IMG/VR virus record: IMGVR_UViG_3300048080_000104
Span: 1 to 51,213 of that record
Direction: 5' to 3' (one strand)
Source of the DNA: a virus
DNA length: 51,213 nucleotides
Part shown: positions 1 through 51,213 of the stretch, one piece after another
How positions within the stretch are numbered: the first letter of the stretch is position 1
How the letters are laid out: the number at the start of each line of letters is the position of its first letter
Position numbers and translations under genes: made by a program
The notes under the pieces: model-generated
Told to the model about the DNA's origin: nothing
The model's database searches: none
The model's input: only the letters and a program-made list of their open reading frames with translations

Positions 1-127
1 CAGCTCGTCATCCACGGCCCAGTGCCGGTATCCCTCGTGTACGACCTTTACAGGCTCGTCGATTGTGCCGAATTTGTCGACGTACTCGCGCCGAATCAGC
101 GGGTGCGTGGTGTGCTCGCCGGCCAAC
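1..127. repeat. Terminal direct repeat; bases 1-127 are identical to 51087-51213 (circular-closure overlap)
   Basis: Read directly: both ends spell cagctcgtcatccacggccc...gtgtgctcgccggccaac. A minus-strand reading frame continues in phase across the junction. Confidence 0.95.
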
Positions 128-477
128 ACGCGCGGGTTGCCGAGATCGTTCGTGCCGATCACCGAGTAGCCGGCGTCGCGTAGCGGCTTCGTCGCCTGGA
201 ACCAGCCTGGATGAAAGTGCACGTCGTCGGCGGCACATAGGATCCATGGCTCATGGGTCCATCGATATCCGTGGTTGATCTTGAATGGCCACGCAGTCTC
301 ACTAGTGAAATGGTAATCCTGGCCCTCATCGTCCAGCGCAATGATCTCCGGATCATCATCGGCGTCGACAAGAAAGAGCAGTCGACCAGGTGTATCCGAT
401 GCGTCGAACGAGGCGACCAGCGGCGCCACGTTCTGCGGCCGGCGCAGCACCGGGACGAGGACGATGACCTCACTCAC
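1..477 (-). CDS. Glycosyltransferase (GT-A / GT2-like), N-terminal 159 codons; continues across the circular junction into 51086-50901 (220 aa total)
   Basis: Manual translation. GTG at 477 lies 11 nt after GGAGG and 7 nt after the stop of the upstream gene. The protein starts VSEVIVLVPVLRRPQNVAPLVASF and carries LFLVDADDD and CAADDVHF (DxD-type) motifs. There is no stop before base 1, and the phase matches ORF 50901..51212. It is absent from the ORF track because its stop lies beyond the window edge. Confidence 0.7.
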   Translation of the reverse strand, partial: MSEVIVLVPVLRRPQNVAPLVASFDASDTPGRLLFLVDADDDPEIIALDDEGQDYHFTSETAWPFKINHGYRWTHEPWILCAADDVHFHPGWFQATKPLRDAGYSVIGTNDLGNPRVLAGEHTTHPLIRREYVDKFGTIDEPVKVVHEGYRHWAVDDEL

Positions 478-484
478 GGGGACT

Positions 485-1729
485 TCAACCTCCGAACAAT
501 CGACGACGACGCTCACGCTCTGCGGCAAGAGCACCCATGATCCCGGTGTCAGCGACGAGGCTCCGTCCCAACCGACGAGGCCGTGACTGCGTCGCCGGCG
601 CCGCCATGATGCTCAGCACGCATTCTATGGCTTCGTCGATTTCATTCGCTCGGCCGACGACTAGCGGAGCCACCAGCGCAAGCGCAGAGTCTACTTCCGT
701 CGCGAGGCCGATCGCGACCCGCTTGGAGAGAGCGATCGCCAGCGCAGAATCGCTCTCTACGCTCTGCCCGGTGGTCGCGACCTTTCTCGGAACGAGGCCA
801 AGTGCCGCATCGAGCTCGTCCGACCTGCCCACCGAAAGCGGACCCGAGAGATTCAGTGCAAGAGCGGTATCCGACTCTGCGGAAACACCGACCGGTCTGA
901 GCTTCTGGAGTGAGCTGCCGAGCGCGGCATCGGTCTCTGCGCCCTGCCCGGTCGCGAAGAGCTTGGAGAGTGCCCGCGAGATCCCGGAGTCGATCTCCGC
1001 CGCGGTACCGGTAGTGGTGTACTTGACCAGAGCGGTGGCGAGCGACGCGTCCGTCTCGTTCGAGAGGCCAATCGCTGCTACTTCACGAACCGCAAGGTAA
1101 ACCGCAGCAACGTCGTCGCTGATCGCACCAGTATCCCAGCCTACCGGTCTGCTGCCCTGCCCGGGCGTCGTCTCGCGGACCGTGCTGCACGTTCGTGCGC
1201 CGATGTCGATGCTAGGGCCTTGAGTACTGTTTGCACCTACTACTGGGAGATCAGCATCTCCGAACATCACCACTGCAAGACGCAGGCTGTTCGTGCCTGG
1301 GGACCCGTCGTCTACGCTCACCTCAGTGAGCGCCTGGTTCTCCTGCTCGATCTGTACGCCTGTTGCCTGGACAGCGCCGGCGGCCGTAAGCGTGAAGCAG
1401 GCCGCGTACATCGTGTTCGCGGTGTTCGTTCGGGTCACCACGACCGTAGCCGTGTCGGCGGTTGGAACGCCGGACCCTAGAATCCACGCCTTGCAGTTCC
1501 CGATCTCAGTGACGGAATCCGCGGCGAATGCGCCTGGAACCGCGGTAAGCGCGACATCCTCGTAGGTCACCGCTGTGGCAAGATCGGTGACGGTGCTGAC
1601 CACCCACGTGAAGACGACTACACCCTGCGGCGCCGCAACCGGATCGTGCTCCCACGTGAACGATGCCTCGTTCACCGACCCCGTAGTTTCGGTGTGCGAC
1701 TCGGAGGCCGCGTCGAAGGCTACCGCCAC
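485..1729 (-). CDS. Virion-module protein of unknown function; N-terminal beta-sandwich-like domain plus 7 exact-register 20-aa tandem repeats
   Basis: 414-aa ORF with a GTG start 3 nt after the upstream stop. Residues 221-360 form 7 x 20-aa units (G-x3-E-[TISLV]-D-[SAD]-[AGS]-[LI]...), encoded at 650-1069. The N-terminus AFDAASESHTETTGS...TYEDVALTAV resembles lectin-like domains of phage minor structural proteins (from memory). Confidence 0.65.
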   Translation of the reverse strand: MAVAFDAASESHTETTGSVNEASFTWEHDPVAAPQGVVVFTWVVSTVTDLATAVTYEDVALTAVPGAFAADSVTEIGNCKAWILGSGVPTADTATVVVTRTNTANTMYAACFTLTAAGAVQATGVQIEQENQALTEVSVDDGSPGTNSLRLAVVMFGDADLPVVGANSTQGPSIDIGARTCSTVRETTPGQGSRPVGWDTGAISDDVAAVYLAVREVAAIGLSNETDASLATALVKYTTTGTAAEIDSGISRALSKLFATGQGAETDAALGSSLQKLRPVGVSAESDTALALNLSGPLSVGRSDELDAALGLVPRKVATTGQSVESDSALAIALSKRVAIGLATEVDSALALVAPLVVGRANEIDEAIECVLSIMAAPATQSRPRRLGRSLVADTGIMGALAAERERRRRLFGG

Positions 1730-1732
1730 GGC

Positions 1733-2194
1733 CTAGCTCGCCCGGAAGAAGACTCCGCCAGTCAGCTGGAGATCGTTTCCATCCGGCGTGGCCACCGCGT
1801 CGAACATGCATAGCGGGATGATATTCGCGTCCGTACCGGTGCCCGTGTCGGCGTCGTACGCCACCACGATCTTGGAGATCGCATTGCCACTCGCTGCGGT
1901 CCACGTCACGGTCGGCAGCGATACGTCGTAGCGATCATTGCCGGTGTCGGGCCCGGGAAAAGCCGCGAGCTCGGTATCCGTGAGCGTCTTCCGCCCCATC
2001 GTGGTCTGCTCGTTCGTGGCGCCGTCGAGCACCTCGGTCAGAGTCAGACTGTCGATCAGTGCAGCGTCAGTTTCGAGGCCCGTGGTCTCGATCGGAATCA
2101 GGATCAGCGCAGAGGTGGACGGGTCGTTGTTCTTGACGCGGTTGTAGTATTCGACACCACGACCCTTTGCGACGTTGAAGACGATATTCGCCAT
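1733..2194 (-). CDS. Hypothetical protein immediately downstream of portal
   Basis: 153-aa ORF. ATG at 2194 has a GAGGG RBS 8 nt upstream. It is tightly packed between the portal gene and the repeat protein. No family recognised. Confidence 0.65.
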   Translation of the reverse strand: MANIVFNVAKGRGVEYYNRVKNNDPSTSALILIPIETTGLETDAALIDSLTLTEVLDGATNEQTTMGRKTLTDTELAAFPGPDTGNDRYDVSLPTVTWTAASGNAISKIVVAYDADTGTGTDANIIPLCMFDAVATPDGNDLQLTGGVFFRAS

Positions 2195-2215
2195 GCTTGA
2201 ACCCTCAGTGAGCCG

Positions 2216-3538
2216 CTATGCTGCGCGCCGCTTACCGCGAAAAGCGTTGCGCACTGCGCGGTGCAGACTCCGCTCCGCGTTCTCGTCGTCCTCATCTGGG
2301 ATCGTCTCGCCTACAATCGCAGCCGGCTCCGGTGCGTCTGGGTCGTACGTCCCCAGCGACCCGGCGATCAGCGGCTGATCGCCCCACTCGACCTCGTCGT
2401 CGTTGCGGTCTGTGAGCACCTTATTCGGGGTGCGCAGCGCATGCTCCAAGTCGTGCGCCTCGCGACGTAGCGTGAAGTCCTTGTCCTCGGAGACGAAATC
2501 CTCGAAGCATACGACCAGGGTCTCGTCGAAGTCGACCGCAAGCTGGAGCGTTAGCGTGTTGGCGATCAGGTTCGCGATCGGCTTCACCGCATAGCGGTCG
2601 AACACGTACTGATTGACATCGGCTGACGAGCGATCGCCACTCACCACCTGGCCGAGTACGCTACGCGGCGTCGCGGTCGTCATCAGAAGATCATCGCGCG
2701 CGTACTCCAGCAGGGGCGTCATCCCCTCGCGCGTATCCACAGATACGCCCTTGTACGTGTAGCCCTGCGGCAATGCCTGCGGAGCAAACCCACGACCGGC
2801 GCGAGAGTGGTTCCGATCCATCCATGCGTTATCGAAGATCTTGAGCTGATCGGGCGTGAAGTTCTGCGCGTTAGGCCCCACTTCGAGCACGCCCTTCGGT
2901 GTTGCGTCGTTCTCGTAGTGGTGCCGAAGGTGCTGCATCGCGAACTTGTGCATATCCGCGGCGATCCCGGTCGGAGAGAGATACCCCTCAGCATTCCACG
3001 GATTCTCGGGATCGGGGAAGAAGGGCCTGATCACGACGTTTGCGGGGATGCGCCCTTGGTGGCCGATTCCGTCGGTGATGGAGTAGCCGACCAGAATACC
3101 TCGGTCCACGAGCGGAGCGATTTGCCCCGGCGTCATGGGGTGCAGCTCTACGGGCATGCCGAAGCCGTTGCCGACCTTCTGCCAGTAGGTCTCGCCAGCC
3201 GAGAGAATCTGGCGCGCCGCGAGGAATAGGAGCTGCGTCAGCGTCCAGTTCGGATGCGGGTGGTCGAGCAGCTTTTTCAGCGGGTGGTCATCGAGCTCTT
3301 CGTCTTCGGTCGTGCCGGCGCGGGTACGCCGGACCACCTTGACCAGCAGCTCGAGCTCTGAGAGCCGGTTCGCGATTGCGCGGGATGCCGCGTCGAACGG
3401 CCCCAGGCTCTCACGCAGGAGTACATCGGTGGGAGGCTGGTTACCGAGACCGGGGCCGAAGTTCTCCGAGCCTGCCGGAGTCCATTGAATCGCGGGAGAT
3501 GCCGCGCGTTGTCGCGTTCCGAGAAGACTTGCAAGCAT
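2216..3538 (-). CDS. Portal protein (HK97-family type)
   Basis: 440 aa with an ATG start, positioned after terminase. The sequence pattern is typical of HK97-type portals (HPLKKLLDHPNP, ETYW, long acidic C-terminus). Confidence 0.88.
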   Translation of the reverse strand: MLASLLGTRQRAASPAIQWTPAGSENFGPGLGNQPPTDVLLRESLGPFDAASRAIANRLSELELLVKVVRRTRAGTTEDEELDDHPLKKLLDHPHPNWTLTQLLFLAARQILSAGETYWQKVGNGFGMPVELHPMTPGQIAPLVDRGILVGYSITDGIGHQGRIPANVVIRPFFPDPENPWNAEGYLSPTGIAADMHKFAMQHLRHHYENDATPKGVLEVGPNAQNFTPDQLKIFDNAWMDRNHSRAGRGFAPQALPQGYTYKGVSVDTREGMTPLLEYARDDLLMTTATPRSVLGQVVSGDRSSADVNQYVFDRYAVKPIANLIANTLTLQLAVDFDETLVVCFEDFVSEDKDFTLRREAHDLEHALRTPNKVLTDRNDDEVEWGDQPLIAGSLGTYDPDAPEPAAIVGETIPDEDDENAERSLHRAVRNAFRGKRRAA

Positions 3539-3541
3539 CGC

Positions 3542-3748
3542 CTAGCGCTCCCGGGTGAGGCTGGCGCGGTCGAGCAGGATCCCGAAAGCGAGCACGAGCA
3601 TCCCTCCGAGCATCCATGCTGCGGCGATCGAGAGTTGCGAGGTGCCGTAGACGAGAGCGGCAGCGCCGAGGAACGAGAGCGTATCTGGGACTTTGCGGGC
3701 CACCGAGGCGCGCAACTTATCGAGCGGCACTGGCGCCTCGGGAGTCAT
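3542..3748 (-). CDS. Small membrane protein (2 predicted TM segments)
   Basis: 68 aa with an ATG start. Two hydrophobic stretches: FLGAAALVYG and AAAWMLGGMLVLAFGILL. It overlaps the terL 3' end by 32 nt. Confidence 0.45.
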   Translation of the reverse strand: MTPEAPVPLDKLRASVARKVPDTLSFLGAAALVYGTSQLSIAAAWMLGGMLVLAFGILLDRASLTRER

Positions 3749-5162
3749 AGAGGCCGCCGGGTGAGTAGAGGTCTGCGGGGCTCGGGCCGATCCCTTCGCT
3801 AAGCATCAGCTCCGACAACGCCCACACCAGCGCATCCGCTCTATTGGGTGATCCCTCGGCGTCATAGCCAGTCGGCGTGAACGCCGTCACCTCGTCTTCG
3901 AGCCTCTCGAACATGCCGCAATGATGGATGCGGTGCTGCTCGTATAGGCTCCCGATCGGCTCGAACCTAACGTGCTTCCCACGGCTCGCCGTCGGAAGCT
4001 TCACGCGCGCCCGTGGATCGATGCTCCGAATCGTCGACTCCACCATGTCCCCGCCGTAGTTGCGCTCGGCCACGATCACGTCGGCCGCGAGCTCGCCGTA
4101 GAGATCGATCGTGCGTCGTGCCCAGCCCTCGGGAGAGAACACGCCCGAGCGGTCGCGCAACACGTATCCATGCCCGTCCACGCCCAATCCGCAGGCGATA
4201 ATCCCCTGTTCGTTCGTGCCGCCGGAGGGGTCGACGCCGATCGCGATCCGTTGCAGCTCCGGCACTTCGTCGAGCGTGCGCCTGTCGTTCTCGATCATGT
4301 CGATGGTGACGATTGCGCCCTCGACATCGGGCAGCAGCTCTCCCTCGATCTCCTGGCGCCCGAGGTGAGTGCCGCCGTGCTTGCCGAGGATCTCCTCGAG
4401 GTAGCTCTTTGGCAGGTTCGCGCGGTTGTCGAGTGTTGACCCGCGCGTGAGGCGAACCGGCCCGTCTTCGGTCGCACGCGCGACTAGCTCTTTTACAATC
4501 GCACTGCCGCGCCGTGGTGTAGTGCCGGCGACCATCTGCGGATGCTTGCCGCCTCGCAGGCCGAACTCGAGATTCGTCCACGTCGTATTGCCTGCAAAGT
4601 CGACGACGCGCTTCCACGTCGCCACCTCGTCGGCCAGGCCCCAGTCGTACTCAGGGCCACGCGCGCGGTCGGGCTCTTCGCTGGTGTGGATCTCGGCGCG
4701 CGATCCGTTGCGCCACTTGATGATCGTTGAGCCGCCCTGGAGTGCGACATCGCATGGATTGCCAGGCTTCGACGTGACGAGTAGACCTGAGCGCGGGTGG
4801 TGGACAACGACGCGCATCACGTCAGAGAGTGTGCGTCCGGCGAGAAAGCCTACAGAGCCTGGGAACGCTGTGGCCTTTGAGTGGACAAACTCGGCCTGTA
4901 CCCGATTCTTGCCCCAGCCGCGGCCGGTAATCAGTGCCCAGATACGCCAGTTCTCGTCGTTAGGCGGAAGCTGCCCAGGCCGTACCCAAACTTCCCAGTG
5001 ATCGAGGGCTCGACTAAGTGCCGTCCTTTCCGTTGGTGTGAGCTTCGCGACCGTCGCCGTTCGTTCTTCGGGCGACAGCGAGACGAGCCAGTCGATCCCC
5101 GATCGGGTCTTCTGCGTCAAGGTCGACACTTGCGGCGATCTCGTGGCGGGCGACAGGCTCAT
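3717..5162 (-). CDS. terL: Terminase large subunit
   Basis: 481 aa. Walker-A-like GRGWGKN follows the conserved WEVWVRPGQ motif, and a C-terminal nuclease-type region is present. The ATG at 5162 overlaps terS by 149 nt, so the exact start is uncertain. Confidence 0.9.
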   Translation of the reverse strand: MSLSPATRSPQVSTLTQKTRSGIDWLVSLSPEERTATVAKLTPTERTALSRALDHWEVWVRPGQLPPNDENWRIWALITGRGWGKNRVQAEFVHSKATAFPGSVGFLAGRTLSDVMRVVVHHPRSGLLVTSKPGNPCDVALQGGSTIIKWRNGSRAEIHTSEEPDRARGPEYDWGLADEVATWKRVVDFAGNTTWTNLEFGLRGGKHPQMVAGTTPRRGSAIVKELVARATEDGPVRLTRGSTLDNRANLPKSYLEEILGKHGGTHLGRQEIEGELLPDVEGAIVTIDMIENDRRTLDEVPELQRIAIGVDPSGGTNEQGIIACGLGVDGHGYVLRDRSGVFSPEGWARRTIDLYGELAADVIVAERNYGGDMVESTIRSIDPRARVKLPTASRGKHVRFEPIGSLYEQHRIHHCGMFERLEDEVTAFTPTGYDAEGSPNRADALVWALSELMLSEGIGPSPADLYSPGGLYDSRGASAAR

Positions 5163-5481
5163 GCTGCTCGAGCTCCTGCTTGCCGAGCCAGATCAACAGC
5201 GCCGGGTTGAGCTTATCCGCGGCCTTCCACTGCAATGTGCGGAGTCGCTTCCGACGCTCGGCGCGAGCGTGATAGATGATCCGGACTAACGGAGGACGCG
5301 CAGCCAAGTCGGCCATTGTCGCGAAGGCAACGCCGAGGATGTCGGCGATCTCACGGATCGTGCAACCGTCGCCGGCCAGTGCTGCGACCTGATCGTGATC
5401 GATTGATTCTCGGACCTTGGGAGGGCGTCCACCTTTTCCCGGCATCGTGTCCAAAAACCCCCGGCGGACGAGCCGCGCCAT
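5014..5481 (-). CDS. terS: Terminase small subunit (HTH DNA-binding)
   Basis: 155 aa directly upstream of terL. HTH-like CTIREIADILGVAFATMADL, ATG start. Confidence 0.65.
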   Translation of the reverse strand: MARLVRRGFLDTMPGKGGRPPKVRESIDHDQVAALAGDGCTIREIADILGVAFATMADLAARPPLVRIIYHARAERRKRLRTLQWKAADKLNPALLIWLGKQELEQHEPVARHEIAASVDLDAEDPIGDRLARLAVARRTNGDGREAHTNGKDGT

Positions 5482-5752
5482 CGGTCTGTCTAGCCCCCGC
5501 CAGACGGTTGATCGACGCCTCCCTCGCGGCTCGCCGCCCTCTGCCGTGGGGGCAGCAGAAAAAGCGAAGCCCAGCGCGTAGGGCCGGGCTCTTGGGGCAA
5601 TCCTGGGACTTTTGGGATGGTGGCAGGAGATTTTCGGCTGTCAATGGGGGATTTTCTAGGCATACCAGCCGATTCTCTTCGATTCTCTCTACTTCTGGCC
5701 ACTTGACACAGCAGGCGATCCGCAAGCCTGCCACCCACTCGGGGACGAGCGA
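5482..5752. promoter_or_regulatory. 271-bp non-coding, AT-richer region upstream of terS with phased short direct repeats (candidate cos/pac recognition or late promoter)
   Basis: No credible ORF. GATTTTC occurs at 5629 and 5650 (21-bp spacing) and GATTCTCT at 5671 and 5681 (10-bp spacing). TTGACA-like boxes occur on both strands. Confidence 0.4.
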
Positions 5753-6442
5753 CTACGTGGTGAGCCACACGTCCGGGAAGCGTTTCGCCCATGCTGCGAA
5801 CTCGCTCCGCAGATACCGGTCAAGAATCGCCTGGAGTGCTTGGCGATCTCGAATCTCCTGAAAGCCTGTCGCTTCATCGACGAGTGCGATGATTCCGACG
5901 TGTGCCAGACCGAGAACTAGGAACTCGGCCTTCTGCGCCGTACGGAGCTGGGACTTGACCAAAGCGCCGGCAGCCCTGGCCTTGAGCCAGACATCGCAGA
6001 TCTTCGGTAGAGCTTCGGCGTTAATTCCCTTCGAAACGCCGCTCCCCCCAGGGATCGTGAACGGAATCGGCTCGGACAACAGTGACATCAACTCATCGGA
6101 AATGAAAGGCTTTAGGCGTGCAGGCGACAGATATCGGGGCACAACTGCAGAGGCTGGATCTGCAGCGTTATCTCTCTTCGAATAGAACCCGCTGTATTGC
6201 AAGCCAAACGCTCTCATCATCGCGGCCTCAGAAAGCACACGTCTTCCGTCAGGAAGATTCGCGCACACAAGCTCGTTGTCCCCGATCTTGAGAACGCCAG
6301 CGTGCACTGCGATCCGACCGCGAGCCACTACCTCAAGATGCTCATGGATGCGGTTTTCGGACCAGAGCGATTTATGAACGAGATTGTTTGGCAAAGGGTG
6401 AACGCACACAATTTCAAGACGCGTTTTTGGCCGCGTCAGCAT
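5753..6442 (-). CDS. P63C-domain protein, probably a truncated remnant
   Basis: GVLKIGDNELVCANLPDGRRVLSEAAMMRAFGL and HVGIIALVDEATGFQEIRDR...WAKRFPD match the P63C domain pattern (from memory). The ORF stops right after FPD, where family members normally continue. The first 46 codons are antisense to the methyltransferase ORF. Confidence 0.5.
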   Translation of the reverse strand: MLTRPKTRLEIVCVHPLPNNLVHKSLWSENRIHEHLEVVARGRIAVHAGVLKIGDNELVCANLPDGRRVLSEAAMMRAFGLQYSGFYSKRDNAADPASAVVPRYLSPARLKPFISDELMSLLSEPIPFTIPGGSGVSKGINAEALPKICDVWLKARAAGALVKSQLRTAQKAEFLVLGLAHVGIIALVDEATGFQEIRDRQALQAILDRYLRSEFAAWAKRFPDVWLTT

Positions 6443-7606
6443 GACACGCTGTTGGTCTACGGGCGTGGTGAGGCATTCACGCTCAACCCCGTCTATCAGC
6501 CATATGGTGCGGCACAGTTGAAGCGCTACCGACCGGACTCAAAGGGCCGCCTGTACACGGGGCAAGACCTCACCGTTTCGGCCGTTCGTCGCCTGCGGCA
6601 GGATGAATGGCGAGGCGTGAAACCTCCGCCGCACCGTTCGTGGGGGGCTTCCATTGAGCAGCGCGAAGAGTGGTACGAACAGGGGCTGATCCTGCTCAAG
6701 AAGGACGGAAAGCCGCGATTCGACGGGCTCAAAGTCTATCTCGACGAGACGAAGGGAAAGCAGCTCGGAACAGTGTGGTCTGACATTCCGCGAATCAGCA
6801 ACACGGCCGCGGAGAGGCTTGGGTATCCGACCCAGAAGCCTGAGGCGCTACTCGAACGGATCATTACGGCCAGCAGTAACGAGGGAGATACGATCCTCGA
6901 CCCGTTCTGCGGATGCGGAACCACGGTAGCCGCCGCGCAGAAGCTCAACCGCCCTTGGATCGGAATCGACGTGACTCACCTCGCCATCGGACTAATCAAG
7001 CACCGGCTCCGTGATGCCTACGGCGCAGGAGTGGAGAATGAATACGAGGTGATCGGCGAACCGACCGACCTCGACGGAGCGAAGAGGCTCGCCGCAGACG
7101 AGAAGTACCAATTTCAAGCGTGGGCACTTGGCCTCGTCGGAGCTAGGCGAGCAGACATAAAGAAAGGCGCCGACAAGGGCATCGACGGCAAGCTGTTTTT
7201 TCACGACGAAGGGGCCGGAGGAAAAACGAAGCAGATCATCCTTTCGGTAAAAGGGGGGCACCTCAAGGCGACCGACGTGCGCGACCTACGCGGGGTTATC
7301 GAGCGAGAAGAGGCCGCACTGGGCGTGCTGATCTCAATAGAGGATCCGACGGGCCTCATGCGCAAAGAGGCTGCCAGCGCAGGCTTCTATACGTGGAAGC
7401 ATCCCCTCGGCGAGGAGAAGTACCCGCGGCTCCAGCTCCGAACGATTGAGGAGCTTCTTGCCGGCAAGGGCATCGAGTATCCGGACAGACAATCGAACGT
7501 GACCCACAAGAAGGCGCCGAAGGCGAAGATCAAGGCGACCGAAACTCAACTTTCACTGGTCGCGGAATCGCCCCCTGGGTACGGCGATGACGAAGATTCA
7601 AAATGA
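6197..7606 (+). CDS. N6/N4 DNA methyltransferase (beta-class, PF01555-like) fused to a C-terminal Mrr-like PD-(D/E)xK nuclease domain; 5'-truncated, no DPPY/SPPF motif
   Basis: HCDPTASHYLKMLMDAVFGPERFMNEIVWQR and motif I DPFCGCGTT are present. The C-terminus has GADKGIDG...ILSVKGG (Mrr-cat type). The motif IV region that should precede HCD is absent. The annotated start is a TTG inside the antisense P63C sequence; the first ATG is codon 48. Confidence 0.7.
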   Translation: MQAKRSHHRGLRKHTSSVRKIRAHKLVVPDLENASVHCDPTASHYLKMLMDAVFGPERFMNEIVWQRVNAHNFKTRFWPRQHDTLLVYGRGEAFTLNPVYQPYGAAQLKRYRPDSKGRLYTGQDLTVSAVRRLRQDEWRGVKPPPHRSWGASIEQREEWYEQGLILLKKDGKPRFDGLKVYLDETKGKQLGTVWSDIPRISNTAAERLGYPTQKPEALLERIITASSNEGDTILDPFCGCGTTVAAAQKLNRPWIGIDVTHLAIGLIKHRLRDAYGAGVENEYEVIGEPTDLDGAKRLAADEKYQFQAWALGLVGARRADIKKGADKGIDGKLFFHDEGAGGKTKQIILSVKGGHLKATDVRDLRGVIEREEAALGVLISIEDPTGLMRKEAASAGFYTWKHPLGEEKYPRLQLRTIEELLAGKGIEYPDRQSNVTHKKAPKAKIKATETQLSLVAESPPGYGDDEDSK

Positions 7607-8014
7607 CCCACTACCAAAGTCTAGGATCTCTTGCATCGAGGCGCCGAGCTTCCCCCCTGGGCTGCCGCGGAAGATGACCTCCACAACCTGCTGATCCCAC
7701 GGCTTAAATAGCAAACTGACGGCTTCGACGTTCTCGCTCTTCGCAAGCTCCGAGGCCCGCGTAGGGAAGGCGCGGGCCTTTTCTTCATCGAGCCAGAGCC
7801 AGAGATGACCGGCGGTTCCGCGCTCGCCGTTCTCGTGACCCTGGCAGGACTGGAGGGTGCAGATGCCCGGTAGCGCGTTGATCTTCTCGCACCACGGGAT
7901 CATCGACGGATCTGGGTTGCCCGGGCCTGGAGGCCACGGCCGCGAGATCAGTTGCCGCCACTGAGCCAGCTCGGAAGCCTTCGCAGGCTCAGTCAGATAT
8001 CGCCCCTCGCTCAT
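7598..8014 (-). CDS. Hypothetical protein
   Basis: 138-aa ORF with an ATG start and ordinary composition. Convergent with the methyltransferase, overlapping it by 9 nt. Confidence 0.5.
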   Translation of the reverse strand: MSEGRYLTEPAKASELAQWRQLISRPWPPGPGNPDPSMIPWCEKINALPGICTLQSCQGHENGERGTAGHLWLWLDEEKARAFPTRASELAKSENVEAVSLLFKPWDQQVVEVIFRGSPGGKLGASMQEILDFGSGSF

Positions 8015-8314
8015 CGGAGCGCGCCATGCCGGGGGGCCGATAGACGGGGGGCTGGGTCGGAGCCCGGGATACTGAGCCGGAGGCGAACCTCGCGCAAGCC
8101 CCGAGGGTGCCGGTGCCTACTTAGCGGGCAGACTCGTTTCAACAAGTCCATACTCCCGCACTCGGGCGAAATGATGCCTACGTAGCGTCGCATTGTGGGC
8201 ATGCTGGCAATGCGTCGCCCGCCAGGTACCAGACGGTGCCCTGACGCGTCTTGGCGACCGAGGAAGCAGCCGTGGGCGCTACTCCTGACGACCGCGGAGA
8301 AGGCCCGAAGGGGC

Positions 8315-9016
8315 TCATGGCCGCCCCTCGGCGGCTCGCGCCGCCTCACACTGCCTACCGGCCCTGCGGGCCGGCGCACCGCTGGGATCGCTGGGATCGC
8401 TGGCGCTCTGGCACGTGGCGCCACGGATTCTCTCAATATCTTCTGCATGCCTCGGCCTGGCCGCTCGCTGCCGAGCTGGGATTCCGGTGAGCCGCTGCAC
8501 CACCACGGCGCGCCCCTCGCGCACCCACTCGCGCACGTTGTCCTCGGTCCAGAGATCCGCCTCGGGCGCGTGCTGGGCACCGAACGCAGCCGCGTCGCGG
8601 TCGCTCCCGCACTCTGGGTGCACCCGGATCGTCCAGGCCGCGAGGATCCGATCCCAGCCGAGATGGGTTGCGCGAGCCGGCCGGGCGAAGAGGCGCTCGA
8701 GAGGTCGGTACTCGATCCACGCTGACCACCGCCGGCGCTGTTCGCCTTCGCCGTCCACATGCCGCGTCTCGCGCATGAGGATCCGGTTGCCGCCGCCTCG
8801 TGACATGCTGCCGTTGCGGGGGGCGGTCCACGTCCGCTCGGTGCACGGCTGGCGGCATTGGTAGCAGCGGATCGAGCCGAAGCGTTCGAACGTCTGCGAC
8901 TTGCAGCAGGAGCTTGTCGAGCCGGTGATGCTAAGCGAAGGAGAGCGGATCGCGTAGCGCTGTTCGCGTGCTGCGAGGTAGGCGATCAAGTAGGTGTCTG
9001 CGTTGCTAGGTCTCAT
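8315..9016 (-). CDS. Hypothetical protein with an N-terminal Cys cluster
   Basis: 233 aa. Its ATG overlaps the stop of the upstream small ORF (ATGA). CCKSQTFERFGSIRCYQCRQPC cluster. The competing ORFs 8011..8760 and 8433..8858 are Arg/Pro-rich shadow frames. Confidence 0.5.
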   Translation of the reverse strand: MRPSNADTYLIAYLAAREQRYAIRSPSLSITGSTSSCCKSQTFERFGSIRCYQCRQPCTERTWTAPRNGSMSRGGGNRILMRETRHVDGEGEQRRRWSAWIEYRPLERLFARPARATHLGWDRILAAWTIRVHPECGSDRDAAAFGAQHAPEADLWTEDNVREWVREGRAVVVQRLTGIPARQRAARPRHAEDIERIRGATCQSASDPSDPSGAPARRAGRQCEAARAAEGRP

Positions 9017-9207
9017 ACTGCGGCTCCCAGTTCGGCTTGTATACGGCGCTCAATTTCCCATTGTCTAGCTCGGCACTCGCAACAGACCACGACCCGGCGC
9101 GGCGTGTAGACCACGATCACGAAGCCGCAGGAGCAACGTTCGCTGTGGTGGATCGGGTGCGGGCCAGACGCGCGTGAGCCACGGTTTCCGGGGCGAGTCG
9201 CATTCAC
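9013..9207 (-). CDS. Small Zn-ribbon protein (64 aa)
   Basis: GTG overlaps the rusA stop (GTGA) and its own stop overlaps the next ATG (ATGA). Sequence ...ERCSCGFVIVVYTPRRVVVCCECRARQWEIERR. Found by hand inside the longer shadow ORF 9013..9564. Confidence 0.4.
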   Translation of the reverse strand: MNATRPGNRGSRASGPHPIHHSERCSCGFVIVVYTPRRVVVCCECRARQWEIERRIQAELGAAV

Positions 9208-9593
9208 AGCGCGTTCACCTCCACGACCACGAACCCGGGCCCGGTAGTCCGCCGCCAGCGTGACACCAGCTCGACATGGGCCGGTGAGTCGTCGAACAAA
9301 ACGCGCGCACGCACGAGCCCATCGAGAATCGGCTTCCAGCTCGCCATCAAGTTGTCCGTGTCCGGCTCGCGCTTGCTCACGCGGGTGAGCGTCACGCGTG
9401 CGCGATCGAGCGGCGACACTGGAGTGAGTAGACCCACTGCGCATCGAACCATCAGGTGCCATTCGCGCCGGTATTTCGCTTCGACTGCCCAGTGCCGGCC
9501 GCGATGGCCCTGGTTCGGGAGGATCGGGAGCGCCTTGATTGTCAGCACCAGCGCAGTAATCCACACAGAGTCACAGCCCGTTAGATGCTTCAT
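9204..9593 (-). CDS. rusA: RusA-family Holliday junction resolvase
   Basis: 129 aa with an ATG start. EPDTDNLMASWKPILDGLVRARVLFDDS matches the RusA D-x-DN...D-x-L...DD signature. Confidence 0.8.
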   Translation of the reverse strand: MKHLTGCDSVWITALVLTIKALPILPNQGHRGRHWAVEAKYRREWHLMVRCAVGLLTPVSPLDRARVTLTRVSKREPDTDNLMASWKPILDGLVRARVLFDDSPAHVELVSRWRRTTGPGFVVVEVNAL

Positions 9594-9644
9594 CGTAGTT
9601 GTGACGATGCCCTCGAACCCGGGAGCGGATGGAGTACAAGAAGC

Positions 9645-10361
9645 TCATCGCGTGATGATGACCGAAATGCCGTGGACGGCCTGGGTATAAGGTGAAGCGT
9701 CTCCACTGCTCTGATAGATGCTCATTCCAATAATGCCATCTGACCTAATCGCGTCGGCTAGTGGCTTCTTAAATCTCTCGAAATACGAATCGCACTGGTC
9801 TGGATCGATCGCGAAGAGAAGACAGCCGTTTACTTGGTACGCCCAGCCGGGCGGTACTGAGATCGGCGAGGATAGGTACTTGATACCTCTATTGAGCCAG
9901 AACCCATGATTGAGCCAGTCTGTGATCGCCCGCCATTTATCGCTCGGAATGAACGCAGGCGGCATGTCGTCCTCGGACAGTGGATTGATTGAAAACTGGT
10001 CCACTCCGCGCAATCCCAACGAGCAATTTAACTGTACGTGCTCGTTCGTTAGGTTGGTCAGGATGATGTGCGCTGCAATAGCAACCACACCTCGATCTAA
10101 CCAATGATTGGGATGCAGTCCCGTCTGGAGGCCGCGAGGGTTTTGGACCGTTATTCCCGTCAAGTCGAGCTTGGCTCTCGCCAGCCATCTCGCCTTGTCG
10201 CGCTGATCTTTTAGCGCCAGTACGAAATTGATCCCCCAGCAGAGCAATCCGAATACCACCCAAGCGCCGGTCACAATCGTAAAGGCGATTGCGTTGTTAA
10301 CGCCGATCTGCGCCAGCCATAGTCCCAATAGCGAGAAGACGTACCCGATCAGGAGCGCCAT
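9645..10361 (-). CDS. Membrane protein of unknown function in a low-GC island
   Basis: The ATG at 10361 shares one base with the upstream TAA (TAATG). Two N-terminal TM helices: ALLIGYVFSLLGLWLAQIG and IVTGAWVVFGLLCWGINFVLAL. A 60-nt stretch counted at 9721-9780 is 47% GC. Confidence 0.7.
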   Translation of the reverse strand: MALLIGYVFSLLGLWLAQIGVNNAIAFTIVTGAWVVFGLLCWGINFVLALKDQRDKARWLARAKLDLTGITVQNPRGLQTGLHPNHWLDRGVVAIAAHIILTNLTNEHVQLNCSLGLRGVDQFSINPLSEDDMPPAFIPSDKWRAITDWLNHGFWLNRGIKYLSSPISVPPGWAYQVNGCLLFAIDPDQCDSYFERFKKPLADAIRSDGIIGMSIYQSSGDASPYTQAVHGISVIITR

Positions 10362-11212
10362 TATCGATTCCACCACGTTTCCCCTTCATCACCGATTGCG
10401 CGCGGCTTCGGGATCTCTTCGGTGCCCGCCTCGCGAAAGCTCATGCTCGGCGTGTGGCGCAGGTATTTTCCAACCGGGCCCGCGGGAGTGCGTCGACTGT
10501 GCGTCACTTCGATCTCGACCCAGGCGCGATTCTCGGGCTCTTTCAGTCGGATGATGGCGTCGGCCCAGAATTGCAACCGCTCGCCTTTGATCCCGCCGAG
10601 CTTGTTCGTCTCGGCCACGATCAAAAACGACGCGGCTCCATCCGAATAACGCCTAGCCAGCATTGCCCACATGGACAACGCTTCAAGTGCCACGTAGTAC
10701 GAACCGCCGCGCAGCGATGCCAGCGTGTTTATTGAGTCCAGCACAACGATCAAAGGCTCTTGGCTCGCGTGTTCATCGCAACGCAGCGCGATCTCCTCGG
10801 GCGTGATTCCGCGCCCCGCGTGGTACACGTGAAGCATCTGCTCGGCGTCTGCGCATGCGGGATGCGCGTTGAGGTAGCGTCGCATGCGGTCGTCGAACTC
10901 TGTCAGTGACAGTTCTGCGTTGAAGTAGATCACCTGACGATCGAGTGTTGCCGCGGCCTGGATCGCAGAAGCCATAGCAAGCGTTGACTTGCCGACCTTG
11001 CCCTCAGAAGCGATGCACGTCACGCCGTAGCAGCCGCCTAGCATAAGCGTGTCAAGCTTCTCGATGCTGCTCGACCAGTGCAGCGGAAACCCCTCCGATT
11101 GCAGTAGCCGGTCGGTCGGCTTCTCGTGCAGCTCGGAAGGCATCTGCTCTTGCAGCGCCAGGTGCAAGCCGATCCGAGCATACACACCGGGGTGTTGCAG
11201 CGGGATCGTCAC
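10361..11212 (-). CDS. RecA/DnaB-C-terminal-like replicative ATPase
   Basis: 283 aa. The GTG start overlaps the upstream stop (GTGA). Walker A SEGKVGKST, Walker-B-like LIVVLDS. It follows the replication-initiator-like gene. Confidence 0.72.
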   Translation of the reverse strand: MTIPLQHPGVYARIGLHLALQEQMPSELHEKPTDRLLQSEGFPLHWSSSIEKLDTLMLGGCYGVTCIASEGKVGKSTLAMASAIQAAATLDRQVIYFNAELSLTEFDDRMRRYLNAHPACADAEQMLHVYHAGRGITPEEIALRCDEHASQEPLIVVLDSINTLASLRGGSYYVALEALSMWAMLARRYSDGAASFLIVAETNKLGGIKGERLQFWADAIIRLKEPENRAWVEIEVTHSRRTPAGPVGKYLRHTPSMSFREAGTEEIPKPRAIGDEGETWWNR

Positions 11213-12060
11213 GAGAGCACCGTGTGGCGGATGTGGAACGCTGGCGGCGCCGGCGATTTTTTCATCTCCTCCGCAATCGCTTCGGTTGCACGGAGAAGCC
11301 GTTCATGTTCTGCGAGCGTTGGGTAATCCTTGAACTTCCGCTCGCCGCGCAGGTAGGTCTGATACCACCCGATCACCATCGCCGAGATCGGCTTCTTCTC
11401 AGTGACAGAGGCTTTCATCTTGTCGATTTCGGTTGCGAGCCAGTGCTCCTTTTCACCGAGACAGCCGGGTTGATTCGCCAGCAGGTTGAGCAGTGGTCGG
11501 TCGTTTGCGATCGCGCGCTTTGCCAGCCGAACGACGTCGTCGCAGTGGTCTTCGGGCGGCAGCTCGGCCGCGGGAGCAGGAGCGCCGGAGGCGCTCTCTT
11601 CTCTTCTCTTCTTCGGAGTCGGTTCTTCGGAGTCGGTTCTTCTGTTCTTCTGTTCTTCGGAGGGCGCGGAGCTACGCGTAGATGCTCCGCGGCTTGCGGA
11701 GTCGAACCCTTGTTTTCGTTGAAGATTTCTTATCTCTACATACACCCTACGACCTTCACAGCGCATCGGGTACGCCATGCTGTCGCATAGCTGCCGCAGT
11801 GCTACGAGTGCCGTAGCCCATCGGGACCGACCCGTTAGCCAGGTGATATCACCGTGGCCCAGAGCCACTTCGTCGCCGGTCTGAGCGGCGTGGTACTGCA
11901 CCGCGAGGAGCCACAAACCCCAGGCCATCCCGCGCTGCTCCGGGTCTTCGAAGACCTTCCCGTAGCGCGGATGGCTGCGGCAGGAGAGGTGCACCTTGAC
12001 GTGCGGGCGCTGCTTCTTCCGCGCCTCGTCGCTCGGGTATGTCTGGCGCGGCGTCGCCAA
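11209..12060 (-). CDS. Putative replication initiation / organiser protein with an internal iteron-bearing linker
   Basis: 283 aa. TTG start with GGTGAG 5 nt upstream. A two-domain layout is split by a low-complexity acidic/basic linker that is encoded by tandem DNA repeats. It sits upstream of the ATPase. Confidence 0.55.
   Translation of the reverse strand: MATPRQTYPSDEARKKQRPHVKVHLSCRSHPRYGKVFEDPEQRGMAWGLWLLAVQYHAAQTGDEVALGHGDITWLTGRSRWATALVALRQLCDSMAYPMRCEGRRVYVEIRNLQRKQGFDSASRGASTRSSAPSEEQKNRRTDSEEPTPKKRREESASGAPAPAAELPPEDHCDDVVRLAKRAIANDRPLLNLLANQPGCLGEKEHWLATEIDKMKASVTEKKPISAMVIGWYQTYLRGERKFKDYPTLAEHERLLRATEAIAEEMKKSPAPPAFHIRHTVLS
11595..11661. repeat. Tandem iteron-like repeats inside the replication gene
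   Basis: ttcttcggagtcgg occurs twice in perfect tandem (11609-11636), then ttcttctg twice (11637-11652) and ttcttcgga. A (tct)n run precedes them. An AT-rich patch follows at about 11705-11745. Confidence 0.6.
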
Positions 12061-12088
12061 CCGTTCTCACCCCCCGATGAGATCAACC

Positions 12089-12129
12089 TAAAAATAGAAG
12101 CGGCCCCTCAAGTTTCCCTGAGAGGCCGC
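12089..12129 (-). terminator. Rho-independent terminator (minus strand)
   Basis: 10/11-bp GC-rich stem (12100-12110 / 12119-12129) with an 8-nt loop. On the minus strand it is followed by UUCUAUUUUUA. Confidence 0.6.
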
Positions 12130-12245
12130 CCTGTCGCGTTGGACGTTGTGAGACGCACCACTCGCGAAATAAAATTGCAGATAGAGTAGAAGCGTCTCAC
12201 GCAGGCACTGTACACGGCCTCATAAGGCGCATCAAGGCTCGCCAC

Positions 12246-12521
12246 CTACGCTCTCCCCACGCCAATCTCCCGCCGCGCAATCGCCTTCTCGGCCAGCGTC
12301 TCGTCGCAGATCCGCACGACCCGTACGTGCGTCCAGCCACTCGCCAGCCGCTTCGCCTCGAGTTCGGCGGCTTCTCGCGACGAGTAGAGGCAGTTGAACA
12401 CTTTCCAGTGTGCCCATCCTCCACTCCACCAAGCGACGATCAAGTACACGTCGAGCGGATCGGCCGGCTTGGGTTCAATGGCCGCAACGATCTCCACAAA
12501 TACCTGTTGTTCCGCTTTCAT
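12246..12521 (-). CDS. Hypothetical protein
   Basis: The ATG at 12521 overlaps the upstream stop (ATGA). Sequence MKAEQQVFVEIVAAIEPKPADPLDVYLIVAWWSGGW.... The track ORF 12246..12563 is over-extended. Confidence 0.5.
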   Translation of the reverse strand: MKAEQQVFVEIVAAIEPKPADPLDVYLIVAWWSGGWAHWKVFNCLYSSREAAELEAKRLASGWTHVRVVRICDETLAEKAIARREIGVGRA

Positions 12522-12736
12522 GCGCCCACCCGCTCCCGTAGATGCGCGTGATATCTCCGCCAACTCGCGTGTTCCGCGATCGTCTCTTGCTCCCGCTGCC
12601 GCTGGCCACCACCCACCGGCTCCAGCTCACAGGTCGGGACGCTCCACGAGCCGAAGCACTCGGCACGGATTACGGCGCTGTCACCGTCGGTGGAGACGAC
12701 GAGAACGACTAGCGCGTGGTGGCGGGCGAGCGTCAC
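12518..12736 (-). CDS. Hypothetical small protein
   Basis: 72 aa. The GTG start overlaps the methyltransferase stop (GTGA) and its stop overlaps the next ATG. Confidence 0.4.
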   Translation of the reverse strand: MTLARHHALVVLVVSTDGDSAVIRAECFGSWSVPTCELEPVGGGQRQREQETIAEHASWRRYHAHLRERVGA

Positions 12737-13689
12737 GCGAAGATATCCCGCTGCGCTTGGATGTCTTCCTTGGCCGCAGACTCGACGTTCTTGACCGCTT
12801 GTCGGTAATAGCTGTCCTTGAGCTCGACTCCAATACCATTGCGCCCAGCTCGCACCGCCGCATAGACCTCCGAGCCGACTCCCATAAACGGAGTGAGTAC
12901 GACCTCATGCGGATTGCTCCAGAGCGCGAGGCACCGTTCGATCACGTCCAGCTGGAGCGGGTGCACGTGCTTCTCATCTTCCTCGTCGCGAGCCTTCTTG
13001 AACGGGAGCACCCGATCGATACGCACATCGTCCCAGAAGGCGCTCGCATACTGTCGCCAGATCCAATGCGAATACCGATTCTCGATCTGATTCCCATCCC
13101 AGCCGCGATAGCCCAGCAGATCGGACGGGATCGGCCTTGACCCAGCGTATTCGAGCAGGCCGATCGGGTGTGCGATTGAAACTGGATTAGTTCCCTTCCG
13201 TCGGAACATGAGCAGGTAGTCAGCAGACGCCACGGAGCACCGGCTAGAATCATCGACTACCGTCTTGTGCGCGAGGTTCTTCGCCATCGTACGGTTGCGG
13301 ACTCCTAGCGGTTCCTTCCAGACCGAGTAGCGTGCGACGTAGTGGAACCCGATCCGCTCGTGCAGTCGGATGATGTCGCCCGGGAAGTCGCGTAGAAAGT
13401 CGCAACCGCTATTGCCGCTGGGAACGTCCATGCAGTGCACACCGGTGAGTCGACCTGGCATCGTGAGTCGGAATAGCTCGCGCACCACGTACTCGTAGTG
13501 CTCGAAGAACTCTTCATAGCTCCGGCAGTTCGATAGATCGCGCTCGGAGCTGGAGTAGTTGTAGAGCCCTCCGAACGGAGGCGAGTAAACCGACAGGTGA
13601 ACGCTTCCATCTGGAAGCGTCGGCAGCACTTCGCAGCTATCTCCGTGATAGAGCGCATACCGATCGGTCAACACACTCTTCAAAGCCAT
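12733..13689 (-). CDS. DNA methyltransferase (PF01555-like), SPPF motif IV
   Basis: 318 aa with an ATG start. Motif IV is SVYSPPFGGLYNY and motif I is TPFMGVGSEVYAAVRAGRNGIGVELK. Confidence 0.85.
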   Translation of the reverse strand: MALKSVLTDRYALYHGDSCEVLPTLPDGSVHLSVYSPPFGGLYNYSSSERDLSNCRSYEEFFEHYEYVVRELFRLTMPGRLTGVHCMDVPSGNSGCDFLRDFPGDIIRLHERIGFHYVARYSVWKEPLGVRNRTMAKNLAHKTVVDDSSRCSVASADYLLMFRRKGTNPVSIAHPIGLLEYAGSRPIPSDLLGYRGWDGNQIENRYSHWIWRQYASAFWDDVRIDRVLPFKKARDEEDEKHVHPLQLDVIERCLALWSNPHEVVLTPFMGVGSEVYAAVRAGRNGIGVELKDSYYRQAVKNVESAAKEDIQAQRDIFA

Positions 13690-15143
13690 GCGGGGACCTC
13701 CGACGGATTCTCGTACTTGACAATGCGCTCGATATGCAGCGCGTGGTTCATCTCGGCAACAAGCGCCGAGAACATTCGATCCGCGGCAAGCGCTTTCCGG
13801 CGGAGATTTCTCAGCACTCCTCGTTCGCCTTCCGTCGATACGACATCGACGCGAACCGGTTTGGTCTGCCCGAACCGCCAGCAGCGGCGCACACCCTGGT
13901 AATACTGCTCGTAGCTATGCGACGGAAAGAAGGTGACGTGCGCACAGCGTTGTAGGTTCAAGCCCCAGGCACCGATTTTGGGCTTCGTGATCAGTGCGCG
14001 CAGCTTGCCATCGGCGAATGCTGTAAGTCGTTCTTCCTTGGCTTCGTCCGAGTCGGATCCGCTGACCTGCTCGGCATCGCGAATCATCTCCGCAAGCCGA
14101 TCTCCCTCCGCATTGAGATGGCACCACACGAGTGCCGGCTCGGAATGGTCGACCAGCGCCGCGACCTTCTCGCATCGTTCCTCGATCGTTCGCCGGCGCT
14201 CTTCGCGCTGCTCGTGCAGTCCAACCGCCGGAAGGTCAAAGAGCATGTCCGGGCGCGTCGTGCGCGCCGCCACGATGTGCTCATGCTCCTCGAGCGCCGG
14301 GAGGACAAACGCAGCGTCATCGAACCCGAGATCGGAAGGACGGCGCACCGCACGAGCCCACGAGCAGACCCACCGCCAGAAGGGCGTCTCGGCGTGCCCG
14401 CGGAATCGCCACTTCGCGCGATCTGACAGCCTCTCGAAGTTTTTCCCCTTGTGTCGATAGACCATCGGCTTGATCGTGTTCTGGTCGTTCTTGAAGAACC
14501 GACCGAGCATGTCCATATGTCCAAGCTCGCCGAGTGCCTCGCTGCTAGTGCCCAGCTCTACGTAATCATTGGGTGCAGCCGTCGCGGTGCACAGAAGCCG
14601 ATACGGCAACGTGCGCATGAACTCGGTCACAAGCGCGCGGCGCGCACCGTCGAAGTTCTTGAGAATGCTCGACTCGTCGCAGACCATGCCGGCGAAGTCG
14701 GAGGCGGAGAACTTATCAAGCCGCTCGTAGTTCGTGACAACGATCCGCGCGCCATCCGGAACGATCCCGTCGGACGAACGCACGGCATCGATGTCGAACT
14801 TCTCCGCCTCGCGTAGCAGCTGGGCCGCAACCGCGAGTGGCGTCGCGATCAACACCGGTCGATTCGTATGACGAACGACCTGATCGGCCCACACGAGCTG
14901 CATCGGAGACTTCCCGAGCCCGCAGTCGGCGAAGATGGCAGCTCGGCCCTTGCGCAAAGCCCAATCTACCAGCACGCGCTGGAAGTCGAAGAGGAAGGCA
15001 GGAAGATCCGCCGGCGCGAATCCATGCTCTCCGCCTAGTTGCGACTTGCGAGCTAGGAAGTCGGCATAGCTACTTGCCGCAGCCAGCGCTCCGCCGCCCG
15101 TCCCGAGCGAACCCACCCCCATCATCATCAACCCCCGCCGCAC
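13680..15143 (-). CDS. SNF2/DEAD-like superfamily-2 helicase
   Basis: 487 aa. Motif I ADCGLGKS, motif II VCDESSILKN, and C-terminal helicase motifs QYYQGVRRCWRFGQ. The start is a GTG at 15143 or one of the ATGs at 15122-15128. Confidence 0.85.
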   Translation of the reverse strand: MRRGLMMMGVGSLGTGGGALAAASSYADFLARKSQLGGEHGFAPADLPAFLFDFQRVLVDWALRKGRAAIFADCGLGKSPMQLVWADQVVRHTNRPVLIATPLAVAAQLLREAEKFDIDAVRSSDGIVPDGARIVVTNYERLDKFSASDFAGMVCDESSILKNFDGARRALVTEFMRTLPYRLLCTATAAPNDYVELGTSSEALGELGHMDMLGRFFKNDQNTIKPMVYRHKGKNFERLSDRAKWRFRGHAETPFWRWVCSWARAVRRPSDLGFDDAAFVLPALEEHEHIVAARTTRPDMLFDLPAVGLHEQREERRRTIEERCEKVAALVDHSEPALVWCHLNAEGDRLAEMIRDAEQVSGSDSDEAKEERLTAFADGKLRALITKPKIGAWGLNLQRCAHVTFFPSHSYEQYYQGVRRCWRFGQTKPVRVDVVSTEGERGVLRNLRRKALAADRMFSALVAEMNHALHIERIVKYENPSEVPAWL

Positions 15144-15158
15144 CCCGCGGCGCCTCTG

Positions 15159-15344
15159 CTAGTCGCCTCTCGTTAGCCGCTCGCGGATCTCCGCCGCCTC
15201 GCGCTCGCCGCCGCACTCGTCGAGCAGCTTCACCAGCTCGTCCTTCTGGCGCTGCTGTTCTCGCAGGCGCGCGAGCTCGAGTGCGCTCGGGTGCGGGTTG
15301 GGGGCGCTAAGCGCAGCCACTCCGCCTCCGCATCGACGCGCCAT
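15159..15344 (-). CDS. Hypothetical small coiled-coil protein
   Basis: 61 aa with an ATG start. It overlaps the upstream gene by 38 nt, so the start is uncertain. Confidence 0.35.
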   Translation of the reverse strand: MARRCGGGVAALSAPNPHPSALELARLREQQRQKDELVKLLDECGGEREAAEIRERLTRGD

Positions 15345-15645
15345 CGAGGCTGCGGACCATTCGGATCGCTACGGCCGCGACTTGGATCGCCTCTGCGCGG
15401 ATCGACTCGCTCTTGTTCGCGCGGATCGCCGCGACGAGCTCGTGGTACTCCTCGGCGAGCACGCCGAGCGCCTCGTGGGTGCTGGCGTAGTCGCCGTAGC
15501 GCCGGTCGGCGCGATCGATCTCGGCCTCCAGCTCGTAGATATCCTGCGGGTGCGTCCATCTCTCCCCTTGGGGTCGCGGCGTCTCAGCGCTGCGATCGGC
15601 TGCCGGCTTGGCAGGGCATGCGGCGGCAAGGTGGCCGTCCGACAT
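15307..15645 (-). CDS. MazG-like nucleotide pyrophosphohydrolase-type all-alpha protein
   Basis: The ATG at 15645 was chosen by hand; the track ORF 15307..15999 has an Arg-rich N-terminal extension. YGDYASTHEALGVLAEEYHELVAAIRANK...EAIQVAAVAIRMV matches the phage MazG-like pattern (from memory). Confidence 0.55.
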   Translation of the reverse strand: MSDGHLAAACPAKPAADRSAETPRPQGERWTHPQDIYELEAEIDRADRRYGDYASTHEALGVLAEEYHELVAAIRANKSESIRAEAIQVAAVAIRMVRSLDGASMRRRSGCA

Positions 15646-15721
15646 GTCGCAGGCGTGGCGATCGGCCTCGGGCCGGTCCGGTAGCCGCCACCCACCAGAA
15701 ATCGGGCCCTCTCCGGCGATC

Positions 15722-16024
15722 CTACGCGGCATCCTCGGAGCCTCTGGCCAGCTCGTCGGCCTCGATCGTGCTGGCCTGCTCCTCGGCATCCCATCGGCGC
15801 TGTGCGACCCACTCCCACGAGAGCCAGTCGCGCCGAGGGATCCGTGCGGCACGCGCCACTCCCTCGGCCCAGGCGTCGAGCGCGAGCATCGTGGCCGCGT
15901 CCGGTACGGCCTTGCGACGGCGGATTCTGGAGACCGTGGTGCGATCGCGGCCGATCGCGTCGGCGATCGTCTGGTCAGAGATCTCGAGCCGCTCCGCAAG
16001 TGCCTGTAGGTCCACGGCCAGCAT
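15722..16024 (-). CDS. HTH DNA-binding regulator (Cro/CI-like)
   Basis: ATG at 16024. LQALAERLEISDQTIADAIGRDRTTVSRIRRRK is a helix-turn-helix. It is the first gene of the minus arm and faces the divergent control region. Confidence 0.7.
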   Translation of the reverse strand: MLAVDLQALAERLEISDQTIADAIGRDRTTVSRIRRRKAVPDAATMLALDAWAEGVARAARIPRRDWLSWEWVAQRRWDAEEQASTIEADELARGSEDAA

Positions 16025-16317
16025 TGTGCACGTGCGCACGGTTGCCGTCAAGGCCCCGGCCGGGAGAACAACCACCACGAAAACTGGTGGGGTTGTTCTC
16101 TACGCTTGGCACGGATCTTGCCTGTCCGAACGTAGTCAAGGCTCCTTTCCGCCCCTTGACGTGCGCGTGCGCACGCGCAATAATTCCGGCTGTCGCGGTT
16201 GGCCTCAACGAACTCCAGCGGATTCGGCGCGAGCGAGAGGGGCAAGACGATGGCCGTACCAACCGCGGCACTTCAAGTAAGCTGCTGGCCCACTCCCGGG
16301 CCTCAGGAGACGAGACG
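16025..16317. promoter_or_regulatory. Divergent control region (two TTGACG promoters sharing a GTGCGCAC palindrome, plus a 14-bp hairpin)
   Basis: Described in the finding for 16025-16317. All elements were read directly from the sequence. Confidence 0.55.
16156..16184 (+). promoter_or_regulatory. Sigma70-like promoter for the plus arm
   Basis: TTGACG (16156-16161), a 17-nt spacer and AATAAT (16179-16184). The spacer contains GTGCGCAC. Confidence 0.5.
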
Positions 16318-16653
16318 ATGACGACTAGCACCATCAACGAGTGGGATGCGCGGATGAAGGCCGCCGACCGCTACGAGCTGGCCGCGCGCCGAGGAGCTCG
16401 GGCGATGACCTTGGTGAGCAAGAGCAAGCGTCCGTGCCAGTGTTGTGGACGCCCCGTCGCAATGCGGAAGCTGATAAACCGTATCTATGGCGGCGGTAAG
16501 GCTCGTGTCCGCCACAAGTGCCCGCATGGTCGCTGGTGCGTAGCTGGAACGATCATCGGACAGCATGCAAACGTCCCGATGCCGACTCGTCTCGGCGGCT
16601 GTCCCGAGTGCAACGCGCGAGAGATAGCACTGCGCCCTAAGGAGATTGAGTGA
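16318..16653 (+). CDS. Zn-ribbon protein
   Basis: ATG at 16318 with GGAGA upstream. CQCCGRP...HKCPHGRWC...CPEC. The track ORF 15802..16653 is over-extended through the intergenic region. Confidence 0.6.
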   Translation: MTTSTINEWDARMKAADRYELAARRGARAMTLVSKSKRPCQCCGRPVAMRKLINRIYGGGKARVRHKCPHGRWCVAGTIIGQHANVPMPTRLGGCPECNAREIALRPKEIE

Positions 16654-16877
16654 TGACTAAGCGAACTGCGCTCGTGACCGGCGGCGCCGCCGACCGCGAC
16701 GAGCTGGCCGCGCTCGCGAACCGCGCCGCGTACGACCGCGACCGCTACCGCGATCTCCTGCGCGAGATCCGCGAGACGCTCGATAACGGTAAGTGGTATG
16801 GCTTGCTCGACGGGTCGAACGAAAACAAGATCGTATGCAAGATCGACGCACTGCTCGGGCCCGAGGTGGAGCGATGA
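16653..16877 (+). CDS. Hypothetical protein
   Basis: AAGGAG lies 8 nt upstream of the ATG at 16653, which overlaps the previous TGA. Confidence 0.5.
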   Translation: MTKRTALVTGGAADRDELAALANRAAYDRDRYRDLLREIRETLDNGKWYGLLDGSNENKIVCKIDALLGPEVER

Positions 16878-17188
16878 CCTACGCCGACGCGATTAAGCTC
16901 GTGCTCTCTCATGTGAGGGAGCACCGCGGCTCATGGTTTCTCGCCGATAATGGCGAGATCCGCCGCCACGTAGGCGAGAGCGTCGCGTGTTCGCTTAGTT
17001 CTCTGAAAAGCAAGCCGGTCAGCTCGTGTTGGTCGGTAGCGACAAGGCTCGGCATCCCGTCGAAGGCGCAGACCGACATCGCCATGGCGAACGATGGCGA
17101 AACGTACTGCAACGAATTCAAACCGCTGTCGCAAAAACTGAATGCGCTCCGGCGTCGCCTGCTACTCGCCGCGCGGCTCACGCGATGA
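16874..17188 (+). CDS. Hypothetical protein
   Basis: The ATG at 16874 overlaps the previous stop (ATGA). 104 aa. Confidence 0.5.
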   Translation: MTYADAIKLVLSHVREHRGSWFLADNGEIRRHVGESVACSLSSLKSKPVSSCWSVATRLGIPSKAQTDIAMANDGETYCNEFKPLSQKLNALRRRLLLAARLTR

Positions 17189-17868
17189 CCGCCACGACCC
17201 CGCTCGGAGTCGATCGCCTCCGCGAAATCGTCGAGCTGCACATACAGTGGCGAGCGTCGAATGGAGTCGATGGTGCGCGCGCCGACCTCACGGGCGCCGA
17301 CCTCGCGGACGCCGACCTCGCGCGCGCCGACCTCGCGGGCGCCGACCTCGCACGCGCCGACCTCACGGACGCCGACCTCACGGACGCCGACCTCACGGAC
17401 GCCGACCTCACGGGCGCCAACCTCGCACGCGCCGACCTCACGGACGCCGACCTCACGCGCGCCGACCTCACGCGCGCCGACCTCGCGGGCGCCGACCTCA
17501 CGGACGCCAACCTCACGGACGCCGACCTCGCGGGCGCCAACCTCACGGACGCCGACCTCGCGGGCGCCAACCTCGCGGGCGCCGACCTCGCACGCGCCGA
17601 CCTCACGCGCGCCGACCTCACGCGCGCCGACCTCACGCGCGCCAACGGAATTATCCGCCTCGAGCCGATCGACGGATGGATCCTGCACGCAGTGCGCTGG
17701 GCCGACGGTCCGCGCATCCACGCCGGCTGCCGCTGGTTTACCGTCTCCGAGGCCCGCGAACATTGGGGGACAGCCGCTATGCCGGATCGTCGCGAGCATT
17801 GCGATCGGATGCTCGCGGGGGTCGATGCGCTGCTGGCCGTCGCAAAGGTGCACGAGTGGCCGGTATGA
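17185..17868 (+). CDS. Pentapeptide-repeat protein (24 consecutive A[D/N]L[TA][GDR] units) with a C-terminal globular domain
   Basis: The ATG at 17185 overlaps the previous stop (ATGA). Residues 33-152 are uninterrupted pentapeptides ADLTG ADLAD ADLAR.... About 75 aa of non-repeat C-terminus follow. Confidence 0.85.
   Translation: MTATTPLGVDRLREIVELHIQWRASNGVDGARADLTGADLADADLARADLAGADLARADLTDADLTDADLTDADLTGANLARADLTDADLTRADLTRADLAGADLTDANLTDADLAGANLTDADLAGANLAGADLARADLTRADLTRADLTRANGIIRLEPIDGWILHAVRWADGPRIHAGCRWFTVSEAREHWGTAAMPDRREHCDRMLAGVDALLAVAKVHEWPV
17281..17640 (+). repeat. 24 x 15-bp tandem coding repeat (gccgacctcacggac-type)
   Basis: Read directly. The units differ at only a few positions and generate long spurious ORFs in the other five frames. 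Confidence 0.9.
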
Positions 17869-18092
17869 CCGCCCGCGAGCGCGTCCAGCTCCGCCGTTTG
17901 CCGTGCTGCGGCTGCCCCGAGATGGCGCTCCACTTCTGCGACTCCTGCTTGAGCCCGATCTGTGCCGATTGCGTGACGCGCCGGGATCACCTGATCCTCT
18001 GCGGGTTCTGCGACGAGGTTCGCAAGGCCGCCGACCGCAACGCCGAGCTACGCGGCGAGCAGGACCGCGAAGACGCGAGGGAGGGCAAGTGA
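17865..18092 (+). CDS. Cys-rich small protein (Zn-binding type)
   Basis: The ATG at 17865 forms an ATGA overlap. LPCCGCPEMALHFCDSCLSPICADCVTRRDHLILCGFC. Confidence 0.5.
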   Translation: MTARERVQLRRLPCCGCPEMALHFCDSCLSPICADCVTRRDHLILCGFCDEVRKAADRNAELRGEQDREDAREGK

Positions 18093-18493
18093 TGGGCGAC
18101 GGTGTTGATCCCGTGACTGGTCGTGGACTGTCGAGCATGGCGCATGCGCAGAGCGGGAGTAGGCGCGCGAGCGAGAGCGCGAGGCACACGCCGGGGCCGT
18201 GGTACAGTGATGCGTTCGGGAACATCACCACGCATCCGCCTCGCTCTGGGCTCAAGGCGTTGTTGCCGACAACCGGGATTATCGCGAAGGTCGAGAAGAA
18301 CTACGAAGCCAACGCCCACCTGATCGCGGCCGCGCCGATGCTGTTGGAAGAACTGCAAAAAGTGCCTTGTCCGCGTGCTGACTTCGCGGGCGACACTTGT
18401 GATTTCTGGGCGCATAACTACGCACAGGAGCGTTGCATGCGCTGTGCCGCCATCGCACTCGCCGAAGGCCGCACCGTCGAGGTAGCCAAGTGA
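18092..18493 (+). CDS. Hypothetical protein (GPW...EANAHLIAAAPMLLEEL family)
   Basis: The ATG at 18092 shares one base with the previous TGA. The conserved phage motif ANAxLIAAAPxLLE was recognised from memory. Confidence 0.55.
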   Translation: MGDGVDPVTGRGLSSMAHAQSGSRRASESARHTPGPWYSDAFGNITTHPPRSGLKALLPTTGIIAKVEKNYEANAHLIAAAPMLLEELQKVPCPRADFAGDTCDFWAHNYAQERCMRCAAIALAEGRTVEVAK

Positions 18494-19050
18494 CACCGCG
18501 CTCCGGGCATTGTTTCACCTCCGTCTGGTCTCAGTCCGCCGCCGACATCCTCGACCGGGTGCGCGAGATCCTCTCTCGCGACCCGACGGCCCACGCGCGG
18601 GCCTGCGGTGCGCTGGAGGGCTTCGTCGCGTCGCTGGTGCCGCTGACCGTCGTCGAGCGATCGTGCTGTGAGTGCCGAGCGGTGCTTGGCGTCGAGTTGT
18701 GGGAAGGCTCTCGCGCGCTGGCGGGTGAGGTGGCGACGATGACCCACGGCATCTGCGATCGATGCTTTGATCTCCGCGCGTCGCGCCCTGAGACGTGCAA
18801 CGGGTGCGGCGCAGTGATCTCCGGCGACGGCTACCGCACCCGCGACGGCAGGATCTACTGCTCCGACGCGCACCGCCGCGCGGCGCACAAGGCGCGAGAG
18901 CGGGAGATCGCAGAGCGGATCGGCGACGAGACGAGGCGCTACCTGTTGCCGATGTCGGAACAGGAGCAGCTCGCAAAGGCCGCAGCGGATTCGATGAACG
19001 CCGCGATCGAGCGGGAGATCAGCTCGGAGAGCGCGAGAGGGGAGAACTGA
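18490..19050 (+). CDS. Zn-finger protein (FCS/MYM-like C-terminal finger)
   Basis: The GTG at 18490 forms a GTGA overlap. CCEC...CDRC...CNGCG...RIYCSDAHRRAAH. Confidence 0.5.
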   Translation: MTPRSGHCFTSVWSQSAADILDRVREILSRDPTAHARACGALEGFVASLVPLTVVERSCCECRAVLGVELWEGSRALAGEVATMTHGICDRCFDLRASRPETCNGCGAVISGDGYRTRDGRIYCSDAHRRAAHKAREREIAERIGDETRRYLLPMSEQEQLAKAAADSMNAAIEREISSESARGEN

Positions 19051-19740
19051 ATGCAGCGAACGACTTTCATCCAGAGACTCACTGAGATTGAGCGCGTTTC
19101 GCTCGGCAGCGGCGATCACGAATCGCGCAAGGATGGCCTCTGCGTGATGGAGGCAGCCGCCTACATCGCAGGCGAGGTGCACACCGATACGCCGTCGTGC
19201 GTCTGCCCTGTAGTTGGCGCGTTTTTGAGGTCGTGGAACGACGGACTCCAGAGCGATGCGGATCGGGATCGACTGCTCAAGCCGCTGTTGACGCGCATCC
19301 TCGATTCGCAATCGACTCCAGAGGTAGAGCAACAGCGCAGCTACCTCGCTCTGGATTGGCTGGTGCGAGTTCACGCGCCGGCGTTTCTGAGGCTGCGACC
19401 CGAATTGCGGGCTCACGCTGACGCGCTCTCAGGACTCGCGCCTTTGCGTGGCATCGCCGATGCGCTGGCGGCGAAAGGTGTGGTTGATGCTGCGATGGCC
19501 GCTGCGAGAGCCGCTGCGGTGGTGGGGGCCGCTGCGGGGTCGGGTGACGCTGCGTGGGCCGCTGCGAGAGCCGCTGCGGGTGACGCTGCGTGGGCCGCTG
19601 CGAGAGCCGCTGCGGTGGACGCTGTGTGGGCATCTGCGTGGGCCGCTGCGGGGGACGCGCTCGCGCCCACCGTCGCCGCGCTCCAACAGTCTGCGCTGGA
19701 TCTTGTTGAGCGGATGCTGAAAGAAGTGGAGAAGCGATGA
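19051..19740 (+). CDS. Hypothetical protein with AAWAAARAAAGD repeats
   Basis: ATG with a GAGAGGGGAGAA RBS. The C-terminal half is an Ala/Trp-rich 12-aa repeat. Confidence 0.7.
   Translation: MQRTTFIQRLTEIERVSLGSGDHESRKDGLCVMEAAAYIAGEVHTDTPSCVCPVVGAFLRSWNDGLQSDADRDRLLKPLLTRILDSQSTPEVEQQRSYLALDWLVRVHAPAFLRLRPELRAHADALSGLAPLRGIADALAAKGVVDAAMAAARAAAVVGAAAGSGDAAWAAARAAAGDAAWAAARAAAVDAVWASAWAAAGDALAPTVAALQQSALDLVERMLKEVEKR
19543..19614 (+). repeat. Perfect 36-bp tandem duplication
   Basis: ggtgacgctgcgtgggccgctgcgagagccgctgcg at 19543-19578 is repeated exactly at 19579-19614. A degenerate third unit follows. Confidence 0.85.
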
Positions 19741-19913
19741 GCGCCGCCTACCGCGACGTCACGATCGACCAGGCGCTCAAGATCGCCCAGCGCGTGCGCA
19801 GCGAGCGTCGGCTGGAGTTTGCGCGCCAGGTCGGCGAGGCGCTGGCGATCGTGGCGCTGTTCGTCGGCGGCGGGCTACTGGTGCGGGCCGCGCTGATCTG
19901 GGTGGCGCGATGA
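19737..19913 (+). CDS. Small tail-anchored membrane protein (58 aa)
   Basis: Not in the ORF track (under 60 aa). ATGA overlaps occur at both ends. C-terminus ALAIVALFVGGGLLVRAALIWVAR. Confidence 0.45.
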   Translation: MSAAYRDVTIDQALKIAQRVRSERRLEFARQVGEALAIVALFVGGGLLVRAALIWVAR

Positions 19914-20101
19914 CGCCCGACGTTTTGCGCGCCGCGCTCTCGCTGGCTGCGGATACGTTCGAGCAGGTCGAGCGTGATCTGCACGACTCGCCGCGCTGCG
20001 CCGAGGCAATGGCACGCAACGCAGCGCGATCGATCCGAGCGCTGCTCGACGACGAGAGCGCACGAATCCGCGACGAGCTCACCGGCCCCGAGAAGCGATA
20101 G
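19910..20101 (+). CDS. Hypothetical protein
   Basis: 63 aa with an ATGA overlap at its start. Confidence 0.45.
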   Translation: MTPDVLRAALSLAADTFEQVERDLHDSPRCAEAMARNAARSIRALLDDESARIRDELTGPEKR

Positions 20102-20146
20102 ACGAACCCACGCGCCGCCGTGCGCGACAAACCCAGGAGGTAAGAA

Positions 20147-20944
20147 ATGGGTGCTCTACTGAGTCAGATCCAGGACAAGCCGGCGATACTACCGCCGAGA
20201 ATCGTGATCCACTCGGCCGGCGGACACGGGAAGACCACGATGATGGCCTCGGTGCCCGGGATCGTCGCCATCCCAGCAGAGGATGGAGCCGGCAAACTCA
20301 GCTACCCCGCGTTTCCGAAGCCGACGAGCTACGCGGACGTGATGCACGCAATCCGCGAGCTGCACGACGAAGAGCACGGCTACAAGGCGATCGGGATTGA
20401 CACCATCGATCACGTAGAGCCGCTCATCTGGCAATCGGTGTGCGCCGACCGGACCGAAGGCAAGAAGGCCTACGAGAGCATCGAGGACTTTGGTTACGCC
20501 AAGGGCTACATCTACGCCGACACGTACTGGGCCGATCTCTTCCACGCGCTCGACCGGCTGCGCGCGGATCGGAAGATGACCACGATCATCCTCGCGCACA
20601 ACGAGCGGAAGACGATCGGCGACCCACAGCTCGGTGGGATCGAGCGAACCGAGCCGAAGATCCACAAGCGGGCCGCAGCGTTGCTGCACGAGTGGGCCGA
20701 CGTGGTCGGTTTCCTGGACGTCGAGCGCATTGCGATCGACGTGGGCGACAAGAGCCAGCGGAAGGTCACGACGGCTAGCTCGACGGGGCAGCGAATCCTA
20801 CACCTCGAAGACCGCGGCAGCTTCCGGGCTAAAAATCGATACGACTTGCCGCCGATGATCGAGATTCCGAAGAACAACCCGTACCAGCCACTGCGTGACG
20901 CGATCGCGTCTGCGCTCGGGCTGGTGACGAAGAAGGAAGCCTAA
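20147..20944 (+). CDS. Sak4-like / AAA_24 RecA-fold ATPase (recombination)
   Basis: Strong AGGAGG RBS. Walker A HSAGGHGKTT, Walker B AIGIDTIDH. It is followed by an SSB-like gene. Confidence 0.78.
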   Translation: MGALLSQIQDKPAILPPRIVIHSAGGHGKTTMMASVPGIVAIPAEDGAGKLSYPAFPKPTSYADVMHAIRELHDEEHGYKAIGIDTIDHVEPLIWQSVCADRTEGKKAYESIEDFGYAKGYIYADTYWADLFHALDRLRADRKMTTIILAHNERKTIGDPQLGGIERTEPKIHKRAAALLHEWADVVGFLDVERIAIDVGDKSQRKVTTASSTGQRILHLEDRGSFRAKNRYDLPPMIEIPKNNPYQPLRDAIASALGLVTKKEA

Positions 20945-20945
20945 C

Positions 20946-21470
20946 ATGAGTCGTCTAGGAAACGGCGGAAACTGCAAGGATGTGGACGCGGCGACCGGAG
21001 GTGGTGGCGAGCTGCTTCCGAATGGCTGGTATCGATTCATGTTTGTAAACTCTCAGTACAAGGCGACGAAGGTCGGCGACGGGATGTGCCTGCATCTCTT
21101 CTTGCGGTGCCTGGAGCTGGACTACCAGGGGATTGAGAAGCGGGACTTCTTGACCCTCGAACACCCCAAGCAGGACACGGCGCTAATCGCGCGCGCCTCG
21201 CTCAAGGCGATCGCGATTGCCTGCGGGCACCCGAACCCGGACCTGATCGAGGACAGCGCCGACCTGCACCAAATCCCGTTCATGGCGCGGCTCTCGGTCG
21301 AGGACGCCGGGGACAAGTACGGCCCGCAGAACAAGGTGCGCCAGTACATGAGCGTGGCGGCCTACCGCGAGAAGTACGGCAACGGCCCGCAGACTGCGGC
21401 GCATGTGCCTCCGGCGCGGCCCGCAGTGCCTGCGCCCAGGACACGCGAACGCGACGACGTGCCGTTTTGA
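20946..21470 (+). CDS. DUF669-like ssDNA-binding protein with an SSB-type acidic tip
   Basis: 174 aa ending in ...RERDDVPF, which resembles the canonical SSB C-terminal DDDIPF. It lies between the Sak4-like ATPase and the nuclease. Confidence 0.65.
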   Translation: MSRLGNGGNCKDVDAATGGGGELLPNGWYRFMFVNSQYKATKVGDGMCLHLFLRCLELDYQGIEKRDFLTLEHPKQDTALIARASLKAIAIACGHPNPDLIEDSADLHQIPFMARLSVEDAGDKYGPQNKVRQYMSVAAYREKYGNGPQTAAHVPPARPAVPAPRTRERDDVPF

Positions 21471-22237
21471 TGGCCCAGCTCCCGACGCTCCGCATCCTCG
21501 CGCCGCACGTCGAGCGGCGCATTCATCGCGCGCTCGCGGCCGACCGCGCAGAGCGAGATCCGAAGCGAACGGGCAAGCTCGGGCTATCGCAGATCGGCGG
21601 CTGTATTCGCAACCTCTGGGCTGGCGTCCACGACGTGCCCGAAGATGCACCGATCGAGCCGAGGATGCTCGTTGTATTCGAGCATGGCAACGCCACCGAG
21701 TCCCACTTGGTGGCGTTGCTACGACGCGCTGGCTTTCAGGTGGTCGACCGCGACCTGGACACCGGCCGGCAGTTCGAGGTTGTGGATCACGAGGGGCGCG
21801 TAAGCGGCCATCTCGATGGTCTCATTCTCGATGCGAGCAAGTCGATCGATACGTGGAGGCTCCTCGAGATCAAGAGCGCAAACGAGAACCAGTTCGAGGC
21901 TCTTCTCTCGGCTGGCTACGCGGCCTGGCAGCCGAAGTACAACGATCAGGTGCAAGCGTACATGGGCTATGCGCGCGATCAGCTCAAGTTCGGGCCGATC
22001 GGCGAGGCACTCGTCGTCGTCGAGTGCAAGAACGACTCGCGGATCTACGCCGAGCGCATCCCGTTCGATCCGATGCGCTTTCACATGCTGCGGCAGAAAG
22101 CGGGCGTGGCGCTGCTCAGTGACGTGCCGCCAGAGCGGCCGGCCGAGGCGACGTCGCAATACTGCAACTTCTGTAAGTGGTGCCCGCGCAACGAGTGGTG
22201 CTGGTCGAGCACGGCCGACGTTCGGTTCGCGTCGTGA
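21470..22237 (+). CDS. Cas4/RecB-like PD-(D/E)xK exonuclease with a Cys cluster
   Basis: The ATG at 21470 shares one base with the previous TGA. GHLDGLILD...LLEIKS core, an N-terminal Cys (QIGGC) and C-terminal CNFCKWCPRNEWC. Confidence 0.78.
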   Translation: MAQLPTLRILAPHVERRIHRALAADRAERDPKRTGKLGLSQIGGCIRNLWAGVHDVPEDAPIEPRMLVVFEHGNATESHLVALLRRAGFQVVDRDLDTGRQFEVVDHEGRVSGHLDGLILDASKSIDTWRLLEIKSANENQFEALLSAGYAAWQPKYNDQVQAYMGYARDQLKFGPIGEALVVVECKNDSRIYAERIPFDPMRFHMLRQKAGVALLSDVPPERPAEATSQYCNFCKWCPRNEWCWSSTADVRFAS

Positions 22238-22560
22238 AGACCTACCGACGCGCAACTCTTGGCAGACCCGGCACCCGCTCGATGACCGCCCCCTCCCGAA
22301 GTAGCTCGGTGCGATGGCGGAACAGGCGGAGTGGCCTAGCTACGCGGCGCGTCCGGCTCGCCGTCGATGCGATAGCGCAGCGTACACGCCGGTGGTGGTA
22401 CTGGTCGTGCACGCGCGAAGGCGCGGTGCGCCGGCGCGACCGGTGGCTGCTCGATTGCGTCGTGGAGCGGCTGCCGGGGCAGCGTGTCGAGATTCTGCGC
22501 GCGGCGTATCAGGAGAAAGGGCATGAGTGGTTTTCGGTTCCGGCGCGGTGGCGGCGATGA
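22234..22560 (+). CDS. Arg-rich hypothetical protein
   Basis: The GTG forms a GTGA overlap. Only the C-terminus (LLDCVVERLPGQRVEILRAAYQEKG) looks protein-like. Weak call. Confidence 0.3.
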   Translation: MKTYRRATLGRPGTRSMTAPSRSSSVRWRNRRSGLATRRVRLAVDAIAQRTRRWWYWSCTREGAVRRRDRWLLDCVVERLPGQRVEILRAAYQEKGHEWFSVPARWRR

Positions 22561-23152
22561 GCGCGAAGCACACGTGAGGTGGGCGAATGGAGCCATCTAT
22601 TCTGCGGCACTCGCGATGCTTCTATTGCTGGGTGGAATCATTCAGTCGAATTACAAGCTAGTTAGTGAAGCGCGGCAGCAGGCACTTAATGGCCTGGTAC
22701 CAATCGAGAAGTTCATAGAGATCAACGATGAGCTTCGCACAAAAACCGTTGCTGATTTCAAGGTCGCTCTCGCATTGAGTCCCGAGTTGCGCTCGGCGGG
22801 GTTCAACTGCAAGACAAGCACCTCTTCGATACAACTCTGCGACGATTTGATCGCGCTTCTCAAAGATGCTGGTTATGAGGCGAAAATTGAGAAGCTCCTA
22901 CATGCGCGCCCGCGCCAGCCGCACGCGGCGTTTCCAATTACGGTCTACGCAGCGAGACCGAGTATTAATGGGGCGCTCTTCTTTGCGAATGCGTTGAGCA
23001 GGATAGTCAGCGCTCCGCATGTACCAGTGCTTTCCGTCGACGACTCCGAGGCAGATGAGAACGGGAACAGAGTCGTCATAGAGATATTCGCATCTCCTCT
23101 CTATTTCCCTGATGGATCGGTGAGCTTGGGAGAGTTTACCGTCATGCAGTGA
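22523..23152 (+). CDS. N-terminally membrane-anchored protein in a low-GC island
   Basis: ATG at 22523 after GGAGAAAGGG. TM segment AIYSAALAMLLLLGGII. A 60-nt stretch counted at 22621-22680 is 47% GC. Confidence 0.55.
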   Translation: MSGFRFRRGGGDEREAHVRWANGAIYSAALAMLLLLGGIIQSNYKLVSEARQQALNGLVPIEKFIEINDELRTKTVADFKVALALSPELRSAGFNCKTSTSSIQLCDDLIALLKDAGYEAKIEKLLHARPRQPHAAFPITVYAARPSINGALFFANALSRIVSAPHVPVLSVDDSEADENGNRVVIEIFASPLYFPDGSVSLGEFTVMQ

Positions 23153-23201
23153 GGGCCTTCGAAGCCGCACGCTCCGCGATCGCGAAGGCGGATGGCCGCT
23201 C

Positions 23202-23417
23202 GTGAGCTGCCCCCACGCCCGCATCGCCGTCGACGAGGCCCGCACCGTGCGCATGTGGGGCGCCTCGCTCGCTCCGGCCGTGTGTCTCGACTGCGGCGAG
23301 GAGTGGATCGCCGAGGAGTCAAGTCCGGATGCGGAGGGCGTGCGGATTGCGGAGGAGCCGGGCGGGATGACGTACAGCGCCTTGCCCGCGAAGTGCGCCG
23401 GGGCGCGGGAGCAATGA
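23202..23417 (+). CDS. Hypothetical small protein
   Basis: GTG start, 71 aa, no clear RBS. Confidence 0.3.
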   Translation: MSCPHARIAVDEARTVRMWGASLAPAVCLDCGEEWIAEESSPDAEGVRIAEEPGGMTYSALPAKCAGAREQ

Positions 23418-23423
23418 GCAAGC

Positions 23424-23729
23424 ATGAGTGAAGGGACCTGCTGCGCGTGTTTGAAAGTCAAGTACGTAACTGCTAACGCAAGCGATCCTGAGCACCCGCA
23501 TGCCGTAACAGGCTGGTGGGAATGCGAGCTTTGTCATCAACACTTTTGCCCTACTACTGTCGCACAGTATACGGAGCAGCTCTCTGCTATGCGCGATCGA
23601 AGCGAGCAGTGGCAGCGCGAAGCGATCGCCGCTCAGGCGCGAATCGCGGAGCTGGAGACAAAGCCAGAGGCTCGGCTTTGTAACCATGGTTATGTCCATG
23701 CCACCTGCGGAGATTGCAACCGACGATGA
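23424..23729 (+). CDS. Cys-rich small protein
   Basis: ATG start. CCAC...CELCHQHFC...CNHGYVHATCGDC. Confidence 0.5.
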   Translation: MSEGTCCACLKVKYVTANASDPEHPHAVTGWWECELCHQHFCPTTVAQYTEQLSAMRDRSEQWQREAIAAQARIAELETKPEARLCNHGYVHATCGDCNRR

Positions 23730-23932
23730 CCCCTGCTGATCTCGACGCGCTGCTGGCGGAGGCCAGCACTTACTTACACAGCGACGAGCATTCTGGCTAT
23801 GTCAGCGTGGATGGAGTTGGTTATGTCAGCGTTGAATTCGGCTTTCTCGAAAGCCTTTGCTCAGCCCTCCGCGAGCTACGGGAGGATCGGGAAGTGTTCT
23901 CGCGTCAAGCGTTTTGTACGGCTCCTGAATAG
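23726..23932 (+). CDS. Hypothetical protein
   Basis: The ATG at 23726 forms an ATGA overlap. The track start at 23714 is a TTG. Confidence 0.45.
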   Translation: MTPADLDALLAEASTYLHSDEHSGYVSVDGVGYVSVEFGFLESLCSALRELREDREVFSRQAFCTAPE

Positions 23933-24393
23933 CGCCGCCACGCCACCCAGCCCCCAACGCGCAGCCCAGCCCAGCCGAGGAACCCCTGCACCGCGTTGAC
24001 GTGTCGCTTGCCCGAGCGGGCGATGATGCGCCAGACGCGATCGGCGGCGGCACGCGGGGCGCCCCAACGGTAGAGCGCATCGTGAACGACGCCCGCGATG
24101 TCGTGCTGGTCGAATCTGCCCACGAACCACGCGGGGCCGGGTACGCTGGAGTAGTCGGTCTCGAAGCCGGCTGGGACCCGAATCTGTGTCGTGCCAGGCG
24201 CCGCAGCATGGCCCGGAGACACCCGCCAGTCCGCAGTCGTTGCGTTGTCGTGATGGCCTACGAGGTACGCCCACACGTGTAGCTCTCCGACACGCACCCC
24301 GAGATCGACCACCAGATCCGCCTGGAGCCGGCGCCGCCCATCATCGAGGCGGATGTCATCGAGAGGGCCGGAGAGCAGGTGGGCGGTTGTCAT
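23905..24393 (-). CDS. DUF1353-domain protein
   Basis: 162 aa with an ATG start. VPAGFETDYSSVP...AGVVHDALY matches the DUF1353 signature. It is the lone minus-strand gene inside the plus arm. Confidence 0.7.
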   Translation of the reverse strand: MTTAHLLSGPLDDIRLDDGRRRLQADLVVDLGVRVGELHVWAYLVGHHDNATTADWRVSPGHAAAPGTTQIRVPAGFETDYSSVPGPAWFVGRFDQHDIAGVVHDALYRWGAPRAAADRVWRIIARSGKRHVNAVQGFLGWAGLRVGGWVAWRRYSGAVQNA

Positions 24394-24425
24394 AAGTGCT
24401 CGTTATCGCTGGTGTTTTTAGACTG

Positions 24426-24453
24426 TTGACAGACACGATAGACCGTGTACACT
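24426..24453 (+). promoter_or_regulatory. Sigma70-like promoter
   Basis: TTGACA (24426-24431), a 16-nt spacer and TACACT (24448-24453), about 45 nt upstream of the ATG at 24498. Confidence 0.45.
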
Positions 24454-24497
24454 TACCCATACCGGCGCCTCGCGGATCAGAGGCAGGGAGACGAGAG

Positions 24498-24731
24498 ATG
24501 ACGATCAATCACATGGATGGCACTACGATCATCACCCGCACACTGAGCGGCGGGCAGGTGATCAGGATCACCGTCCCCGACTCAGATGCTGATCCGGTCC
24601 GGCTCTACGAGTCAGTGCGGAGCAGCGGCTGGGTCGAGCGGGCGTGCTCGGAAAAAATCGCGGCAACACACCGCCGAATCGCGGCGCGATCTCCGCGCGG
24701 AGAGTCCGATGATAGTGACTACACGACTTGA
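24498..24731 (+). CDS. Hypothetical protein
   Basis: ATG after GGGAGACGAGAG. 77 aa. The track ORF 24396..24731 is over-extended. Confidence 0.5.
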   Translation: MTINHMDGTTIITRTLSGGQVIRITVPDSDADPVRLYESVRSSGWVERACSEKIAATHRRIAARSPRGESDDSDYTT

Positions 24732-24912
24732 GCTTCGCGCTGCCACCCGCTGGCGCCGTCGCACGCTCACCGTCCACGAGGATCGCTGCGTCGTGTGCGG
24801 CGCGTGGACCGTGCGCGCGGGCTCTCGCCCGCGCGTCGTCTGCGGGCCGAGTCACCGGACGCAGCTGATGCGACTGCGCAAGCGCGGCGAGCGGCCGGAG
24901 TACGCCGGCTGA
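24709..24912 (+). CDS. Small Zn-finger-like protein
   Basis: ATG at 24709, 67 aa. CVVCGAW...VVCGPSH. It is the last gene of the plus arm. Confidence 0.4.
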   Translation: MIVTTRLELRAATRWRRRTLTVHEDRCVVCGAWTVRAGSRPRVVCGPSHRTQLMRLRKRGERPEYAG

Positions 24913-24919
24913 GCGGTGG

Positions 24920-25069
24920 TCATGCGTCCGCCAGCGATTCGTCCGGCGACGGCAGACCGTCACAGCCTGCCGGGCAGTACCACGCGTCAGGCCCTCCCCA
25001 GGGCGGCGACTCGAAGAGCATCACCGCTTCGCAGGTGGCGCAACGCGGCGGCGGGTAGGTGTACGTCAC
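24920..25069 (-). CDS. Small Zn-ribbon protein (49 aa)
   Basis: Found by hand. The GTG overlaps the nuclease stop (GTGA). VTYTYPPPRCATCEAVMLFESPPWGGPDAWYCPAGCDG.... It is the last gene of the minus arm. Confidence 0.35.
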   Translation of the reverse strand: MTYTYPPPRCATCEAVMLFESPPWGGPDAWYCPAGCDGLPSPDESLADA

Positions 25070-25527
25070 GGGCACCAACCAGCGCGTCGTCCGCCCTCGT
25101 ACCGACGCGCGAGTCCAGCCTCGACGAGCATCGCGCCAGCATCGCGCCGGTCAGCGACGACACGACAGAGAAGCCGACCGTATTTCTCCTGCGAGCATTC
25201 TTCGAGATCCACCCGCCGCGCCACCGTGAGCAGTGCCGCAAGCTGGTTACGCGCTTCGATCGCCTTCGCGCGCTCGGCGTCGCACTGGCCCTTGATCTCC
25301 GGCGTGTCGATGCCGTTGATCCGCACCGGCACGCGGTCGCCCCAGAGCGGATGAACGCCCGGGAGGCTCACGCGGATCGTGTCGCCGTCGATCACGCTCT
25401 CTACCACCACGTCGGCGAAGCGGTAGCCGTCAGCTCGGCAGATGCCGGCGAGCATCACGACCGCCATCAACACGACGAAGGCCGCGAGGGTGATCTCGTA
25501 GGCGTAGAGCCCGTCGGGCGCTCTCAC
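25066..25527 (-). CDS. Staphylococcal-nuclease (SNase/thermonuclease) homologue with an N-terminal signal-anchor
   Basis: The GTG at 25527 overlaps the lipoprotein stop (GTGA). TM segment ITLAAFVVLMAVVMLAGI, then VIDGDTIRV...VRINGIDTPE...KYGRLLCRV...EAGLA, which are the SNase catalytic and Ca-binding motifs. Confidence 0.8.
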   Translation of the reverse strand: MRAPDGLYAYEITLAAFVVLMAVVMLAGICRADGYRFADVVVESVIDGDTIRVSLPGVHPLWGDRVPVRINGIDTPEIKGQCDAERAKAIEARNQLAALLTVARRVDLEECSQEKYGRLLCRVVADRRDAGAMLVEAGLARRYEGGRRAGWCP

Positions 25528-25865
25528 TCGCAGTCCCGTGCGTCGATGTTCACCACCGGCGCCTCCGCCGGCGGCCCACTCCCCGGCAGCATCGACGCCG
25601 CGGCCGACACCAGCTTCCCGAGCCACTTGCCGAACGTGTCGGAGATAAACCCGCCCCGCACCTCGTTGACGACACCGCCGGCGCACTCATCCGTCTCCGG
25701 GTCGATCCCGTCGGCACAGCGGATGACGTAGCTGTCGCCGATGACGATGGTCAAGGAAGGCGGTGCAGTTTCTATGTGTGTTGCGCAGCCGGTGAGTAGA
25801 ATACTTGCAATAACTACAGAGCATGCGAGCCACCAAACACCGAGTACGAAAACTATTCGGTTCAC
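25524..25865 (-). CDS. Lipoprotein (lipobox LLTGC); o-spanin-like or exclusion factor
   Basis: The GTG at 25865 overlaps the holin-like stop (GTGA). VNRIVFVLGVWWLACSVVIASILLTG-C. The mature part is 87 aa with 3 further Cys and a PGSGPPAEAP stretch. Confidence 0.62.
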   Translation of the reverse strand: MNRIVFVLGVWWLACSVVIASILLTGCATHIETAPPSLTIVIGDSYVIRCADGIDPETDECAGGVVNEVRGGFISDTFGKWLGKLVSAAASMLPGSGPPAEAPVVNIDARDCE

Positions 25866-26062
25866 ACCTGCGCCCTCCGCAGCCCTAGCACAACAAGCAC
25901 GCCGCCCACCTTCTCGGCGCCGCTCTTGAGCATCGCGCACGTCTCGGGCGAGATCATCCCCGCCGCGCACACGGCATCGGCGCCGGCTGTTGCACCGACG
26001 AAGACGACGAGACCCCAGGCAGTCAGCGACTTGAACCAAGGCTTTCCGAATAGGTTAGGCAT
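25862..26062 (-). CDS. Holin-like small membrane protein (2 TM)
   Basis: ATG at 26062 with GGAGGAG 6 nt upstream. TM segments LTAWGLVVFVGATAG and VGGVLVVLGL, with a basic C-terminus. Confidence 0.5.
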   Translation of the reverse strand: MPNLFGKPWFKSLTAWGLVVFVGATAGADAVCAAGMISPETCAMLKSGAEKVGGVLVVLGLRRAQV

Positions 26063-26063
26063 C

Positions 26064-26270
26064 TCACTCTCCTCCAATCACCGACATCGTCGCCAGCCTG
26101 GCTTTCCACGGATCACAGCGACTACACCAGCACGGGCCGGGCGCGAAACAGACGTTGGCCGCGTACGACTCGCGGAGACGGCGCCAGAGCTGGACGAGCG
26201 GATCCGGCTCGTAGGACGACAGCCCCCAGTTGGGCGGCGGTGCGAGCGGTGCGGGAGCGTCGTCGGTCAT
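26064..26270 (-). CDS. Hypothetical small protein
   Basis: 68 aa with an ATGA overlap at its start. Confidence 0.45.
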   Translation of the reverse strand: MTDDAPAPLAPPPNWGLSSYEPDPLVQLWRRLRESYAANVCFAPGPCWCSRCDPWKARLATMSVIGGE

Positions 26271-26464
26271 CGCCAGAGCACTCCATCACCATGACAGGCG
26301 TTACACGGCCAAGGCCCTGCCGAATTCGAGGTGTACGTTTCCAAGTCTCCGGCAACATGCGGAGGACGCGATACAACACCAGATCCAACACAGACGGGGC
26401 ATCTATGCGGCACGAGCGATCCCCTCTCATCCCAGGCGTTGTGAATAACCACGTGCACGCTCAT
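26267..26464 (-). CDS. Small Zn-ribbon protein
   Basis: The ATG at 26464 overlaps the endolysin stop (ATGA). CPVCVGSG...CNACHGDG (DnaJ-type CxxCxGxG pairs). Confidence 0.45.
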   Translation of the reverse strand: MSVHVVIHNAWDERGSLVPHRCPVCVGSGVVSRPPHVAGDLETYTSNSAGPWPCNACHGDGVLWR

Positions 26465-26892
26465 CCCGGCCACCTCATCCCGAGCACCGCGGCCATCGGG
26501 AAGCTGCGCACGTTCACGGCGTCGTTCTGGTTGCCAGCGATCACCATCACCTCATCGCTACGGTAGCTACCGACGAGGAAACCCACATGCGCCTGTGCTG
26601 GGTTGTCGCCGCGCTTGAGCACCACGATCGCGCCGTAGGGCGCAGGCTTGATCTCGCGCCCCCAGGTAAGGTAGCTGCGCGCTGCGGCCGAGCGCGTCGA
26701 GTGGAAGTGGGCTTGCTCCAGGCACCAACAGACGAACGAGCTGCACCAGGCAATCTCATCTGTCGTCGCGTGCAGCGTCGTCGCCTCGTGGTAGGTGAGG
26801 ATCCGCTGCTCATGCGCCGGCCCCGGGATCTCCCGCACGCCGATGCGGGCCTCTTCCTTCGCGACGCGAAGCCATTCAGGCGTAAGAGACAT
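26461..26892 (-). CDS. Endolysin, TIGR02594 / NlpC-P60-CHAP-like cysteine peptidase
   Basis: ATG at 26892. SLTPEWLRVAKEEARIGVREIPG...IAWCSSFVCWCLE...HVGFLVG matches the TIGR02594 pattern (from memory). Confidence 0.72.
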   Translation of the reverse strand: MSLTPEWLRVAKEEARIGVREIPGPAHEQRILTYHEATTLHATTDEIAWCSSFVCWCLEQAHFHSTRSAAARSYLTWGREIKPAPYGAIVVLKRGDNPAQAHVGFLVGSYRSDEVMVIAGNQNDAVNVRSFPMAAVLGMRWPG

Positions 26893-26905
26893 ACTCACCC
26901 ACAGT

Positions 26906-27370
26906 CTAAAAAACGTGAGCCCATCGTTGCCGAAGAACAATCTTTGAAACGGTGGCGCTCGCGATTCCAAACTGTCTAGCAACCGAAGACCTGCTACGAC
27001 CCGTTTCACACTCTCGTCGGATGGACAACACAGCATCCTCGGTTAGCGTTGACATACCAGAGCTTTCACCGCGAGCGATGCGACCTTTTGAGCTGGCGTC
27101 CTTCATGTTGTCTTCGTTTGTGCCTAGGAAAAGATGGTCTGGCCTAACGCATCCAGGATTGTCGCATCGATGGAGAACGTGAAGGCCGCCCGCAATCGGG
27201 CCGACATGGAGCTTGTACGATGCCCGATGGGCCTTCACCCATCCCGGGTCATCTCGACCGCGGTTCATTACCCCATAGCCTTTCTTGCTCTTCGCACCAA
27301 TCCATTTCCAGCACCCGTTATCCGAAACAACCACCTTTTTCATGAAGCGGTCACGGAAATCATTCGTCAT
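26906..27370 (-). CDS. HNH homing endonuclease (HNH_3 type) with a C-terminal HTH
   Basis: CWKWIGAKSKKGYG...VLHRCDNPGCVRPDHLFLGTNEDN, then SVARQFGIASATVSKIV. GC is lower than in the flanking genes. Confidence 0.85.
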   Translation of the reverse strand: MTNDFRDRFMKKVVVSDNGCWKWIGAKSKKGYGVMNRGRDDPGWVKAHRASYKLHVGPIAGGLHVLHRCDNPGCVRPDHLFLGTNEDNMKDASSKGRIARGESSGMSTLTEDAVLSIRRECETGRSRSSVARQFGIASATVSKIVLRQRWAHVF

Positions 27371-27603
27371 CGAACACCTCGGACGAGAGACTCATCGAAG
27401 CTGGGCGGTCCGACCCACCCGACCAGCTCGACCCAGTACGCCTCAGAGCACGTATAGCAGAACAGCTCCAGCGTTCCGTTCTGCTCGTCGAGCTTGTACT
27501 GGCTGTTGTTCATCCCGCCGCACTCCGGGCAGCGCACCTCGAGCTTGCCGCCGACGCGCTTCCAGTCGTGCGGAGCGATTTGCCTCGGCTCGGTGCGACT
27601 CAT
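27367..27603 (-). CDS. Zn-ribbon protein
   Basis: ATGA overlaps at both ends. CPECGG...CYTC. Confidence 0.5.
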   Translation of the reverse strand: MSRTEPRQIAPHDWKRVGGKLEVRCPECGGMNNSQYKLDEQNGTLELFCYTCSEAYWVELVGWVGPPSFDESLVRGVR

Positions 27604-27839
27604 TTCTCGACCTTCCCGATGATGTCGTTAGGCACTCGCGGGATGATCCGCTCCTTGCCCGCGTCTCGCCTCTCGATCGCCATCTCTCGACACAGCTCGA
27701 ACCCAGCGCGGTAGCTGTCGCCGCGCTCCTGATCGGGAGTGCGCGACGCGGCGAACTGGAGGCCGTTTGCGGCACCCAGAGCAGCGATCAGCGCAGCGAG
27801 TAGACGCGGATCTTTGAGCAGCGCTGCGAATCCGTTCAC
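27600..27839 (-). CDS. Hypothetical protein with a hydrophobic N-terminus
   Basis: GTGA overlap at the start. FAALLKDPRLLAALIAALGAANG. Confidence 0.45.
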   Translation of the reverse strand: MNGFAALLKDPRLLAALIAALGAANGLQFAASRTPDQERGDSYRAGFELCREMAIERRDAGKERIIPRVPNDIIGKVEK

Positions 27840-28342
27840 GGTTTCTTCTCCAGCTCGTCGATCTTCTCTTGGAACCGCTCTGACCTGGCCTTCCAGTAAC
27901 GGCCGTCCGATTCCGACTTCAACGTGGTATCGAGGTCGCGCATCTCTCGCTGTAGGCGGTCGTCGAGCTCGCCGATGTTCTCGTGGTTCCGATCTGCGTC
28001 TGCCTGCTGGATTAGCTTCGCCTCTTCGAGCCTCGATAGCACGACCGGATGACCGTCGAGTCGATCGTGGTGGACGAAATCAGCCTCGACTCGCTCCAGT
28101 CGTTGCACGTACGGGAGCGAGAACCCGCCGACGATCAGCGCTAGCGCACCGATGCACGCGACGATCACCGTCAGCGGTGTTCGCGCCGCGGTGCGCGAGT
28201 CGGCCATGAACGACTTGACGTCGGACGTGAACGATTTTAAGTCATCGTGCAGCCCTGTAAGATCGCTCTCCAGCCTGATCTGTCCCTGCTCCAGCGTACG
28301 CAGGCGTTTGTCGATCGTGACCCGACCGTTCGGCTCAGCCAC
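27836..28342 (-). CDS. Coiled-coil membrane protein (central TM)
   Basis: GTG with GAGGTG 5 nt upstream. TM segment LTVIVACIGALALIVGGFSL is flanked by heptad-like charged regions. Possibly i-spanin-like. Confidence 0.55.
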   Translation of the reverse strand: MAEPNGRVTIDKRLRTLEQGQIRLESDLTGLHDDLKSFTSDVKSFMADSRTAARTPLTVIVACIGALALIVGGFSLPYVQRLERVEADFVHHDRLDGHPVVLSRLEEAKLIQQADADRNHENIGELDDRLQREMRDLDTTLKSESDGRYWKARSERFQEKIDELEKKP

Positions 28343-28346
28343 AGCA

Positions 28347-28529
28347 TCACCTCAATAGCCAGAGCAACAGTACCCCGATCATGAGCCCCACCGTAACGTC
28401 TGGCTCCGGGAGCGCAGCATCTCGGCACACACGTACCCACACGGGCTCGAGCTGGCAGACCACGGCACCGTTCTGGAGGTCCTGCGTTTCGCGCGCGAGC
28501 AGATAGCCGTCACCGTCAGCGAAGCGCAC
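28347..28529 (-). CDS. Possible small tail-anchored protein
   Basis: The start is unclear; GTG at 28529 was chosen. Hydrophobic C-terminus GLMIGVLLLWLL. The track ORF overlaps the preceding gene by 130 nt. Confidence 0.25.
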   Translation of the reverse strand: MRFADGDGYLLARETQDLQNGAVVCQLEPVWVRVCRDAALPEPDVTVGLMIGVLLLWLLR

Positions 28530-28558
28530 GAACTCCAGCGTATCCGTGGCGCCAAGAA

Positions 28559-28978
28559 CTACGGGCAGGTGCCGCACTGACTCACTCCATTGACCACGGC
28601 GCAGCTCTTGCAGCCTGCGACAAACGCGCGGACGAAGCCCTGCCCGAAGTCGTTCGCGTTGACCGCACCATTGCCGTCTCCGTCCCAACCGAACGGCTGC
28701 GTGCAGTAGACGTGATCGCTGGTCTGGCTAGGCGGACTGTCGTTGTATCCAGAGGCTTTGGTGATCGCGTAGACGGCAAGCCGGCCGGTGCAGCTCAGGG
28801 TTGTCCGGTGATCGGTGGTCGTGTCGAGCCATCGGCCCGTGTCGTCATACCACTCGTAGGTTTCTGCGCCAGCCGAGGGCAGAGCGCAGAAGTAGACCGG
28901 GCTCGTCGCGGTCCAGCACTCGGCACCTGCTGAAGTGGAGAGTGCGATCACGATCATTGCGACGGCGCTATGCCTCAT
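28559..28978 (-). CDS. Secreted Cys-rich protein F with a dockerin/EF-hand-like loop
   Basis: ATGA overlap at the start. Signal peptide MRHSAVAMIVIALSTSAGA-E. 8 Cys in the mature part. DGDGNGAVNAND motif. Confidence 0.65.
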   Translation of the reverse strand: MRHSAVAMIVIALSTSAGAECWTATSPVYFCALPSAGAETYEWYDDTGRWLDTTTDHRTTLSCTGRLAVYAITKASGYNDSPPSQTSDHVYCTQPFGWDGDGNGAVNANDFGQGFVRAFVAGCKSCAVVNGVSQCGTCP

Positions 28979-29979
28979 TCGATCTCCACGGCCTCGCCGA
29001 TCCAGAAGTTTTGGTTAACAGGTACGCGGGCCTGCATCACGTGAGACACGAATTGATGACCCGCGCAGCAAGCTCCCTCTGCGAAGAGCTGCAAGTGCGG
29101 CAAGTTCCACGAAGTCGAGCTGGGCCCTTCGCCTGCGTCGTGGTTGACGTTCAATGTCTCACCGGTAGTGAGATAGAAGATTCGGAAGCGGTAGTAGAGG
29201 TGCGTTCCGATCTGGTCAGCGCAGGCTTCGATCCGACACCAATCCGCTTGACACTTCTGATGGAATTGCGTTGGTGTGTAGTATGCCGCGCTAGGCGCGC
29301 TGTATCGTGGGTCTGCAATCTGGATGTAGGCGTCTCCCGTACCATCCGGAACGTGCTGGAGGTCCACGTGCGTCTGAGTCGCAGGCGGAATATTGGACAG
29401 CTGCAGATTCTTGAGCCGCTGCCCTCCGCCAAAACCACCGCTCGGTATCCCTGCATCGCTTGAATAACGCAGGTAGGCGCGAATACAGACCGTCTCCTCG
29501 TCCACGTCGGTGACCGGGTTGCCGTAGACGAACTGGATTCCGCCGATCTTTGTTCGGTAGACGTACGGGTTAGCCCCGCTCTGGAATGGGACACTCGCAT
29601 CGTTGGCGCGAGGATTCGATGCGGTGGTCGCCCAGTCGACGTCCCGCATCGTGACGGCTTCCGGGTCGTTCGGGTTGCTATCGCACCCCTTCGTGACCGA
29701 GTCCTGTGGATTCCAAAAGCGGTCGGGCTCTGCCGCGAGATTCGCGCCGGCATTGAGCGGCTCCGAGCATACGCAGCCATCGACGAGATCTGCGCAACGC
29801 TGCTCCATACCGACCGCCGCAGGCGGAATGAACGAATAGACCGTATCGCCCTTCGTCTCCAGGTCGCCTTTACCGACAATCCCCAGTAGCAGTAGCAGCG
29901 GCGCTAGAAAGCTAGATGCTGTCACCGCAGACCCCATTGGTGTCGATCTGACAGGAGAACGTGCCATTGAGCACTGCAC
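28975..29979 (-). CDS. Secreted Cys-rich protein E
   Basis: 334-aa ORF; the true start may be 29967 or 29937. Hydrophobic core FLAPLLLLLGIVG. 10 Cys after the signal. Confidence 0.62.
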   Translation of the reverse strand: MQCSMARSPVRSTPMGSAVTASSFLAPLLLLLGIVGKGDLETKGDTVYSFIPPAAVGMEQRCADLVDGCVCSEPLNAGANLAAEPDRFWNPQDSVTKGCDSNPNDPEAVTMRDVDWATTASNPRANDASVPFQSGANPYVYRTKIGGIQFVYGNPVTDVDEETVCIRAYLRYSSDAGIPSGGFGGGQRLKNLQLSNIPPATQTHVDLQHVPDGTGDAYIQIADPRYSAPSAAYYTPTQFHQKCQADWCRIEACADQIGTHLYYRFRIFYLTTGETLNVNHDAGEGPSSTSWNLPHLQLFAEGACCAGHQFVSHVMQARVPVNQNFWIGEAVEIE

Positions 29980-30658
29980 ACGCGGAGTCGCCCGCGTTGT
30001 CGCTGTCGCGCAGGATCAGGCACGCTGCACCGGAGCCGGCGCCACTGGTGATCGTGCCGGGGACGTTCAAATTGTTCGATGCGTCGATCGTCACGGCGGA
30101 GTTGACGATGTCGCCCGTTGTCCCGCTGAACTTTGCGACTGCGAGATCGGTACTCGTGCCAGCGCTTTTCGCGTCGAGCTCGGCTTGCGTCGCGACGTCT
30201 GCCGCGACCTCCGAGGCGTTCACCGATGCGGCCTCTAGCTCCCCGTTCGCGTCGAGATCCGTCGCCACTCCGAAATCACCAGCGTCGGGTACGTCATCAT
30301 CGACTGCGCAGTCCTGTGCTGCGTTTGCGCCATCGACACCACGCGGATAGTTCCCCACAGAGCAGTTTGCGCCATCGACACCTGCAGCGACTCCGCCGAT
30401 GGTTGTACCCGACGTCAGGTCGTTTGGTGTAGCCGTAGAGGTATCGGTGGCGAGGAGAGAGTCGATGCGCGCGTCGTCATCATCTACGCCGACTTCGATC
30501 AGTGCCCAGTTCGCGTTCATCGTCCCAGGTGACTGCACCCCTGGGTTCGGCTGTGCTGTCGTTGTGATCGAACTCGCCGCGACATCTCCAGCGATCAGTA
30601 CGGCGATTACGACCCTTCCCAGAAGTTGCCAGTGGACCATGTGTTCCCCGTCTCCCAT
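29912..30658 (-). CDS. Secreted/anchored fibre-like protein D
   Basis: Hydrophobic N-terminus LLGRVVIAVLIAGDVAASS. AVAKFSGTTGDIVNSAVTIDASNNL is a tail-fibre-type motif. 6 Cys. Confidence 0.62.
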   Translation of the reverse strand: MGDGEHMVHWQLLGRVVIAVLIAGDVAASSITTTAQPNPGVQSPGTMNANWALIEVGVDDDDARIDSLLATDTSTATPNDLTSGTTIGGVAAGVDGANCSVGNYPRGVDGANAAQDCAVDDDVPDAGDFGVATDLDANGELEAASVNASEVAADVATQAELDAKSAGTSTDLAVAKFSGTTGDIVNSAVTIDASNNLNVPGTITSGAGSGAACLILRDSDNAGDSACAVLNGTFSCQIDTNGVCGDSI

Positions 30659-31485
30659 GTGTTCACCTCACTATCGCCTGCGCCAACTTGTTCGCAGCCA
30701 CGCCACACGCTCACGTCGTCGTTGCGAATGAACGCGAGCACGTTTGGCGAACGCGCCTGCAAGTGGACGCCAACCCGCTCACCGGATCCGCAGCCAGGAA
30801 AGAAGCTGTCGCAAAGCTCCTGAGTCTTCGATAGGTCAGGACTGCCGTAAACCGTCTGCCATGTTGTTGGGTTGTTAGGTGCAGTCGCGCCCATGTTCCA
30901 TATCGCGAAGTGCGCCGTGTCGGTCGCGGCATTGTACTGCCAGCACGCTCCTAGATAGTCGCCGACGACGAACGCTCCAAGATTCCCGATCTCCTGGCCA
31001 ACCTCCAGATCCGTGAAGAACGTAAACTGTGTGCAGGGGAGCCCGTCGTAGCAGAACAGCGAGTAGTAGCTTGCGGAAACGTCCCCACTCTGGTGCCAGA
31101 TGATGAGCCCCGGTCCCGCCCAGCCGTCGCTGCCAGCGGTTCCGTGATCGAATCCTGTTAGTTTGACAGCGGCGCAACCTGCCGTCGAACCGATGTCGGT
31201 ATCGAATCGTGCGATGCCCTCTTGTCCGCTACACGCACCGTCCGTCGCTTCGCGGTCGCGCTCGATAGATCCCGATGCAGCGTGGCCCTGCACAGAACAG
31301 TCGCCTTGAGCGTCTTCGTTGTAAGTTGTCCAGCCAGTCGTCGAGCCCGAGTCGAAGGTCTGCGTAGCTCCGACCTGTTCGCAATCGTTCGGCGGCGGCT
31401 CGAAGAAGGAGCCACCGACGAGCTCCCCGGCTCCTGCAGCCGACGCCAGCAGGAGAATGAGGATGAGAGGAATAGTGGCGCTCAT
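30607..31485 (-). CDS. Secreted Cys-rich protein C
   Basis: ATGA overlap at the start. Signal MSATIPLILILLLASAAGAG-E. 10 Cys. C-terminal NTWETGNTWSTGNFW repeats. Confidence 0.68.
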   Translation of the reverse strand: MSATIPLILILLLASAAGAGELVGGSFFEPPPNDCEQVGATQTFDSGSTTGWTTYNEDAQGDCSVQGHAASGSIERDREATDGACSGQEGIARFDTDIGSTAGCAAVKLTGFDHGTAGSDGWAGPGLIIWHQSGDVSASYYSLFCYDGLPCTQFTFFTDLEVGQEIGNLGAFVVGDYLGACWQYNAATDTAHFAIWNMGATAPNNPTTWQTVYGSPDLSKTQELCDSFFPGCGSGERVGVHLQARSPNVLAFIRNDDVSVWRGCEQVGAGDSEVNTWETGNTWSTGNFWEGS

Positions 31486-31922
31486 TGTGCGCTGATCGCG
31501 CGAACATGGCAGAACGCCGCCTCAGGTGCGGTTGTCAAGCTCACCACGTCTATCTCGATGTAGCTGTCGGCCGCCCAGGGTGAGCCCGTTAGCGTTGCGT
31601 CCAAATAGGTGGTGTCGATCGCTGCCAGCGTCACATCGCCTCCGATCGTTGCGCAGCTCGTCGCGCCGGCGCCGGTGCATTGCCGGAGCTGCAACACGAG
31701 TGCAGCTACGGAGCCGCCTCGCGCCCAGCAGGACAACGAGGTACCGGTCAAGGCCCTATCGAGCCTCACAACCTGATTGACGGCCGAAGCGCTCGGGTTC
31801 GGTATCGCGAAGCTGACGGCCACCTTCTCGATGACTGCGCTGCGACTCTGCGCATTGCCGAGCGTGGGAAGCAGCAGCGTCAGCAGAAGGGTAAGAATCA
31901 AGCGCATTCTTTCAGTCCTCAC
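31482..31922 (-). CDS. Secreted protein B
   Basis: GTGA overlap at 31922, or ATG at 31907. Signal MRLILTLLLTLLLPTLGNA-Q. 4 Cys. Confidence 0.62.
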   Translation of the reverse strand: MRTERMRLILTLLLTLLLPTLGNAQSRSAVIEKVAVSFAIPNPSASAVNQVVRLDRALTGTSLSCWARGGSVAALVLQLRQCTGAGATSCATIGGDVTLAAIDTTYLDATLTGSPWAADSYIEIDVVSLTTAPEAAFCHVRAISAQ

Positions 31923-33799
31923 TTCGCAGTGTCCTGCAAGGCTACGCAGACCGTGTAGGTATCACCGGATGGATTGGGTGCAGTCCCCACGTCGAATCGG
32001 ATGCCGGCGCCGGACGGGAGTAGCCGGTCGGCATCGGCAACGAGTACGGGCTGCCAAGTGGCCGTCGAGGCACTGCCGACGCAGGTCAGCGTTGCGTTGA
32101 GACCGATCGCCGCACCTGCGAGCGTCTCCACAGTCATCGTCGCATTTGTTGTCGGCGTTACCGTTGTGTCGCTACGGCAGGACATCGCAGCGACGGTGGA
32201 AGGCTGCCATGTCATCAGCGGAATGTTCACGTTGTCGGACGTGTCGGAGACGTTGCTGAACTGATAGCAGTGGTTTTTGACCGGCGTGATGCACTTCTGG
32301 GTGAATAGTCCGTCGCCGTAGCAGTGCTGTCCGCCCATGCTTATCATCGCGTCCGTCCAAACGCCCGCATCGCTCGTGTCGATCGTGATATCGCCGCTGC
32401 TTAGCATCGTACCCGCAGGCCCACCGAGGCTCGCGTTCGATGCGGTCGGGATCGACACGCGTGAGTAGTTCGCGTCGGCGTACCCGCCACGCCCAAGATG
32501 GAGAACGTTGTCGCCGGTCTGGCCGCTGAGCCAATAGAGAGGCGTGCTCGTTCCGTCGACTACGCCACGGCGCTGATCCCAGTCCACACGATTCGTCGCT
32601 GTGTAGAGCGTGTAAAAGAAAGGTCGCCACGGCACGGAGTCCGCGCTTGGGGCCCCGCTAACGGTCCCAGTCGGCGTGCAGCTCGGTCCGTTGCAAGCGG
32701 TGATCGTGTTGCCGCTAGCTGGCGGTACATGGTCCACGCAGGTCATCCTCACGAGTGCCCCGTTGGATAGATCGGCATCCGCCTGCGCTGGTCTGCAGAC
32801 CGCGCCATTGCTGAACGTGATATTCTGGCCTAGCGCGATAGCACCAACGCCGCCCGAAGCAATCGTGACGCGGAACGTGGAAGGCGAAAACTGCCAGTAG
32901 AACTCAACGTACTCCGCGCCGGAGCGCTGCAATGCATCGTATCCGTACTCGACGCTAATCGTCGAAGCGTAGAGGGCCGGGTCTGCGTTTCCGAAGTTGT
33001 AGATTGAGAGACCATGAATCGGGTTGACGACGTTGATGGAGGGCGTCGACAGAACTCCGGACTCGATCGTGCCGATCCGTGGACCAGGGAACGGATTCGG
33101 GTCTGCACCTGCTCCATCGGCTACACCCGGGCAGTCATCAAGATCGCAAGTCGTCCACTCGGTATCCTGTCGAAAGGCATCGACGACAGCGGCATCGATG
33201 AATGGCGGGACATAATCGTCTACCCAGCTCGAGCCGTTGAATACGAGCACCTTGTCGACTTCTGCGCCGGTGGTGTCCACGTCGCTGAGCGACGTCAGCG
33301 TCAGCAAGGCGTCTATCCAGTTCGTCCCGTTGAACCGAAGCACATCGTCAACATTGGCGCCGGCTGTGTCGACGTCGGCGAGCACGGATACGCCCTCGCT
33401 TTCGAGGACGAAGTTGACGCCCGTGAGCGTCTGGAGCTCGCCGATCGAGTTAAGCTCCGATTCGAGCAGTAGAGTCGTGAAGTCGCACAGGAGCCCATTC
33501 GGAGGAGACTCGGAGCAGAACGGAGCATTGTTGATTGCGATCGCGGTGAGTGCGGTTGATTCCACACCGCCACCTTCGAGGTTCAATGTGATCGATCCGC
33601 CGCCGCCACCGCCACCACCTGCACACAGCTCCTCTCCGAGATCCTGGAGGTTTTCGCTCGTGCACGTGGTGCCCGTCTCATCGAACGAGATCTGAGACGC
33701 ATTGGCGAGCCGAGGCGGGCCGTCTCCTGTGCCCTGCCCGTAGATCGTGAGCGGCATGCACACGAGTGCCGCCGCGAGAATGGCTCTCGTGAAACGCAT
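31919..33799 (-). CDS. Secreted fibre-like protein A (626 aa)
   Basis: ATG with an AGAGGA RBS. Signal MRFTRAILAAALVCMPLTIYG-Q. A G8 run. Two LxDVD...VLxFNGxxW fibre-type motifs. 16 Cys in the mature part. Confidence 0.78.
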   Translation of the reverse strand: MRFTRAILAAALVCMPLTIYGQGTGDGPPRLANASQISFDETGTTCTSENLQDLGEELCAGGGGGGGGSITLNLEGGGVESTALTAIAINNAPFCSESPPNGLLCDFTTLLLESELNSIGELQTLTGVNFVLESEGVSVLADVDTAGANVDDVLRFNGTNWIDALLTLTSLSDVDTTGAEVDKVLVFNGSSWVDDYVPPFIDAAVVDAFRQDTEWTTCDLDDCPGVADGAGADPNPFPGPRIGTIESGVLSTPSINVVNPIHGLSIYNFGNADPALYASTISVEYGYDALQRSGAEYVEFYWQFSPSTFRVTIASGGVGAIALGQNITFSNGAVCRPAQADADLSNGALVRMTCVDHVPPASGNTITACNGPSCTPTGTVSGAPSADSVPWRPFFYTLYTATNRVDWDQRRGVVDGTSTPLYWLSGQTGDNVLHLGRGGYADANYSRVSIPTASNASLGGPAGTMLSSGDITIDTSDAGVWTDAMISMGGQHCYGDGLFTQKCITPVKNHCYQFSNVSDTSDNVNIPLMTWQPSTVAAMSCRSDTTVTPTTNATMTVETLAGAAIGLNATLTCVGSASTATWQPVLVADADRLLPSGAGIRFDVGTAPNPSGDTYTVCVALQDTAK

Positions 33800-33887
33800 C
33801 GAGTTGTCCTCTGCTTGGATCGGGTTAGAGGCCGATCGGCCGATCAGTTAGTTCGATCTGGTGTTGAGCATCATCTAGCGTGGGTGC

Positions 33888-35015
33888 TCATACTCTGCGA
33901 ACGCATTCGAGGTGCATCGAGTGTACCCTCAAAGGGGATGATGCATTTAGCGCGGCTGGACCCGTTACAACGATGTTTGTGCTGTATTCATAGGTTGATC
34001 CGTTAGTTGCGCTCAGCAGTGTATAGACAGACGTTGCATCACATTGGGAGTTGTCGGTCTGAATCGCACCGAAGCTAAAAACCCCAGTGTCTACTGCGAC
34101 AGGAGATCCAGCATTGATCTTCTGCAGCAGATCAAATTCAACCGTGCCTTGGTTAGCGTTCACGCTCGCAGACGCCCGCACGATTGTGATCACTCGAATT
34201 GCCCAGGTCCCGACGGCGGGGACGACGACTGACCTCACCAGCGCAGCTTCTACGGTGGCCTCCGTGTTACTCGAGCTCGTGGCCACGTCCATACGCGGAA
34301 GCCAGTCCGGGATGTCGACGACTGTTAGTACGTTGGAGTATGCACCCGCGCGTCTCTCCTGAATCCGGTAGCTGTCCGCCGCAGAGCGCAGCAGCTTCAT
34401 CCTCCGATCTGTCGCTCCGCCAGGACCGAGAAGCTCGAAATCATTGGACGAGAGCAGCATCGTTGCCGCCGCTAGGATCAGCTCTGGCGTCATCGTTCGC
34501 TGCTCTGTCGACGCCCCCGCGCTTCGGCGCAGCACGTCGAAGGCGGCGGAGAGCGCAGGGTTTCCAGAGACGCCAGAGCCGTTCGCCAGCGATAGAAACT
34601 CGGCGCTGTTCGTGATCGTGCGACCTGCATACACGTATTGCGCAGTGCGTGCGATCAGACCAGTCGGCGCAACGGCACTGATTACCGGCTCGAGCGCGGT
34701 GGCGATCGGCGTCGGGTAGATCTCGCGAACGCCACTTGCAGGCCAGTTGACAGAGCTACCTCCATTGCTGGAGTCGCGTACGACGTCGGGGCGTACCTTG
34801 TTCGTACCAGCGATGTAGGTCCCATCGAATACCTCGAACTGCGGTGGGGTCGCGTTGTCGAGGACGGTGAACGTCGAAGTGTCGTTATTGCCGAGCCCGC
34901 CGGAGATGGTTCGACGACCAGAAACAGCACCCAGCAGCGCATAGTGCGTAATCGGGCTCGTGATCCCGGAGGTGTTTGTCGTCTCCTTGCACAGATGAGG
35001 CATCCGGTAGGCCAT
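33888..35015 (-). CDS. Tail fibre / receptor-binding candidate
   Basis: 375 aa with an ATG start. It is the third gene after the tape measure. No signal peptide. Confidence 0.6.
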   Translation of the reverse strand: MAYRMPHLCKETTNTSGITSPITHYALLGAVSGRRTISGGLGNNDTSTFTVLDNATPPQFEVFDGTYIAGTNKVRPDVVRDSSNGGSSVNWPASGVREIYPTPIATALEPVISAVAPTGLIARTAQYVYAGRTITNSAEFLSLANGSGVSGNPALSAAFDVLRRSAGASTEQRTMTPELILAAATMLLSSNDFELLGPGGATDRRMKLLRSAADSYRIQERRAGAYSNVLTVVDIPDWLPRMDVATSSSNTEATVEAALVRSVVVPAVGTWAIRVITIVRASASVNANQGTVEFDLLQKINAGSPVAVDTGVFSFGAIQTDNSQCDATSVYTLLSATNGSTYEYSTNIVVTGPAALNASSPLRVHSMHLECVRRV

Positions 35016-36455
35016 CTACACGCCCCTGAGCTGGAGATTCGCCAACCACACACCCGAGGTTGCCGACATACGATGGTCGAATCGGATCTTGAAGGTCTGC
35101 GGGAATCGGTAGAGGCCGAGCGCCATGTCGGCGACCGTCTCCGCATCGGGATCATTGAGCGCCACGACGTCACGCGTTGTACCGACGCGCTTGTAGATGT
35201 CGCGCAGCCATTCCGCTTCCCATCTCTCCCAGCTCGTCCACCGCTTTGAGAAGTCGTCTTTCGGCTCTTGCGTGAACCCAGACTCGAAGCCGAGCAGGCT
35301 CCTCTCGACCGGAGAGAAGTCGGCCATCGAGGCGAAGTCGGAGCCCTCGATCTGATGCTTTGTCCACTGGAGTGCTTCGGAGAGGACAACCCGTCCTATG
35401 CGGATCCTGTCCTCGGTGTTCGATCCGTCTAGAAGGTCGAGCTGAACGACACGGCATGAGATGCCCACCGGGTCGTGGAAGAAGCCGTCGCGCCAGGTGT
35501 GCGCGTAGAGATCGTCGGTACCCCACAGCGCGCTGCGGTAGTCTTGACTCCCATAAGAAAACAGCGGCGGACCCCAGGTGAGCGGCACGCCTCCTGCCTT
35601 GCGATTCGGAATCGTGCCAGAAACAGGAGCCACACTCCCCCAGACGCCGAGAAGTCCTGACTCAGTTCCGATCAGCATCGAGTTAAAGTCGGCGAGAATC
35701 TGCGCGGCGGACCGTGCGAAGTTCCAGAAGCGAACCTCGTTAACCTTTCCGCTCAAAGCGTTACCAAAGGGCGAGACCAGGATCGCGGCTTGTGTCGTCC
35801 ATGTTGTGACACCTCCTAACGTCGCCTCCTGAACGCCATTAACGATCAACTTCGCAGTATTCGTCGCATTGTCGTATGTACCTGCGATATGAATCCACTG
35901 ATTCGCCACTACGTTCGTAGTGCCTGTAAGGACGCTCACCCCGTTGACATCCTTAAATTGAATCTTCCCCAGTGCGGTTACCCCGAGCATTGGATTCGTT
36001 CCAACGGCACTAATTACGTCACGCGCAAGGACCCATTGCTCACCTTCGTGGAATGGATAAAACCAGCACTCCAGATCAAAGCTAGGCGTTGTCCAGGCCG
36101 CGTCCTGTGCGGGCCCATTGGCGGGGAGATCATTCGCAGCGTCCGCAAATAGCGCCGGTCCAAACGGTGCCGTATCGACGATCGGGCTCGTCTCGATCTC
36201 AGCCTCGCTGTCGGCAAAGCGGAGCCGGTATGCGCCGTATCGCGTCGCGTTGTGGTGCATGATCCCGACGAGCGAGACGGCGCGCCGATCGGGCGCTTCG
36301 AACAGAAGAGACTTTACGCCTGTCACGTTATTCGACTCCCAGCGGTAGCTGGTGCCGTGGCGCTGGAGGTTCACCGCCGGGAAGCCGGATGCGGCCTCGC
36401 TGGCCGTCAGCTCTGCATCATCCCAGTGCGAGTCGCCGATGACCGGATACCCCAT
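35016..36455 (-). CDS. Tail-tip protein with a LamG/concanavalin-like domain
   Basis: 479 aa. ...NQWIHIAGTYDNATNTAKLIVNGV...GKVNEVRFWNFARS is a Laminin-G_3-type signature. Confidence 0.72.
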   Translation of the reverse strand: MGYPVIGDSHWDDAELTASEAASGFPAVNLQRHGTSYRWESNNVTGVKSLLFEAPDRRAVSLVGIMHHNATRYGAYRLRFADSEAEIETSPIVDTAPFGPALFADAANDLPANGPAQDAAWTTPSFDLECWFYPFHEGEQWVLARDVISAVGTNPMLGVTALGKIQFKDVNGVSVLTGTTNVVANQWIHIAGTYDNATNTAKLIVNGVQEATLGGVTTWTTQAAILVSPFGNALSGKVNEVRFWNFARSAAQILADFNSMLIGTESGLLGVWGSVAPVSGTIPNRKAGGVPLTWGPPLFSYGSQDYRSALWGTDDLYAHTWRDGFFHDPVGISCRVVQLDLLDGSNTEDRIRIGRVVLSEALQWTKHQIEGSDFASMADFSPVERSLLGFESGFTQEPKDDFSKRWTSWERWEAEWLRDIYKRVGTTRDVVALNDPDAETVADMALGLYRFPQTFKIRFDHRMSATSGVWLANLQLRGV

Positions 36456-36458
36456 CGC

Positions 36459-38057
36459 CTATCCCCACCACACGATTTGCGTCGACTCGTCCGAGCTGCG
36501 CTCGGTGATGCCGAGAATGATCCCACTGCGACCCATGCCAAAGCGGAAGCGCGGGAACTGGATACCCACCGAGCGACCCATCCGGAGCTGTCCCGGGTGG
36601 CCACGGACGCGGATCGTGTACGGCCGACGGTCGCCAGAGAAGAGAGTGAGTTGTCGCTCGGCCTCTATCTCCGCTGCGTCTTCGACCTCTGCCTCGAAGT
36701 GCGTTTGGATCGTCGAGTCGATCGCCGAGAGACGCTGCGGGATCGACACCTCCGCGCGAACAGTGCGGTACTCCTGCCCGACGAAGGCCGAGTGCACCGC
36801 ATCGACCCCACCCGCCAGAGCCGTGGCATCCTGAACCGTCCAGCTTCGCTCCACTTCGAGGATTCGCGCCTTGATCGGTGTCGGACTGCGCTGCGATCCG
36901 AGTTGGAATATCTCCTCGGGCGCGATCGTGAGCGTAGGCGGCTCGTCGCGGAGCTGGCCCACCTCGAGCTGCCCGACCGCGTTATACGTCCAGAAGCCGA
37001 GTAGGTCGTCGAGCACAGCCGAGATCGCGACCAGCGTTGATGTATCACCACCCGCCTGGTAGTAGCTGGCCTTGCCTTGATTCTGGAGCGCCAGCTTCGC
37101 GAAGCTCGGCAGGTCGAGATCTGCATCGACGAGGCCCGCGTAGTCGCGCAGCATCGCCTCGGCGATCTCGGCGTGCGTGCTCGCGAACGACCCGCCCTCG
37201 TTGTGGCCGTCCACGTCCATCGTGAGCAGCCCGTCCGGAGTCCCACCGACACGCGCGCGGCTGTTCGCAAGCTCCGTCACATACTGCCCGACCACCGGCG
37301 TCCATGCATAGAGATCGGCTACGGAACCGCCGAACGCGAGCTCGATTCCCTTGTCGTACATCGCGCGAACGGCCTGCGACGATCGATCGTGCCACTGCAC
37401 AATGTGGTAGACGCGATCGATGACGCGCGGCGTGATGTTGTTCGCAGCGCCGAAGCACACTGGCTTTCGCTGGTCGGCGAGATCTTCGCCGCCTTCGAGA
37501 CCGCCGGTGCCAGCGTAGGTCGCCGTCTGGAGCGGGTTTTGCAGCGGCAGCGACGGGTCTAGCAGCTCGATCGTGTAGCCATTCAGACTTACGTTGATTC
37601 CGCGCGCTGCGGCGGACAGCACGCGCTTCCACTCTGCGGCCGGAAGCTCGTCGAACCCGCGGTAAACGTGGACGTCGCGGCCGTCCCAGTAGTACCGCTC
37701 GAAGTCGTCGGAGTCGCCCTCGTTCGGAGCCGTGATGACGTGCATCGTCCCGTAGTTCGGTGCCGATCCCAGCCGTGCCGTGATCTCTCCTTGAGTGATG
37801 ACAGCCGAGTAATGGAGCGCCTCCTCGACCCGCATCGGGTAGGCGCCCTCGACGAGCTTGAGATCGGCGCCGATCTGCGCCCAGAAGAGCGGCACCACAG
37901 CAGCGGTGTCCGGGTCGTACGGGAACGCCTCGACGCGGTAGCGCGCTTGCTGCATCGGGTCGGCGTCGGCGATCTGATAGTTCGACAGGACCGCGAAGTT
38001 GGGGCCCACGTCGGAGGCGAACGGCTGCGCTCCAAAGCTATCGGCACCGAGCAGCAT
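36459..38057 (-). CDS. Distal tail / tail-tip hub protein
   Basis: 532 aa. Its ATG overlaps the tape-measure stop (ATGA), the position expected for a distal tail protein. Confidence 0.68.
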   Translation of the reverse strand: MLLGADSFGAQPFASDVGPNFAVLSNYQIADADPMQQARYRVEAFPYDPDTAAVVPLFWAQIGADLKLVEGAYPMRVEEALHYSAVITQGEITARLGSAPNYGTMHVITAPNEGDSDDFERYYWDGRDVHVYRGFDELPAAEWKRVLSAAARGINVSLNGYTIELLDPSLPLQNPLQTATYAGTGGLEGGEDLADQRKPVCFGAANNITPRVIDRVYHIVQWHDRSSQAVRAMYDKGIELAFGGSVADLYAWTPVVGQYVTELANSRARVGGTPDGLLTMDVDGHNEGGSFASTHAEIAEAMLRDYAGLVDADLDLPSFAKLALQNQGKASYYQAGGDTSTLVAISAVLDDLLGFWTYNAVGQLEVGQLRDEPPTLTIAPEEIFQLGSQRSPTPIKARILEVERSWTVQDATALAGGVDAVHSAFVGQEYRTVRAEVSIPQRLSAIDSTIQTHFEAEVEDAAEIEAERQLTLFSGDRRPYTIRVRGHPGQLRMGRSVGIQFPRFRFGMGRSGIILGITERSSDESTQIVWWG

Positions 38058-41000
38058 CAGGACTGCCCTGCCACGAGCTGCTCGATCTGTGTCGAGAGGT
38101 TGGCCACGGTAGTGGTGAGTGCGATCACCTGCCCGCGCAGAGACTCCAGCTCGGCCAGCGTGTCCGCCTGGGTTGCATTCGCATCGAGCTGCGCATCGAG
38201 CTGCTGCTGCTGGAGCGTGTCGTTCGCCGCACCGGCAGCCAGCGCCACCGGGCCGCCCGTCAACGGCGTCGCCAGCAGCGCATCGATCGAGGTGCGGGCA
38301 AGGTCGACACCCTCGGCGAAGCGCGGTCCCGAAGCCTCCACCTCGCGGAGCAGCTCGACGAAGATCTGCGCGGCAGAGGCGAACTCGGCGCGTTCAGTCG
38401 GGTCGAACGGCCGCTCGAACGCCTCGGCTCGCTCGGTCTCGAATCGGCTGCGCGCCTCGGCCAGCCGCGCCGGTGACGAGAGGCCGCCCAGGTCGCCGAC
38501 GGTCAGCGCATCGCGAAGCGACTGGAGCGGCGCGTTCGCGCGCGCGGTGAATTCTTCGATGATCGCCAGACGCTCTGCCGCGGCCTCGCGCTCGGCCGCG
38601 ACGATCGTGTTGAGACCCAGCTGCGCATCAAGGAACCGCGCCTCTGCGAAGAGCTTGTCGGCTTCCTTCTGCTGCGTGATAAGCAACGCGGCCAGCGGGT
38701 CGGTTCGCGAGAGCTGGCGAAGCTCCAGTACATCCGCAAAGTCGGTGCCGAGCTTCTGCCGGCCCGTCTCGAAGGCGTCGGTGAGCTTCGAGATGTCGAG
38801 CCCGAATGGAGCCGCGGCTTCCCTCGCGGTCGTGAATGCATTCGAAAGCTGGGCGAGAGCCACTTCGAATTGCGGGATCTCTTCGCCAGAAAGGGTCCGG
38901 ATGCTCGCTTGAAACTGACCCCGAGCGTTGAGGAACTCCTCGATCAGCGGGCCGAACTGATCGGCGTTGCTGAACTCTGCGCGGCCGACGAACGCTGCGC
39001 CGAATCCTGCGCCCTCGATCGCCTCGAAGATCTGGCCGATGCGTCCCGCGACAAGATCGTTGAACGCCTCGGTGACGTACTTGCCGCGATGTCGCGTCGA
39101 GACAAGGAACGATTGCGGGCCGATGTTCTGCGCGAGCTGCGCGGTGGCCTTCTCGATCTCCTCCGGGTTGAGCACCGCAGCAATCGCGGTATCGAAGGCA
39201 ACGATCGCGTTCAGCAGCTCTCCGGCCTGCGGCTCTTTGAGTCGATGGCCTCCGGTGAATGCGAGAGTCCCGAACGGGCCCGCTTGCTCGACACCGGTCG
39301 GTGATGTACCCGGTGCCTGCGTCGCGAAGTCGAAGCCGAAACGCGGCACGTCATTGTCGAACGTCGCAACGGTCGCGGCCGTGATGGCGGACGACAGCGA
39401 GTAGGTCGAGAACGCCGTATTTCGCCCCGCGATCCACGGGCTCAGGCCAGCGACGGGATTGGTCTTCGCGCTGGCCAGCTCCGCGCCGGCCGGGATGCCT
39501 TGGATCGCGCCTAGAATACCAGCGGCGATCCAGCCGACGACCGGAACGGACGCTGACGACAACACACCAGCGCTCAGTCCTCCAGCGGTACCGGCTGCAG
39601 CGCCAATGCCGGCAACCCCGCCCGTTGTGTAGCCGGCAATGAGGAGTTGCGCGCCCAGCGTCGCGGCCTCGAGCACTGTGGGAATGAGGCTCGCGCCGAG
39701 CACCCCGACGATTGCGGAGAGATTCGCATTCGCACCGAGCGAATTGGCGAGCAGCCCTGCACCAATCCCGAATGCGGCGCCGCCGAGAATCTGACTCGCT
39801 CCACCGAGCAGGCTCCCGCCGCCGCCGCCACCGCCGCCAAAGAAGCTGAGCCCACCGCCGCCACCACCGCTAAACAAGCCGAGCAGATCTTTCAACGCGC
39901 CGATCCCGCTGCGCGTACCAGTCTCGGCCCCCTCTTCGACGCCGCCGCGCAGCGCCGCCACCACCTCGTCGAGCGAGGCCGTCGCGGGCAGGCCCGTCGC
40001 ACCGAGCGCGGGTGAGACAATCCCGCCGCCGCCGCCGCCGAACAGACTGTCCAGAAGGCCACCGCTGCTGCTCGATCCGCCGATCCCCTGGAGCACCGGC
40101 TGAAAAATGAGCAGCGTTGCGATCTCGCCGGCCAGCCGCGCGAAGATGTCGTCGAGGATGGCGTCGCCGAGATCCTCGAAGCTGTCGATTCCGTTGCGGA
40201 TGATGTCGGTGAACATGTCGCCGAACGCGCGTTGAATGTTCTCGGCCGCGTTGAGGAACGGCTGCTCGTAGGCCTGCTGTAGCCGCTGTGCCTCGGCTGT
40301 GGTGACCTGTAGCGCTGACGTCAGCTCTTTGTTCGCCTGCGCCGCGTCGCGCACGCGCTGCACGTCTTCTTCGGTGAGCGGACCGCCGATCTCACGAATG
40401 CGGCGCAGTTCAGCCTCTTCGGCTGCCAGCTCGCCAGCGAGCGCAGCGATCGCATCCTTGCCCTGACTGGCGACTTCGATCTGGCGGCGCAGGATCTCGT
40501 TCTCCGCGTCGATGCTGAGAAGTCGCTGCTCGGAGGTCGCGAACGCTTCCTGCTGGGAGAGCGCCGTCTTCCGGATCTCCTCGTTCCACGCGGCTTGCGA
40601 ACGCTCGGCCTCGGTCGTCGCCTTGGCGACGTCCTTGTAGGATTTCGTCGCCTCGACGGTCGCGGCGCGCGCGAGCGCGAGCAGCTCAATGCGGCGCTGC
40701 TCGGTGATAAGCCCGTCAGCACGCAGTCTATTCAGGTCTGCCTCGACGATTGCAAAGGCAAGGCCAGCAGTCTTGACCTTGTCGTACTGCGTCTCGAGGT
40801 CGCGTAGCTTTGCGGCCTGCTCGATGAGGCGAGCATTCTCTTCGGCCGGAGTCGTGACCTTCCCGGGTCCACCTCCGAAGGTGATCGGCTGGCCACCAAG
40901 GCCGATCAATGGGTTCGGTGCCGGCTGCGTCACGAACTTGGCCGCGAGCTCCAGTCCTGCGGCCAGTTTGTCGATGAGCCCTTGGAGAACGTCCGCAGCG

Positions 41001-42640
41001 GTCTTGATGGGACCTGTCTGCGAGATCCCAGCGACCAGAGCGCCAAACGCCGCGCCGAATCGATCCGCGGCTCCTGAGACGTTGTCGAGCCGAATGCTAG
41101 CCTGATCGGAGGCAACGCCCGTTTCGCGAACGCTCTCGCTGTACTTCTCCAGTGTTCCCAGGTTCTGGAGCAAGAACTGCGCCGTCGTGATCGTCCGCTC
41201 GCCAAAGAGCTTCACCATCGCTGCGGTCGATAGACCCTGGCTCTCGACCTCGCGCAGTGCGCTCAAAAGGCTCTCGCCTTGAGTAAGGCGCCCGCTCGTC
41301 TGTAGACGCAGGATGATGTTTCGAAGGCTCGTCTCGATGATGTCGAGCGGCTGCTTGCTCTTACCAGCCGTCTCGATCGTGGCCACCAGCTCCTCGATCG
41401 AGATGCCGGCAGCACGCGCAACCGAGCCGGTGCGCGAGAGGGCTTCGCCAAGCTGCGGAACCTCGACCGAGCCAATGCGCGAGCCAGCAGCGAGCAAGTC
41501 CACGACTCGCGCGGCCTCGCTGGCGTCCAGTCCGAACTGTGCCAACGCGGTGGACACCGCCGTCACGCTCGAGCGGAGATCATCTCCAGACGCTTCTGAT
41601 AGCAAAATCGCGGCGCGTGTAACCGATTCGAGTCCGCCAGCCGTGCCGATCAACTCTGGAGAAGCGGAAGCGACGAGCTTGAACGCTTCTGCGACTTCGG
41701 TGGTGCTCTGCGTCGTCTCGCTGGCAAACCTGATCGCCGTCAGCGTCAGCGCGTCAAGATCACGACCGACAATGCCAGTGATCGCCGACACCTCGTCGAA
41801 GGCCCTCTCCACATCGTTGGAGACGGCGACGAGCTTTCCGAGGGCGATCGAAGTTGCGGTCGCGCCGGCAAGACCCGCGACCCCACCCGGAAAGGCACCC
41901 GCGGCCGCCAGCCCACGCGTCGCCAGCGATGGCGCAGAAGCGGCAGCGCCAACAGCGAAAGCGGACGCGCCACCACCAGCACCCGCCGCCGCCTGTGCAC
42001 CCAGCGAGAGCTGCGCAATCTTCGACTGCGCGATGAACTGCACCACCTCGTGGCGCGCTTCTTGGATCGCGCGCGAGATGCCGGTGAACAGGTTGAGCGC
42101 TGTCGGCGCGAACGACCCGAAGCTGCCGCCGAGCAGCACCATCGCCTGCTGCAGCTGGAGCATGTTGAGCCGCAGGTCGCGAGAGTTGACGGCGGCCGTG
42201 GCGAATACCTGCGCCGGGAGCGCCGCACTGCGCGCAAGCTGCGCGTTTACCGCTGCCATCGTCTGCGCAGCGTTCGTCTCCTGGCCGAGCGCGTGCGAAC
42301 GCCGGAGGCTGTCGCGCGTCAGCTGCGCGTAGGCGCGATTCTCGCCACCCAGCGTCGACAGCGCCGTGAGCCCTGCGTTGATGCGCCTGCGAAGAGCGGC
42401 CTCTTCCTGCGCAAGCGAAGCGGCCGCTCTCGTGTGGGCGGTTGCCGTCCGCTCCACGGCTGCGACTTGCGCGCTGGCCGCTTGCGCGACCCCGCTCGAA
42501 GTCCGTTGAACCTCGGAGACGCGCCTTAGCTGGGTCTCCATGCGCTTCGCCGCTCGATCGATGCGCTCGGCAGAGCGCTCGTACTCCGCAGCGCCCTGCG
42601 AAGCGCCCGCCGCGTCAAAGATCAGGGAGATGGTCGGCAT
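38057..42640 (-). CDS. Tape measure protein
   Basis: 1527 aa, Ala/Leu/Gln-rich helical. Gly-rich hydrophobic central block. It lies directly downstream of the chaperone pair. Confidence 0.9.
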   Translation of the reverse strand: MPTISLIFDAAGASQGAAEYERSAERIDRAAKRMETQLRRVSEVQRTSSGVAQAASAQVAAVERTATAHTRAAASLAQEEAALRRRINAGLTALSTLGGENRAYAQLTRDSLRRSHALGQETNAAQTMAAVNAQLARSAALPAQVFATAAVNSRDLRLNMLQLQQAMVLLGGSFGSFAPTALNLFTGISRAIQEARHEVVQFIAQSKIAQLSLGAQAAAGAGGGASAFAVGAAASAPSLATRGLAAAGAFPGGVAGLAGATATSIALGKLVAVSNDVERAFDEVSAITGIVGRDLDALTLTAIRFASETTQSTTEVAEAFKLVASASPELIGTAGGLESVTRAAILLSEASGDDLRSSVTAVSTALAQFGLDASEAARVVDLLAAGSRIGSVEVPQLGEALSRTGSVARAAGISIEELVATIETAGKSKQPLDIIETSLRNIILRLQTSGRLTQGESLLSALREVESQGLSTAAMVKLFGERTITTAQFLLQNLGTLEKYSESVRETGVASDQASIRLDNVSGAADRFGAAFGALVAGISQTGPIKTAADVLQGLIDKLAAGLELAAKFVTQPAPNPLIGLGGQPITFGGGPGKVTTPAEENARLIEQAAKLRDLETQYDKVKTAGLAFAIVEADLNRLRADGLITEQRRIELLALARAATVEATKSYKDVAKATTEAERSQAAWNEEIRKTALSQQEAFATSEQRLLSIDAENEILRRQIEVASQGKDAIAALAGELAAEEAELRRIREIGGPLTEEDVQRVRDAAQANKELTSALQVTTAEAQRLQQAYEQPFLNAAENIQRAFGDMFTDIIRNGIDSFEDLGDAILDDIFARLAGEIATLLIFQPVLQGIGGSSSSGGLLDSLFGGGGGGIVSPALGATGLPATASLDEVVAALRGGVEEGAETGTRSGIGALKDLLGLFSGGGGGGLSFFGGGGGGGGSLLGGASQILGGAAFGIGAGLLANSLGANANLSAIVGVLGASLIPTVLEAATLGAQLLIAGYTTGGVAGIGAAAGTAGGLSAGVLSSASVPVVGWIAAGILGAIQGIPAGAELASAKTNPVAGLSPWIAGRNTAFSTYSLSSAITAATVATFDNDVPRFGFDFATQAPGTSPTGVEQAGPFGTLAFTGGHRLKEPQAGELLNAIVAFDTAIAAVLNPEEIEKATAQLAQNIGPQSFLVSTRHRGKYVTEAFNDLVAGRIGQIFEAIEGAGFGAAFVGRAEFSNADQFGPLIEEFLNARGQFQASIRTLSGEEIPQFEVALAQLSNAFTTAREAAAPFGLDISKLTDAFETGRQKLGTDFADVLELRQLSRTDPLAALLITQQKEADKLFAEARFLDAQLGLNTIVAAEREAAAERLAIIEEFTARANAPLQSLRDALTVGDLGGLSSPARLAEARSRFETERAEAFERPFDPTERAEFASAAQIFVELLREVEASGPRFAEGVDLARTSIDALLATPLTGGPVALAAGAANDTLQQQQLDAQLDANATQADTLAELESLRGQVIALTTTVANLSTQIEQLVAGQS

Positions 42641-42643
42641 GGA

Positions 42644-42970
42644 TCATCCCCCTTTCGTCTTGCGCCGCTTCGCCGCTTCGGCGCGATTGTTCAGGTACAC
42701 GCCGTCCATCGCTTGCAGCTTCTCGACGAGCCGCCGCGGATGCGCTTCTCCGTGCAGGCGCCCGTAGAGATCGAGCGCACGCACGAGATCGAGCGGCATC
42801 GGCACGCCCATCGCATCGGTTGCCGTCGATCGGCGGGCCGACCAGTACACGGACCACACCTGCGCATCGACCAGCGATAGCTCTGGCTCAGGACCCAGAA
42901 ACGATTCGGCCCACTCGGGGTCGGCGTCGAGCTGGATGCTGGCCTGCGGCGGCAACGCATAGAGGCGCAT
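42644..42970 (-). CDS. Tail assembly chaperone T-part (independent ATG at 42970, or a -1 frameshift extension of G)
   Basis: The frame is -1 relative to 42991..43383 and stays open across the junction back to 43333. The protein-like sequence starts at MRLYALPPQ. Confidence 0.55.
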   Translation of the reverse strand: MRLYALPPQASIQLDADPEWAESFLGPEPELSLVDAQVWSVYWSARRSTATDAMGVPMPLDLVRALDLYGRLHGEAHPRRLVEKLQAMDGVYLNNRAEAAKRRKTKGG

Positions 42971-42990
42971 CTGTCGCTCGACGCCCTGAG

Positions 42991-43383
42991 TCAGTCCGAG
43001 ACGGCTTCCTCGTGTGCCTCGGTCTCGCGCACACCGATCTCGTCCGCGAGCTCGCGCGCGCCTTCCATGAACCGGCGCATGCGCGGGTCGATCGCCCACT
43101 CGCGACCGATGTCGGCCGTGTACGTCACGTCGTCGATACCCTTCACGTCGAGCAGGCACTCTGCGGTGCACAGCCACTCGATGCGACGGCCGTCGAGCCA
43201 GGCGTCGCCCGTCTTCACCCGCCGGCGCATCGGCTGGCGGTTGAGCAGCGCAGCGCGTCTCTTCTCCACAGGCTCCGATGAGGAGCCGCGCACGCGCACG
43301 GTCACCCCGTCGAAGTAGGGGTGCTCTCTCCACTCGCCCTCTTCCTGGGCCTGCGTGTCGATCTGAACGCTTTCGAGCTTCAT
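42991..43383 (-). CDS. Tail assembly chaperone (G-like)
   Basis: 130 aa, acidic, between the major tail and tape measure genes. ATG after GGAG. Confidence 0.7.
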   Translation of the reverse strand: MKLESVQIDTQAQEEGEWREHPYFDGVTVRVRGSSSEPVEKRRAALLNRQPMRRRVKTGDAWLDGRRIEWLCTAECLLDVKGIDDVTYTADIGREWAIDPRMRRFMEGARELADEIGVRETEAHEEAVSD

Positions 43384-43477
43384 CTCCTATGACCTGCCGG
43401 GTCAGTCCAACGGATTGGCCGTGCGACCGCCGGCGTTTGTAAGCCCGCCTACTCTTTGGCCCGGCGGGTGTGGGCTA

Positions 43478-44704
43478 CTAGAATCTGGACACGGTCAAGG
43501 CAAAGCCAGCGGAGTCGCTCTCTGCGCTAAACGGCAGCGATACGCGCACGCTGTCGTTATTCCCCTTGGCGCCGATATCCGGCGTCCCGAATAGGATGTT
43601 GTTGATGGAGATGATCCGCGCTCGCGTCGCGTCATCGAGCCGGAAGGCCAGCTTGCTGTAGGTTCCCGCCTCCGCGATGCGCACCAGATCGGCGTTCGTC
43701 ATGTACATGACAACCGATCCATCGAGCTTCGGGGTTCCGATGCCGATGTCACGCGAGCCGCTGAAACCGAGCTCCGGTTCTGTGCGTAGCGCGTTGTCGA
43801 GTGTGAAGTCGATCGACTCGACACGCACGAGGCCGCCGAAGCCCGTTTCGGCCGTGGTCGTGAAGGCGCCCACCATCTTCTGCTTGAAGTGGTCGACGGC
43901 CTGAAGCCTGGTCGTGGTCCACTTCGCCGTCGGAGCGCCTACAGCGGTCGACGTGCTGGTCGCCTGGAGCTTGCCCAGGAAGCCGAACGAGTGCTCAAAG
44001 ATCGCGTTGGAGTTGAGCCGCAACCCCCACCGCGCCACCCGCATGCCGGTATACAGCGAGTATTCCGGCGTGGTGAGGTCGCTGTACGCGCGCTCGATCG
44101 TGTAGCTCTTCTTGGTGGTTCCCGTGTGGACCGTCGATCCCGTGAGTGTGGCCGAGGTCGGGCCACCAGCGACGACCGGCGCACCAGTCGACGCCAGAAC
44201 GCCCTCGGCCGTTCCATTGTTCGCGTCTGCCCTGGTCAGGATGTGCACGTACATCGTGCCTTGTGCCATGCCGGTGATCTTGATCCAATCGGCGATCGCA
44301 ACGTTCGTGAGCGCACCGGTTCCGGCGAGCGTGAAGACTCCGCCGGCGGGAGTGCCGATCGTGAGTGACACGCCCACGTTGTTGGCGATCGTTGCGAAGT
44401 CGCTCATACACGCGCCTTCGATCAGAGGATCGAAGCCGGTGAGCGTATTGATCGGAGACGAAGCGGCGGGCGTGACGAGTGAGTCCTCGCTCGTGATGTC
44501 TCCAGAGGCATTCACGCCGACCCGGATCGCACCGGCGGGCTGCCGCGTCGGGTCGATTTCGGCCGACTGAATCTGGTTGATATCCAGCTTCAAGCTTTCG
44601 TTGTTGAAGCGGAGGTACTTGTAAATCCCTGCGCTCGAAGGCTCCGCCGTCCCGAACGTCGTCTCTTCCGCAATCGCCAGTCGAACTGAACTCGCGTCGC
44701 CCAT
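43478..44704 (-). CDS. Major tail (tube) protein
   Basis: 408 aa with a strong GAGGAGAC RBS. Positioned between the neck genes and the chaperones. Confidence 0.78.
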   Translation of the reverse strand: MGDASSVRLAIAEETTFGTAEPSSAGIYKYLRFNNESLKLDINQIQSAEIDPTRQPAGAIRVGVNASGDITSEDSLVTPAASSPINTLTGFDPLIEGACMSDFATIANNVGVSLTIGTPAGGVFTLAGTGALTNVAIADWIKITGMAQGTMYVHILTRADANNGTAEGVLASTGAPVVAGGPTSATLTGSTVHTGTTKKSYTIERAYSDLTTPEYSLYTGMRVARWGLRLNSNAIFEHSFGFLGKLQATSTSTAVGAPTAKWTTTRLQAVDHFKQKMVGAFTTTAETGFGGLVRVESIDFTLDNALRTEPELGFSGSRDIGIGTPKLDGSVVMYMTNADLVRIAEAGTYSKLAFRLDDATRARIISINNILFGTPDIGAKGNNDSVRVSLPFSAESDSAGFALTVSRF

Positions 44705-44715
44705 GGGGTCTCCTC

Positions 44716-44751
44716 AAAAGCGAAGGGCCGACTCGTCGTGAGCCGGCCCTT
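44716..44751 (-). terminator. Hairpin plus short U-tract upstream of the major tail gene (partial terminator or RNA stabiliser)
   Basis: 8-bp stem aagggccg/cggccctt (44723-44730 / 44744-44751). It is followed on the minus strand by CGCUUUUGAGG. Confidence 0.35.
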
Positions 44752-44781
44752 GCCCGTGAAATCAGTTTCTTTCGACGACGC

Positions 44782-45195
44782 CTACGTCGGCGTGTGCTCC
44801 CACCGGAATCGGATCGAGCAGCCAGAGTGCCAGAAAGCGCCGCCCGGGTCTCTTGCCCCGGGTCGGTATTCGGCCTCGTAGCAGGAAGCTGCGCCTACGC
44901 GGATGCCCTGGAAGGCGATCGCGATGGCATCGGCGATTGCGCGGCCGCGCGCGGAGCCCTTCCCGAGCTCGGTGTAGATCTCGACTATCATCAGCCCGGT
45001 ATGGTGAGCGATTCGTCCGCCGATCTCGTTGATTTGGCCGGTATCGAGGAGCCGCAGCTCGGCCCACTCGTCATCGATCGCGCGTGGCGTCCCGTCGGGC
45101 TGGGTGTTCTCTCCGACGAGCACGACGCTTGCAGCCGTCAGCGTGGTAGCGAGAAGTGCCGTCAGGTCGTTCGCGACGCTCTCGAAGTCGGCCAC
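44782..45195 (-). CDS. Tail terminator-like protein (DUF4128-like)
   Basis: 137 aa with a GTG start. Position and the pattern ...WAELRLLDTG...GLMIVEIYTELGKGSARGRAIADAI. Confidence 0.6.
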   Translation of the reverse strand: MADFESVANDLTALLATTLTAASVVLVGENTQPDGTPRAIDDEWAELRLLDTGQINEIGGRIAHHTGLMIVEIYTELGKGSARGRAIADAIAIAFQGIRVGAASCYEAEYRPGARDPGGAFWHSGCSIRFRWEHTPT

Positions 45196-45660
45196 CTAGT
45201 CGATCTTCTCGCTGGACGCGCGCTCGGCGATCCGTTCGAGGTTCGCCTCGGCCCGCAATGCGGCGCTCTCGTAAATGTGCCGCGGCTCGTTCGTCGCGCT
45301 GCCGTACTCGAGCGACCCGGCGTAGTAACGGCGGTTGGCAATCTGGACTCGCGCGTAAGGCTCTGTTGGCTCCACGCGGCCTTCGACCAGCGGCGGCTCG
45401 AAGAAGGTGGGCGGCTTGAAAGGCTGGTTCGGGCCTGCCCGGTTCGGCGACTCATAGAGAATCGCCTCTCCGTCGCCCTGCTCGATCACGTGCTCCGAGC
45501 GGTAGGCTCCGGTAAGTACAGGGCTCGTCTCGACGATGTCTCGGTAGGCATCGGCCACCGCCTCGGCCTGAACGTCCTGATAGAGCTCTTGGAGCTTGCG
45601 CACCGAGTCGAGCAGCACCTTGCCTTGCGCCTCGATCTCTCTTCCGATGTCCTGCGCCAT
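45196..45660 (-). CDS. HK97 gp10-family neck / tail-completion protein
   Basis: 154 aa. The N-terminal helical part plus TSPVLTGAYRSEH match the gp10-family pattern. Confidence 0.72.
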   Translation of the reverse strand: MAQDIGREIEAQGKVLLDSVRKLQELYQDVQAEAVADAYRDIVETSPVLTGAYRSEHVIEQGDGEAILYESPNRAGPNQPFKPPTFFEPPLVEGRVEPTEPYARVQIANRRYYAGSLEYGSATNEPRHIYESAALRAEANLERIAERASSEKID

Positions 45661-45663
45661 CGA

Positions 45664-46047
45664 TTACTCCGCGTCGATCGGGCCGCGCAGAAGCAGCCGG
45701 TACATCCAGATGTCGGCATCGGTGCCACGCATCGGATCGAGAGCGACGATCGCGCGACGATAGGTGGCACCGCCTGCGTAGACGAGCGCATCCCCTGACT
45801 TCGGGACGATCGATACGTCTTGCAGAGCCTGCGCTTCGAGTAGCAACAGCTCATCACCTTCGACGATTGCGACGCCGGCGATCGCCGTCTCCCGCGAGTG
45901 CTGGAATACGCCGTATGCGGTTGCTGTAGCCTCGGTGGCAGAGGCCACGGTGTTGGTTGCCGGATTCCAGGCACCGGGCGTGATCGAGACGTAGGTGTGT
46001 GCTTTCCCGCGTCTGCGCAGCAGCGCCGTGTGATCGGCCTTCGGCAC
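45664..46047 (-). CDS. Head-tail adaptor / head-closure protein
   Basis: 127 aa with a GTG start. It sits in the position of the small beta-barrel-type head-closure protein. Confidence 0.6.
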   Translation of the reverse strand: MPKADHTALLRRRGKAHTYVSITPGAWNPATNTVASATEATATAYGVFQHSRETAIAGVAIVEGDELLLLEAQALQDVSIVPKSGDALVYAGGATYRRAIVALDPMRGTDADIWMYRLLLRGPIDAE

Positions 46048-46884
46048 CTAGAAGTCCTGGAATGGGAAGAGAAGCGCCTGTGCAGACTGCTCGGCCGCAG
46101 AGATGCCGCTCGACGAGGAGGAGCTACTCGCCCAGCGGATCGTCGATGCGCCCGAGATCGACTCCTCGATGATGCCGCTATTGCCGGTCGCGCGTGTCGT
46201 GTAGCTCTCGCGCGCCAGCATCACGACAGCCCGGTAGATGCCGCCCGGGAGGTTCGAGAACGTGATCGCTCTTGTTGCAGCCGCTTCGGTAACCAGCGTC
46301 TCGTTCACGGTGATCTTGCTGGTAGTGGTGGTGACAACACGGCGCAGTCCGTTGTTCGCGCTGTTTGTGAAGCCAGCGGCCGTGATGAGATCGCCAGGCT
46401 TCGAGTGGACTTTGAATAGCGCCGTACTGTTGTACGAGTTGTCTGCGCTGGCAACGCTGACGGAGCCCGAGAGATCGTCGTCAGCCACGAAGTAGCCGGC
46501 TGTGGTCGTGATCTCCCATGCGTTTGGATCGTCCTGCGAGCTGAATGTCCCGCTCGGGCGGTACAAGAACCCAGCCTCTCGGCTGTCGATCTCGTAGTCG
46601 GTCAGGCTCTGTGAGCTGCTCTGGTAGAGCACCGCATCGAGCGAGGCGATCGGACGGACGCCGAGCAAGAGGCGCGGCCGACCAGTGCCAGCGAGCGTCT
46701 GCTTGTACTGGGCTCGGATCAGCGGGCGCCCTAGCATGATCTCGATCCGGCTCGACGCCTGATCGAGCAGCATCTGCAAAACGGCATCATCTCCGGCACC
46801 AAAGATGCCCAGCTCCACCTTGAAATCGACCAGCGGGACCAGCGAGGTTTTCGCCGGAGATACGACGATCTCGATGGAGCCCAT
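46048..46884 (-). CDS. Head-tail connector (gp6-like) with an inserted domain
   Basis: 278 aa. The N-terminus LVPLVDFKVELGI...DDAVLQMLLDQASSRIEIMLGRPL is gp6-like. Confidence 0.65.
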   Translation of the reverse strand: MGSIEIVVSPAKTSLVPLVDFKVELGIFGAGDDAVLQMLLDQASSRIEIMLGRPLIRAQYKQTLAGTGRPRLLLGVRPIASLDAVLYQSSSQSLTDYEIDSREAGFLYRPSGTFSSQDDPNAWEITTTAGYFVADDDLSGSVSVASADNSYNSTALFKVHSKPGDLITAAGFTNSANNGLRRVVTTTTSKITVNETLVTEAAATRAITFSNLPGGIYRAVVMLARESYTTRATGNSGIIEESISGASTIRWASSSSSSSGISAAEQSAQALLFPFQDF

Positions 46885-46887
46885 GGG

Positions 46888-47109
46888 CTACTCGGCGCGA
46901 TCGTGTCCGCTGCGGTCGAGACGGTCCAGGCCGCGCTTCTCGGCTCTCACCTTCTCGGCTCGCACGTGCTCTGGCTCTTGCATAGACGGCGTCACCGGCT
47001 CGGCCAGTATGGCGCGCACCGCCGCAACGGCCTTCGCGAGGCTCACGTCATCCGACGCGCAGCCCTGCGTAGCGCGCATGATCGCCTTGAACAGCTCGTG
47101 ATCGGTCAT
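46888..47109 (-). CDS. Hypothetical small protein
   Basis: 73 aa with an ATG start, just downstream of the capsid terminator. Confidence 0.45.
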   Translation of the reverse strand: MTDHELFKAIMRATQGCASDDVSLAKAVAAVRAILAEPVTPSMQEPEHVRAEKVRAEKRGLDRLDRSGHDRAE

Positions 47110-47120
47110 CCATCGTCCCC

Positions 47121-47158
47121 CGAAACAAGGGCGGACCCGGCCGAAGCCGAGCCCGCCC
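47121..47158 (-). terminator. Rho-independent terminator after the major capsid gene
   Basis: Long GC stem (47129-47141 pairs with 47146-47158, with two mismatches). It is followed on the minus strand by UUGUUUCG. Confidence 0.5.
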
Positions 47159-47174
47159 CGTTTATCTCACCCCG

Positions 47175-48494
47175 CTAGAGCGAGGTCGCGCTGGTGATCC
47201 CTGCCGCCAGCTGGCCAGCAGAGGTATCGATGTTGTTCCCGGCGATCCGCTGCGAGATGATCCAAATCACGCGGCGAGTGTCGAAGAAGAAGTCCTTCGA
47301 TGCCTCTACCGTGATTCCACGTCGGCGACCAATCGCGTAGTTGCGCGACACGTCGCCGAAGTAGATGTCACCGGCCGTCAGGTCCACCTCGTGAACGGGC
47401 TTGCCGAGCAGCGTACCGACGGCCCCCGCCATGCGGTCTCCCGTCGATGCGTCGCTGATCGCCATCGGCGGATCGAGCAGACTGCCGTAGAACGGCCTGC
47501 CCATCCCGTCGCGAACGTTGCTCATGAACCCGAGCACGTCTCCGGCGACGAGCCACATCGCGTTATCGCGATAGCGCTGGGGGACATTCCGGTACATCGC
47601 AAGCACGTCTCGGAACTTCAACTCCCCGGTACTGATCTCGGCGTAGGCCGTGCCGGCTAGCTTCGTGACGTGCGGAGCCGTGCCGGTCCCCGCCTTCAAG
47701 AACTCGGCGTCCTCCAGCTCTGCCAGCGCATCTCCCATCAGCTGCACGAAGACGGGCACGATGTTCGCCGCCTCATCGTCGAGCATGTTCCGCCCGAGGA
47801 TCAGCTTCCCGATCGCGTCGTGCGCGATCAGCGGCTTCTGCGCGAGCGCCGGCTCGCCACCCGTGAGGGGTGACGTGGCCTCGCCCTGCATGTACGCCGT
47901 GGCCGCGGCCGCCGTCGGGATGTTGTGCTCCTGCTGGGTCATGATGTACGTGCGCGCCCATCGCGACATCTTCGCGATCTTCCGGAGTGCGATCGCGACG
48001 AGGCTCTCGAGCGGTCTCGGGAGCAGAACACCACCGGTTCCGTCTGCGAATCCACCGACGCCAGACGCGACACCCTCCAACGTGTCGGCACGATAGAGGT
48101 CGGGGAAGATCCCCGAGAGCTTCGCGTCGGCCTCCATCCGCCCGGCGAAGTCACCATCGCGGATCGAGCGGAGCCACTGGAGATTCCAGTGATCGGAATC
48201 GAACGTGCGAAGCCTGCGCTCGGGCTCGGCCAGTCTCATCCGTTCCGGGCTCGAATCCCACGGCCGCGACAGCCGCGCGACGGACTCCCCGTTTCGATTC
48301 AGAAGATCCGGAATCCCGCTTCGATCCGGTCGCTCGTAGGCCGCGATGATCTCGCTCACCCCTTCGAGCATCTTCTGTTCGTGACGCATCGCGATCGCTT
48401 CGAGCTTCGCGTGGATCGCAGCCTCGAAACGGGCGACACCCTCAGGACTCTCGGGGCTCGGGGGCCCCAGCGTAGTCGGTTCGGTCATGATCAT
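47175..48494 (-). CDS. Major capsid protein (HK97 fold) with an N-terminal delta-like region
   Basis: 439 aa with no Cys and a typical HK97-family pattern. The likely start is the third codon (ATG at 48488, AAGGAG 8 nt upstream). Confidence 0.9.
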   Translation of the reverse strand: MIMTEPTTLGPPSPESPEGVARFEAAIHAKLEAIAMRHEQKMLEGVSEIIAAYERPDRSGIPDLLNRNGESVARLSRPWDSSPERMRLAEPERRLRTFDSDHWNLQWLRSIRDGDFAGRMEADAKLSGIFPDLYRADTLEGVASGVGGFADGTGGVLLPRPLESLVAIALRKIAKMSRWARTYIMTQQEHNIPTAAAATAYMQGEATSPLTGGEPALAQKPLIAHDAIGKLILGRNMLDDEAANIVPVFVQLMGDALAELEDAEFLKAGTGTAPHVTKLAGTAYAEISTGELKFRDVLAMYRNVPQRYRDNAMWLVAGDVLGFMSNVRDGMGRPFYGSLLDPPMAISDASTGDRMAGAVGTLLGKPVHEVDLTAGDIYFGDVSRNYAIGRRRGITVEASKDFFFDTRRVIWIISQRIAGNNIDTSAGQLAAGITSATSL

Positions 48495-49711
48495 TTCTCC
48501 TTCGCCGCCGTGCGCTCCATTTTTGCGCGCGCAGTGGCGATCATGGACTCCATGCGTTCGAGCATCGATCCCAGTGCGACCACCTCTTCCGAGGGGCCGC
48601 CGTTCTTAGCTCGTGCTTCTTTCAGCAGTTGCTCGACTTCCGCGTGCGCGGCTTGACGGTACGACTGGAGCGCGGGATCGATCTTCCCGGTCTTCAATTG
48701 CACCATCGCCCGCGTGGCCGCGAGGCCGCGCTGATTGCTTCTTTCGAGCATGGCGTCCAGATGGTTCAGAATTCCTGCAACGTTCTTGAACGGCGCAGCC
48801 GGAACGCCTGATACACGGCTTGACTTCTCCAGCGATGCGAGTTGCGCGCGCATCGCAGAAAGCTCTGTCTGCTGCTCGGTGAGCAGTGCGAGGAGATCGG
48901 GAACGGTGGGCTCTTTCTCCGCGCGCTGTGCGGAGATGATCTCGCCGATCTTGTCGAACGAGACGCCGACCTGTTCGTGGAGCTCTCGCACCTGCGCCGC
49001 GAATGCGGCCAGGCGGCTGCTCTCGTCGGGCGGCTTGATCACGACGACGGCGGGCTCGGGCTCGGTGACCTCGATCGGTGCGGGTTCATCGGCCATCGGC
49101 TTTCGCTCCCATTCCTCGCGAGGCTTCGCGTCGTCGACCATGGCACGCCAGAAAGCGGAGACAGCGCCTTCGGTGCTCTCGGCGCGGCCGATCATCGCGG
49201 CCTTGTCGGCCTGCACGGCAACGATGGAGCCTTCGCGTACGGCCCATTTCTCGTGATAGAAGCCATATCGCTTCCGATAGTCGGCATCGTCTTCCTTGAC
49301 GTGCGCGGGGTGCTCTTTCGGAAGCGAGGTCCGCCGCACGTACTTGATCGGCTCCCAGCGCACCGAGATCCCGGTCACGTGGCCCTGCTGGATCATGTGG
49401 GCGATATCGCGTCTGATCTCGGCCGACGGGCCCTGGCCACCGAGCTCGATCTGGCCGCGGGCACGCAATCGCTTCGGCGACGACTGGAGATCGCGGCGAA
49501 AGCCGCTCACCGTGCCCAGCGTGTCGCGTGGGTCGTTGATATGCGATAGCTGGAGCGGTGCGCGTGCAGTGAACTGCGCGCCTTCGATCGACAAAATGTC
49601 CCCGTCGCTCGCCTCGCCGTCGGTCGCGAGGATCATCGGAAACTCGCCAGTCTCCATGTCGATCTCGCTGCGTTCGAACTCGGCGAATCGCACACGGGTT
49701 TCATCAGCCAT
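48491..49711 (-). CDS. Prohead protease (HK97/S78-type) fused to a scaffold-like coiled coil
   Basis: The ATG at 49711 has AAGGAG 9 nt upstream and overlaps the glycosyltransferase stop. The N-terminal protease-type region has LQLSHIND and GISVRW. The C-terminal 200 aa are helical and charged. Confidence 0.85.
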   Translation of the reverse strand: MADETRVRFAEFERSEIDMETGEFPMILATDGEASDGDILSIEGAQFTARAPLQLSHINDPRDTLGTVSGFRRDLQSSPKRLRARGQIELGGQGPSAEIRRDIAHMIQQGHVTGISVRWEPIKYVRRTSLPKEHPAHVKEDDADYRKRYGFYHEKWAVREGSIVAVQADKAAMIGRAESTEGAVSAFWRAMVDDAKPREEWERKPMADEPAPIEVTEPEPAVVVIKPPDESSRLAAFAAQVRELHEQVGVSFDKIGEIISAQRAEKEPTVPDLLALLTEQQTELSAMRAQLASLEKSSRVSGVPAAPFKNVAGILNHLDAMLERSNQRGLAATRAMVQLKTGKIDPALQSYRQAAHAEVEQLLKEARAKNGGPSEEVVALGSMLERMESMIATARAKMERTAAKEK

Positions 49712-50444
49712 GTTGGGCGACTCCTTCATTCGGTGCGCTCGGGGCCTCTTGTGCCTTCTGCACTTCGAGGAACCCTTTTCGCATGAGAGGCGAGAACTGG
49801 AATGTACCCACGTGATTGACCTGCTTACTCAGGTCGTGGTCGATGTAGATCTCGTGGCCTGCGGCGATCACCTTCTCACAGAAGACGTAATCCTCACCGC
49901 GGAAGATCCCCCTCTCGGGGACCCACTGGTATTCCCACCACGGCAGCGCGATGTCACGCAGCACGTCGAGGTGGATCATCATGATTCCGGTGCCGACGCG
50001 AGAGACCTTCTGGATCCCCGTGCTGTCAGCGTTTGTCGGGACCTCGAGGTTATTCGCGTCGCGCGCGGTCACGTAGTACGGATGACGGCGCGCCATGCAG
50101 TTGATCGCGACCACCGGGAGGTGATGGCGGACCATGCGCACCGCGAGATCACGCGGGAACTCCATGTCGCTGTCGATCATGAGTATGTGCGTCCAGCCAG
50201 CCTCGATGGCCACCTGACAGAGAAGCTGGCGAGACAGCGGCAGCATCGAATACTGGGCCGTCTGGTATCCGATGATGAGCCCGTCGGAGATCGATTGCGC
50301 AACGCAGTGGACGAGCGATAGGCAGTAGACCGCTAGTGCGGTGTCCTGGAGCGGAGTAGCAATCAGGACCTTGGGCGTTTCCGTGAGCGTCTGGAGTCGG
50401 TGCGCTTTGCGCGCGATCAGCTTTCGGACCTTCGATGCCTTCAC
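49704..50444 (-). CDS. Glycosyltransferase (GT-A fold)
   Basis: 246 aa with a GTG start. ILMIDSDMEFP (DxD), GTGIMMIH, RGEDYVFCEK and a terminal HVG match a phage/bacterial GT2-like pattern. Confidence 0.75.
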   Translation of the reverse strand: MKASKVRKLIARKAHRLQTLTETPKVLIATPLQDTALAVYCLSLVHCVAQSISDGLIIGYQTAQYSMLPLSRQLLCQVAIEAGWTHILMIDSDMEFPRDLAVRMVRHHLPVVAINCMARRHPYYVTARDANNLEVPTNADSTGIQKVSRVGTGIMMIHLDVLRDIALPWWEYQWVPERGIFRGEDYVFCEKVIAAGHEIYIDHDLSKQVNHVGTFQFSPLMRKGFLEVQKAQEAPSAPNEGVAQHG

Positions 50445-50448
50445 ACGG

Positions 50449-50916
50449 TTACCCCAACTTCATCGCAACGACGAACACGCCCGGCACCTGCGGGTCTGTG
50501 GTCTCCACCGCTTCGAGGCCGAGCCGCTGCGCCAGTGCGGCCAGCGTGCCCGGCATGAATCGCCACCGATCGGGTGGGTTGTGGTGCGGGAATCCGTTGC
50601 CGCGTGCCGTCACGAGCAGAAGCCCATCGGGTGCCAGCACGCGCACCATTTCGGCCAGCGATTCGGTGGGGGCGAGTGCGTGCTCCAGCATCTCGGTCGA
50701 GATCACTGTCGCGAATGAGCCGCTCTCGAAGGGCAGCGGTTTGTAGGCGTCGATCACCGCGTCGACGCCGGGTCCGTCGACGATGTCAACACCGAGGTAC
50801 GGCGTAGGGCAGAGCGAGCGCACGGAGCCGTTGACGTTGTAGGAGCCGACCTCGAGTACGGGAGCTTTGATACGTTCTCGGTGCGACCGCACGAAGGCGA
50901 TCACGCTCTCATGCAC
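50449..50916 (-). CDS. Class I SAM-dependent methyltransferase
   Basis: 155 aa. VLEVGS (motif I region) and ISTEMLEHALAPTESLAEMVRVLAPDGLLLV (Methyltransf_11-type). Confidence 0.75.
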   Translation of the reverse strand: MHESVIAFVRSHRERIKAPVLEVGSYNVNGSVRSLCPTPYLGVDIVDGPGVDAVIDAYKPLPFESGSFATVISTEMLEHALAPTESLAEMVRVLAPDGLLLVTARGNGFPHHNPPDRWRFMPGTLAALAQRLGLEAVETTDPQVPGVFVVAMKLG

Positions 50917-51213
50917 GCTTCGACCAGCGGCTTTCGCTTTGCCCAGAGCGCCATGTCCGCGCTCGCGTTTGCCTGGCCGAGCGCATAGACATCATCCCAC
51001 TTGCCGCGTCGCCAGTACGGATGCAAGTGCTCGACGATCGCCTCGCGACAGAACGCCCACGCACCGCGGGCTTTGGCCGTTGCGACCAGCTCGTCATCCA
51101 CGGCCCAGTGCCGGTATCCCTCGTGTACGACCTTTACAGGCTCGTCGATTGTGCCGAATTTGTCGACGTACTCGCGCCGAATCAGCGGGTGCGTGGTGTG
51201 CTCGCCGGCCAAC
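50901..51213 (-). CDS. C-terminal part of the wrap-around glycosyltransferase (unique part 50901-51086; 51087-51213 duplicates 1-127)
   Basis: Same reading frame as 1..477 across the junction. Ends ...LWAKRKPLVEACMRA with its stop at 50901. Confidence 0.7.
   Translation of the reverse strand, partial: LAGEHTTHPLIRREYVDKFGTIDEPVKVVHEGYRHWAVDDELVATAKARGAWAFCREAIVEHLHPYWRRGKWDDVYALGQANASADMALWAKRKPLVEACMRA
51087..51213. repeat. Second copy of the 127-bp terminal overlap
   Basis: Identical to bases 1-127. Confidence 0.95.

Follow-up and report, generated by a model that had tools for sequence, protein, structure and literature searches.

We analyzed a 51,213-nucleotide stretch of viral DNA, IMG/VR record IMGVR_UViG_3300048080_000104 (hereafter the window). 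An exact 127-bp terminal repeat was present at the contig ends, indicating that the 51-kb genome is complete. The window is the complete genome of an uncultured siphophage, and its host is Gram-negative (diderm), an assignment based on the tail-tube protein, which matched solely phages of Gram-negative hosts, on the small globular endolysins of this group, on a spanin pair in one relative (L126), and on the nearest homologs of the nuclease described below, nearly all of which were from diderm bacteria in a genome scan with a five-sequence alignment. The terminase and portal genes are on the same strand as the region studied here, and the late operon therefore wraps around and ends at this region, which is the distal part of the phage lysis cassette. 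The genes concerned are listed below.

27836–28342, minus strand: 168-aa protein, coiled-coil/TM/coiled-coil, first gene of the lysis region
27600–27839, minus strand: tm79, 79 aa, N-terminal TM and a charged helical domain of ~48 aa, with a conserved Cys (CREMA)
26461–26892, minus strand: endolysin, 143 aa from the ATG at 26892, TIGR02594/CHAP-like, no signal sequence
26267–26473, minus strand: up68b, 68-aa Cys-rich ORF with CxxCxGxG, between the endolysin and A
26064–26270, minus strand: up68a, 68-aa Cys-rich ORF, between the endolysin and A
25862–26062, minus strand: gene A, 66 aa, ATG start, small holin-like membrane protein
25524–25865, minus strand: gene B, 113 aa, GTG start, lipoprotein precursor with lipobox LLTG-C and Ala at +2
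25066–25527, minus strand: gene C, 153 aa, GTG start, predicted exported staphylococcal nuclease (SNase)-family enzyme
24920–25069, minus strand: gene D, 49 aa, GTG start, CxxC...CxxxC mini-ORF, Zn-ribbon-like, a weakly supported orphan
23905–24393, minus strand: DUF1353 gene (Pfam DUF1353, 2e-12), bounding the C/D slot on the side away from B

The initial annotation had reported four minus-strand genes chained by three GTGA stop/start overlaps, and all of these were found, with overlaps at 25865–25862 (A/B), 25527–25524 (B/C) and 25069–25066 (C/D). GC3 was 0.75–0.81 in all four frames, and codon log-odds were positive for A, B and C (0.17–0.23) and weakly positive for D (0.09). The ORF listing confirmed that the non-ATG starts are hidden in a longest-ORF reading. 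We rejected the longest-ORF versions of B (171 aa) and C (206 aa): their N-terminal extensions overlap the upstream gene and had negative codon log-odds (−0.19 and −0.36), which supports the GTG starts at the overlaps. A public gene caller started B at an internal TTG (76 aa, P0121) and A at an upstream TTG (71 aa); automatic start-codon calls can thus hide signal sequences. The idea that GTGA coupling is a special feature of these four genes was not sustained. NTGA overlaps are how genes in this genome are joined by default, with at least 10 further real examples, so that the chain does not rise above background, and the B–C overlap is not conserved in two relatives (L001 and L002). Used as a DNA query, the region had a sole match, the HNH gene of Xanthomonas phage CP2; an HNH homing endonuclease gene with atypical codon usage was taken up in the same region, and the endolysin start was placed after its end.

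Relatives of these genes were found in rare metagenomic loci (L001, L002, L119–L122, L126 and L128). Gene A has a strong Shine–Dalgarno (SD) sequence (GGAGGAG) and codon log-odds of 0.23. Its product had been described as a holin-like protein with two TMs; one TM is clear (approximately residues 13–35, Gly/Ala-rich), whereas the second hydrophobic segment is only 10–12 aa long. Two conserved Cys residues are located in the loop, and the protein ends with an RRAQV tail. Homologs of A (P0135, P0136 and a 66-aa protein of L120) have GKPWFKSLTAWGLVV in common. They were always located in lysis cassettes, where the next gene encodes a B-type lipoprotein, a spanin pair or another lipoprotein; family members occur directly 3′ of a GH108 endolysin gene (L120) and directly 5′ of an i-/o-spanin pair (L126). 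No holin family in Pfam, PHROG or NCBIfam was matched, and PADLOC also gave nothing significant. The architecture is that of a holin, as the protein is small, has at least one TMD and a charged C-terminus, and adjoins endolysin or spanin genes in relatives. A may function as a holin.

Gene B, which is preceded by the SD sequence GGAGGG, encodes the sole credible lipoprotein in the 51-kb genome. Its translation bore out the lipobox noted earlier: the signal sequence, MNRIVFVLGVWWLACSVVIASILLTG followed by the lipobox Cys, has the basic n-region and hydrophobic h-region of bacterial lipoproteins, and an LLxGC-AT motif (cleavage sites are marked by hyphens below) is conserved in all 12 of 12 family members. 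Ala rather than Asp at position +2 implies, by the E. coli paradigm, that the mature protein would be sorted to the outer membrane. Mature B (~87 aa) is predicted to contain a disulfide-containing β-hairpin, an amphipathic helix (FGKWLGKLVSAAASML) and a Pro/Gly tail, and most family members have 2–4 periplasmic Cys residues; the AF2 model had low confidence (pLDDT 52). The family is rare, with only ~11 clusters among 1.84 billion representatives. Neither A nor B had a homolog in 50,697 phage records (tblastn), an IMG/VR scan with the B alignment gave no relatives, and a metagenome scan with B patterns yielded generic lipobox matches only, none of them B relatives.

B matched no family in Pfam, PHROG, NCBIfam or PADLOC. 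Its best match, Pfam LysC (E 0.15, 12 bits versus a cutoff of 27), does not place it in an o-spanin family. We also discarded the LysC, entericidin, DoxX and methyltransferase matches of A, B and D, which were below threshold and covered signal or hydrophobic segments only. In location, Ala at +2 and Cys content B resembles two-component o-spanins (PMC6139136), being encoded in lysis cassettes, beside at least four endolysin types where an endolysin gene is retained, and having periplasmic Cys residues. Its gene arrangement is different: no i-spanin gene overlaps or adjoins it, the upstream A product has no periplasmic domain, and the downstream gene encodes a nuclease. The i-spanin-like candidates, tm79 and the 168-aa protein, are encoded 1.7–2.5 kb upstream of B, beyond the endolysin. 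B is not Pro-rich (7% Pro). It has the lipobox of a unimolecular spanin but not the C-terminal TMD; the best 18-residue window of the mature protein had Kyte–Doolittle values of 0.8–1.3 in most family members and 1.7–1.9 in two, and this window is amphipathic, contains Lys and is followed by the Pro/Gly tail. We propose that B is an outer-membrane lysis component, a spanin equivalent.

Gene C encodes the SNase homolog of the initial annotation. The motifs IDGDT, RINGIDTPE and KYGR are present, and the protein matched Pfam SNase (PF00565; 34.5 bits, cutoff 21, E 3e-8) and phrog_452 'endonuclease' (2.4e-18). In an alignment with S. aureus nuclease, equivalents of D21, D40, T41, R35, E43, Y85 and R87 were all present, and the catalytic and Ca-binding columns were conserved in 108–120 of 120 homologs. 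The AF2 model (pLDDT 91.4) has the SNase fold: the top 50 Foldseek matches in PDB were all staphylococcal nuclease (E down to 1.7e-9, TM 0.6–0.7), with an rmsd of 1.8–3.0 Å over 111–118 columns. Among the 120 homologs, Cys82 and Cys152 were both present in 45 and both absent in 74, with a single discordant sequence, and this covarying pair probably forms a disulfide. A PADLOC SNc+LTD match (1.6e-4) was dismissed, as it reflects merely the shared SNase domain. Codon log-odds of 0.22 show that C is fully adapted to phage usage.

The N-terminal export signal of C (residues 12–30) includes the hydrophobic stretch ITLAAFVVLMAVVMLAGI. Nearly all of 80 homologs in genomes have signal peptides, and the orthologs in L001 and L002 have classic cleavable ones, with n-regions RRDGSIRR and FGRTAAR and sites AAA-HE and TYA-DG, which end just before the same mature N-terminus, (D/E)(G/P)GYRFADVVVESV. 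In C, the hydrophobic segment is followed by CRA-DG, where cleavage is probable, and the covarying Cys pair is in keeping with export. An alternative lipobox, AGIC, was rejected because Ile at −1 does not fit. The nuclease had been called membrane-anchored. The hydrophobic N-terminal stretch is real, and the h-region is long (18–19 aa; 15-mer Kyte–Doolittle 2.9 versus 1.7–1.9 in the orthologs) and the n-region uncharged, so that C may stay in the membrane; however, the ordinary cleavable signals of the orthologs make anchoring doubtful.

The C family is highly mobile: conjugative plasmids accounted for 505 of 721 matches, and it is also common in Gram-negative chromosomes. IMG/VR scans with C and with a C/P0002 alignment gave no relatives, and a metagenome scan with C patterns found only homologs of at most 46% identity, over short segments and in unrelated contexts. 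In other phages (Sulfurimonas, Dinoroseobacter, Microcystis and cyanomyophages), SNase homologs were located in replication, integration or metabolic regions; in a single uncultured phage, the SNase gene adjoins a 'chitinase' gene. We therefore rejected the idea that SNase genes are generally associated with phage lysis genes, and the lysis linkage of C rests on three related contigs. A literature search for thermonuclease or SNase genes in lysis cassettes or with spanins returned nothing relevant. In agreement with the initial annotation, no previously described phage module of this composition was found in the literature, with the 50,697 phage records covering A and B.

The 49-aa CxxC...CxxxC protein is present as gene D (C10xxC13-x18-C32xxxC36). 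Its coding signal is the weakest of the four genes, with no SD sequence and a GC3 of 0.80; it matched no family in Pfam, PHROG, NCBIfam or PADLOC and had no tblastn match in any of the fetched loci. A four-Cys ORF is located between B and C in L002, and its homology to D is not demonstrable. Downstream, the DUF1353 protein had no tblastn match in the phage records. L119 is syntenic with the window, sharing p139, tm79, B (54% identity) and the DUF1353 gene (57%), which follows B there with a 38-aa ORF between; C and D are absent. Judged by this synteny, the late unit probably ends with the DUF1353 gene, and genes A–D, placed earlier at the end of the late operon, would not include its last gene. 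The content of the slot between B and DUF1353 differs among relatives, being a 38-aa ORF in L119, C and a lipoprotein-like gene in L001, and C, D and a low-coding stretch in the window.

The lysis-gene setting itself holds. The endolysin matched TIGR02594 (8.5e-33), CHAP (2e-5) and PHROG endolysin/tail lysozyme families. A homolog of tm79 (42% identity, E 7e-14) is located 5′ of the endolysin gene in L119, and tm79-like architecture is also found in proteins whose genes are located 5′ of the endolysin gene in L001 and L121 and 5′ of an A-like gene in L128, a locus in which we identified no endolysin. We consider tm79 a candidate holin or a candidate short i-spanin partner of B. The 168-aa protein, with a TM at residues 57–71, has weak similarity to XhlA (Pfam 1.8e-4, below cutoff). 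With a second holin candidate and an XhlA-like gene upstream of A, it is uncertain which cassette protein has which role. In L002, the A-position gene is preceded by a relative of up68a, and a 55-aa ORF of L119 is linked to up68a only via L002.

Comparison of the relatives separated the four genes into two layers. B homologs always follow a small TM protein: they are found beside an endolysin in L001, L119, L120 and L121, and in L122 B is fused to the TM protein; P0130 is an in-frame fusion of the A-position gene and B. The 4-nt A–B overlap is kept in the window, L001, L119 and L120. The B-bearing loci have at least four interchangeable types of small, globular endolysin (TIGR02594, GH108+PG_binding_3, Amidase_2 and DUF5675). 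A and B occur without C or D in L119, L121 and L122; L120 is uninformative on this point, as its sequence stops 62 nt beyond B. C was found in the window, L001 and L002 only, and B precedes it in all three, with a junction that varies from the GTGA overlap of the window to a 78-nt gap (L001) and an intervening ORF (L002). A and B thus appear to be a conserved pair, and C and D accessory genes in some B-containing relatives only, which argues against the view that all four form one functional module. In L126, a classic i-/o-spanin pair with overlapping genes comes after an A-family gene, indicating that B, and not the nuclease as had been supposed, occupies the spanin slot.

We propose a lysis region with a conserved A–B core, in which B serves the last lysis step, and C as cargo that is exported late and released at lysis to digest DNA. 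We consider that this explanation as a whole, including the assignment of A as a small inner-membrane protein of the holin type, has about an even chance of being correct; it keeps the earlier suggestion that extracellular DNA is degraded at lysis. A would be translationally coupled to B, and B would be processed by Sec, Lgt and LspA to an outer-membrane lipoprotein. B would then disrupt the outer membrane, or join in doing so, either as a stand-alone protein or as the outer half of a split spanin whose inner half would be tm79. C and D would have entered the slot that separates B from the terminal DUF1353 gene. C, a predicted Ca2+-dependent SNase-type nuclease, would be made late with the lysis proteins, exported by its N-terminal signal and oxidized to the disulfide form in the periplasm, out of reach of replicating and packaging phage DNA. 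When holin, endolysin and B break the envelope, C would mix with cytoplasm and medium and digest unencapsidated host or extracellular DNA and RNA. The result would be a less viscous lysate from which virions are freed more readily, and nucleotides may be recycled for neighboring hosts. Many phages lyse efficiently without such a nuclease, and hence the benefit of C may be small or niche-specific.

Two other roles for C appear improbable to a similar degree. Superinfection exclusion, one of the functions suggested earlier, would have periplasmic C, possibly with outer-membrane B, destroy DNA injected by competing phages, or DNA that the infected cell takes up or receives by transfer. The predicted export of C fits such a role, an entry-barrier function is conceivable for a family abundant on conjugative plasmids, and phage lipoproteins at similar positions, T5 Llp and Cor, are known exclusion factors. 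However, C is translationally chained to the lysis genes where the late operon ends and has no space for a separate promoter; the protein would therefore be made only just before lysis. A scan of the larger ORFs of the 51-kb genome revealed no integrase, so that a lysogen that might profit is not evident, and B occurs without C in L119, L121 and L122. Moreover, a protein conduit normally carries the DNA injected by phages across the periplasm. We regard exclusion as unlikely, and as weaker than release at lysis.

C might also be neutral or selfish cargo, an SNase gene that, together with D, was acquired from plasmids or chromosomes at a permissive site where the operon ends, with little or no benefit to the phage. 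The variable content of the B–DUF1353 slot, the gain of the HNH homing endonuclease in the same region and the mobility of the C family are all consistent with capture. On the other hand, C has been kept at 61–76% identity in three diverged phages with different endolysins, its catalytic residues and export features are intact, and its codon usage is phage-adapted. These observations make cargo without function unlikely too.

A nuclease-bearing spanin, in which B is the o-spanin and anchored C takes the i-spanin position with the SNase domain replacing the coiled coil, is very improbable. The long, very hydrophobic N-terminus of C in the window could be a type II anchor, and B and C are adjacent with a GTGA overlap. 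However, the cleavable signals of the C orthologs in L001 and L002 would make them soluble, B and its A partner occur without any nuclease in L119, L121 and L122, and the OB-fold of the SNase is compact and globular, unlike an extended fusogenic domain. The lipoprotein-first order and non-conserved B–C junction are also unlike all spanin architectures (PMC6139136). Finally, that B precedes C in all three C-carrying loci might suggest a dedicated inhibitor, chaperone or outer-membrane tether of C, comparable to an immunity protein, which we find hardly credible, since B is older and more widespread than the B–C pairing, has no C beside it in at least three loci and in one version forms a fusion with the holin-like gene, 0 of 80 genomic SNase-homolog loci encode a detectable B relative, and a periplasmic nuclease needs no immunity protein in engineered E. 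coli (PMC5674116).

No recognizable spanin is found in ~13% of phages of Gram-negative hosts (PMC6139136), and the B family, which takes the place of spanins behind a shared holin family, is a concrete candidate for another way of breaching the outer membrane. More tentatively, and with confidence well below even, B may represent a new class of outer-membrane-disrupting lysis lipoprotein that replaces the i-/o-spanin pair downstream of the same holin family with no adjacent inner-membrane subunit, acting through its amphipathic helix or with the non-adjacent tm79, and a sub-lineage may have gained a periplasm-loaded SNase as built-in, lysis-coupled DNA clearance. The lineage is rare, with three nuclease-bearing contigs (the window, L001 and L002). 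An exported SNase would extend the idea of lysis-released phage nucleases from streptococcal prophages to phages of diderm hosts, and would illustrate a principle of self-protection, the nuclease being kept periplasmic until the capsids are filled. C and its orthologs are also a source of small, disulfide-stabilized SNase variants.

Among known systems, the two-component spanins (lambda Rz/Rz1, P2 LysB/LysC) resemble B in having a lysis-cassette gene for a small outer-membrane lipoprotein that contains periplasmic Cys, and the position of B directly after a holin-type gene is that of the i-/o-spanin pair in L126. In two-component systems, the gene for the o-spanin, an outer-membrane lipoprotein with which B has periplasmic Cys in common, is embedded in, overlaps or is adjacent to the gene for the i-spanin, which has an N-terminal TMD and a periplasmic coiled coil (PMC6139136). 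Many o-spanin starts are mis-called by automatic annotation, as was that of B (PMC6139136). Unlike Rz/Rz1 and LysB/LysC, B has no adjacent or overlapping i-spanin, is not Pro-rich, and has a predicted β-hairpin and amphipathic helix. It also differs from the unimolecular spanins: T1 gp11 has a C-terminal TMD that B lacks, and periplasmic Cys, present in B, was found in 0 of 58 u-spanins (PMC6139136). B has no sequence similarity to any spanin family, nor to the spanin-independent outer-membrane disruptor phiKT gp28 ('disruptin'). Unlike B, phiKT gp28 is not known to be a lipoprotein or to have a signal sequence. It is a cationic amphipathic peptide (bioRxiv 10.1101/515445), and B, with its conserved amphipathic, Lys-containing helix, could likewise act on the outer membrane with no inner-membrane partner.

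C has the fold, the Ca-binding and catalytic residues and the N-terminal secretion signal of S. aureus Nuc, B. subtilis YncB and the plasmid 'thermonuclease family protein' (PF00565). Its identity to S. aureus nuclease is ~24%, and it is shorter (~120 aa when mature) and has a C-terminal GG(K/R)RxGWC, predicted to be disulfide-bonded to the Cys after DTPEIKGxC. Unlike these relatives, it is encoded in a phage lysis cassette. The S. pyogenes prophage DNases Spd-1, Spd-3 and Sda1, which are His-Me/ββα-metal nucleases, have a fold unrelated to that of C. Like C, they are nucleases carried by phages, secreted, and encoded at the lysis end of the genome, and they have been proposed to degrade lysis-released DNA, lower viscosity and aid virion spread (PMC3629212). 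Their phages are temperate, have a Gram-positive host, and express them from their own promoters under host regulation, whereas C is chained to lysis genes in a phage of a diderm host. A further parallel is 'autonucleolytic' E. coli, in which staphylococcal nuclease directed to the periplasm by an OmpA or DsbA signal was tolerated, and host DNA was degraded and viscosity lowered only after breakage (PMC5674116). That strain is man-made and its nuclease is released by homogenization rather than by holin and endolysin; as proposed for C, storage in the periplasm keeps the nuclease harmless for as long as the envelope is intact (PMC5674116).

The window is bounded by an exact 127-bp direct repeat (1-127 and 51087-51213), which indicates a complete genome, circular or terminally redundant, of ~51.1 kb; an ORF remains open across the junction of the window ends. 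The terminase and portal genes are located on the minus strand (5162..2216), so the late operon crosses the contig ends and continues via the tail genes to the lysis region. The tail-tube protein matched solely siphophages of Gram-negative hosts (e.g., Dinoroseobacter, Xanthomonas, Stenotrophomonas and Pseudomonas), and no close phage was detected in INPHARED at the DNA level. No tRNAs were found in the window, and no integrase was present among the larger ORFs scanned. The early region encodes a 280-aa pentapeptide-repeat protein (17026-17868, plus strand; Pfam Pentapeptide, 3.6e-41), a candidate DNA mimic or anti-defence factor. Two DNA methyltransferases (N6_N4_Mtase) were also identified (6197-7606, plus strand; 12733-13689, minus strand), the first of which carries a fused restriction-endonuclease-like domain (NA-iREase1/Mrr_cat) and is encoded on the strand opposite to its neighbours.

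Genes of the lysis region, in order (all on the minus strand)
28342..27836, minus: 168-aa coiled-coil/TM protein with weak XhlA similarity, start of the region
27839..27600, minus: tm79, a 79-aa protein with an N-terminal TM, next to the 168-aa protein gene
26906-27603, minus: Zn-ribbon ORF (78 aa), then HNH homing endonuclease
26892..26461, minus: endolysin, TIGR02594/CHAP-type, 143 aa
26267-26473 and 26064..26270, minus: two Cys-rich 68-aa ORFs
26062..25862, minus: A, holin-like, 66 aa, ATG start
25865..25524, minus: B, lipoprotein, 113 aa, GTG start
25527..25066, minus: C, SNase nuclease, 153 aa, GTG start
25069..24920, minus: D, 4-Cys mini-ORF, 49 aa, GTG start

The HNH homing endonuclease and the Zn-ribbon ORF form an insertion in the tm79/endolysin interval. 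The endonuclease (HNH_3, 2.6e-12; C-terminal HTH) has atypical codon usage (GC3 0.55, log-odds about 0) and accounts for the region's only DNA similarity to a known phage, the endonuclease of Xanthomonas citri phage CP2 (72% over 150 nt). Codon usage is also atypical (GC3 0.57, log-odds -0.17) in the ORF at 26267-26473, which has a DnaJ-like CxxCxGxG...CxxCxGxG zinc-finger pattern and no counterpart in two of the contigs with B relatives (L119 and L002).

The minus strand of 24700-26400, when read and translated, contained A, B, C and D as four consecutive genes. The three GTGA overlaps reported in the initial annotation are present at precisely the positions it gave, but they are not a special feature, as NTGA overlaps join many other gene pairs in this genome (e.g., at 50904, 48494, 31922, 31485, 28978, 27839, 27603, 12736, 11212 and 8014). 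GC3 was 0.75-0.81 in the frames of all four genes, and codon log-odds, from a model fitted to 16 long genes of the same genome, were 0.23 for A, 0.17 for B, 0.22 for C and 0.09 for D, compared with -0.36 and -0.19 for the longest-ORF N-terminal extensions of B and C. Shine-Dalgarno sequences are good for A (GGAGGAG) and B (GGAGGG) and weak for C (GGGA); none was found ahead of D. A public gene caller started B from an internal TTG (76 aa), thereby losing the lipobox, and A from an upstream TTG, so these signals are truly easy to overlook. No homolog of D was detected in Pfam, PHROG, NCBIfam or PADLOC, or in the collected loci by tblastn.

B is the sole credible lipoprotein in the genome. A word-based search retrieved a single homolog (P0122, on L002), and exhaustive HMM searching across 1.84 billion representatives detected only about 11 clusters, all of them lipoproteins of 90-105 aa. 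The family has the lipobox LLxGC|AT(R/H), a VVVWGDxY...C...C...EVRGG core and an amphipathic helix of moderate hydrophobicity followed by a PG..PP tail; the AF2 model of B is unreliable (pLDDT 52). B falls outside the formal spanin definitions (PMC6139136): no adjacent i-spanin, C-terminal TMD or match to known spanin families was found, and the protein is not Pro-rich. A and B represent undescribed families, with no homologs in 50,697 phage records or in Pfam, PHROG, NCBIfam and PADLOC.

Gene order at metagenomic loci with B relatives (junction sequences in brackets)
L001: GH108 endolysin, 91-aa TM protein, (GTGA), B-like, SNase
L002: Cys-rich ORF, 87-aa TM protein, B-like, 4-Cys ORF, SNase
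L119: tm79-like, Amidase_2 endolysin, Cys-rich ORF, 75-aa TM protein, (GTGA), B-like, 38-aa ORF, DUF1353
L120: GH108 endolysin, 66-aa A homolog, (ATGA), B-like
L121: TM/coiled-coil protein, DUF5675, 56-aa TM protein, B-like
L122: 2-TM segment fused in frame with B-like domain

The A homolog of L120 (41% identity) retained KSLTAWGL, both Cys residues and the GxRRA tail; the A-family signature is GKPWFKSLTAWGLVV. Three further contigs carry A-family genes. In two of them (L126 and L127) a classic overlapped spanin pair comes next, and in the third (L128) another lipoprotein-like gene. The L126 i-spanin candidate (88 aa, 526..792, plus strand) combines an N-terminal TMD with a charged coiled coil. 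The candidate o-spanin (79 aa, 668..907, plus strand) starts within the i-spanin gene in another frame and has the Shine-Dalgarno sequence AAGGAGG, the signal MRWRRAAWLASWLAC and a PKIPRPP stretch. Its lipobox is unusual (WLAC), and its public gene call (734-907) lacks the signal peptide. The contexts of the A family, including the loci with B, suggest that A acts as the holin in these cassettes, and the spanin pairs of L126 and L127 suggest that B holds the spanins' place. Together, A and B make up a variant lysis cassette with a new type of lipoprotein in the spanin position. In P0130 (L122 159-710, plus strand; 183 aa) and P0132 (145 aa), the membrane segment of the holin position is fused in frame to a B-type domain; these are either true fusion proteins or encode a lipoprotein from an internal start, and under both readings linkage between the two genes is tight. 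B may have a non-adjacent partner in the inner membrane, tm79, whose N-terminal TM precedes a charged domain of ~48 aa with a conserved Cys. A homolog (42% identity) lies upstream of the endolysin in L119, and its basic N-terminus points to an N-in/C-out topology.

The proposal that C is an SNase homolog with intact motifs and an export signal was borne out. It matched Pfam SNase (34.5 bits, cutoff 21) and phrog_452 (2e-18), has a hydrophobic N-terminus, and in an alignment with S. aureus nuclease its IDGDT, R-x4-DTPE and KYGR motifs fall on the Ca-binding/catalytic residues. The AlphaFold model (pLDDT 91.4, built on 43 homologs) had only staphylococcal nuclease among its best 50 PDB matches (E down to 1.7e-9), and the catalytic columns are kept in 108-120 of 120 homologs. 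Cys82, after DTPEIKGQ, and Cys152, in the C-terminal GWCP, covary almost perfectly (both in 45 homologs, neither in 74, one discordant), a disulfide signature that indicates an extracytoplasmic protein. Nearly all of 80 genomic homologs carry a classic signal peptide at the N-terminus, a lipobox is present there in a few, and the genomes are nearly all diderm, including Electrothrix, gamma- and alphaproteobacteria, Bdellovibrionota and Elusimicrobia. Members of the family were also found on 721 plasmids, of which 505 are conjugative.

C has just two close matches: P0002 on L001 (61% identical over the full length, 71% within the mature domain) and, on L002, a truncated gene (71-76%). The two proteins carry classic cleavable signals, MRRDGSIRRSATLGQGALALLSAWLAIPAAA|HEPGYRF and MFGRTAARTCGVAILCAFIASTTYA|DGYRF, which stop exactly where C reads ...VVMLAGICRA|DGYRF; the N-terminal MR..DG shared with the L001 nuclease supports the GTG start of C. 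Membrane anchoring, as initially annotated, is possible for C itself, since its unusually long and hydrophobic h-region could persist as a signal anchor, but it is not the norm of the family. The catalytic domain would be periplasmic with or without signal cleavage. C is a new addition to a known family, at an unusual genomic position.

Comparison with L119 suggests that C and D are an add-on to the A-B cassette. The two phages share p139, tm79, B (54% identity) and the DUF1353 gene (57%; 23905..24393, minus strand, in the window); L119 has only the 38-aa ORF between the last two, and the window has C, D and a 526-nt stretch (24394-24919) with no convincing coding frame when both strands were scored by codon log-odds. 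This stretch contains a good sigma-70-like promoter (24426-24453, plus strand; 10/12 match), a terminator-like hairpin with a T-run (24676-24660, minus strand) and two plus-strand ORFs of uncertain status (24396-24731; 24586-24912, the latter with a CxxC...C..H motif). The nuclease is also missing after B in L121 and L122, and the B-C junction is GTGA solely in the window (78-nt gap in L001, intervening ORF in L002). In L001, the closest relative, the gene that follows the nuclease, joined to it by a GTGA overlap (3879-4124, plus strand, truncated at the contig end), is not D but an ORF for a Cys-rich protein, secreted or lipoprotein-like (VRGLVAIVALALLGASC...), which indicates that the slot downstream of the nuclease is variable.

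In other phages, SNase homologs are neighbours of replication, integration or metabolic genes rather than of lysis genes; in one uncultured phage the gene adjoins a 'chitinase'. On a low-GC phage contig, L005, the region 1244-2053 (plus strand) includes an SNase of 43% identity that has a signal peptide; an overlapping 57-aa 2-TM protein and an 89-aa protein with an N-terminal TM flank it, and the terminase genes follow ~1.3 kb downstream. This arrangement may represent a second, independent link of secreted SNase to small membrane proteins. We found no description in the literature of a thermonuclease inside a lysis cassette.

C is thus an intact SNase with an export signal and a disulfide signature, at the end of a late lysis cassette, and its codon usage is adapted to this phage. 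We propose that it would be made late, exported via Sec and folded in the periplasm, out of reach of phage DNA, and that upon destruction of the envelope it would digest unencapsidated DNA and RNA. Tentatively, B could represent a new class of proteins disrupting the outer membrane, with a nuclease attached that is coupled to lysis; we hold this reading with low confidence. A periplasmic C might instead exclude superinfecting phages, which is unlikely, as its expression is late and tied to lysis and no integrase was seen among the ORFs scanned. Equally improbable is that C is neutral or selfish cargo, given that all its functional features are kept in three diverged phages. A nuclease-bearing spanin, or a B that inhibits or tethers the nuclease, is very hard to reconcile with the cleavable signals of the orthologs and the occurrence of B without C.

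Release of a late-exported nuclease at lysis is made plausible by two known systems. E. coli with an engineered periplasmic staphylococcal nuclease grows, and the enzyme reaches host DNA only after breakage, lowering viscosity (PMC5674116); this artificially held nuclease acts after breakage, as C is proposed to do. DNases encoded by streptococcal prophages are described as degrading bacterial DNA once the lytic cycle is induced, cutting viscosity and aiding virion transmission (PMC3629212), a clearance of DNA similar to the role proposed here for C.

Follow-up and report, generated by a model that had tools for sequence, protein, structure and literature searches.

Why would a tailed phage carry, at the place where fibre genes are expected, a row of genes whose products appear to leave the cytoplasm? 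In the window analysed here, a 51,213-nucleotide stretch of viral DNA with a tailed-phage gene set (terminase, portal, HK97-type capsid and tape measure), the tail operon ends in six closely spaced minus-strand genes of the same orientation, A to F (28559-33799; Table 1). They occupy ~10% of the genome and have the tail tip on one side and lysis genes on the other, which is the canonical fibre position. A first-pass annotation had proposed that the six encode exported, disulfide-bonded, fibre-like proteins whose presence standard models leave unexplained. The position in the structural operon and the comparative evidence on export and disulfides agree with most of this, and we put at roughly 0.8 the probability that A to F form a late-expressed extracytoplasmic module, exported by Sec and oxidised in the periplasm.

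Table 1. Features of the A to F region and its flanks, in coordinates of the window
Feature	Coordinates	Strand	Description
Three tail-tip genes	33888-38057	-	532, 479 (Laminin_G_3) and 375 aa
Gene A	31919-33799	-	626 aa; 16 mature Cys
A signal peptide	33737-33799	-	MRFTRAILAAALVCMPLTIYG, then Q; holds A's single unpaired Cys
A N-terminal module, residues 22-110	33470-33736	-	4 Cys, Gly8 run
A shaft repeats (two), residues 140-163 and 171-194	33218-33382	-	LxDVDTxGAxVDxVLxFNGxxWxD
A central beta-rich region, residues 207-490	32330-33181	-	invariant motif PGVADGAGADPNPFPG; Cys pairs gained/lost together
A C-terminal jelly-roll, residues 500-623	31931-32302	-	conserved ~120-aa domain, extreme C-terminus
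Gene B	31482-31907	-	141 aa; 4 Cys
Gene C	30607-31485	-	292 aa; 10 Cys
Gene D	29912-30658 or 29912-30640	-	248 or 242 aa, by ATG used; 6 Cys
Gene E	28975-29979, 28975-29967 or 28975-29937	-	334, 330 or 320 aa; 10 mature Cys
Gene F	28559-28978	-	139 aa; 8 Cys
Lysis block	26461-28342	-	directly downstream of A-F; XhlA-like 168-aa membrane protein, two small genes, HNH gene, TIGR02594/CHAP endolysin

Third-position GC of the six ORFs is 0.68-0.78, GAGG-type ribosome-binding sites are present at A, B and D, and no promoter or terminator consensus was found between A-F and the tail genes. A home-made, crude detector of the n-h-c plan plus the (-3,-1) rule flagged all six (D only from its second ATG) but just one of the 57 other ORFs, which encodes a holin-like protein of 79 aa (Fisher p = 1e-7). 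The three tail-tip proteins, whose genes have homologues in the same order at another locus (L002), lack signal peptides. The annotation's description of all six N-termini as classical is correct for A, B (MRLILTLLLTLLLPTLGNA, then Q), C (MSATIPLILILLLASAAGAG, then E) and F (MRHSAVAMIVIALSTSAGA, then E), which are clear and of textbook type, but not for D and E, which are weaker and atypical. The D segment, MVHWQLLGRVVIAVLIAGDVAASS, has an Asp inside its hydrophobic run and an acidic n-region if read from the first ATG; in E the n-region is long and the cleavage site, IVG/K, is unusual.

Comparison with related phages, which the annotation had suggested, shows that in homologues of A, E and F the signal peptide is kept in position and not in sequence. 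All of the A homologues P0002-P0005 and P0007-P0021 have signal peptides of unrelated sequence at the same place, and four of four E homologues have classical ones ending just ahead of the conserved mature start EQRC. The F homologue, in a podovirus-like locus (L001), has its own (KRKFGVTQLSCSLLLLIVTLPASA, then ESW). Across hundreds of sequences with unrelated N-termini, from 38-68% GC, the n-h-c plan with small residues at -3/-1 is maintained, and most members of the A family have a short h-region followed by an AxA-type site, typical of signal peptidase I substrates. Searches returned no homologue for B or for C, an ORFan, and for D a single match, to a Mycobacterium phage hypothetical protein (E = 0.4). 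That B, C and D are without homologues counts against the explanation as a whole, limiting comparative support to A, E and F.

The cysteines point the same way. A to F contain 17, 4, 10, 6, 11 and 8, and setting aside those in or before the signal segment (C14 of A; C3 of E, in the longest reading only) leaves 16, 4, 10, 6, 10 and 8, all even and 54 in total, exactly as first counted. Their density is 54/1635 (3.3%), whereas the remaining 21 ORFs of the structural module have 29/7171 (0.40%), which gives an odds ratio of 8.4 (Fisher p = 1e-20). As had also been noted, cysteines are scarce elsewhere: there are none in the capsid protein, the portal or the 1527-aa tape measure, a single one in the tube protein, and 1, 2 and 3 in the tail-tip proteins. 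In acidic D, 4 of the 6 lie within the last 32 residues, and 8 of the 10 mature cysteines of E are invariant in its homologues. In the family of A the mature count is even in 96/107 members (p = 4e-18) versus 73/107 for full-length proteins, and 26 of the 32 members with a cysteine in the signal peptide change from odd to even once it is removed. The six cysteine columns of the C-terminal domain form three almost perfectly co-varying pairs (both/neither/mismatch: 131/14/1, 134/11/1 and 64/81/1), and within the A family C218/C223 and C493/C503 are each gained and lost as pairs. Judged from sequence, this strict pairwise covariation fits disulfides better than metal sites; the C-terminal jelly-roll of A is assigned C511-C618 and C541-C573, whereas many relatives would have three disulfides in this domain. 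Parity and covariation would look alike whether the signal peptide is cleaved or stays on as a membrane anchor.

Gene A is the member that can be tied to fibres. Its predicted product runs from signal peptide through a Cys/Gly-rich N-terminal module, shaft repeats and a central beta-rich domain to the C-terminal jelly-roll. The two shaft repeats, in which the annotation had seen a fibre motif, link A to P0006, which matches PHROG 9729 'tail fiber protein'. The signal-peptide fibre of L013 matches this PHROG at 1e-47; it also matches cyanomyovirus proteins annotated as tail-fibre or virion-structural and, in a T7-like Limnohabitans phage, the fibre of gp17 type. The corresponding fibres of cultured phages (for example SRSM4_041 of S-RSM4, a 706-aa virion structural protein of S-TIM5 and, in Limnohabitans phage YIMV22061, the gp17-type fibre) resemble A in their homologous LxDVD...FNGxxW-type shaft repeats, in lying distally in the structural module and in their order of modular N-terminus, shaft and C-terminal domain. 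They differ in having recognisable virion-binding N-termini (e.g. of the T7 gp17 type), no signal peptide and 0-2 cysteines, where A and its relatives have a signal peptide, an even 8-31 cysteines and a conserved C-terminal domain predicted to be disulfide-bonded. The fibre motif proposed for D gained no tie to a known fibre from its single match. E is not a fibre and belongs to a secreted bacterial protein family. Of the "fibre-like gene set" first described, A alone can be shown to resemble a fibre.

The AF2 model of A has a low-confidence N-terminal region followed by beta-rich domains; the central region, a feature of the A subfamily, reaches pLDDT of about 77-94 at residues 210-410 and is lower at 410-490. 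No significant global match was found, and local ones included those to capsid-decoration and endospore-appendage jelly rolls and to the tail fibres of phages 7-7-1 and phiAxp-2. The best local matches of the beta domains, to Ena subunits, ExsFA/BxpB and the Pam1 and GP4 capsid decoration proteins (probability about 1, target TM-score 0.4-0.5), are moderate and without sequence similarity, and so do not imply membership. Ena fibres are likewise disulfide-hardened. In being conserved at the extreme C-terminus behind variable fibre parts, in phages of unrelated hosts, the jelly-roll resembles Peptidase_S74 chaperone domains. However, it is cysteine-bonded by prediction and also occurs alone behind a signal peptide, no Pfam S74 match was found among 51 family members, and a Ser-Lys dyad is not evident.

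A profile search placed this C-terminal domain in at least 287 protein clusters from uncultured phages. It was found in no cultured phage, and none of the libraries, solved structures, cultured phages and papers searched offered a description of such a module. A signal peptide is present in 107 of the 131 clusters that start with Met; by our heuristic ~18% of representatives lack one, of which some have mis-called starts and others may be real absences. Many members consist of nothing more than a signal peptide and the domain (110-150 aa). This gene organisation is seen again at 13 other phage loci. There the family member carries a signal peptide in 12 cases, and so do 20/62 neighbours within three genes, versus 6/145 other ORFs of these loci (p = 1.5e-7). 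Laminin_G_3 proteins with signal peptides are among the neighbours, which gives the arrangement the look of a fibre-plus-adhesin module. The A subfamily was not found among 185,579 reference genomes and is therefore not prophage cargo.

These comparative data support export and disulfide bonding, and we propose the following course of events. A to F would be transcribed together with the tail genes, and Sec would carry each product over the inner membrane, where it would lose its signal peptide and be oxidised in the host periplasm to a disulfide-stabilised, beta-rich protein. A would be a tail-fibre-type protein, probably trimeric, with its C-terminal jelly-roll knob locked by two disulfides, and B, D and F would be small or acidic Cys-rich partners; F has a dockerin/EF-hand-like DGDGNGAVNAND motif at 28649-28684. 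The proteins would build up in the periplasm and meet the cytoplasm-built particles only when holin, endolysin and spanin merge the compartments. At lysis A, perhaps D, and partners would dock on finished virions as accessory, oxidation-hardened appendages that bind host glycan.

This last step we put forward tentatively, and the explanation taken whole, docking included, falls somewhat short of even odds. To our knowledge there is no route for periplasmic proteins into tailed-phage particles. Docking would have to happen in seconds around lysis, and the three cytoplasmic tail-tip proteins, one with a lectin domain, could already bind the receptor; both count against it, as do the many members that are just signal peptide and domain. 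No docking domain was identified in the family: what follows the signal peptide varies and is often of low complexity, and the conserved end is the C-terminus. The N-terminal module of A, common only to P0003 (a syntenic siphovirus homologue) and P0010, may serve in docking or as an anchor. One subfamily has a mature N-terminus that aligns with that of the S-TIM5 virion fibre at the motif level only (E = 0.39, not significant), and no PHROG covers that segment.

The same export and disulfide evidence would apply equally if A to F never entered the particle and acted as soluble periplasmic or released exoproteins that bind or process host envelope polysaccharide around lysis. They could possibly loosen the matrix for progeny escape, or destroy or mask receptors on debris and the infected cell. 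E fits such a role better than docking. Its homologues are chromosomal and form a secreted bacterial family, with further members in Myxococcota and Deltaproteobacteria MAGs, and one lies within a locus for exopolysaccharide biosynthesis that has glycosyltransferase, Wzy, flippase and deacetylase genes. In the low-confidence E model (mean pLDDT 52.7) the C-terminal half is ConA/LamG-like, as in lectin-glucanase folds, suggesting that E may have a fold of this type. Laminin_G_3 neighbours at other loci are in keeping with this, no new assembly step is needed, and the small signal-peptide-plus-domain proteins are easily accommodated. The module would then be a larger analogue of exported proteins encoded beside phage receptor-binding genes. 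Cor of T1/phi80-type phages is one such lipoprotein and inactivates the receptor. Another is Llp of T5, with the same location and effect (PMC9586334). A to F resemble both in being phage-encoded, predicted Sec substrates next to tail-tip or receptor-binding genes, with an extracytoplasmic function that is, or here may be, tied to the receptor. They differ in that Llp and Cor each stand alone as a small protein of about 60-80 aa with a lipobox, whereas the present module has six genes, of 139-626 aa and lacking a lipobox, at least one fibre-like, in a late operon. Against free exoproteins, a long shaft homologous to known tail fibres has no obvious use, no enzymatic domain was detected in any of the six, and A has no similarity to the phage's own cytoplasmic tail-tip proteins, which leaves a decoy role unsupported. 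Early exclusion genes also differ from a late structural operon that spends so much of the genome, the family was not found in reference bacterial genomes and prophages, and no PADLOC match was found. We regard this reading as plausible but short of probable, and of the functions first suggested (maturation of appendages after lysis, a secreted set of adhesins or depolymerases, remodelling of the host surface) none is clearly favoured by the evidence.

That the N-termini are uncleaved signal anchors, holding periplasm-facing proteins with a spanin-like lysis role or a block on superinfecting DNA, is unlikely. The adjoining lysis block and the atypical cleavage regions of D and E would suit it, and parity and covariation are equally compatible with a cysteine buried in an anchor, but most members have short h-regions and AxA-type sites, no lipoboxes or coiled coils were found in A to F, the models are beta-rich, holin-like, endolysin and LTGC-lipoprotein genes are already present separately, and in podovirus-like loci the cluster adjoins the capsid gene and not lysis genes. 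Very improbable are ordinary cytoplasmic fibres, the textbook expectation at this position and one in line with the shaft of A, with hydrophobic N-termini unused for export (baseplate-buried, say, or inserting into the host membrane at infection) and cysteines that bind metal or oxidise after release, given the conserved n-h-c plan, a parity that is even only with the segment removed, the covariation, the few cysteines of homologous fibres lacking the segment and the secreted cellular homologues of E.

Filamentous phages make g3p, the adsorption protein of their virions, with a Sec signal peptide, and disulfides acquired in the periplasm stabilise it; these inoviruses assemble at the membrane while being extruded. 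The phage described here is, by contrast, a tailed one, assembled in the cytoplasm. The mosaic adhesive trimer (MAT) fibres of Bdellovibrio have a Sec signal peptide, a long phage-tail-fibre-like trimer and modular TNF-like, lectin or beta-sandwich tips (PMC10769870), and show that exported tail-fibre architectures can function outside the cytoplasm. They are cell-encoded, with a conserved ~130-aa domain right behind the signal peptide and varying tips, whereas the A family, encoded on phage contigs, has its conserved domain at the very C-terminal end. A, the largest of the six, defines a large family, so far undescribed, of phage proteins that resemble tail fibres and seem to acquire their fold outside the cytoplasm, and an exported, oxidised fibre-like set of this kind is not provided for by textbook tailed-phage assembly.

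The window, a whole JGI contig of 51.2 kb, appears to be a complete siphovirus genome that is circularly permuted, and a near-identical 48.9-kb contig was found in another data set. The structural operon, with all of its genes on the minus strand, spans the window ends: terminase and portal occupy the low end, and at the high end the capsid gene is accompanied by the genes for the connector, the tube and the 1527-aa tape measure and by the three tail-tip genes. ORFs were found exactly where the first-pass annotation had placed six minus-strand genes, here called A to F, between the last tail-tip gene (g375) and the lysis block, which is made up of an XhlA-like protein, small membrane proteins, an HNH gene and a TIGR02594/CHAP endolysin. 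A to F are closely spaced, with 4-base overlaps at B/C and E/F and larger, start-dependent overlaps at C/D and D/E. GAGG-type ribosome-binding sites precede A, B, and D, and a third-position GC of 0.68-0.78 supports the coding status of all six. A consensus search found no sigma-70-like promoter or intrinsic terminator between the tail genes and A-F or flanking the block. Prophage moron or lysogenic-conversion cargo was rejected on this ground and because relatives of A were absent among 185,579 species genomes.

Coordinates of features in the window and in the compared loci
Sequence	Feature	Coordinates	Strand	Remark
Window	Structural operon	1-5162 and 43478-51213	minus	parts at the two ends; operon spans window ends
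Window	Portal	2216-3538	minus	low end
Window	Terminase	3717-5162	minus	low end
Window	SNase-family ORF	25066-25686
Window	LTGC-lipobox lipoprotein	25524-26039
Window	TIGR02594/CHAP endolysin ORF	26461-27036
Window	HNH-like ORF, 154 aa	26906-27370
Window	F	28559-28978	minus	C-terminus with Cys motif, 28559-28600
Window	E	28975-29979	minus
Window	D	29912-30658	minus	C-terminus with Cys motif, 29912-30010
Window	C	30607-31485	minus
Window	B	31482-31907	minus
Window	A, 626 aa	31919-33799	minus	eight-Gly run at 33596-33619
Window	g375, last tail-tip gene, 375 aa	33888-35015		directly upstream of A
Window	Capsid	47175-48494	minus	high end
L001	Receiver protein and sigma-70-family factor	12788-14120
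L001	LTGC-lipobox lipoprotein	15351-15662
L002	g375 homologue	8825-9970
L009	g375 homologue	12-1094
L020	Exopolysaccharide/O-antigen locus	923-13701		contains P0156
L026	EBPR siphovirus 2 gp70	8589-9752
L043	Family member, 21 Cys	902-3940

Within the lysis cassette, a 154-aa ORF that overlaps the start of the endolysin ORF looks from its sequence like an HNH endonuclease and may be a mobile insertion; a Pfam HNH_3 gene also lies near the lysis genes of L001, a podovirus-like related locus. Both phages carry near their lysis genes an LTGC-lipobox lipoprotein with the common motif ...VIRCADGIDPETDECAGGVVNEVRG..., whose ORF in the window overlaps an SNase-family ORF. The lipoprotein is probably of the outer-membrane spanin type, and its presence near the lysis genes of both phages suggests that the host of the window's phage is probably diderm.

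Signal peptides were scored with a home-made detector of n-h-c architecture, using as Sec/SPI criteria a positive n-region, a hydrophobic h-region of 7-15 residues and small residues at -3 and -1. All six of A-F were positive, as compared to 1 of 57 other ORFs (p = 1e-7). The classical signal sequence previously ascribed to every one of the six is clear for A, B, C, and F, which are canonical; D and E are atypical by this detector, with D positive only from its second ATG and carrying an Asp in the h-region, and E having an unusual cleavage site between IVG and K. Recounting confirmed the even cysteine numbers of the predicted mature parts (16, 4, 10, 6, 10, and 8, from totals of 17, 4, 10, 6, 11, and 8). 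The described contrast with the other structural proteins was also borne out, as Cys density is 3.3% in A-F and 0.40% in 21 other structural-module ORFs (odds ratio 8.4, p = 1e-20), and the capsid, portal, and tape measure contain no Cys. None of A-F has a lipobox ([LVI][ASTVI][GAS]C), the residues ahead of C14 of A being A-L-V, and coiled coils are likewise lacking, so a lipoprotein or spanin reading was rejected.

The N-terminal module of A contains an eight-Gly run with Cys on its flanks, a probable flexible hinge; a Gly run also occurs in the homologous proteins P0003 and P0010. Similar Cys motifs end D (SACAVLNGTFSC...) and F (KSCAVVNGVSQCGTCP), a likeness that is not significant (E = 0.4), and the F homologue of L001 ends in KSCASGQCVPTGP. 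These C-terminal motifs could be inter-subunit disulfide tails.

We found five relatives of A in a collection of 5.8 billion proteins, with 38-45% identity over the C-terminal two thirds. All five open with signal peptides of unrelated sequence, such as MLRRTALAVLALLHLASGASA and MRWLALAALACLVASSSMA, each followed by Q. Six Cys are invariant in the A family, and the others are gained or lost in twos; for example, three sequences have TCDLDDC and two lack both of its Cys. The relatives sit on several types of phage contig. One is a syntenic siphovirus with the gene order tape measure, homologue of the tail-tip gene g532, Laminin_G protein, g375 homologue, A homologue; another is podovirus-like and carries an SU10-type adaptor; and on others the gene follows a Mu-gpT-like capsid gene. 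Their neighbors are again Cys-rich proteins with signal peptides. Four homologues of E have eight invariant Cys and classical signal peptides that end just ahead of a conserved EQRC. F has a homologue in L001 with a signal peptide upstream of its called start. Signal peptides are therefore kept in the homologues of A, E, and F, the comparison suggested by the first-pass annotation. A calcium-loop-like motif, DxDxNGxVxxxD, recurs in F, in its homologue from L001, and in the last gene (98 aa) of the cluster in L002, the syntenic siphovirus locus; a dockerin was rejected for F, which shows the motif alone with no Pfam match.

E is the only one of the six with cellular relatives. One homologue, P0156, lies within a bacterial exopolysaccharide/O-antigen locus containing four GT4 glycosyltransferases, Wzy_C, a flippase, a deacetylase, an LMW phosphatase, and a GDSL lipase; another adjoins cadherin/Big_9 proteins, and distant relatives occur in MAGs of Myxococcota, Deltaproteobacteria, and Thioalkalispiraceae. 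The secreted 8-Cys family of E may have a role in exopolysaccharide processing. No relatives were found for C in the searches run, for D in the cultured-phage database, IMG/VR, and PDB, or for B in the related loci and family libraries. A-F had no significant match in Pfam, PHROGs, NCBIfam, or PADLOC, the sole hit being PHROG 29436 to A (E = 0.061), and PDB sequence searches gave no match for A, D, g375, or g532. No paralogy was found among A-F.

The conserved part of A is a C-terminal jelly-roll domain of ~120 residues. Searching 1.84 billion representatives with an A-family profile (E < 1e-3) identified 287 clusters; 20 of these match at full length and the rest only over the domain. In 143 of 146 members the chain continues for just 0-4 residues past the domain, which has strongly conserved motifs (ENLAAADDN, TLEDxxGNAMT, and PETDEYTIC). 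The proteins that carry it range from 112 to 1140 aa on contigs of 38-68% GC, and ten were traced to contigs of 2-46 kb. By the same detector, 107 of 131 Met-starting representatives have a signal peptide, and most of these peptides are of the MKK-LLL-AxA type. An explanatory Pfam domain was found in none of 51 members, and the cultured-phage database held no match to the domain consensus, to A, to the DNA of the region, or to the protein P0126. B was rejected as a stand-alone copy of the domain (hmmsearch --max E = 9e-4 with a 10-sequence set; hhalign probability 0.3%).

The six Cys columns in 146 aligned domains form three co-varying pairs, with p-values of 1e-15 to 3e-41. Columns 17 and 120 are both Cys in 131 domains and neither in 14, columns 47 and 77 in 134 and 11, and columns 49 and 53 in 64 and 81, with one mismatch in each case. 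The first two pairs correspond to C511-C618 and C541-C573 of A. Additionally, 96 of 107 representatives have an even mature Cys count (p = 4e-18), as compared to only 73 of 107 for the full-length count, and in 26 of the 32 proteins whose predicted signal peptide contains a Cys, removing that peptide turns an odd count into an even one. This shift in parity indicates that the N-terminal segment lies outside the oxidised fold.

In 12 of the 13 other loci compared, taken from IMG/VR, JGI, and Logan, the family member begins with a signal peptide. Signal peptides were also observed in 20 of 62 neighbors within three genes, as compared to 6 of 145 other ORFs (odds ratio 11, p = 1.5e-7). The usual order runs from a small protein with a signal peptide through the fibre to a further one to three signal-peptide proteins, several of which match Laminin_G_3 (L012, L013, and L018). 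The block lies at the end of the tail module ahead of holin-like genes or, in podovirus-like contigs, right after the capsid gene. Homologues of g375 were observed directly upstream of the signal-peptide cluster in L002 and L009; g375 is the best candidate for the cytoplasmic receptor binder of the phage, or for a docking partner of A. In L001, the signal-peptide genes are directly followed, ahead of the lysis genes, by those for a response-regulator receiver protein and a factor of the sigma-70 family. In L026 and L043, the proteins in the same genomic slot have twin-arginine-like starts (MSLITPRRALIGAATAG and MPMTRRALIGAGFSLW), so some proteins of this slot may use Tat instead of Sec; the L043 protein is a family member with 21 Cys.

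Fibre motifs had been noted in A and D. Homology to known fibres was found for A alone among the six: its two shaft repeats match P0006 (E = 9e-7), a 554-aa protein with 1 Cys and no signal peptide, which in turn matches PHROG 9729 'tail fiber protein' (1e-16). The signal-peptide fibre of L013 matches the same PHROG (1e-47). In tblastn it also hits cyanomyovirus proteins annotated as tail fibres or virion structural proteins, as well as a gp17-type fibre from a T7-like Limnohabitans phage; these fibres have 0-2 Cys and no signal peptide. The shaft module therefore occurs in two forms, one cytoplasmic and Cys-poor, the other with a signal peptide and paired Cys. The 90-aa N-terminal module of A is common only to P0003, the syntenic siphovirus homologue, and P0010. 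Mature N-termini matched the S-TIM5 fibre N-terminus at the motif level without significance (E = 0.39) and are covered by no PHROG.

The suggested fold predictions were informative in part. In an AF2 model of A from 18 sequences, residues 207-626 are beta-rich, with pLDDT of ~77-94 over 210-410 and 500-620 and lower between; the low confidence of the N-terminal 200 residues is what modelling a trimeric shaft as a monomer would be expected to give. Foldseek against PDB gave no significant global match for A. Local jelly-roll matches include the capsid decoration proteins of Pam1 and GP4, Ena subunits of the endospore appendage, ExsFA/BxpB, and the phage 7-7-1 tail fibre. BFVD matches include proteins of uncultured phages, the phiAxp-2 tail fibre, collagen-repeat phage proteins, and stand-alone jelly rolls of ~130 aa. 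The model of E is poor (pLDDT 52.7); its C-terminal half matches LNS/LamG, galectin-like, and phage CBM folds at probability 1, a hint of a ConA/LamG-type lectin-like fold at low confidence. Pfam, including Laminin_G-type domains, has no match to E or C.

The signal-peptide block is genuine, has strong statistical support, and recurs in other loci. We consider it likely, at a probability of roughly 0.8 judged from sequence, that its products are exported by Sec, that their N-terminal segment is removed or buried, and that their disulfide bonds form outside the cytoplasm. What the exported proteins then do is less certain. Tentatively, and at somewhat less than even odds, part of the host-recognition apparatus of some tailed phages may be made outside the cytoplasm. 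Fibre or adhesin proteins would cross the inner membrane by Sec, would be hardened in the periplasm by host-catalysed disulfide bonds, and would attach to finished particles only when lysis merges the compartments. The fibre homology and canonical fibre slot in the late operon point to such docking, as do the composition of fibre, lectin, and small partners, the absence from bacterial genomes, and the long shaft, for which a soluble protein would have no evident need. Against it stand the lack of a precedent, the insignificant S-TIM5 match, and the finding of no docking domain.

Nearly as credible is that the products are free exoproteins acting on host polysaccharide or receptors, which would accord with the cellular relatives of E, the lectin-type neighbors, and precedents such as T5 Llp (PMC9586334); however, an enzymatic domain was detected in none of A-F, and A is unlike any of the phage's own tail-tip proteins. 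A free decoy of the virion's receptor binder was rejected, as none of A-F resembles the cytoplasmic tail-tip proteins. Membrane-anchored lysis or exclusion factors are unlikely: the parity result fits an uncleaved anchor as well as cleavage, but the short h-regions and AxA sites favor cleavage. Ordinary cytoplasmic fibres are the least probable of these alternatives, and very improbable.

The nearest functional analogues appear to be the Bdellovibrio MAT fibres, which are cell-encoded, Sec-exported, tail-fibre-like trimers with a conserved domain right after the signal peptide (PMC10769870). In MAT fibres this ~130-aa beta-rich domain behind the signal peptide is conserved and the genes are chromosomal, whereas here that region is variable, the conserved domain is C-terminal, and the genes lie on phage-like contigs. 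Peptidase_S74 chaperones likewise have a conserved C-terminal domain behind variable fibre parts, and no Pfam S74 match was found in A and 51 family members. Inovirus g3p and the exported Llp/Cor proteins are further analogues; Llp/Cor are small lipoproteins with a lipobox, whereas A-F are 139-626 aa without one. The type IX sorting domains (Por_Secre_tail/CHU_C) are Cys-poor and Ig-like, whereas the domain here has 4-6 conserved Cys, usually terminates in ...RQ, and matches no Pfam family; it was rejected both as a type IX sorting domain and as an outer-membrane beta-signal. On present evidence, the feature is akin to known tail fibres and to phage-encoded exported proteins. Neither Sec signal peptides on tailed-phage fibre homologues nor a two-compartment assembly pathway for Caudoviricetes was described in the full-text literature searched, which lies mostly outside subscription journals, so that absence is not proof. 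The chance that the feature represents a categorically new mode of assembly across two compartments is substantial.

At least 287 protein clusters now labelled 'hypothetical' contain a conserved, unannotated, disulfide-bonded jelly-roll domain, and annotation of such genes as 'tail fibre' overlooks their signal peptide. If the products are free, they would form a large unrecognised class of oxidation-hardened phage exoproteins aimed at host surface glycans, with a bearing on biofilm escape by phages, receptor dynamics, and enzyme or adhesin discovery. If they dock, tailed-phage morphogenesis would gain an unseen extracytoplasmic branch, infectivity would rely on the host Sec and Dsb systems, and the brief interval from holin triggering to envelope rupture would be an assembly step.

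What the first reader, a model, noticed from the sequence alone, without database searches (positions are those of the whole stretch)
49704..51213. Glycosyltransferase - SAM methyltransferase - glycosyltransferase cassette wired into the portal-protease-capsid operon (wraps to 1-477)
Canonical HK97-type modules run portal, then protease, then capsid. Here five genes sit between portal (2216-3538) and protease (48491-49711). The last three are a GT-A glycosyltransferase (477 to 1, then 51086 to 50901), a class I methyltransferase (50449-50916) and a second DxD glycosyltransferase (49704-50444).

They are packed with overlaps. The last glycosyltransferase stop overlaps the protease start region, whose AAGGAG RBS lies inside the glycosyltransferase gene. 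They are therefore co-expressed with the head genes at high late levels.

This is the arrangement expected for enzymatic glycosylation (with O-methylated sugars) of virion proteins. That has been shown experimentally only for a few mycobacteriophages, which carry GT/O-MT/GT genes. This phage instead looks like one infecting a diderm host, judged from the lipoprotein and the TIGR02594-type endolysin.
Basis: partly seen in the sequence, partly recalled or inferred. Interest (0 to 1): 0.65.

Follow-up and report, generated by a model that had tools for sequence, protein, structure and literature searches.

The report
Phage capsid-operon sugar-adding enzyme cassette
An uncultured phage carries two sugar-transferring enzymes and a methyltransferase between its portal and capsid genes, the same place as in a mycobacteriophage known to coat its particles with sugars, which suggests that virion glycosylation reaches well beyond mycobacteriophages.

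Summary
The window is a circular 51,086-bp phage genome. On the minus strand, portal is followed by two inserted genes. Next come a GT-A glycosyltransferase (GT1, wrapping the ends), a small SAM methyltransferase and a second GT-A glycosyltransferase (GT2). Then follow a protease/scaffold gene and an HK97-type capsid gene. All are tightly packed.

The interpretation, virion glycosylation, is the best-supported reading but is inferred only.
- Mycobacteriophage Corndog has portal, O-methyltransferase, three glycosyltransferases, protease, capsid, so this placement is not new.
- GT2-family genes sit beside the capsid gene in at least four unrelated phage lineages.
- Their cellular relatives in Methylobacterium sit beside flagellin genes.
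- The GT2 model most resembles collagen-hydroxylysine galactosyltransferase and the glycosyltransferase of STIV, whose capsid protein is glycosylated.
- GT1-family genes head multi-glycosyltransferase cassettes just after the capsid gene in many uncultured phages. Those capsid proteins end in Gly/Ala-Ser, like the capsid proteins of phages with glycosylated virions.

The window's enzymes show no sequence or profile homology to the mycobacteriophage enzymes. The acceptor, the sugar and the host are all unproven. I rate this a new variant of a known kind, of moderate interest.

The parts
49704..50444 (-). GT2: 246-aa soluble GT-A glycosyltransferase with an invariant DSD motif. It is the last gene before the protease/scaffold gene and the constant element of the cassette across relatives.
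   Evidence: - ORF.
- phrog_1574, 6e-16; weak Pfam Anp1 hit.
- Invariant D91-S92-D93, G183-E184-D185 and H211.
- AlphaFold model pLDDT 94.
- Best PDB fold matches are COLGALT1, LH3 and STIV A197.
- No transmembrane segment.
- Present next to capsid genes in several lineages.
50449..50916 (-). 155-aa class I SAM-dependent methyltransferase.
   Evidence: - Methyltransf_11, 1e-8.
- phrog_32762, 7e-16.
- Only generic O-/small-molecule methyltransferase matches in NCBIfam and PDB.
- Orthologues sit in the same position in L004, L090, L208 and L212.
50901..51086 (-). GT1, C-terminal part (the gene wraps the ends of the circular contig). Bases 51087-51213 duplicate 1-127.
1..477 (-). GT1, N-terminal part. 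The whole protein is a 220-aa GT-A (GT2-like) glycosyltransferase with invariant D41 and A83-D84-D85.
   Evidence: - phrog_14945 'glycosyltransferase', 7e-7.
- 814 homologues, some carrying PF00535.
- Alignment.
- AlphaFold model pLDDT 96.8.
- Fold matches to WrtF, SpsA and TarP.
48491..49729 (-). Putative prohead protease/scaffold fusion. The likely start is the ATG at 49711, which overlaps the GT2 stop and follows an AAGGAG ribosome-binding site.
   Evidence: - Sequence at the junction.
- Weak hits to phrog_617 and phrog_4523 and NF045541; no Pfam protease hit.
- The N-terminal 200 aa are conserved in relatives.
47175..48494 (-). HK97-type major capsid protein, the most likely acceptor. It ends ...GITSATSL.
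   Evidence: - Phage_capsid, 2e-23.
- The C-terminal motif GIT[SA]x[TN]S[LV] is conserved in all six GT2-bearing relatives and absent from the cassette-less relative L176.
2216..3538 (-). Portal protein, the upstream border of the inserted block.
   Evidence: Phage_portal, 1e-24.
485..2194 (-). orf153 plus orf414: a two-gene insertion between portal and GT1 that is absent from close relatives. It is probably a fibre or decoration module and not part of the conserved enzyme cassette.
   Evidence: - Absent from close relatives.
- orf153 homologues precede fibre-like genes in phages Hiyaa and Pam4.
- orf414 has eight 20-aa repeats.

Best explanation
The cassette is a phage-encoded system that glycosylates virion proteins.

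**Proposed mechanism**
- It is transcribed with the head genes late in infection.
- The three soluble cytoplasmic enzymes use host nucleotide-sugars and SAM.
- GT2 is the constant member of the cassette and is translationally coupled to the head-assembly genes. It most likely puts the first sugar on a Ser/Thr of the major capsid protein. The candidate site is the conserved C-terminal ...GITSATSL tail.
- GT1 extends the glycan and the methyltransferase caps it.
- The result would be a sugar coat on the outside of the capsid, and possibly on other virion proteins.

**What is shown**
- The gene content, the enzyme folds and their catalytic motifs.
- The operon packing.
- The recurrent linkage of both enzyme families to capsid genes.

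**What is inferred**
- That the acceptor is a protein.
- Which protein and which residue.
- The order of action of the enzymes.
- The sugar.
- That methylation is on the sugar.
For: 1. **Same position as an experimentally studied system.** Corndog has portal, O-methyltransferase, three glycosyltransferases, protease and capsid. [quoted passage not shown]

2. **GT2-family genes lie next to the capsid gene in independent lineages.**
- The window clade: L004, L090, L208, L212, plus L213 where GT2 alone sits between portal and protease.
- L006.
- A freshwater podophage clade, where all 80 IMG/VR loci inspected fit capsid, small ORF, GT2, tail tubular protein A wherever the contig reaches far enough.
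- SU10-like phages, including the cultured Microcystis phage Mel-JY34.
- In cyanomyophage ACG-2014f the gene lies among tail-fibre genes.

3. **Cellular GT2-family genes pair with flagellin.** They are divergent neighbours of flagellin genes in 16 of 16 Methylobacterium loci. Flagellin is another self-assembling surface protein.

4. **Fold matches point to protein glycosylation.** The best PDB matches to the GT2 model are collagen hydroxylysine galactosyltransferase, LH3 and STIV A197. The STIV capsid protein is glycosylated. Relative L212 adds a prolyl/lysyl-hydroxylase-type 2OG oxygenase to the cassette.

5. **GT1-family genes follow the capsid gene.** In 56 of 80 IMG/VR loci GT1 lies about 0.4-5 kb (mostly 1-2 kb) downstream of it. 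In 72 of 80 other glycosyltransferases lie within the 8-kb flank, nearly always just downstream. One of these families is homologous to Corndog gp37/Che8 gp109. In those loci 25 of 26 distinct capsid C-termini end in Ser, 23 of them as Gly/Ala-Ser, against 18% of ORFs in the same loci. This matches Che8 gp6 (-TGS), Che8 gp11 (-DGS) and Corndog gp41 (-VGS).

6. **Capsid C-termini track the presence of GT2.** The six GT2-bearing capsid proteins of the window clade share ...GIT[SA]x[TN]S[LV]. The one cassette-less relative ends ...GLTTAG.

7. **Relatives carry a sugar O-methyltransferase.** It belongs to the rhamnosyl-O-methyltransferase (RMNT_CmcI) family.

8. **The enzymes look soluble and the rival pathways are missing.** There are no transmembrane segments. 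No hydroxymethyl-base or TET-type genes were found among the ORFs scanned.
Against: - There is no experimental evidence for this phage or for any member of either enzyme family.
- The enzymes show no sequence or profile homology to the validated Che8/Corndog enzymes. The argument therefore rests on position, fold class and gene neighbourhood.
- GT-A folds also act on lipids, polysaccharides and DNA. The TM-scores to the protein-modifying enzymes are modest (about 0.5).
- The window capsid protein ends in -SL, not in a terminal Ser.
- SU10-like capsid proteins next to GT2 genes have no C-terminal Ser.
- The C-terminus contrast within the window clade rests on a single cassette-less relative.
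- The Methylobacterium and podophage observations are each one lineage, and so one evolutionary event each.
- The methyltransferase is generic and could act on something else.
Confidence: 0.6

Rival explanations
1. The enzymes modify a host cell-surface component (LPS/O-antigen, exopolysaccharide, flagellin or pilin) during infection. The purpose could be to block superinfection or to stop progeny adsorbing to debris. Prophage TarP and the Gtr seroconversion systems work this way.
For: - GT1's best fold matches include TarP, a prophage wall-teichoic-acid glycosyltransferase, as well as SpsA and WrtF, which are polysaccharide enzymes.
- JGI annotations call some GT1 relatives 'glycosyltransferase involved in cell wall biosynthesis'.
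- Cellular GT2 relatives sit beside flagellin genes, so host flagellin is a conceivable target.
Against: - The genes lie inside the late head operon and are translationally coupled to the head-assembly genes. They are not in a lysogeny or moron position.
- There are no membrane segments and no flippase or GtrA/B/C-like partners.
- Linkage to the capsid gene recurs in unrelated lytic-type podophages.
Confidence: 0.15
2. The glycosyltransferases hypermodify phage DNA by glycosylating hydroxymethylated bases, to evade restriction.
For: - Phage glycosyltransferases are classically DNA-modifying.
- A TET-associated glycosyltransferase appears among distant BFVD fold matches (rank 49, TM 0.43).
- The genome invests in DNA methylation, with two N6/N4 methyltransferases.
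Against: - No dCMP/dUMP hydroxymethylase, thymidylate-synthase homologue, TET/JBP or C5-methyltransferase was found in the ORFs scanned.
- The genes sit in the head module, not in the replication module.
- Protein-modifying and viral capsid-associated glycosyltransferases are much closer fold matches.
- The methyltransferase lacks DNA-methyltransferase family hits.
Confidence: 0.04
3. The cassette glycosylates virion proteins, but the acceptor is not the major capsid protein. It could be a fibre or decoration protein such as orf414, the Ser-rich tail of the head-tail adaptor, or the tail tube.
For: - orf153 and orf414 lie directly upstream of GT1.
- The adaptor has an SSSSSSS run.
- In the cyanomyophage the GT2 relative lies among fibre genes.
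- SU10-like capsid proteins lack a C-terminal Ser, and a small acidic ORF separates the capsid gene from GT2 there.
- In mycobacteriophages the tail tube is glycosylated as well.
Against: - orf153 and orf414 are absent from all close relatives that keep the cassette.
- The conserved neighbours of GT2 are the capsid and protease/scaffold genes.
- In L213 GT2 alone sits between portal and protease.
Confidence: 0.15
4. The proteins have lost or never had a virion-related enzymatic role. They could be a selfish mobile cassette, a small-molecule glycosylation system, or structural proteins with a GT-A fold.
For: - Gene content varies between relatives, with a second methyltransferase and a 2OG oxygenase present or absent, which suggests a modular and mobile cassette.
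- The acceptor is not known for any family member.
Against: - Catalytic motifs are invariant across distant homologues.
- The families are large and conserved: 1,496 clusters at E<=1e-30 for GT2.
- Codon usage matches the neighbouring genes.
Confidence: 0.06

Closest known systems
Mycobacteriophage virion glycosylation system: Corndog gp35-38 and Che8 gp108-110 (Freeman et al. 2023, Cell Host Microbe 31:1216, as cited)
   Same: - Phage-encoded GT-A glycosyltransferases plus a SAM methyltransferase in one co-oriented cassette.
- In Corndog the cassette lies exactly between the portal and prohead-protease genes, upstream of the capsid gene.
- In both, the last gene before the protease has a GT25 or GT25-like fold.
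- Glycosyltransferase partners of the GT1 family in other phages are homologous to gp37/gp109.
   Different: - No sequence or profile homology between the window's GT1, GT2 or methyltransferase and gp35-38/gp108-110.
- The methyltransferase is Methyltransf_11, not TylF.
- There are two glycosyltransferases instead of three.
- The window capsid protein ends -TSL rather than -GS.
- The host is probably not an actinobacterium.
- Nothing has been tested experimentally.
STIV A197 glycosyltransferase and its glycosylated capsid protein B345 (PDB 2c0n)
   Same: A minimal, soluble, virus-encoded GT-A enzyme. It is among the top fold matches to GT2 (E 2e-9). It comes from a virus whose major capsid protein is glycosylated.
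   Different: - An archaeal virus with a double jelly-roll capsid.
- The acceptor of A197 is itself unproven.
- 12% sequence identity.
Collagen hydroxylysine glycosyltransferases (human COLGALT1/GLT25D1, the LH3 glycosyltransferase domain, and giant-virus PLOD-like enzymes)
   Same: - Best PDB fold matches to GT2 (E about 1e-9), with giant-virus PLOD-like domains among the BFVD matches.
- These enzymes glycosylate a protein side chain.
- Relative L212 pairs GT2 with a P4H/lysyl-hydroxylase-type 2OG oxygenase.
   Different: - TM-score only about 0.5.
- No Pfam Glyco_transf_25 hit for GT2.
- The window has no oxygenase.
- The acceptor chemistry is unknown.
Bacterial flagellin O-glycosylation systems
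   Same: A cytoplasmic glycosyltransferase modifies the subunit of a self-assembling extracellular polymer. GT2-family genes are conserved neighbours of flagellin genes in Methylobacterium.
   Different: - The known flagellin glycosyltransferases (Maf, FlmG, Fgt; from my own knowledge) belong to other families.
- The Methylobacterium gene is uncharacterised.
- I found no paper on it.
Prophage-encoded envelope glycosyltransferases (TarP; Gtr seroconversion)
   Same: GT1 shares the GT-A/GT2 fold with TarP.
   Different: Those enzymes are expressed from lysogens and act on teichoic acid or lipid-linked O-antigen. The Gtr systems need membrane partners. Here the genes are soluble, expressed late and sit within the head operon.

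Membership tests
Mycobacteriophage virion glycosylation system (Che8 gp108-110 / Corndog gp35-38) | Phage-encoded cassette of GT-A glycosyltransferases with a SAM-dependent methyltransferase | tested here: met
Mycobacteriophage virion glycosylation system (Che8 gp108-110 / Corndog gp35-38) | Cassette co-transcribed with virion genes; in Corndog it lies between portal and prohead protease | tested here: met
   Window gene order. Corndog gene order. No internal promoter or terminator.
Mycobacteriophage virion glycosylation system (Che8 gp108-110 / Corndog gp35-38) | Homology to the essential GT25 enzyme gp110/gp38 | tested here: not met
   BLASTP found nothing. hhalign of the GT2 and GT1 profiles against a 28-sequence gp110 profile gave probability 0.1%.
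Mycobacteriophage virion glycosylation system (Che8 gp108-110 / Corndog gp35-38) | Homology to gp109/gp37, gp108 or the TylF-type O-methyltransferase | tested here: not met
   The window's methyltransferase is Methyltransf_11, whereas Corndog's is TylF.
Mycobacteriophage virion glycosylation system (Che8 gp108-110 / Corndog gp35-38) | Capsid and tail-tube subunits ending in Gly/Ala-Ser, at the C-termini where glycans are reported | tested here: inconclusive
   The window capsid protein ends -TSL with an invariant penultimate Ser. The tail tube ends -SRF. Capsid proteins next to GT1-family cassettes elsewhere do end in [GA]S.
Mycobacteriophage virion glycosylation system (Che8 gp108-110 / Corndog gp35-38) | O-linked glycans physically present on virion proteins | not testable with these tools
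   Needs mass spectrometry or glycan staining of particles.
GT-A fold, inverting GT2-like glycosyltransferases (GT1) | Rossmann-like GT-A fold with an acidic metal-binding motif after beta-4 and an early nucleotide-binding Asp | tested here: met
   Model pLDDT 96.8. 340 PDB matches at E<=1e-3, led by WrtF, SpsA and TarP. Invariant D41 and D84-D85. PF00535 is recorded on some homologues.
CAZy GT25 / COLGALT1-like glycosyltransferases (GT2) | Match to the Glyco_transf_25 sequence family | tested here: not met
   No Pfam or NCBIfam hit. There is only fold-level similarity. GT2 belongs to a large separate family, phrog_1574, with 8,630 clusters at E<=1e-10.
Phage DNA glycosyltransferase systems | Co-occurrence with enzymes that make hydroxymethylated bases (dCMP/dUMP hydroxymethylase, TET/JBP with a C5-methyltransferase) | tested here: not met
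   None found in the ORFs scanned. Not every small ORF was scanned.
Gtr-type seroconversion systems | Membrane proteins GtrA (flippase), GtrB (bactoprenol glycosyltransferase) and GtrC, located near the integration module | tested here: not met
   No hydrophobic segments in GT1, the methyltransferase or GT2. The neighbours are portal, protease and capsid.

The most novel reading that the evidence does not exclude
GT2 would represent a large, uncharacterised family of protein O-glycosyltransferases, with about 1,500 50%-identity clusters at E<=1e-30. The family would be dedicated to subunits of self-assembling surface polymers: phage capsids and, in Methylobacterium, flagellin.

If so, enzymatic glycosylation of virions is not an actinobacteriophage speciality. 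It would be common in phages of Gram-negative bacteria, including an abundant freshwater podophage clade, SU10-like cyanophages and T4-like cyanophages. Modular accessory genes (a second glycosyltransferase, one or two methyltransferases, sometimes a prolyl/lysyl-hydroxylase-type oxygenase) would tailor the glycan.
Probability: 0.4. Interest if true: 0.75.

Novelty: new variant of a known kind. Interest (0 to 1): 0.55.

Why it matters
As far as I recall, the paper that discovered virion glycosylation in mycobacteriophages concluded that there was little evidence for it in the wider phage population. I could not read that paper here.

- **If the inference holds:** two unrelated glycosyltransferase families have been recruited repeatedly into head-gene modules across very different phages. 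These include phages of Gram-negative and cyanobacterial hosts. Sugar-coated capsids would then be a general phage trait. That has consequences for particle stability, adhesion to mucus or polysaccharide, grazing and immune recognition, and the design of therapeutic phages.
- **It is testable now:** cultured carriers exist, namely Microcystis phage Mel-JY34 and Synechococcus phage ACG-2014f.
- **A further lead:** the Methylobacterium loci point to a candidate flagellin glycosyltransferase.

Tried and rejected
- **DNA similarity to cultured phages:** none.
- **tblastn of GT1 and orf414 against 50,697 phage records:** none.
- **Sequence search of GT1, GT2, orf153, orf414 and the protease against PDB:** nothing useful.
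- **Freeman et al. 2023:** not available in the library, so I relied on citing papers.
- **Homology of the window's enzymes to Che8/Corndog enzymes:** rejected. I tried BLASTP, single-sequence hhalign and profile-profile hhalign.
- **A long C-terminal extension on the capsid protein as acceptor:** rejected. The Pfam match ends 13 residues from the end, and the cassette-less relative has a capsid protein of similar length.
- **orf153/orf414 as part of the cassette or its target:** rejected. Close relatives lack them.
- **Finding capsid relatives with a single-sequence scan:** failed. A four-sequence alignment found only one cassette-less lineage, so the with/without comparison is thin.
- **First greedy gene caller:** failed in 31 high-GC loci. 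I replaced it with tblastn using cluster representatives.
- **tRNA scan for host clues:** none found.
- **Literature on flagellin glycosylation in Methylobacterium, or on glycosylated tailed-phage capsids outside the mycobacteriophages:** nothing found.
- **DNA hypermodification:** considered and set aside.

Full report
**1. The observation**

The window's last 127 bases repeat its first 127 exactly, so it is a circular assembly with a unit of 51,086 bp. Joined across the ends, the minus strand encodes a 220-aa protein, GT1, from 477..1 plus 51086..50901.

The minus-strand order is as follows:
- large terminase, 3717-5162
- portal, 2216-3538 (Phage_portal)
- orf153, 1733-2194
- orf414, 485-1729
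- GT1
- a 155-aa Methyltransf_11 methyltransferase, 50449-50916
- GT2, 49704-50444
- a 412-aa protease/scaffold-like protein, 48491-49729
- an HK97-type major capsid protein, 47175-48494 (Phage_capsid)

The junctions are tight. GT1 and the methyltransferase overlap by 16 nt. The methyltransferase and GT2 are 4 nt apart. The GT2 stop overlaps an ATG at 49711, which follows an AAGGAG inside GT2. No promoter-like or credible terminator-like site lies on this strand between terminase and capsid. GC3 values of the three genes match their neighbours.

One caveat is that the 'protease' has only weak hits to protease/capsid-fusion families and no Pfam protease hit.

**2. What the three proteins are**

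*GT1*
- It has 814 homologues, some carrying PF00535.
- D41 and A83-D84-D85 are invariant.
- The model is very confident, with pLDDT 96.8.
- It matches GT-A/GT2 enzymes such as WrtF, SpsA and TarP.

*GT2*
- It belongs to phrog_1574, annotated 'unknown function', and gets only a sub-threshold Pfam Anp1 hit.
- D91-S92-D93, G183-E184-D185 and H211 are invariant.
- The model has pLDDT 94.
- Its best PDB matches are human collagen hydroxylysine galactosyltransferase COLGALT1, the glycosyltransferase domain of LH3, and A197 of the archaeal virus STIV. The STIV major capsid protein is glycosylated, and A197 is proposed to be the enzyme responsible.
- Among predicted viral structures, the nearest are uncultured-phage glycosyltransferases, then giant-virus PLOD-like domains. 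A TET-associated DNA glycosyltransferase appears only at rank 49.
- A profile search finds 1,496 50%-identity clusters at E<=1e-30 and 8,630 at E<=1e-10, nearly all single-domain proteins of 200-260 aa.

*Methyltransferase*
- It is a generic class I SAM enzyme.

*All three*
- None has a hydrophobic segment long enough to span a membrane.

**3. The decisive comparison: Corndog**

In mycobacteriophage Corndog the order is as follows:
- portal gp34 (Phage_portal)
- gp35, a TylF O-methyltransferase
- gp36
- gp37, GT2-like
- gp38, Glyco_transf_25
- gp39, an S78 prohead protease
- gp41, the capsid protein

Corndog, Che8 and Myrna are the phages whose virions were shown to carry glycans at the C-termini of the capsid and tail-tube subunits. 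Che8 gp110 and Corndog gp38 are described as essential for this.

A methyltransferase/glycosyltransferase cassette wedged between portal and protease is therefore not a new arrangement. It is the arrangement of an experimentally studied glycosylating phage. This raises confidence in the functional reading and lowers the novelty of the 'wiring'.

The window's enzymes are not homologues of the mycobacteriophage ones:
- BLASTP finds nothing.
- Profile-profile comparison of either glycosyltransferase family with a 28-sequence gp110/gp38 profile gives probability about 0.1%.

**4. Relatives of the window phage**

| Locus | Arrangement |
|---|---|
| L208 (GT1 73% identical) | portal, GT1, methyltransferase, GT2, protease |
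| L004 and L090/L173 | the same, plus a full-length rhamnosyl-O-methyltransferase-family gene (RMNT_CmcI) |
| L212 | portal, GT1, 2OG-Fe(II) oxygenase of prolyl/lysyl-hydroxylase type, a 148-aa ORF, RMNT_CmcI, Methyltransf_11, GT2, protease/scaffold, capsid |
| L213 | GT2 alone between portal and protease/scaffold |
| L006 | portal/MuF, three unknown ORFs, GT2, scaffold, capsid |
| L176 (more distant; capsid 33%, portal 39%, terminase 42%) | canonical terminase, portal, protease/scaffold, capsid, with no cassette |

GT2 is thus the constant element and the other genes are modular accessories. orf153 and orf414 are absent from all of these relatives, so they are a separate insertion in the window.

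**5. GT2 family outside this clade**

- Cultured Microcystis phage Mel-JY34 has the GT2 relative directly after the capsid gene.
- Two Manatee Spring podophage genomes have scaffold, capsid, small ORF, GT2, tail tubular protein A.
- The best 80 of at least 379 IMG/VR relatives all belong to that podophage clade. They show the same order wherever the contig reaches far enough.
- SU10-like contigs have capsid, small acidic ORF, GT2.
- In cyanomyophage ACG-2014f the relative sits among tail-fibre genes, next to another glycosyltransferase and a nucleotide-sugar epimerase.
- In bacterial genomes most hits are phage contigs binned into MAGs of diderm bacteria.
- The exception is informative. In 16 of 16 Methylobacterium loci the GT2-family gene lies about 330 bp from one or two flagellin genes and diverges from them. 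This marks the cellular branch as a candidate flagellin glycosyltransferase.

**6. GT1 family outside this clade**

- In 56 of 80 IMG/VR loci GT1 lies about 0.4-5 kb (mostly 1-2 kb) downstream of a capsid gene on the same strand. This holds across three different head-module types.
- In 72 of 80 loci other glycosyltransferases lie within the 8-kb flank, nearly always just downstream of GT1.
- One of these partner families is homologous to Corndog gp37/Che8 gp109.
- The adjacent capsid proteins, whether P22-coat-like or HK97-like, end in Ser in 25 of 26 distinct tails. In 23 of them the ending is Gly/Ala-Ser. Only 18% of ORFs in the same loci end in Ser.
- This is the same ending as Che8 gp6 (-TGS), Che8 gp11 (-DGS) and Corndog gp41 (-VGS).
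- All 70 podophage capsid proteins next to GT2 end in -TS.
- In the window clade the six GT2-bearing capsid proteins share ...GIT[SA]x[TN]S[LV], while cassette-less L176 ends ...GLTTAG.
- SU10-like capsid proteins do not fit this pattern.

**7. Mechanism proposed**

The cassette is expressed late, from the head operon. Soluble GT2 would transfer a first sugar from a host nucleotide-sugar to a Ser/Thr of the capsid protein, most likely in the exposed C-terminal tail. GT1 would extend the glycan and the methyltransferase would cap it. Relatives with RMNT_CmcI would methylate a deoxyhexose. Relatives with the oxygenase may hydroxylate the acceptor first, as happens in collagen.

Shown here:
- the genes, their folds and their catalytic motifs
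- the operon packing
- the linkage of both families to capsid genes

Inferred:
- that the acceptor is a protein, which protein and which residue
- the order of action of the enzymes
- the sugar
- the target of methylation

I put 0.6 on 'virion-protein glycosylation', with the capsid protein as the favoured acceptor.

**8. Rivals**

- *Envelope modification* is disfavoured by the late-operon position, the lack of membrane partners, and the recurrence of the linkage in podophages with lytic-type genomes.
- *DNA glycosylation* is disfavoured because no hydroxymethyl-base or TET genes turned up in the ORFs scanned, and because the genes sit in the head module.
- *A different virion acceptor* (fibre, adaptor or tail tube) remains open.

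**9. Host**

No tRNA genes were found, and there is no DNA match to any cultured phage. Three things fit a diderm host without proving it:
- the endolysin is TIGR02594/CHAP-type
- every named organism carrying a GT2-family relative is a diderm
- the closest methyltransferase-GT2 pair found in a genome bin lies on a Gemmatimonadota MAG contig

**10. Verdict**

The arrangement is that of a known system built from non-homologous enzymes, so I class it as a new variant of a known kind. The wider pattern, two glycosyltransferase families repeatedly embedded beside capsid genes in many uncultured and a few cultured phages, is the part worth following up.

Noticed in passing
window 51087-51213 versus 1-127: There is an exact 127-bp terminal direct repeat. 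The contig is a circular assembly with a unit of 51,086 bp, and GT1 spans the junction.
   Followed up: yes
window 485-2194 (minus strand): orf153 and orf414 are a two-gene insertion between portal and GT1 that is absent from all close relatives. orf153 homologues precede a 1,110-aa 'minor tail protein' in Streptomyces phage Hiyaa and a polysaccharide lyase in Pseudanabaena phage Pam4. orf414 has a domain of about 215 aa followed by eight repeats of about 20 aa each (ExDxAL...G, residues 225-384). It has no homologue in any library searched.
   Followed up: partly
L188-L201 and L203 (Methylobacterium genomes), about 6400-8600 in each locus: A GT2-family glycosyltransferase is a conserved divergent neighbour, about 330 bp away, of one or two Ser/Thr-rich flagellin genes in 16 of 16 Methylobacterium loci. 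This is a candidate, undescribed flagellin glycosyltransferase.
   Followed up: partly
L212 2843-6720 (JGI 3300041081): A relative's cassette also contains a 2OG-Fe(II) oxygenase of the prolyl/lysyl-hydroxylase type (2OG-FeII_Oxy_3) and an RMNT_CmcI methyltransferase. GT2's best fold match is collagen hydroxylysine galactosyltransferase. Together these hint at hydroxylation followed by glycosylation of a protein side chain.
   Followed up: no
L089-L168 (IMG/VR), for example L092 6371-11000: Many uncultured siphophage-like contigs carry capsid, (connector), GT1, and then three more glycosyltransferases. Their capsid proteins, from two unrelated capsid families, almost all end in Gly/Ala-Ser. 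The GT1 family is almost absent from cultured phages, with only distant hits in Arthrobacter jumbo phages.
   Followed up: partly
L009-L088 (IMG/VR) and MW202711/MW202496: A large freshwater podophage clade has a GT2-family gene fixed between the capsid gene (plus a small ORF) and tail tubular protein A. All 70 capsid proteins recovered end in -TS.
   Followed up: partly
window 6197-7606 (+) and 12733-13689 (-): There are two N6/N4 DNA methyltransferases. The first is fused to an Mrr/NA-iREase-like nuclease domain.
   Followed up: no
window 17026-17868 (+): This ORF is a pentapeptide-repeat protein (Pfam Pentapeptide, 4e-41). It lies in a region where the coding strand is ambiguous.
   Followed up: no
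window 28559-33799 (minus strand): There is a run of five ORFs with N-terminal signal-peptide-like hydrophobic leaders, downstream of the tail genes. The three scanned against PHROGs (28975-31485) and the 626-aa ORF scanned against Pfam gave no hit, and the other ORF was not scanned. This is unusual for virion proteins.
   Followed up: no
window 46048-46884 (minus strand): The head-tail adaptor carries an extra C-terminal region with TTTT and SSSSSSS runs. This could be an alternative glycosylation site.
   Followed up: no
window 49704-50444, N-terminal residues 1-22 of GT2: GT2 and its HK97-clade relatives have a variable, strongly basic N-terminal helix (for example KASKVRKLIARKAHR). The podophage and SU10-like members lack it. 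Its role is unknown.
   Followed up: no
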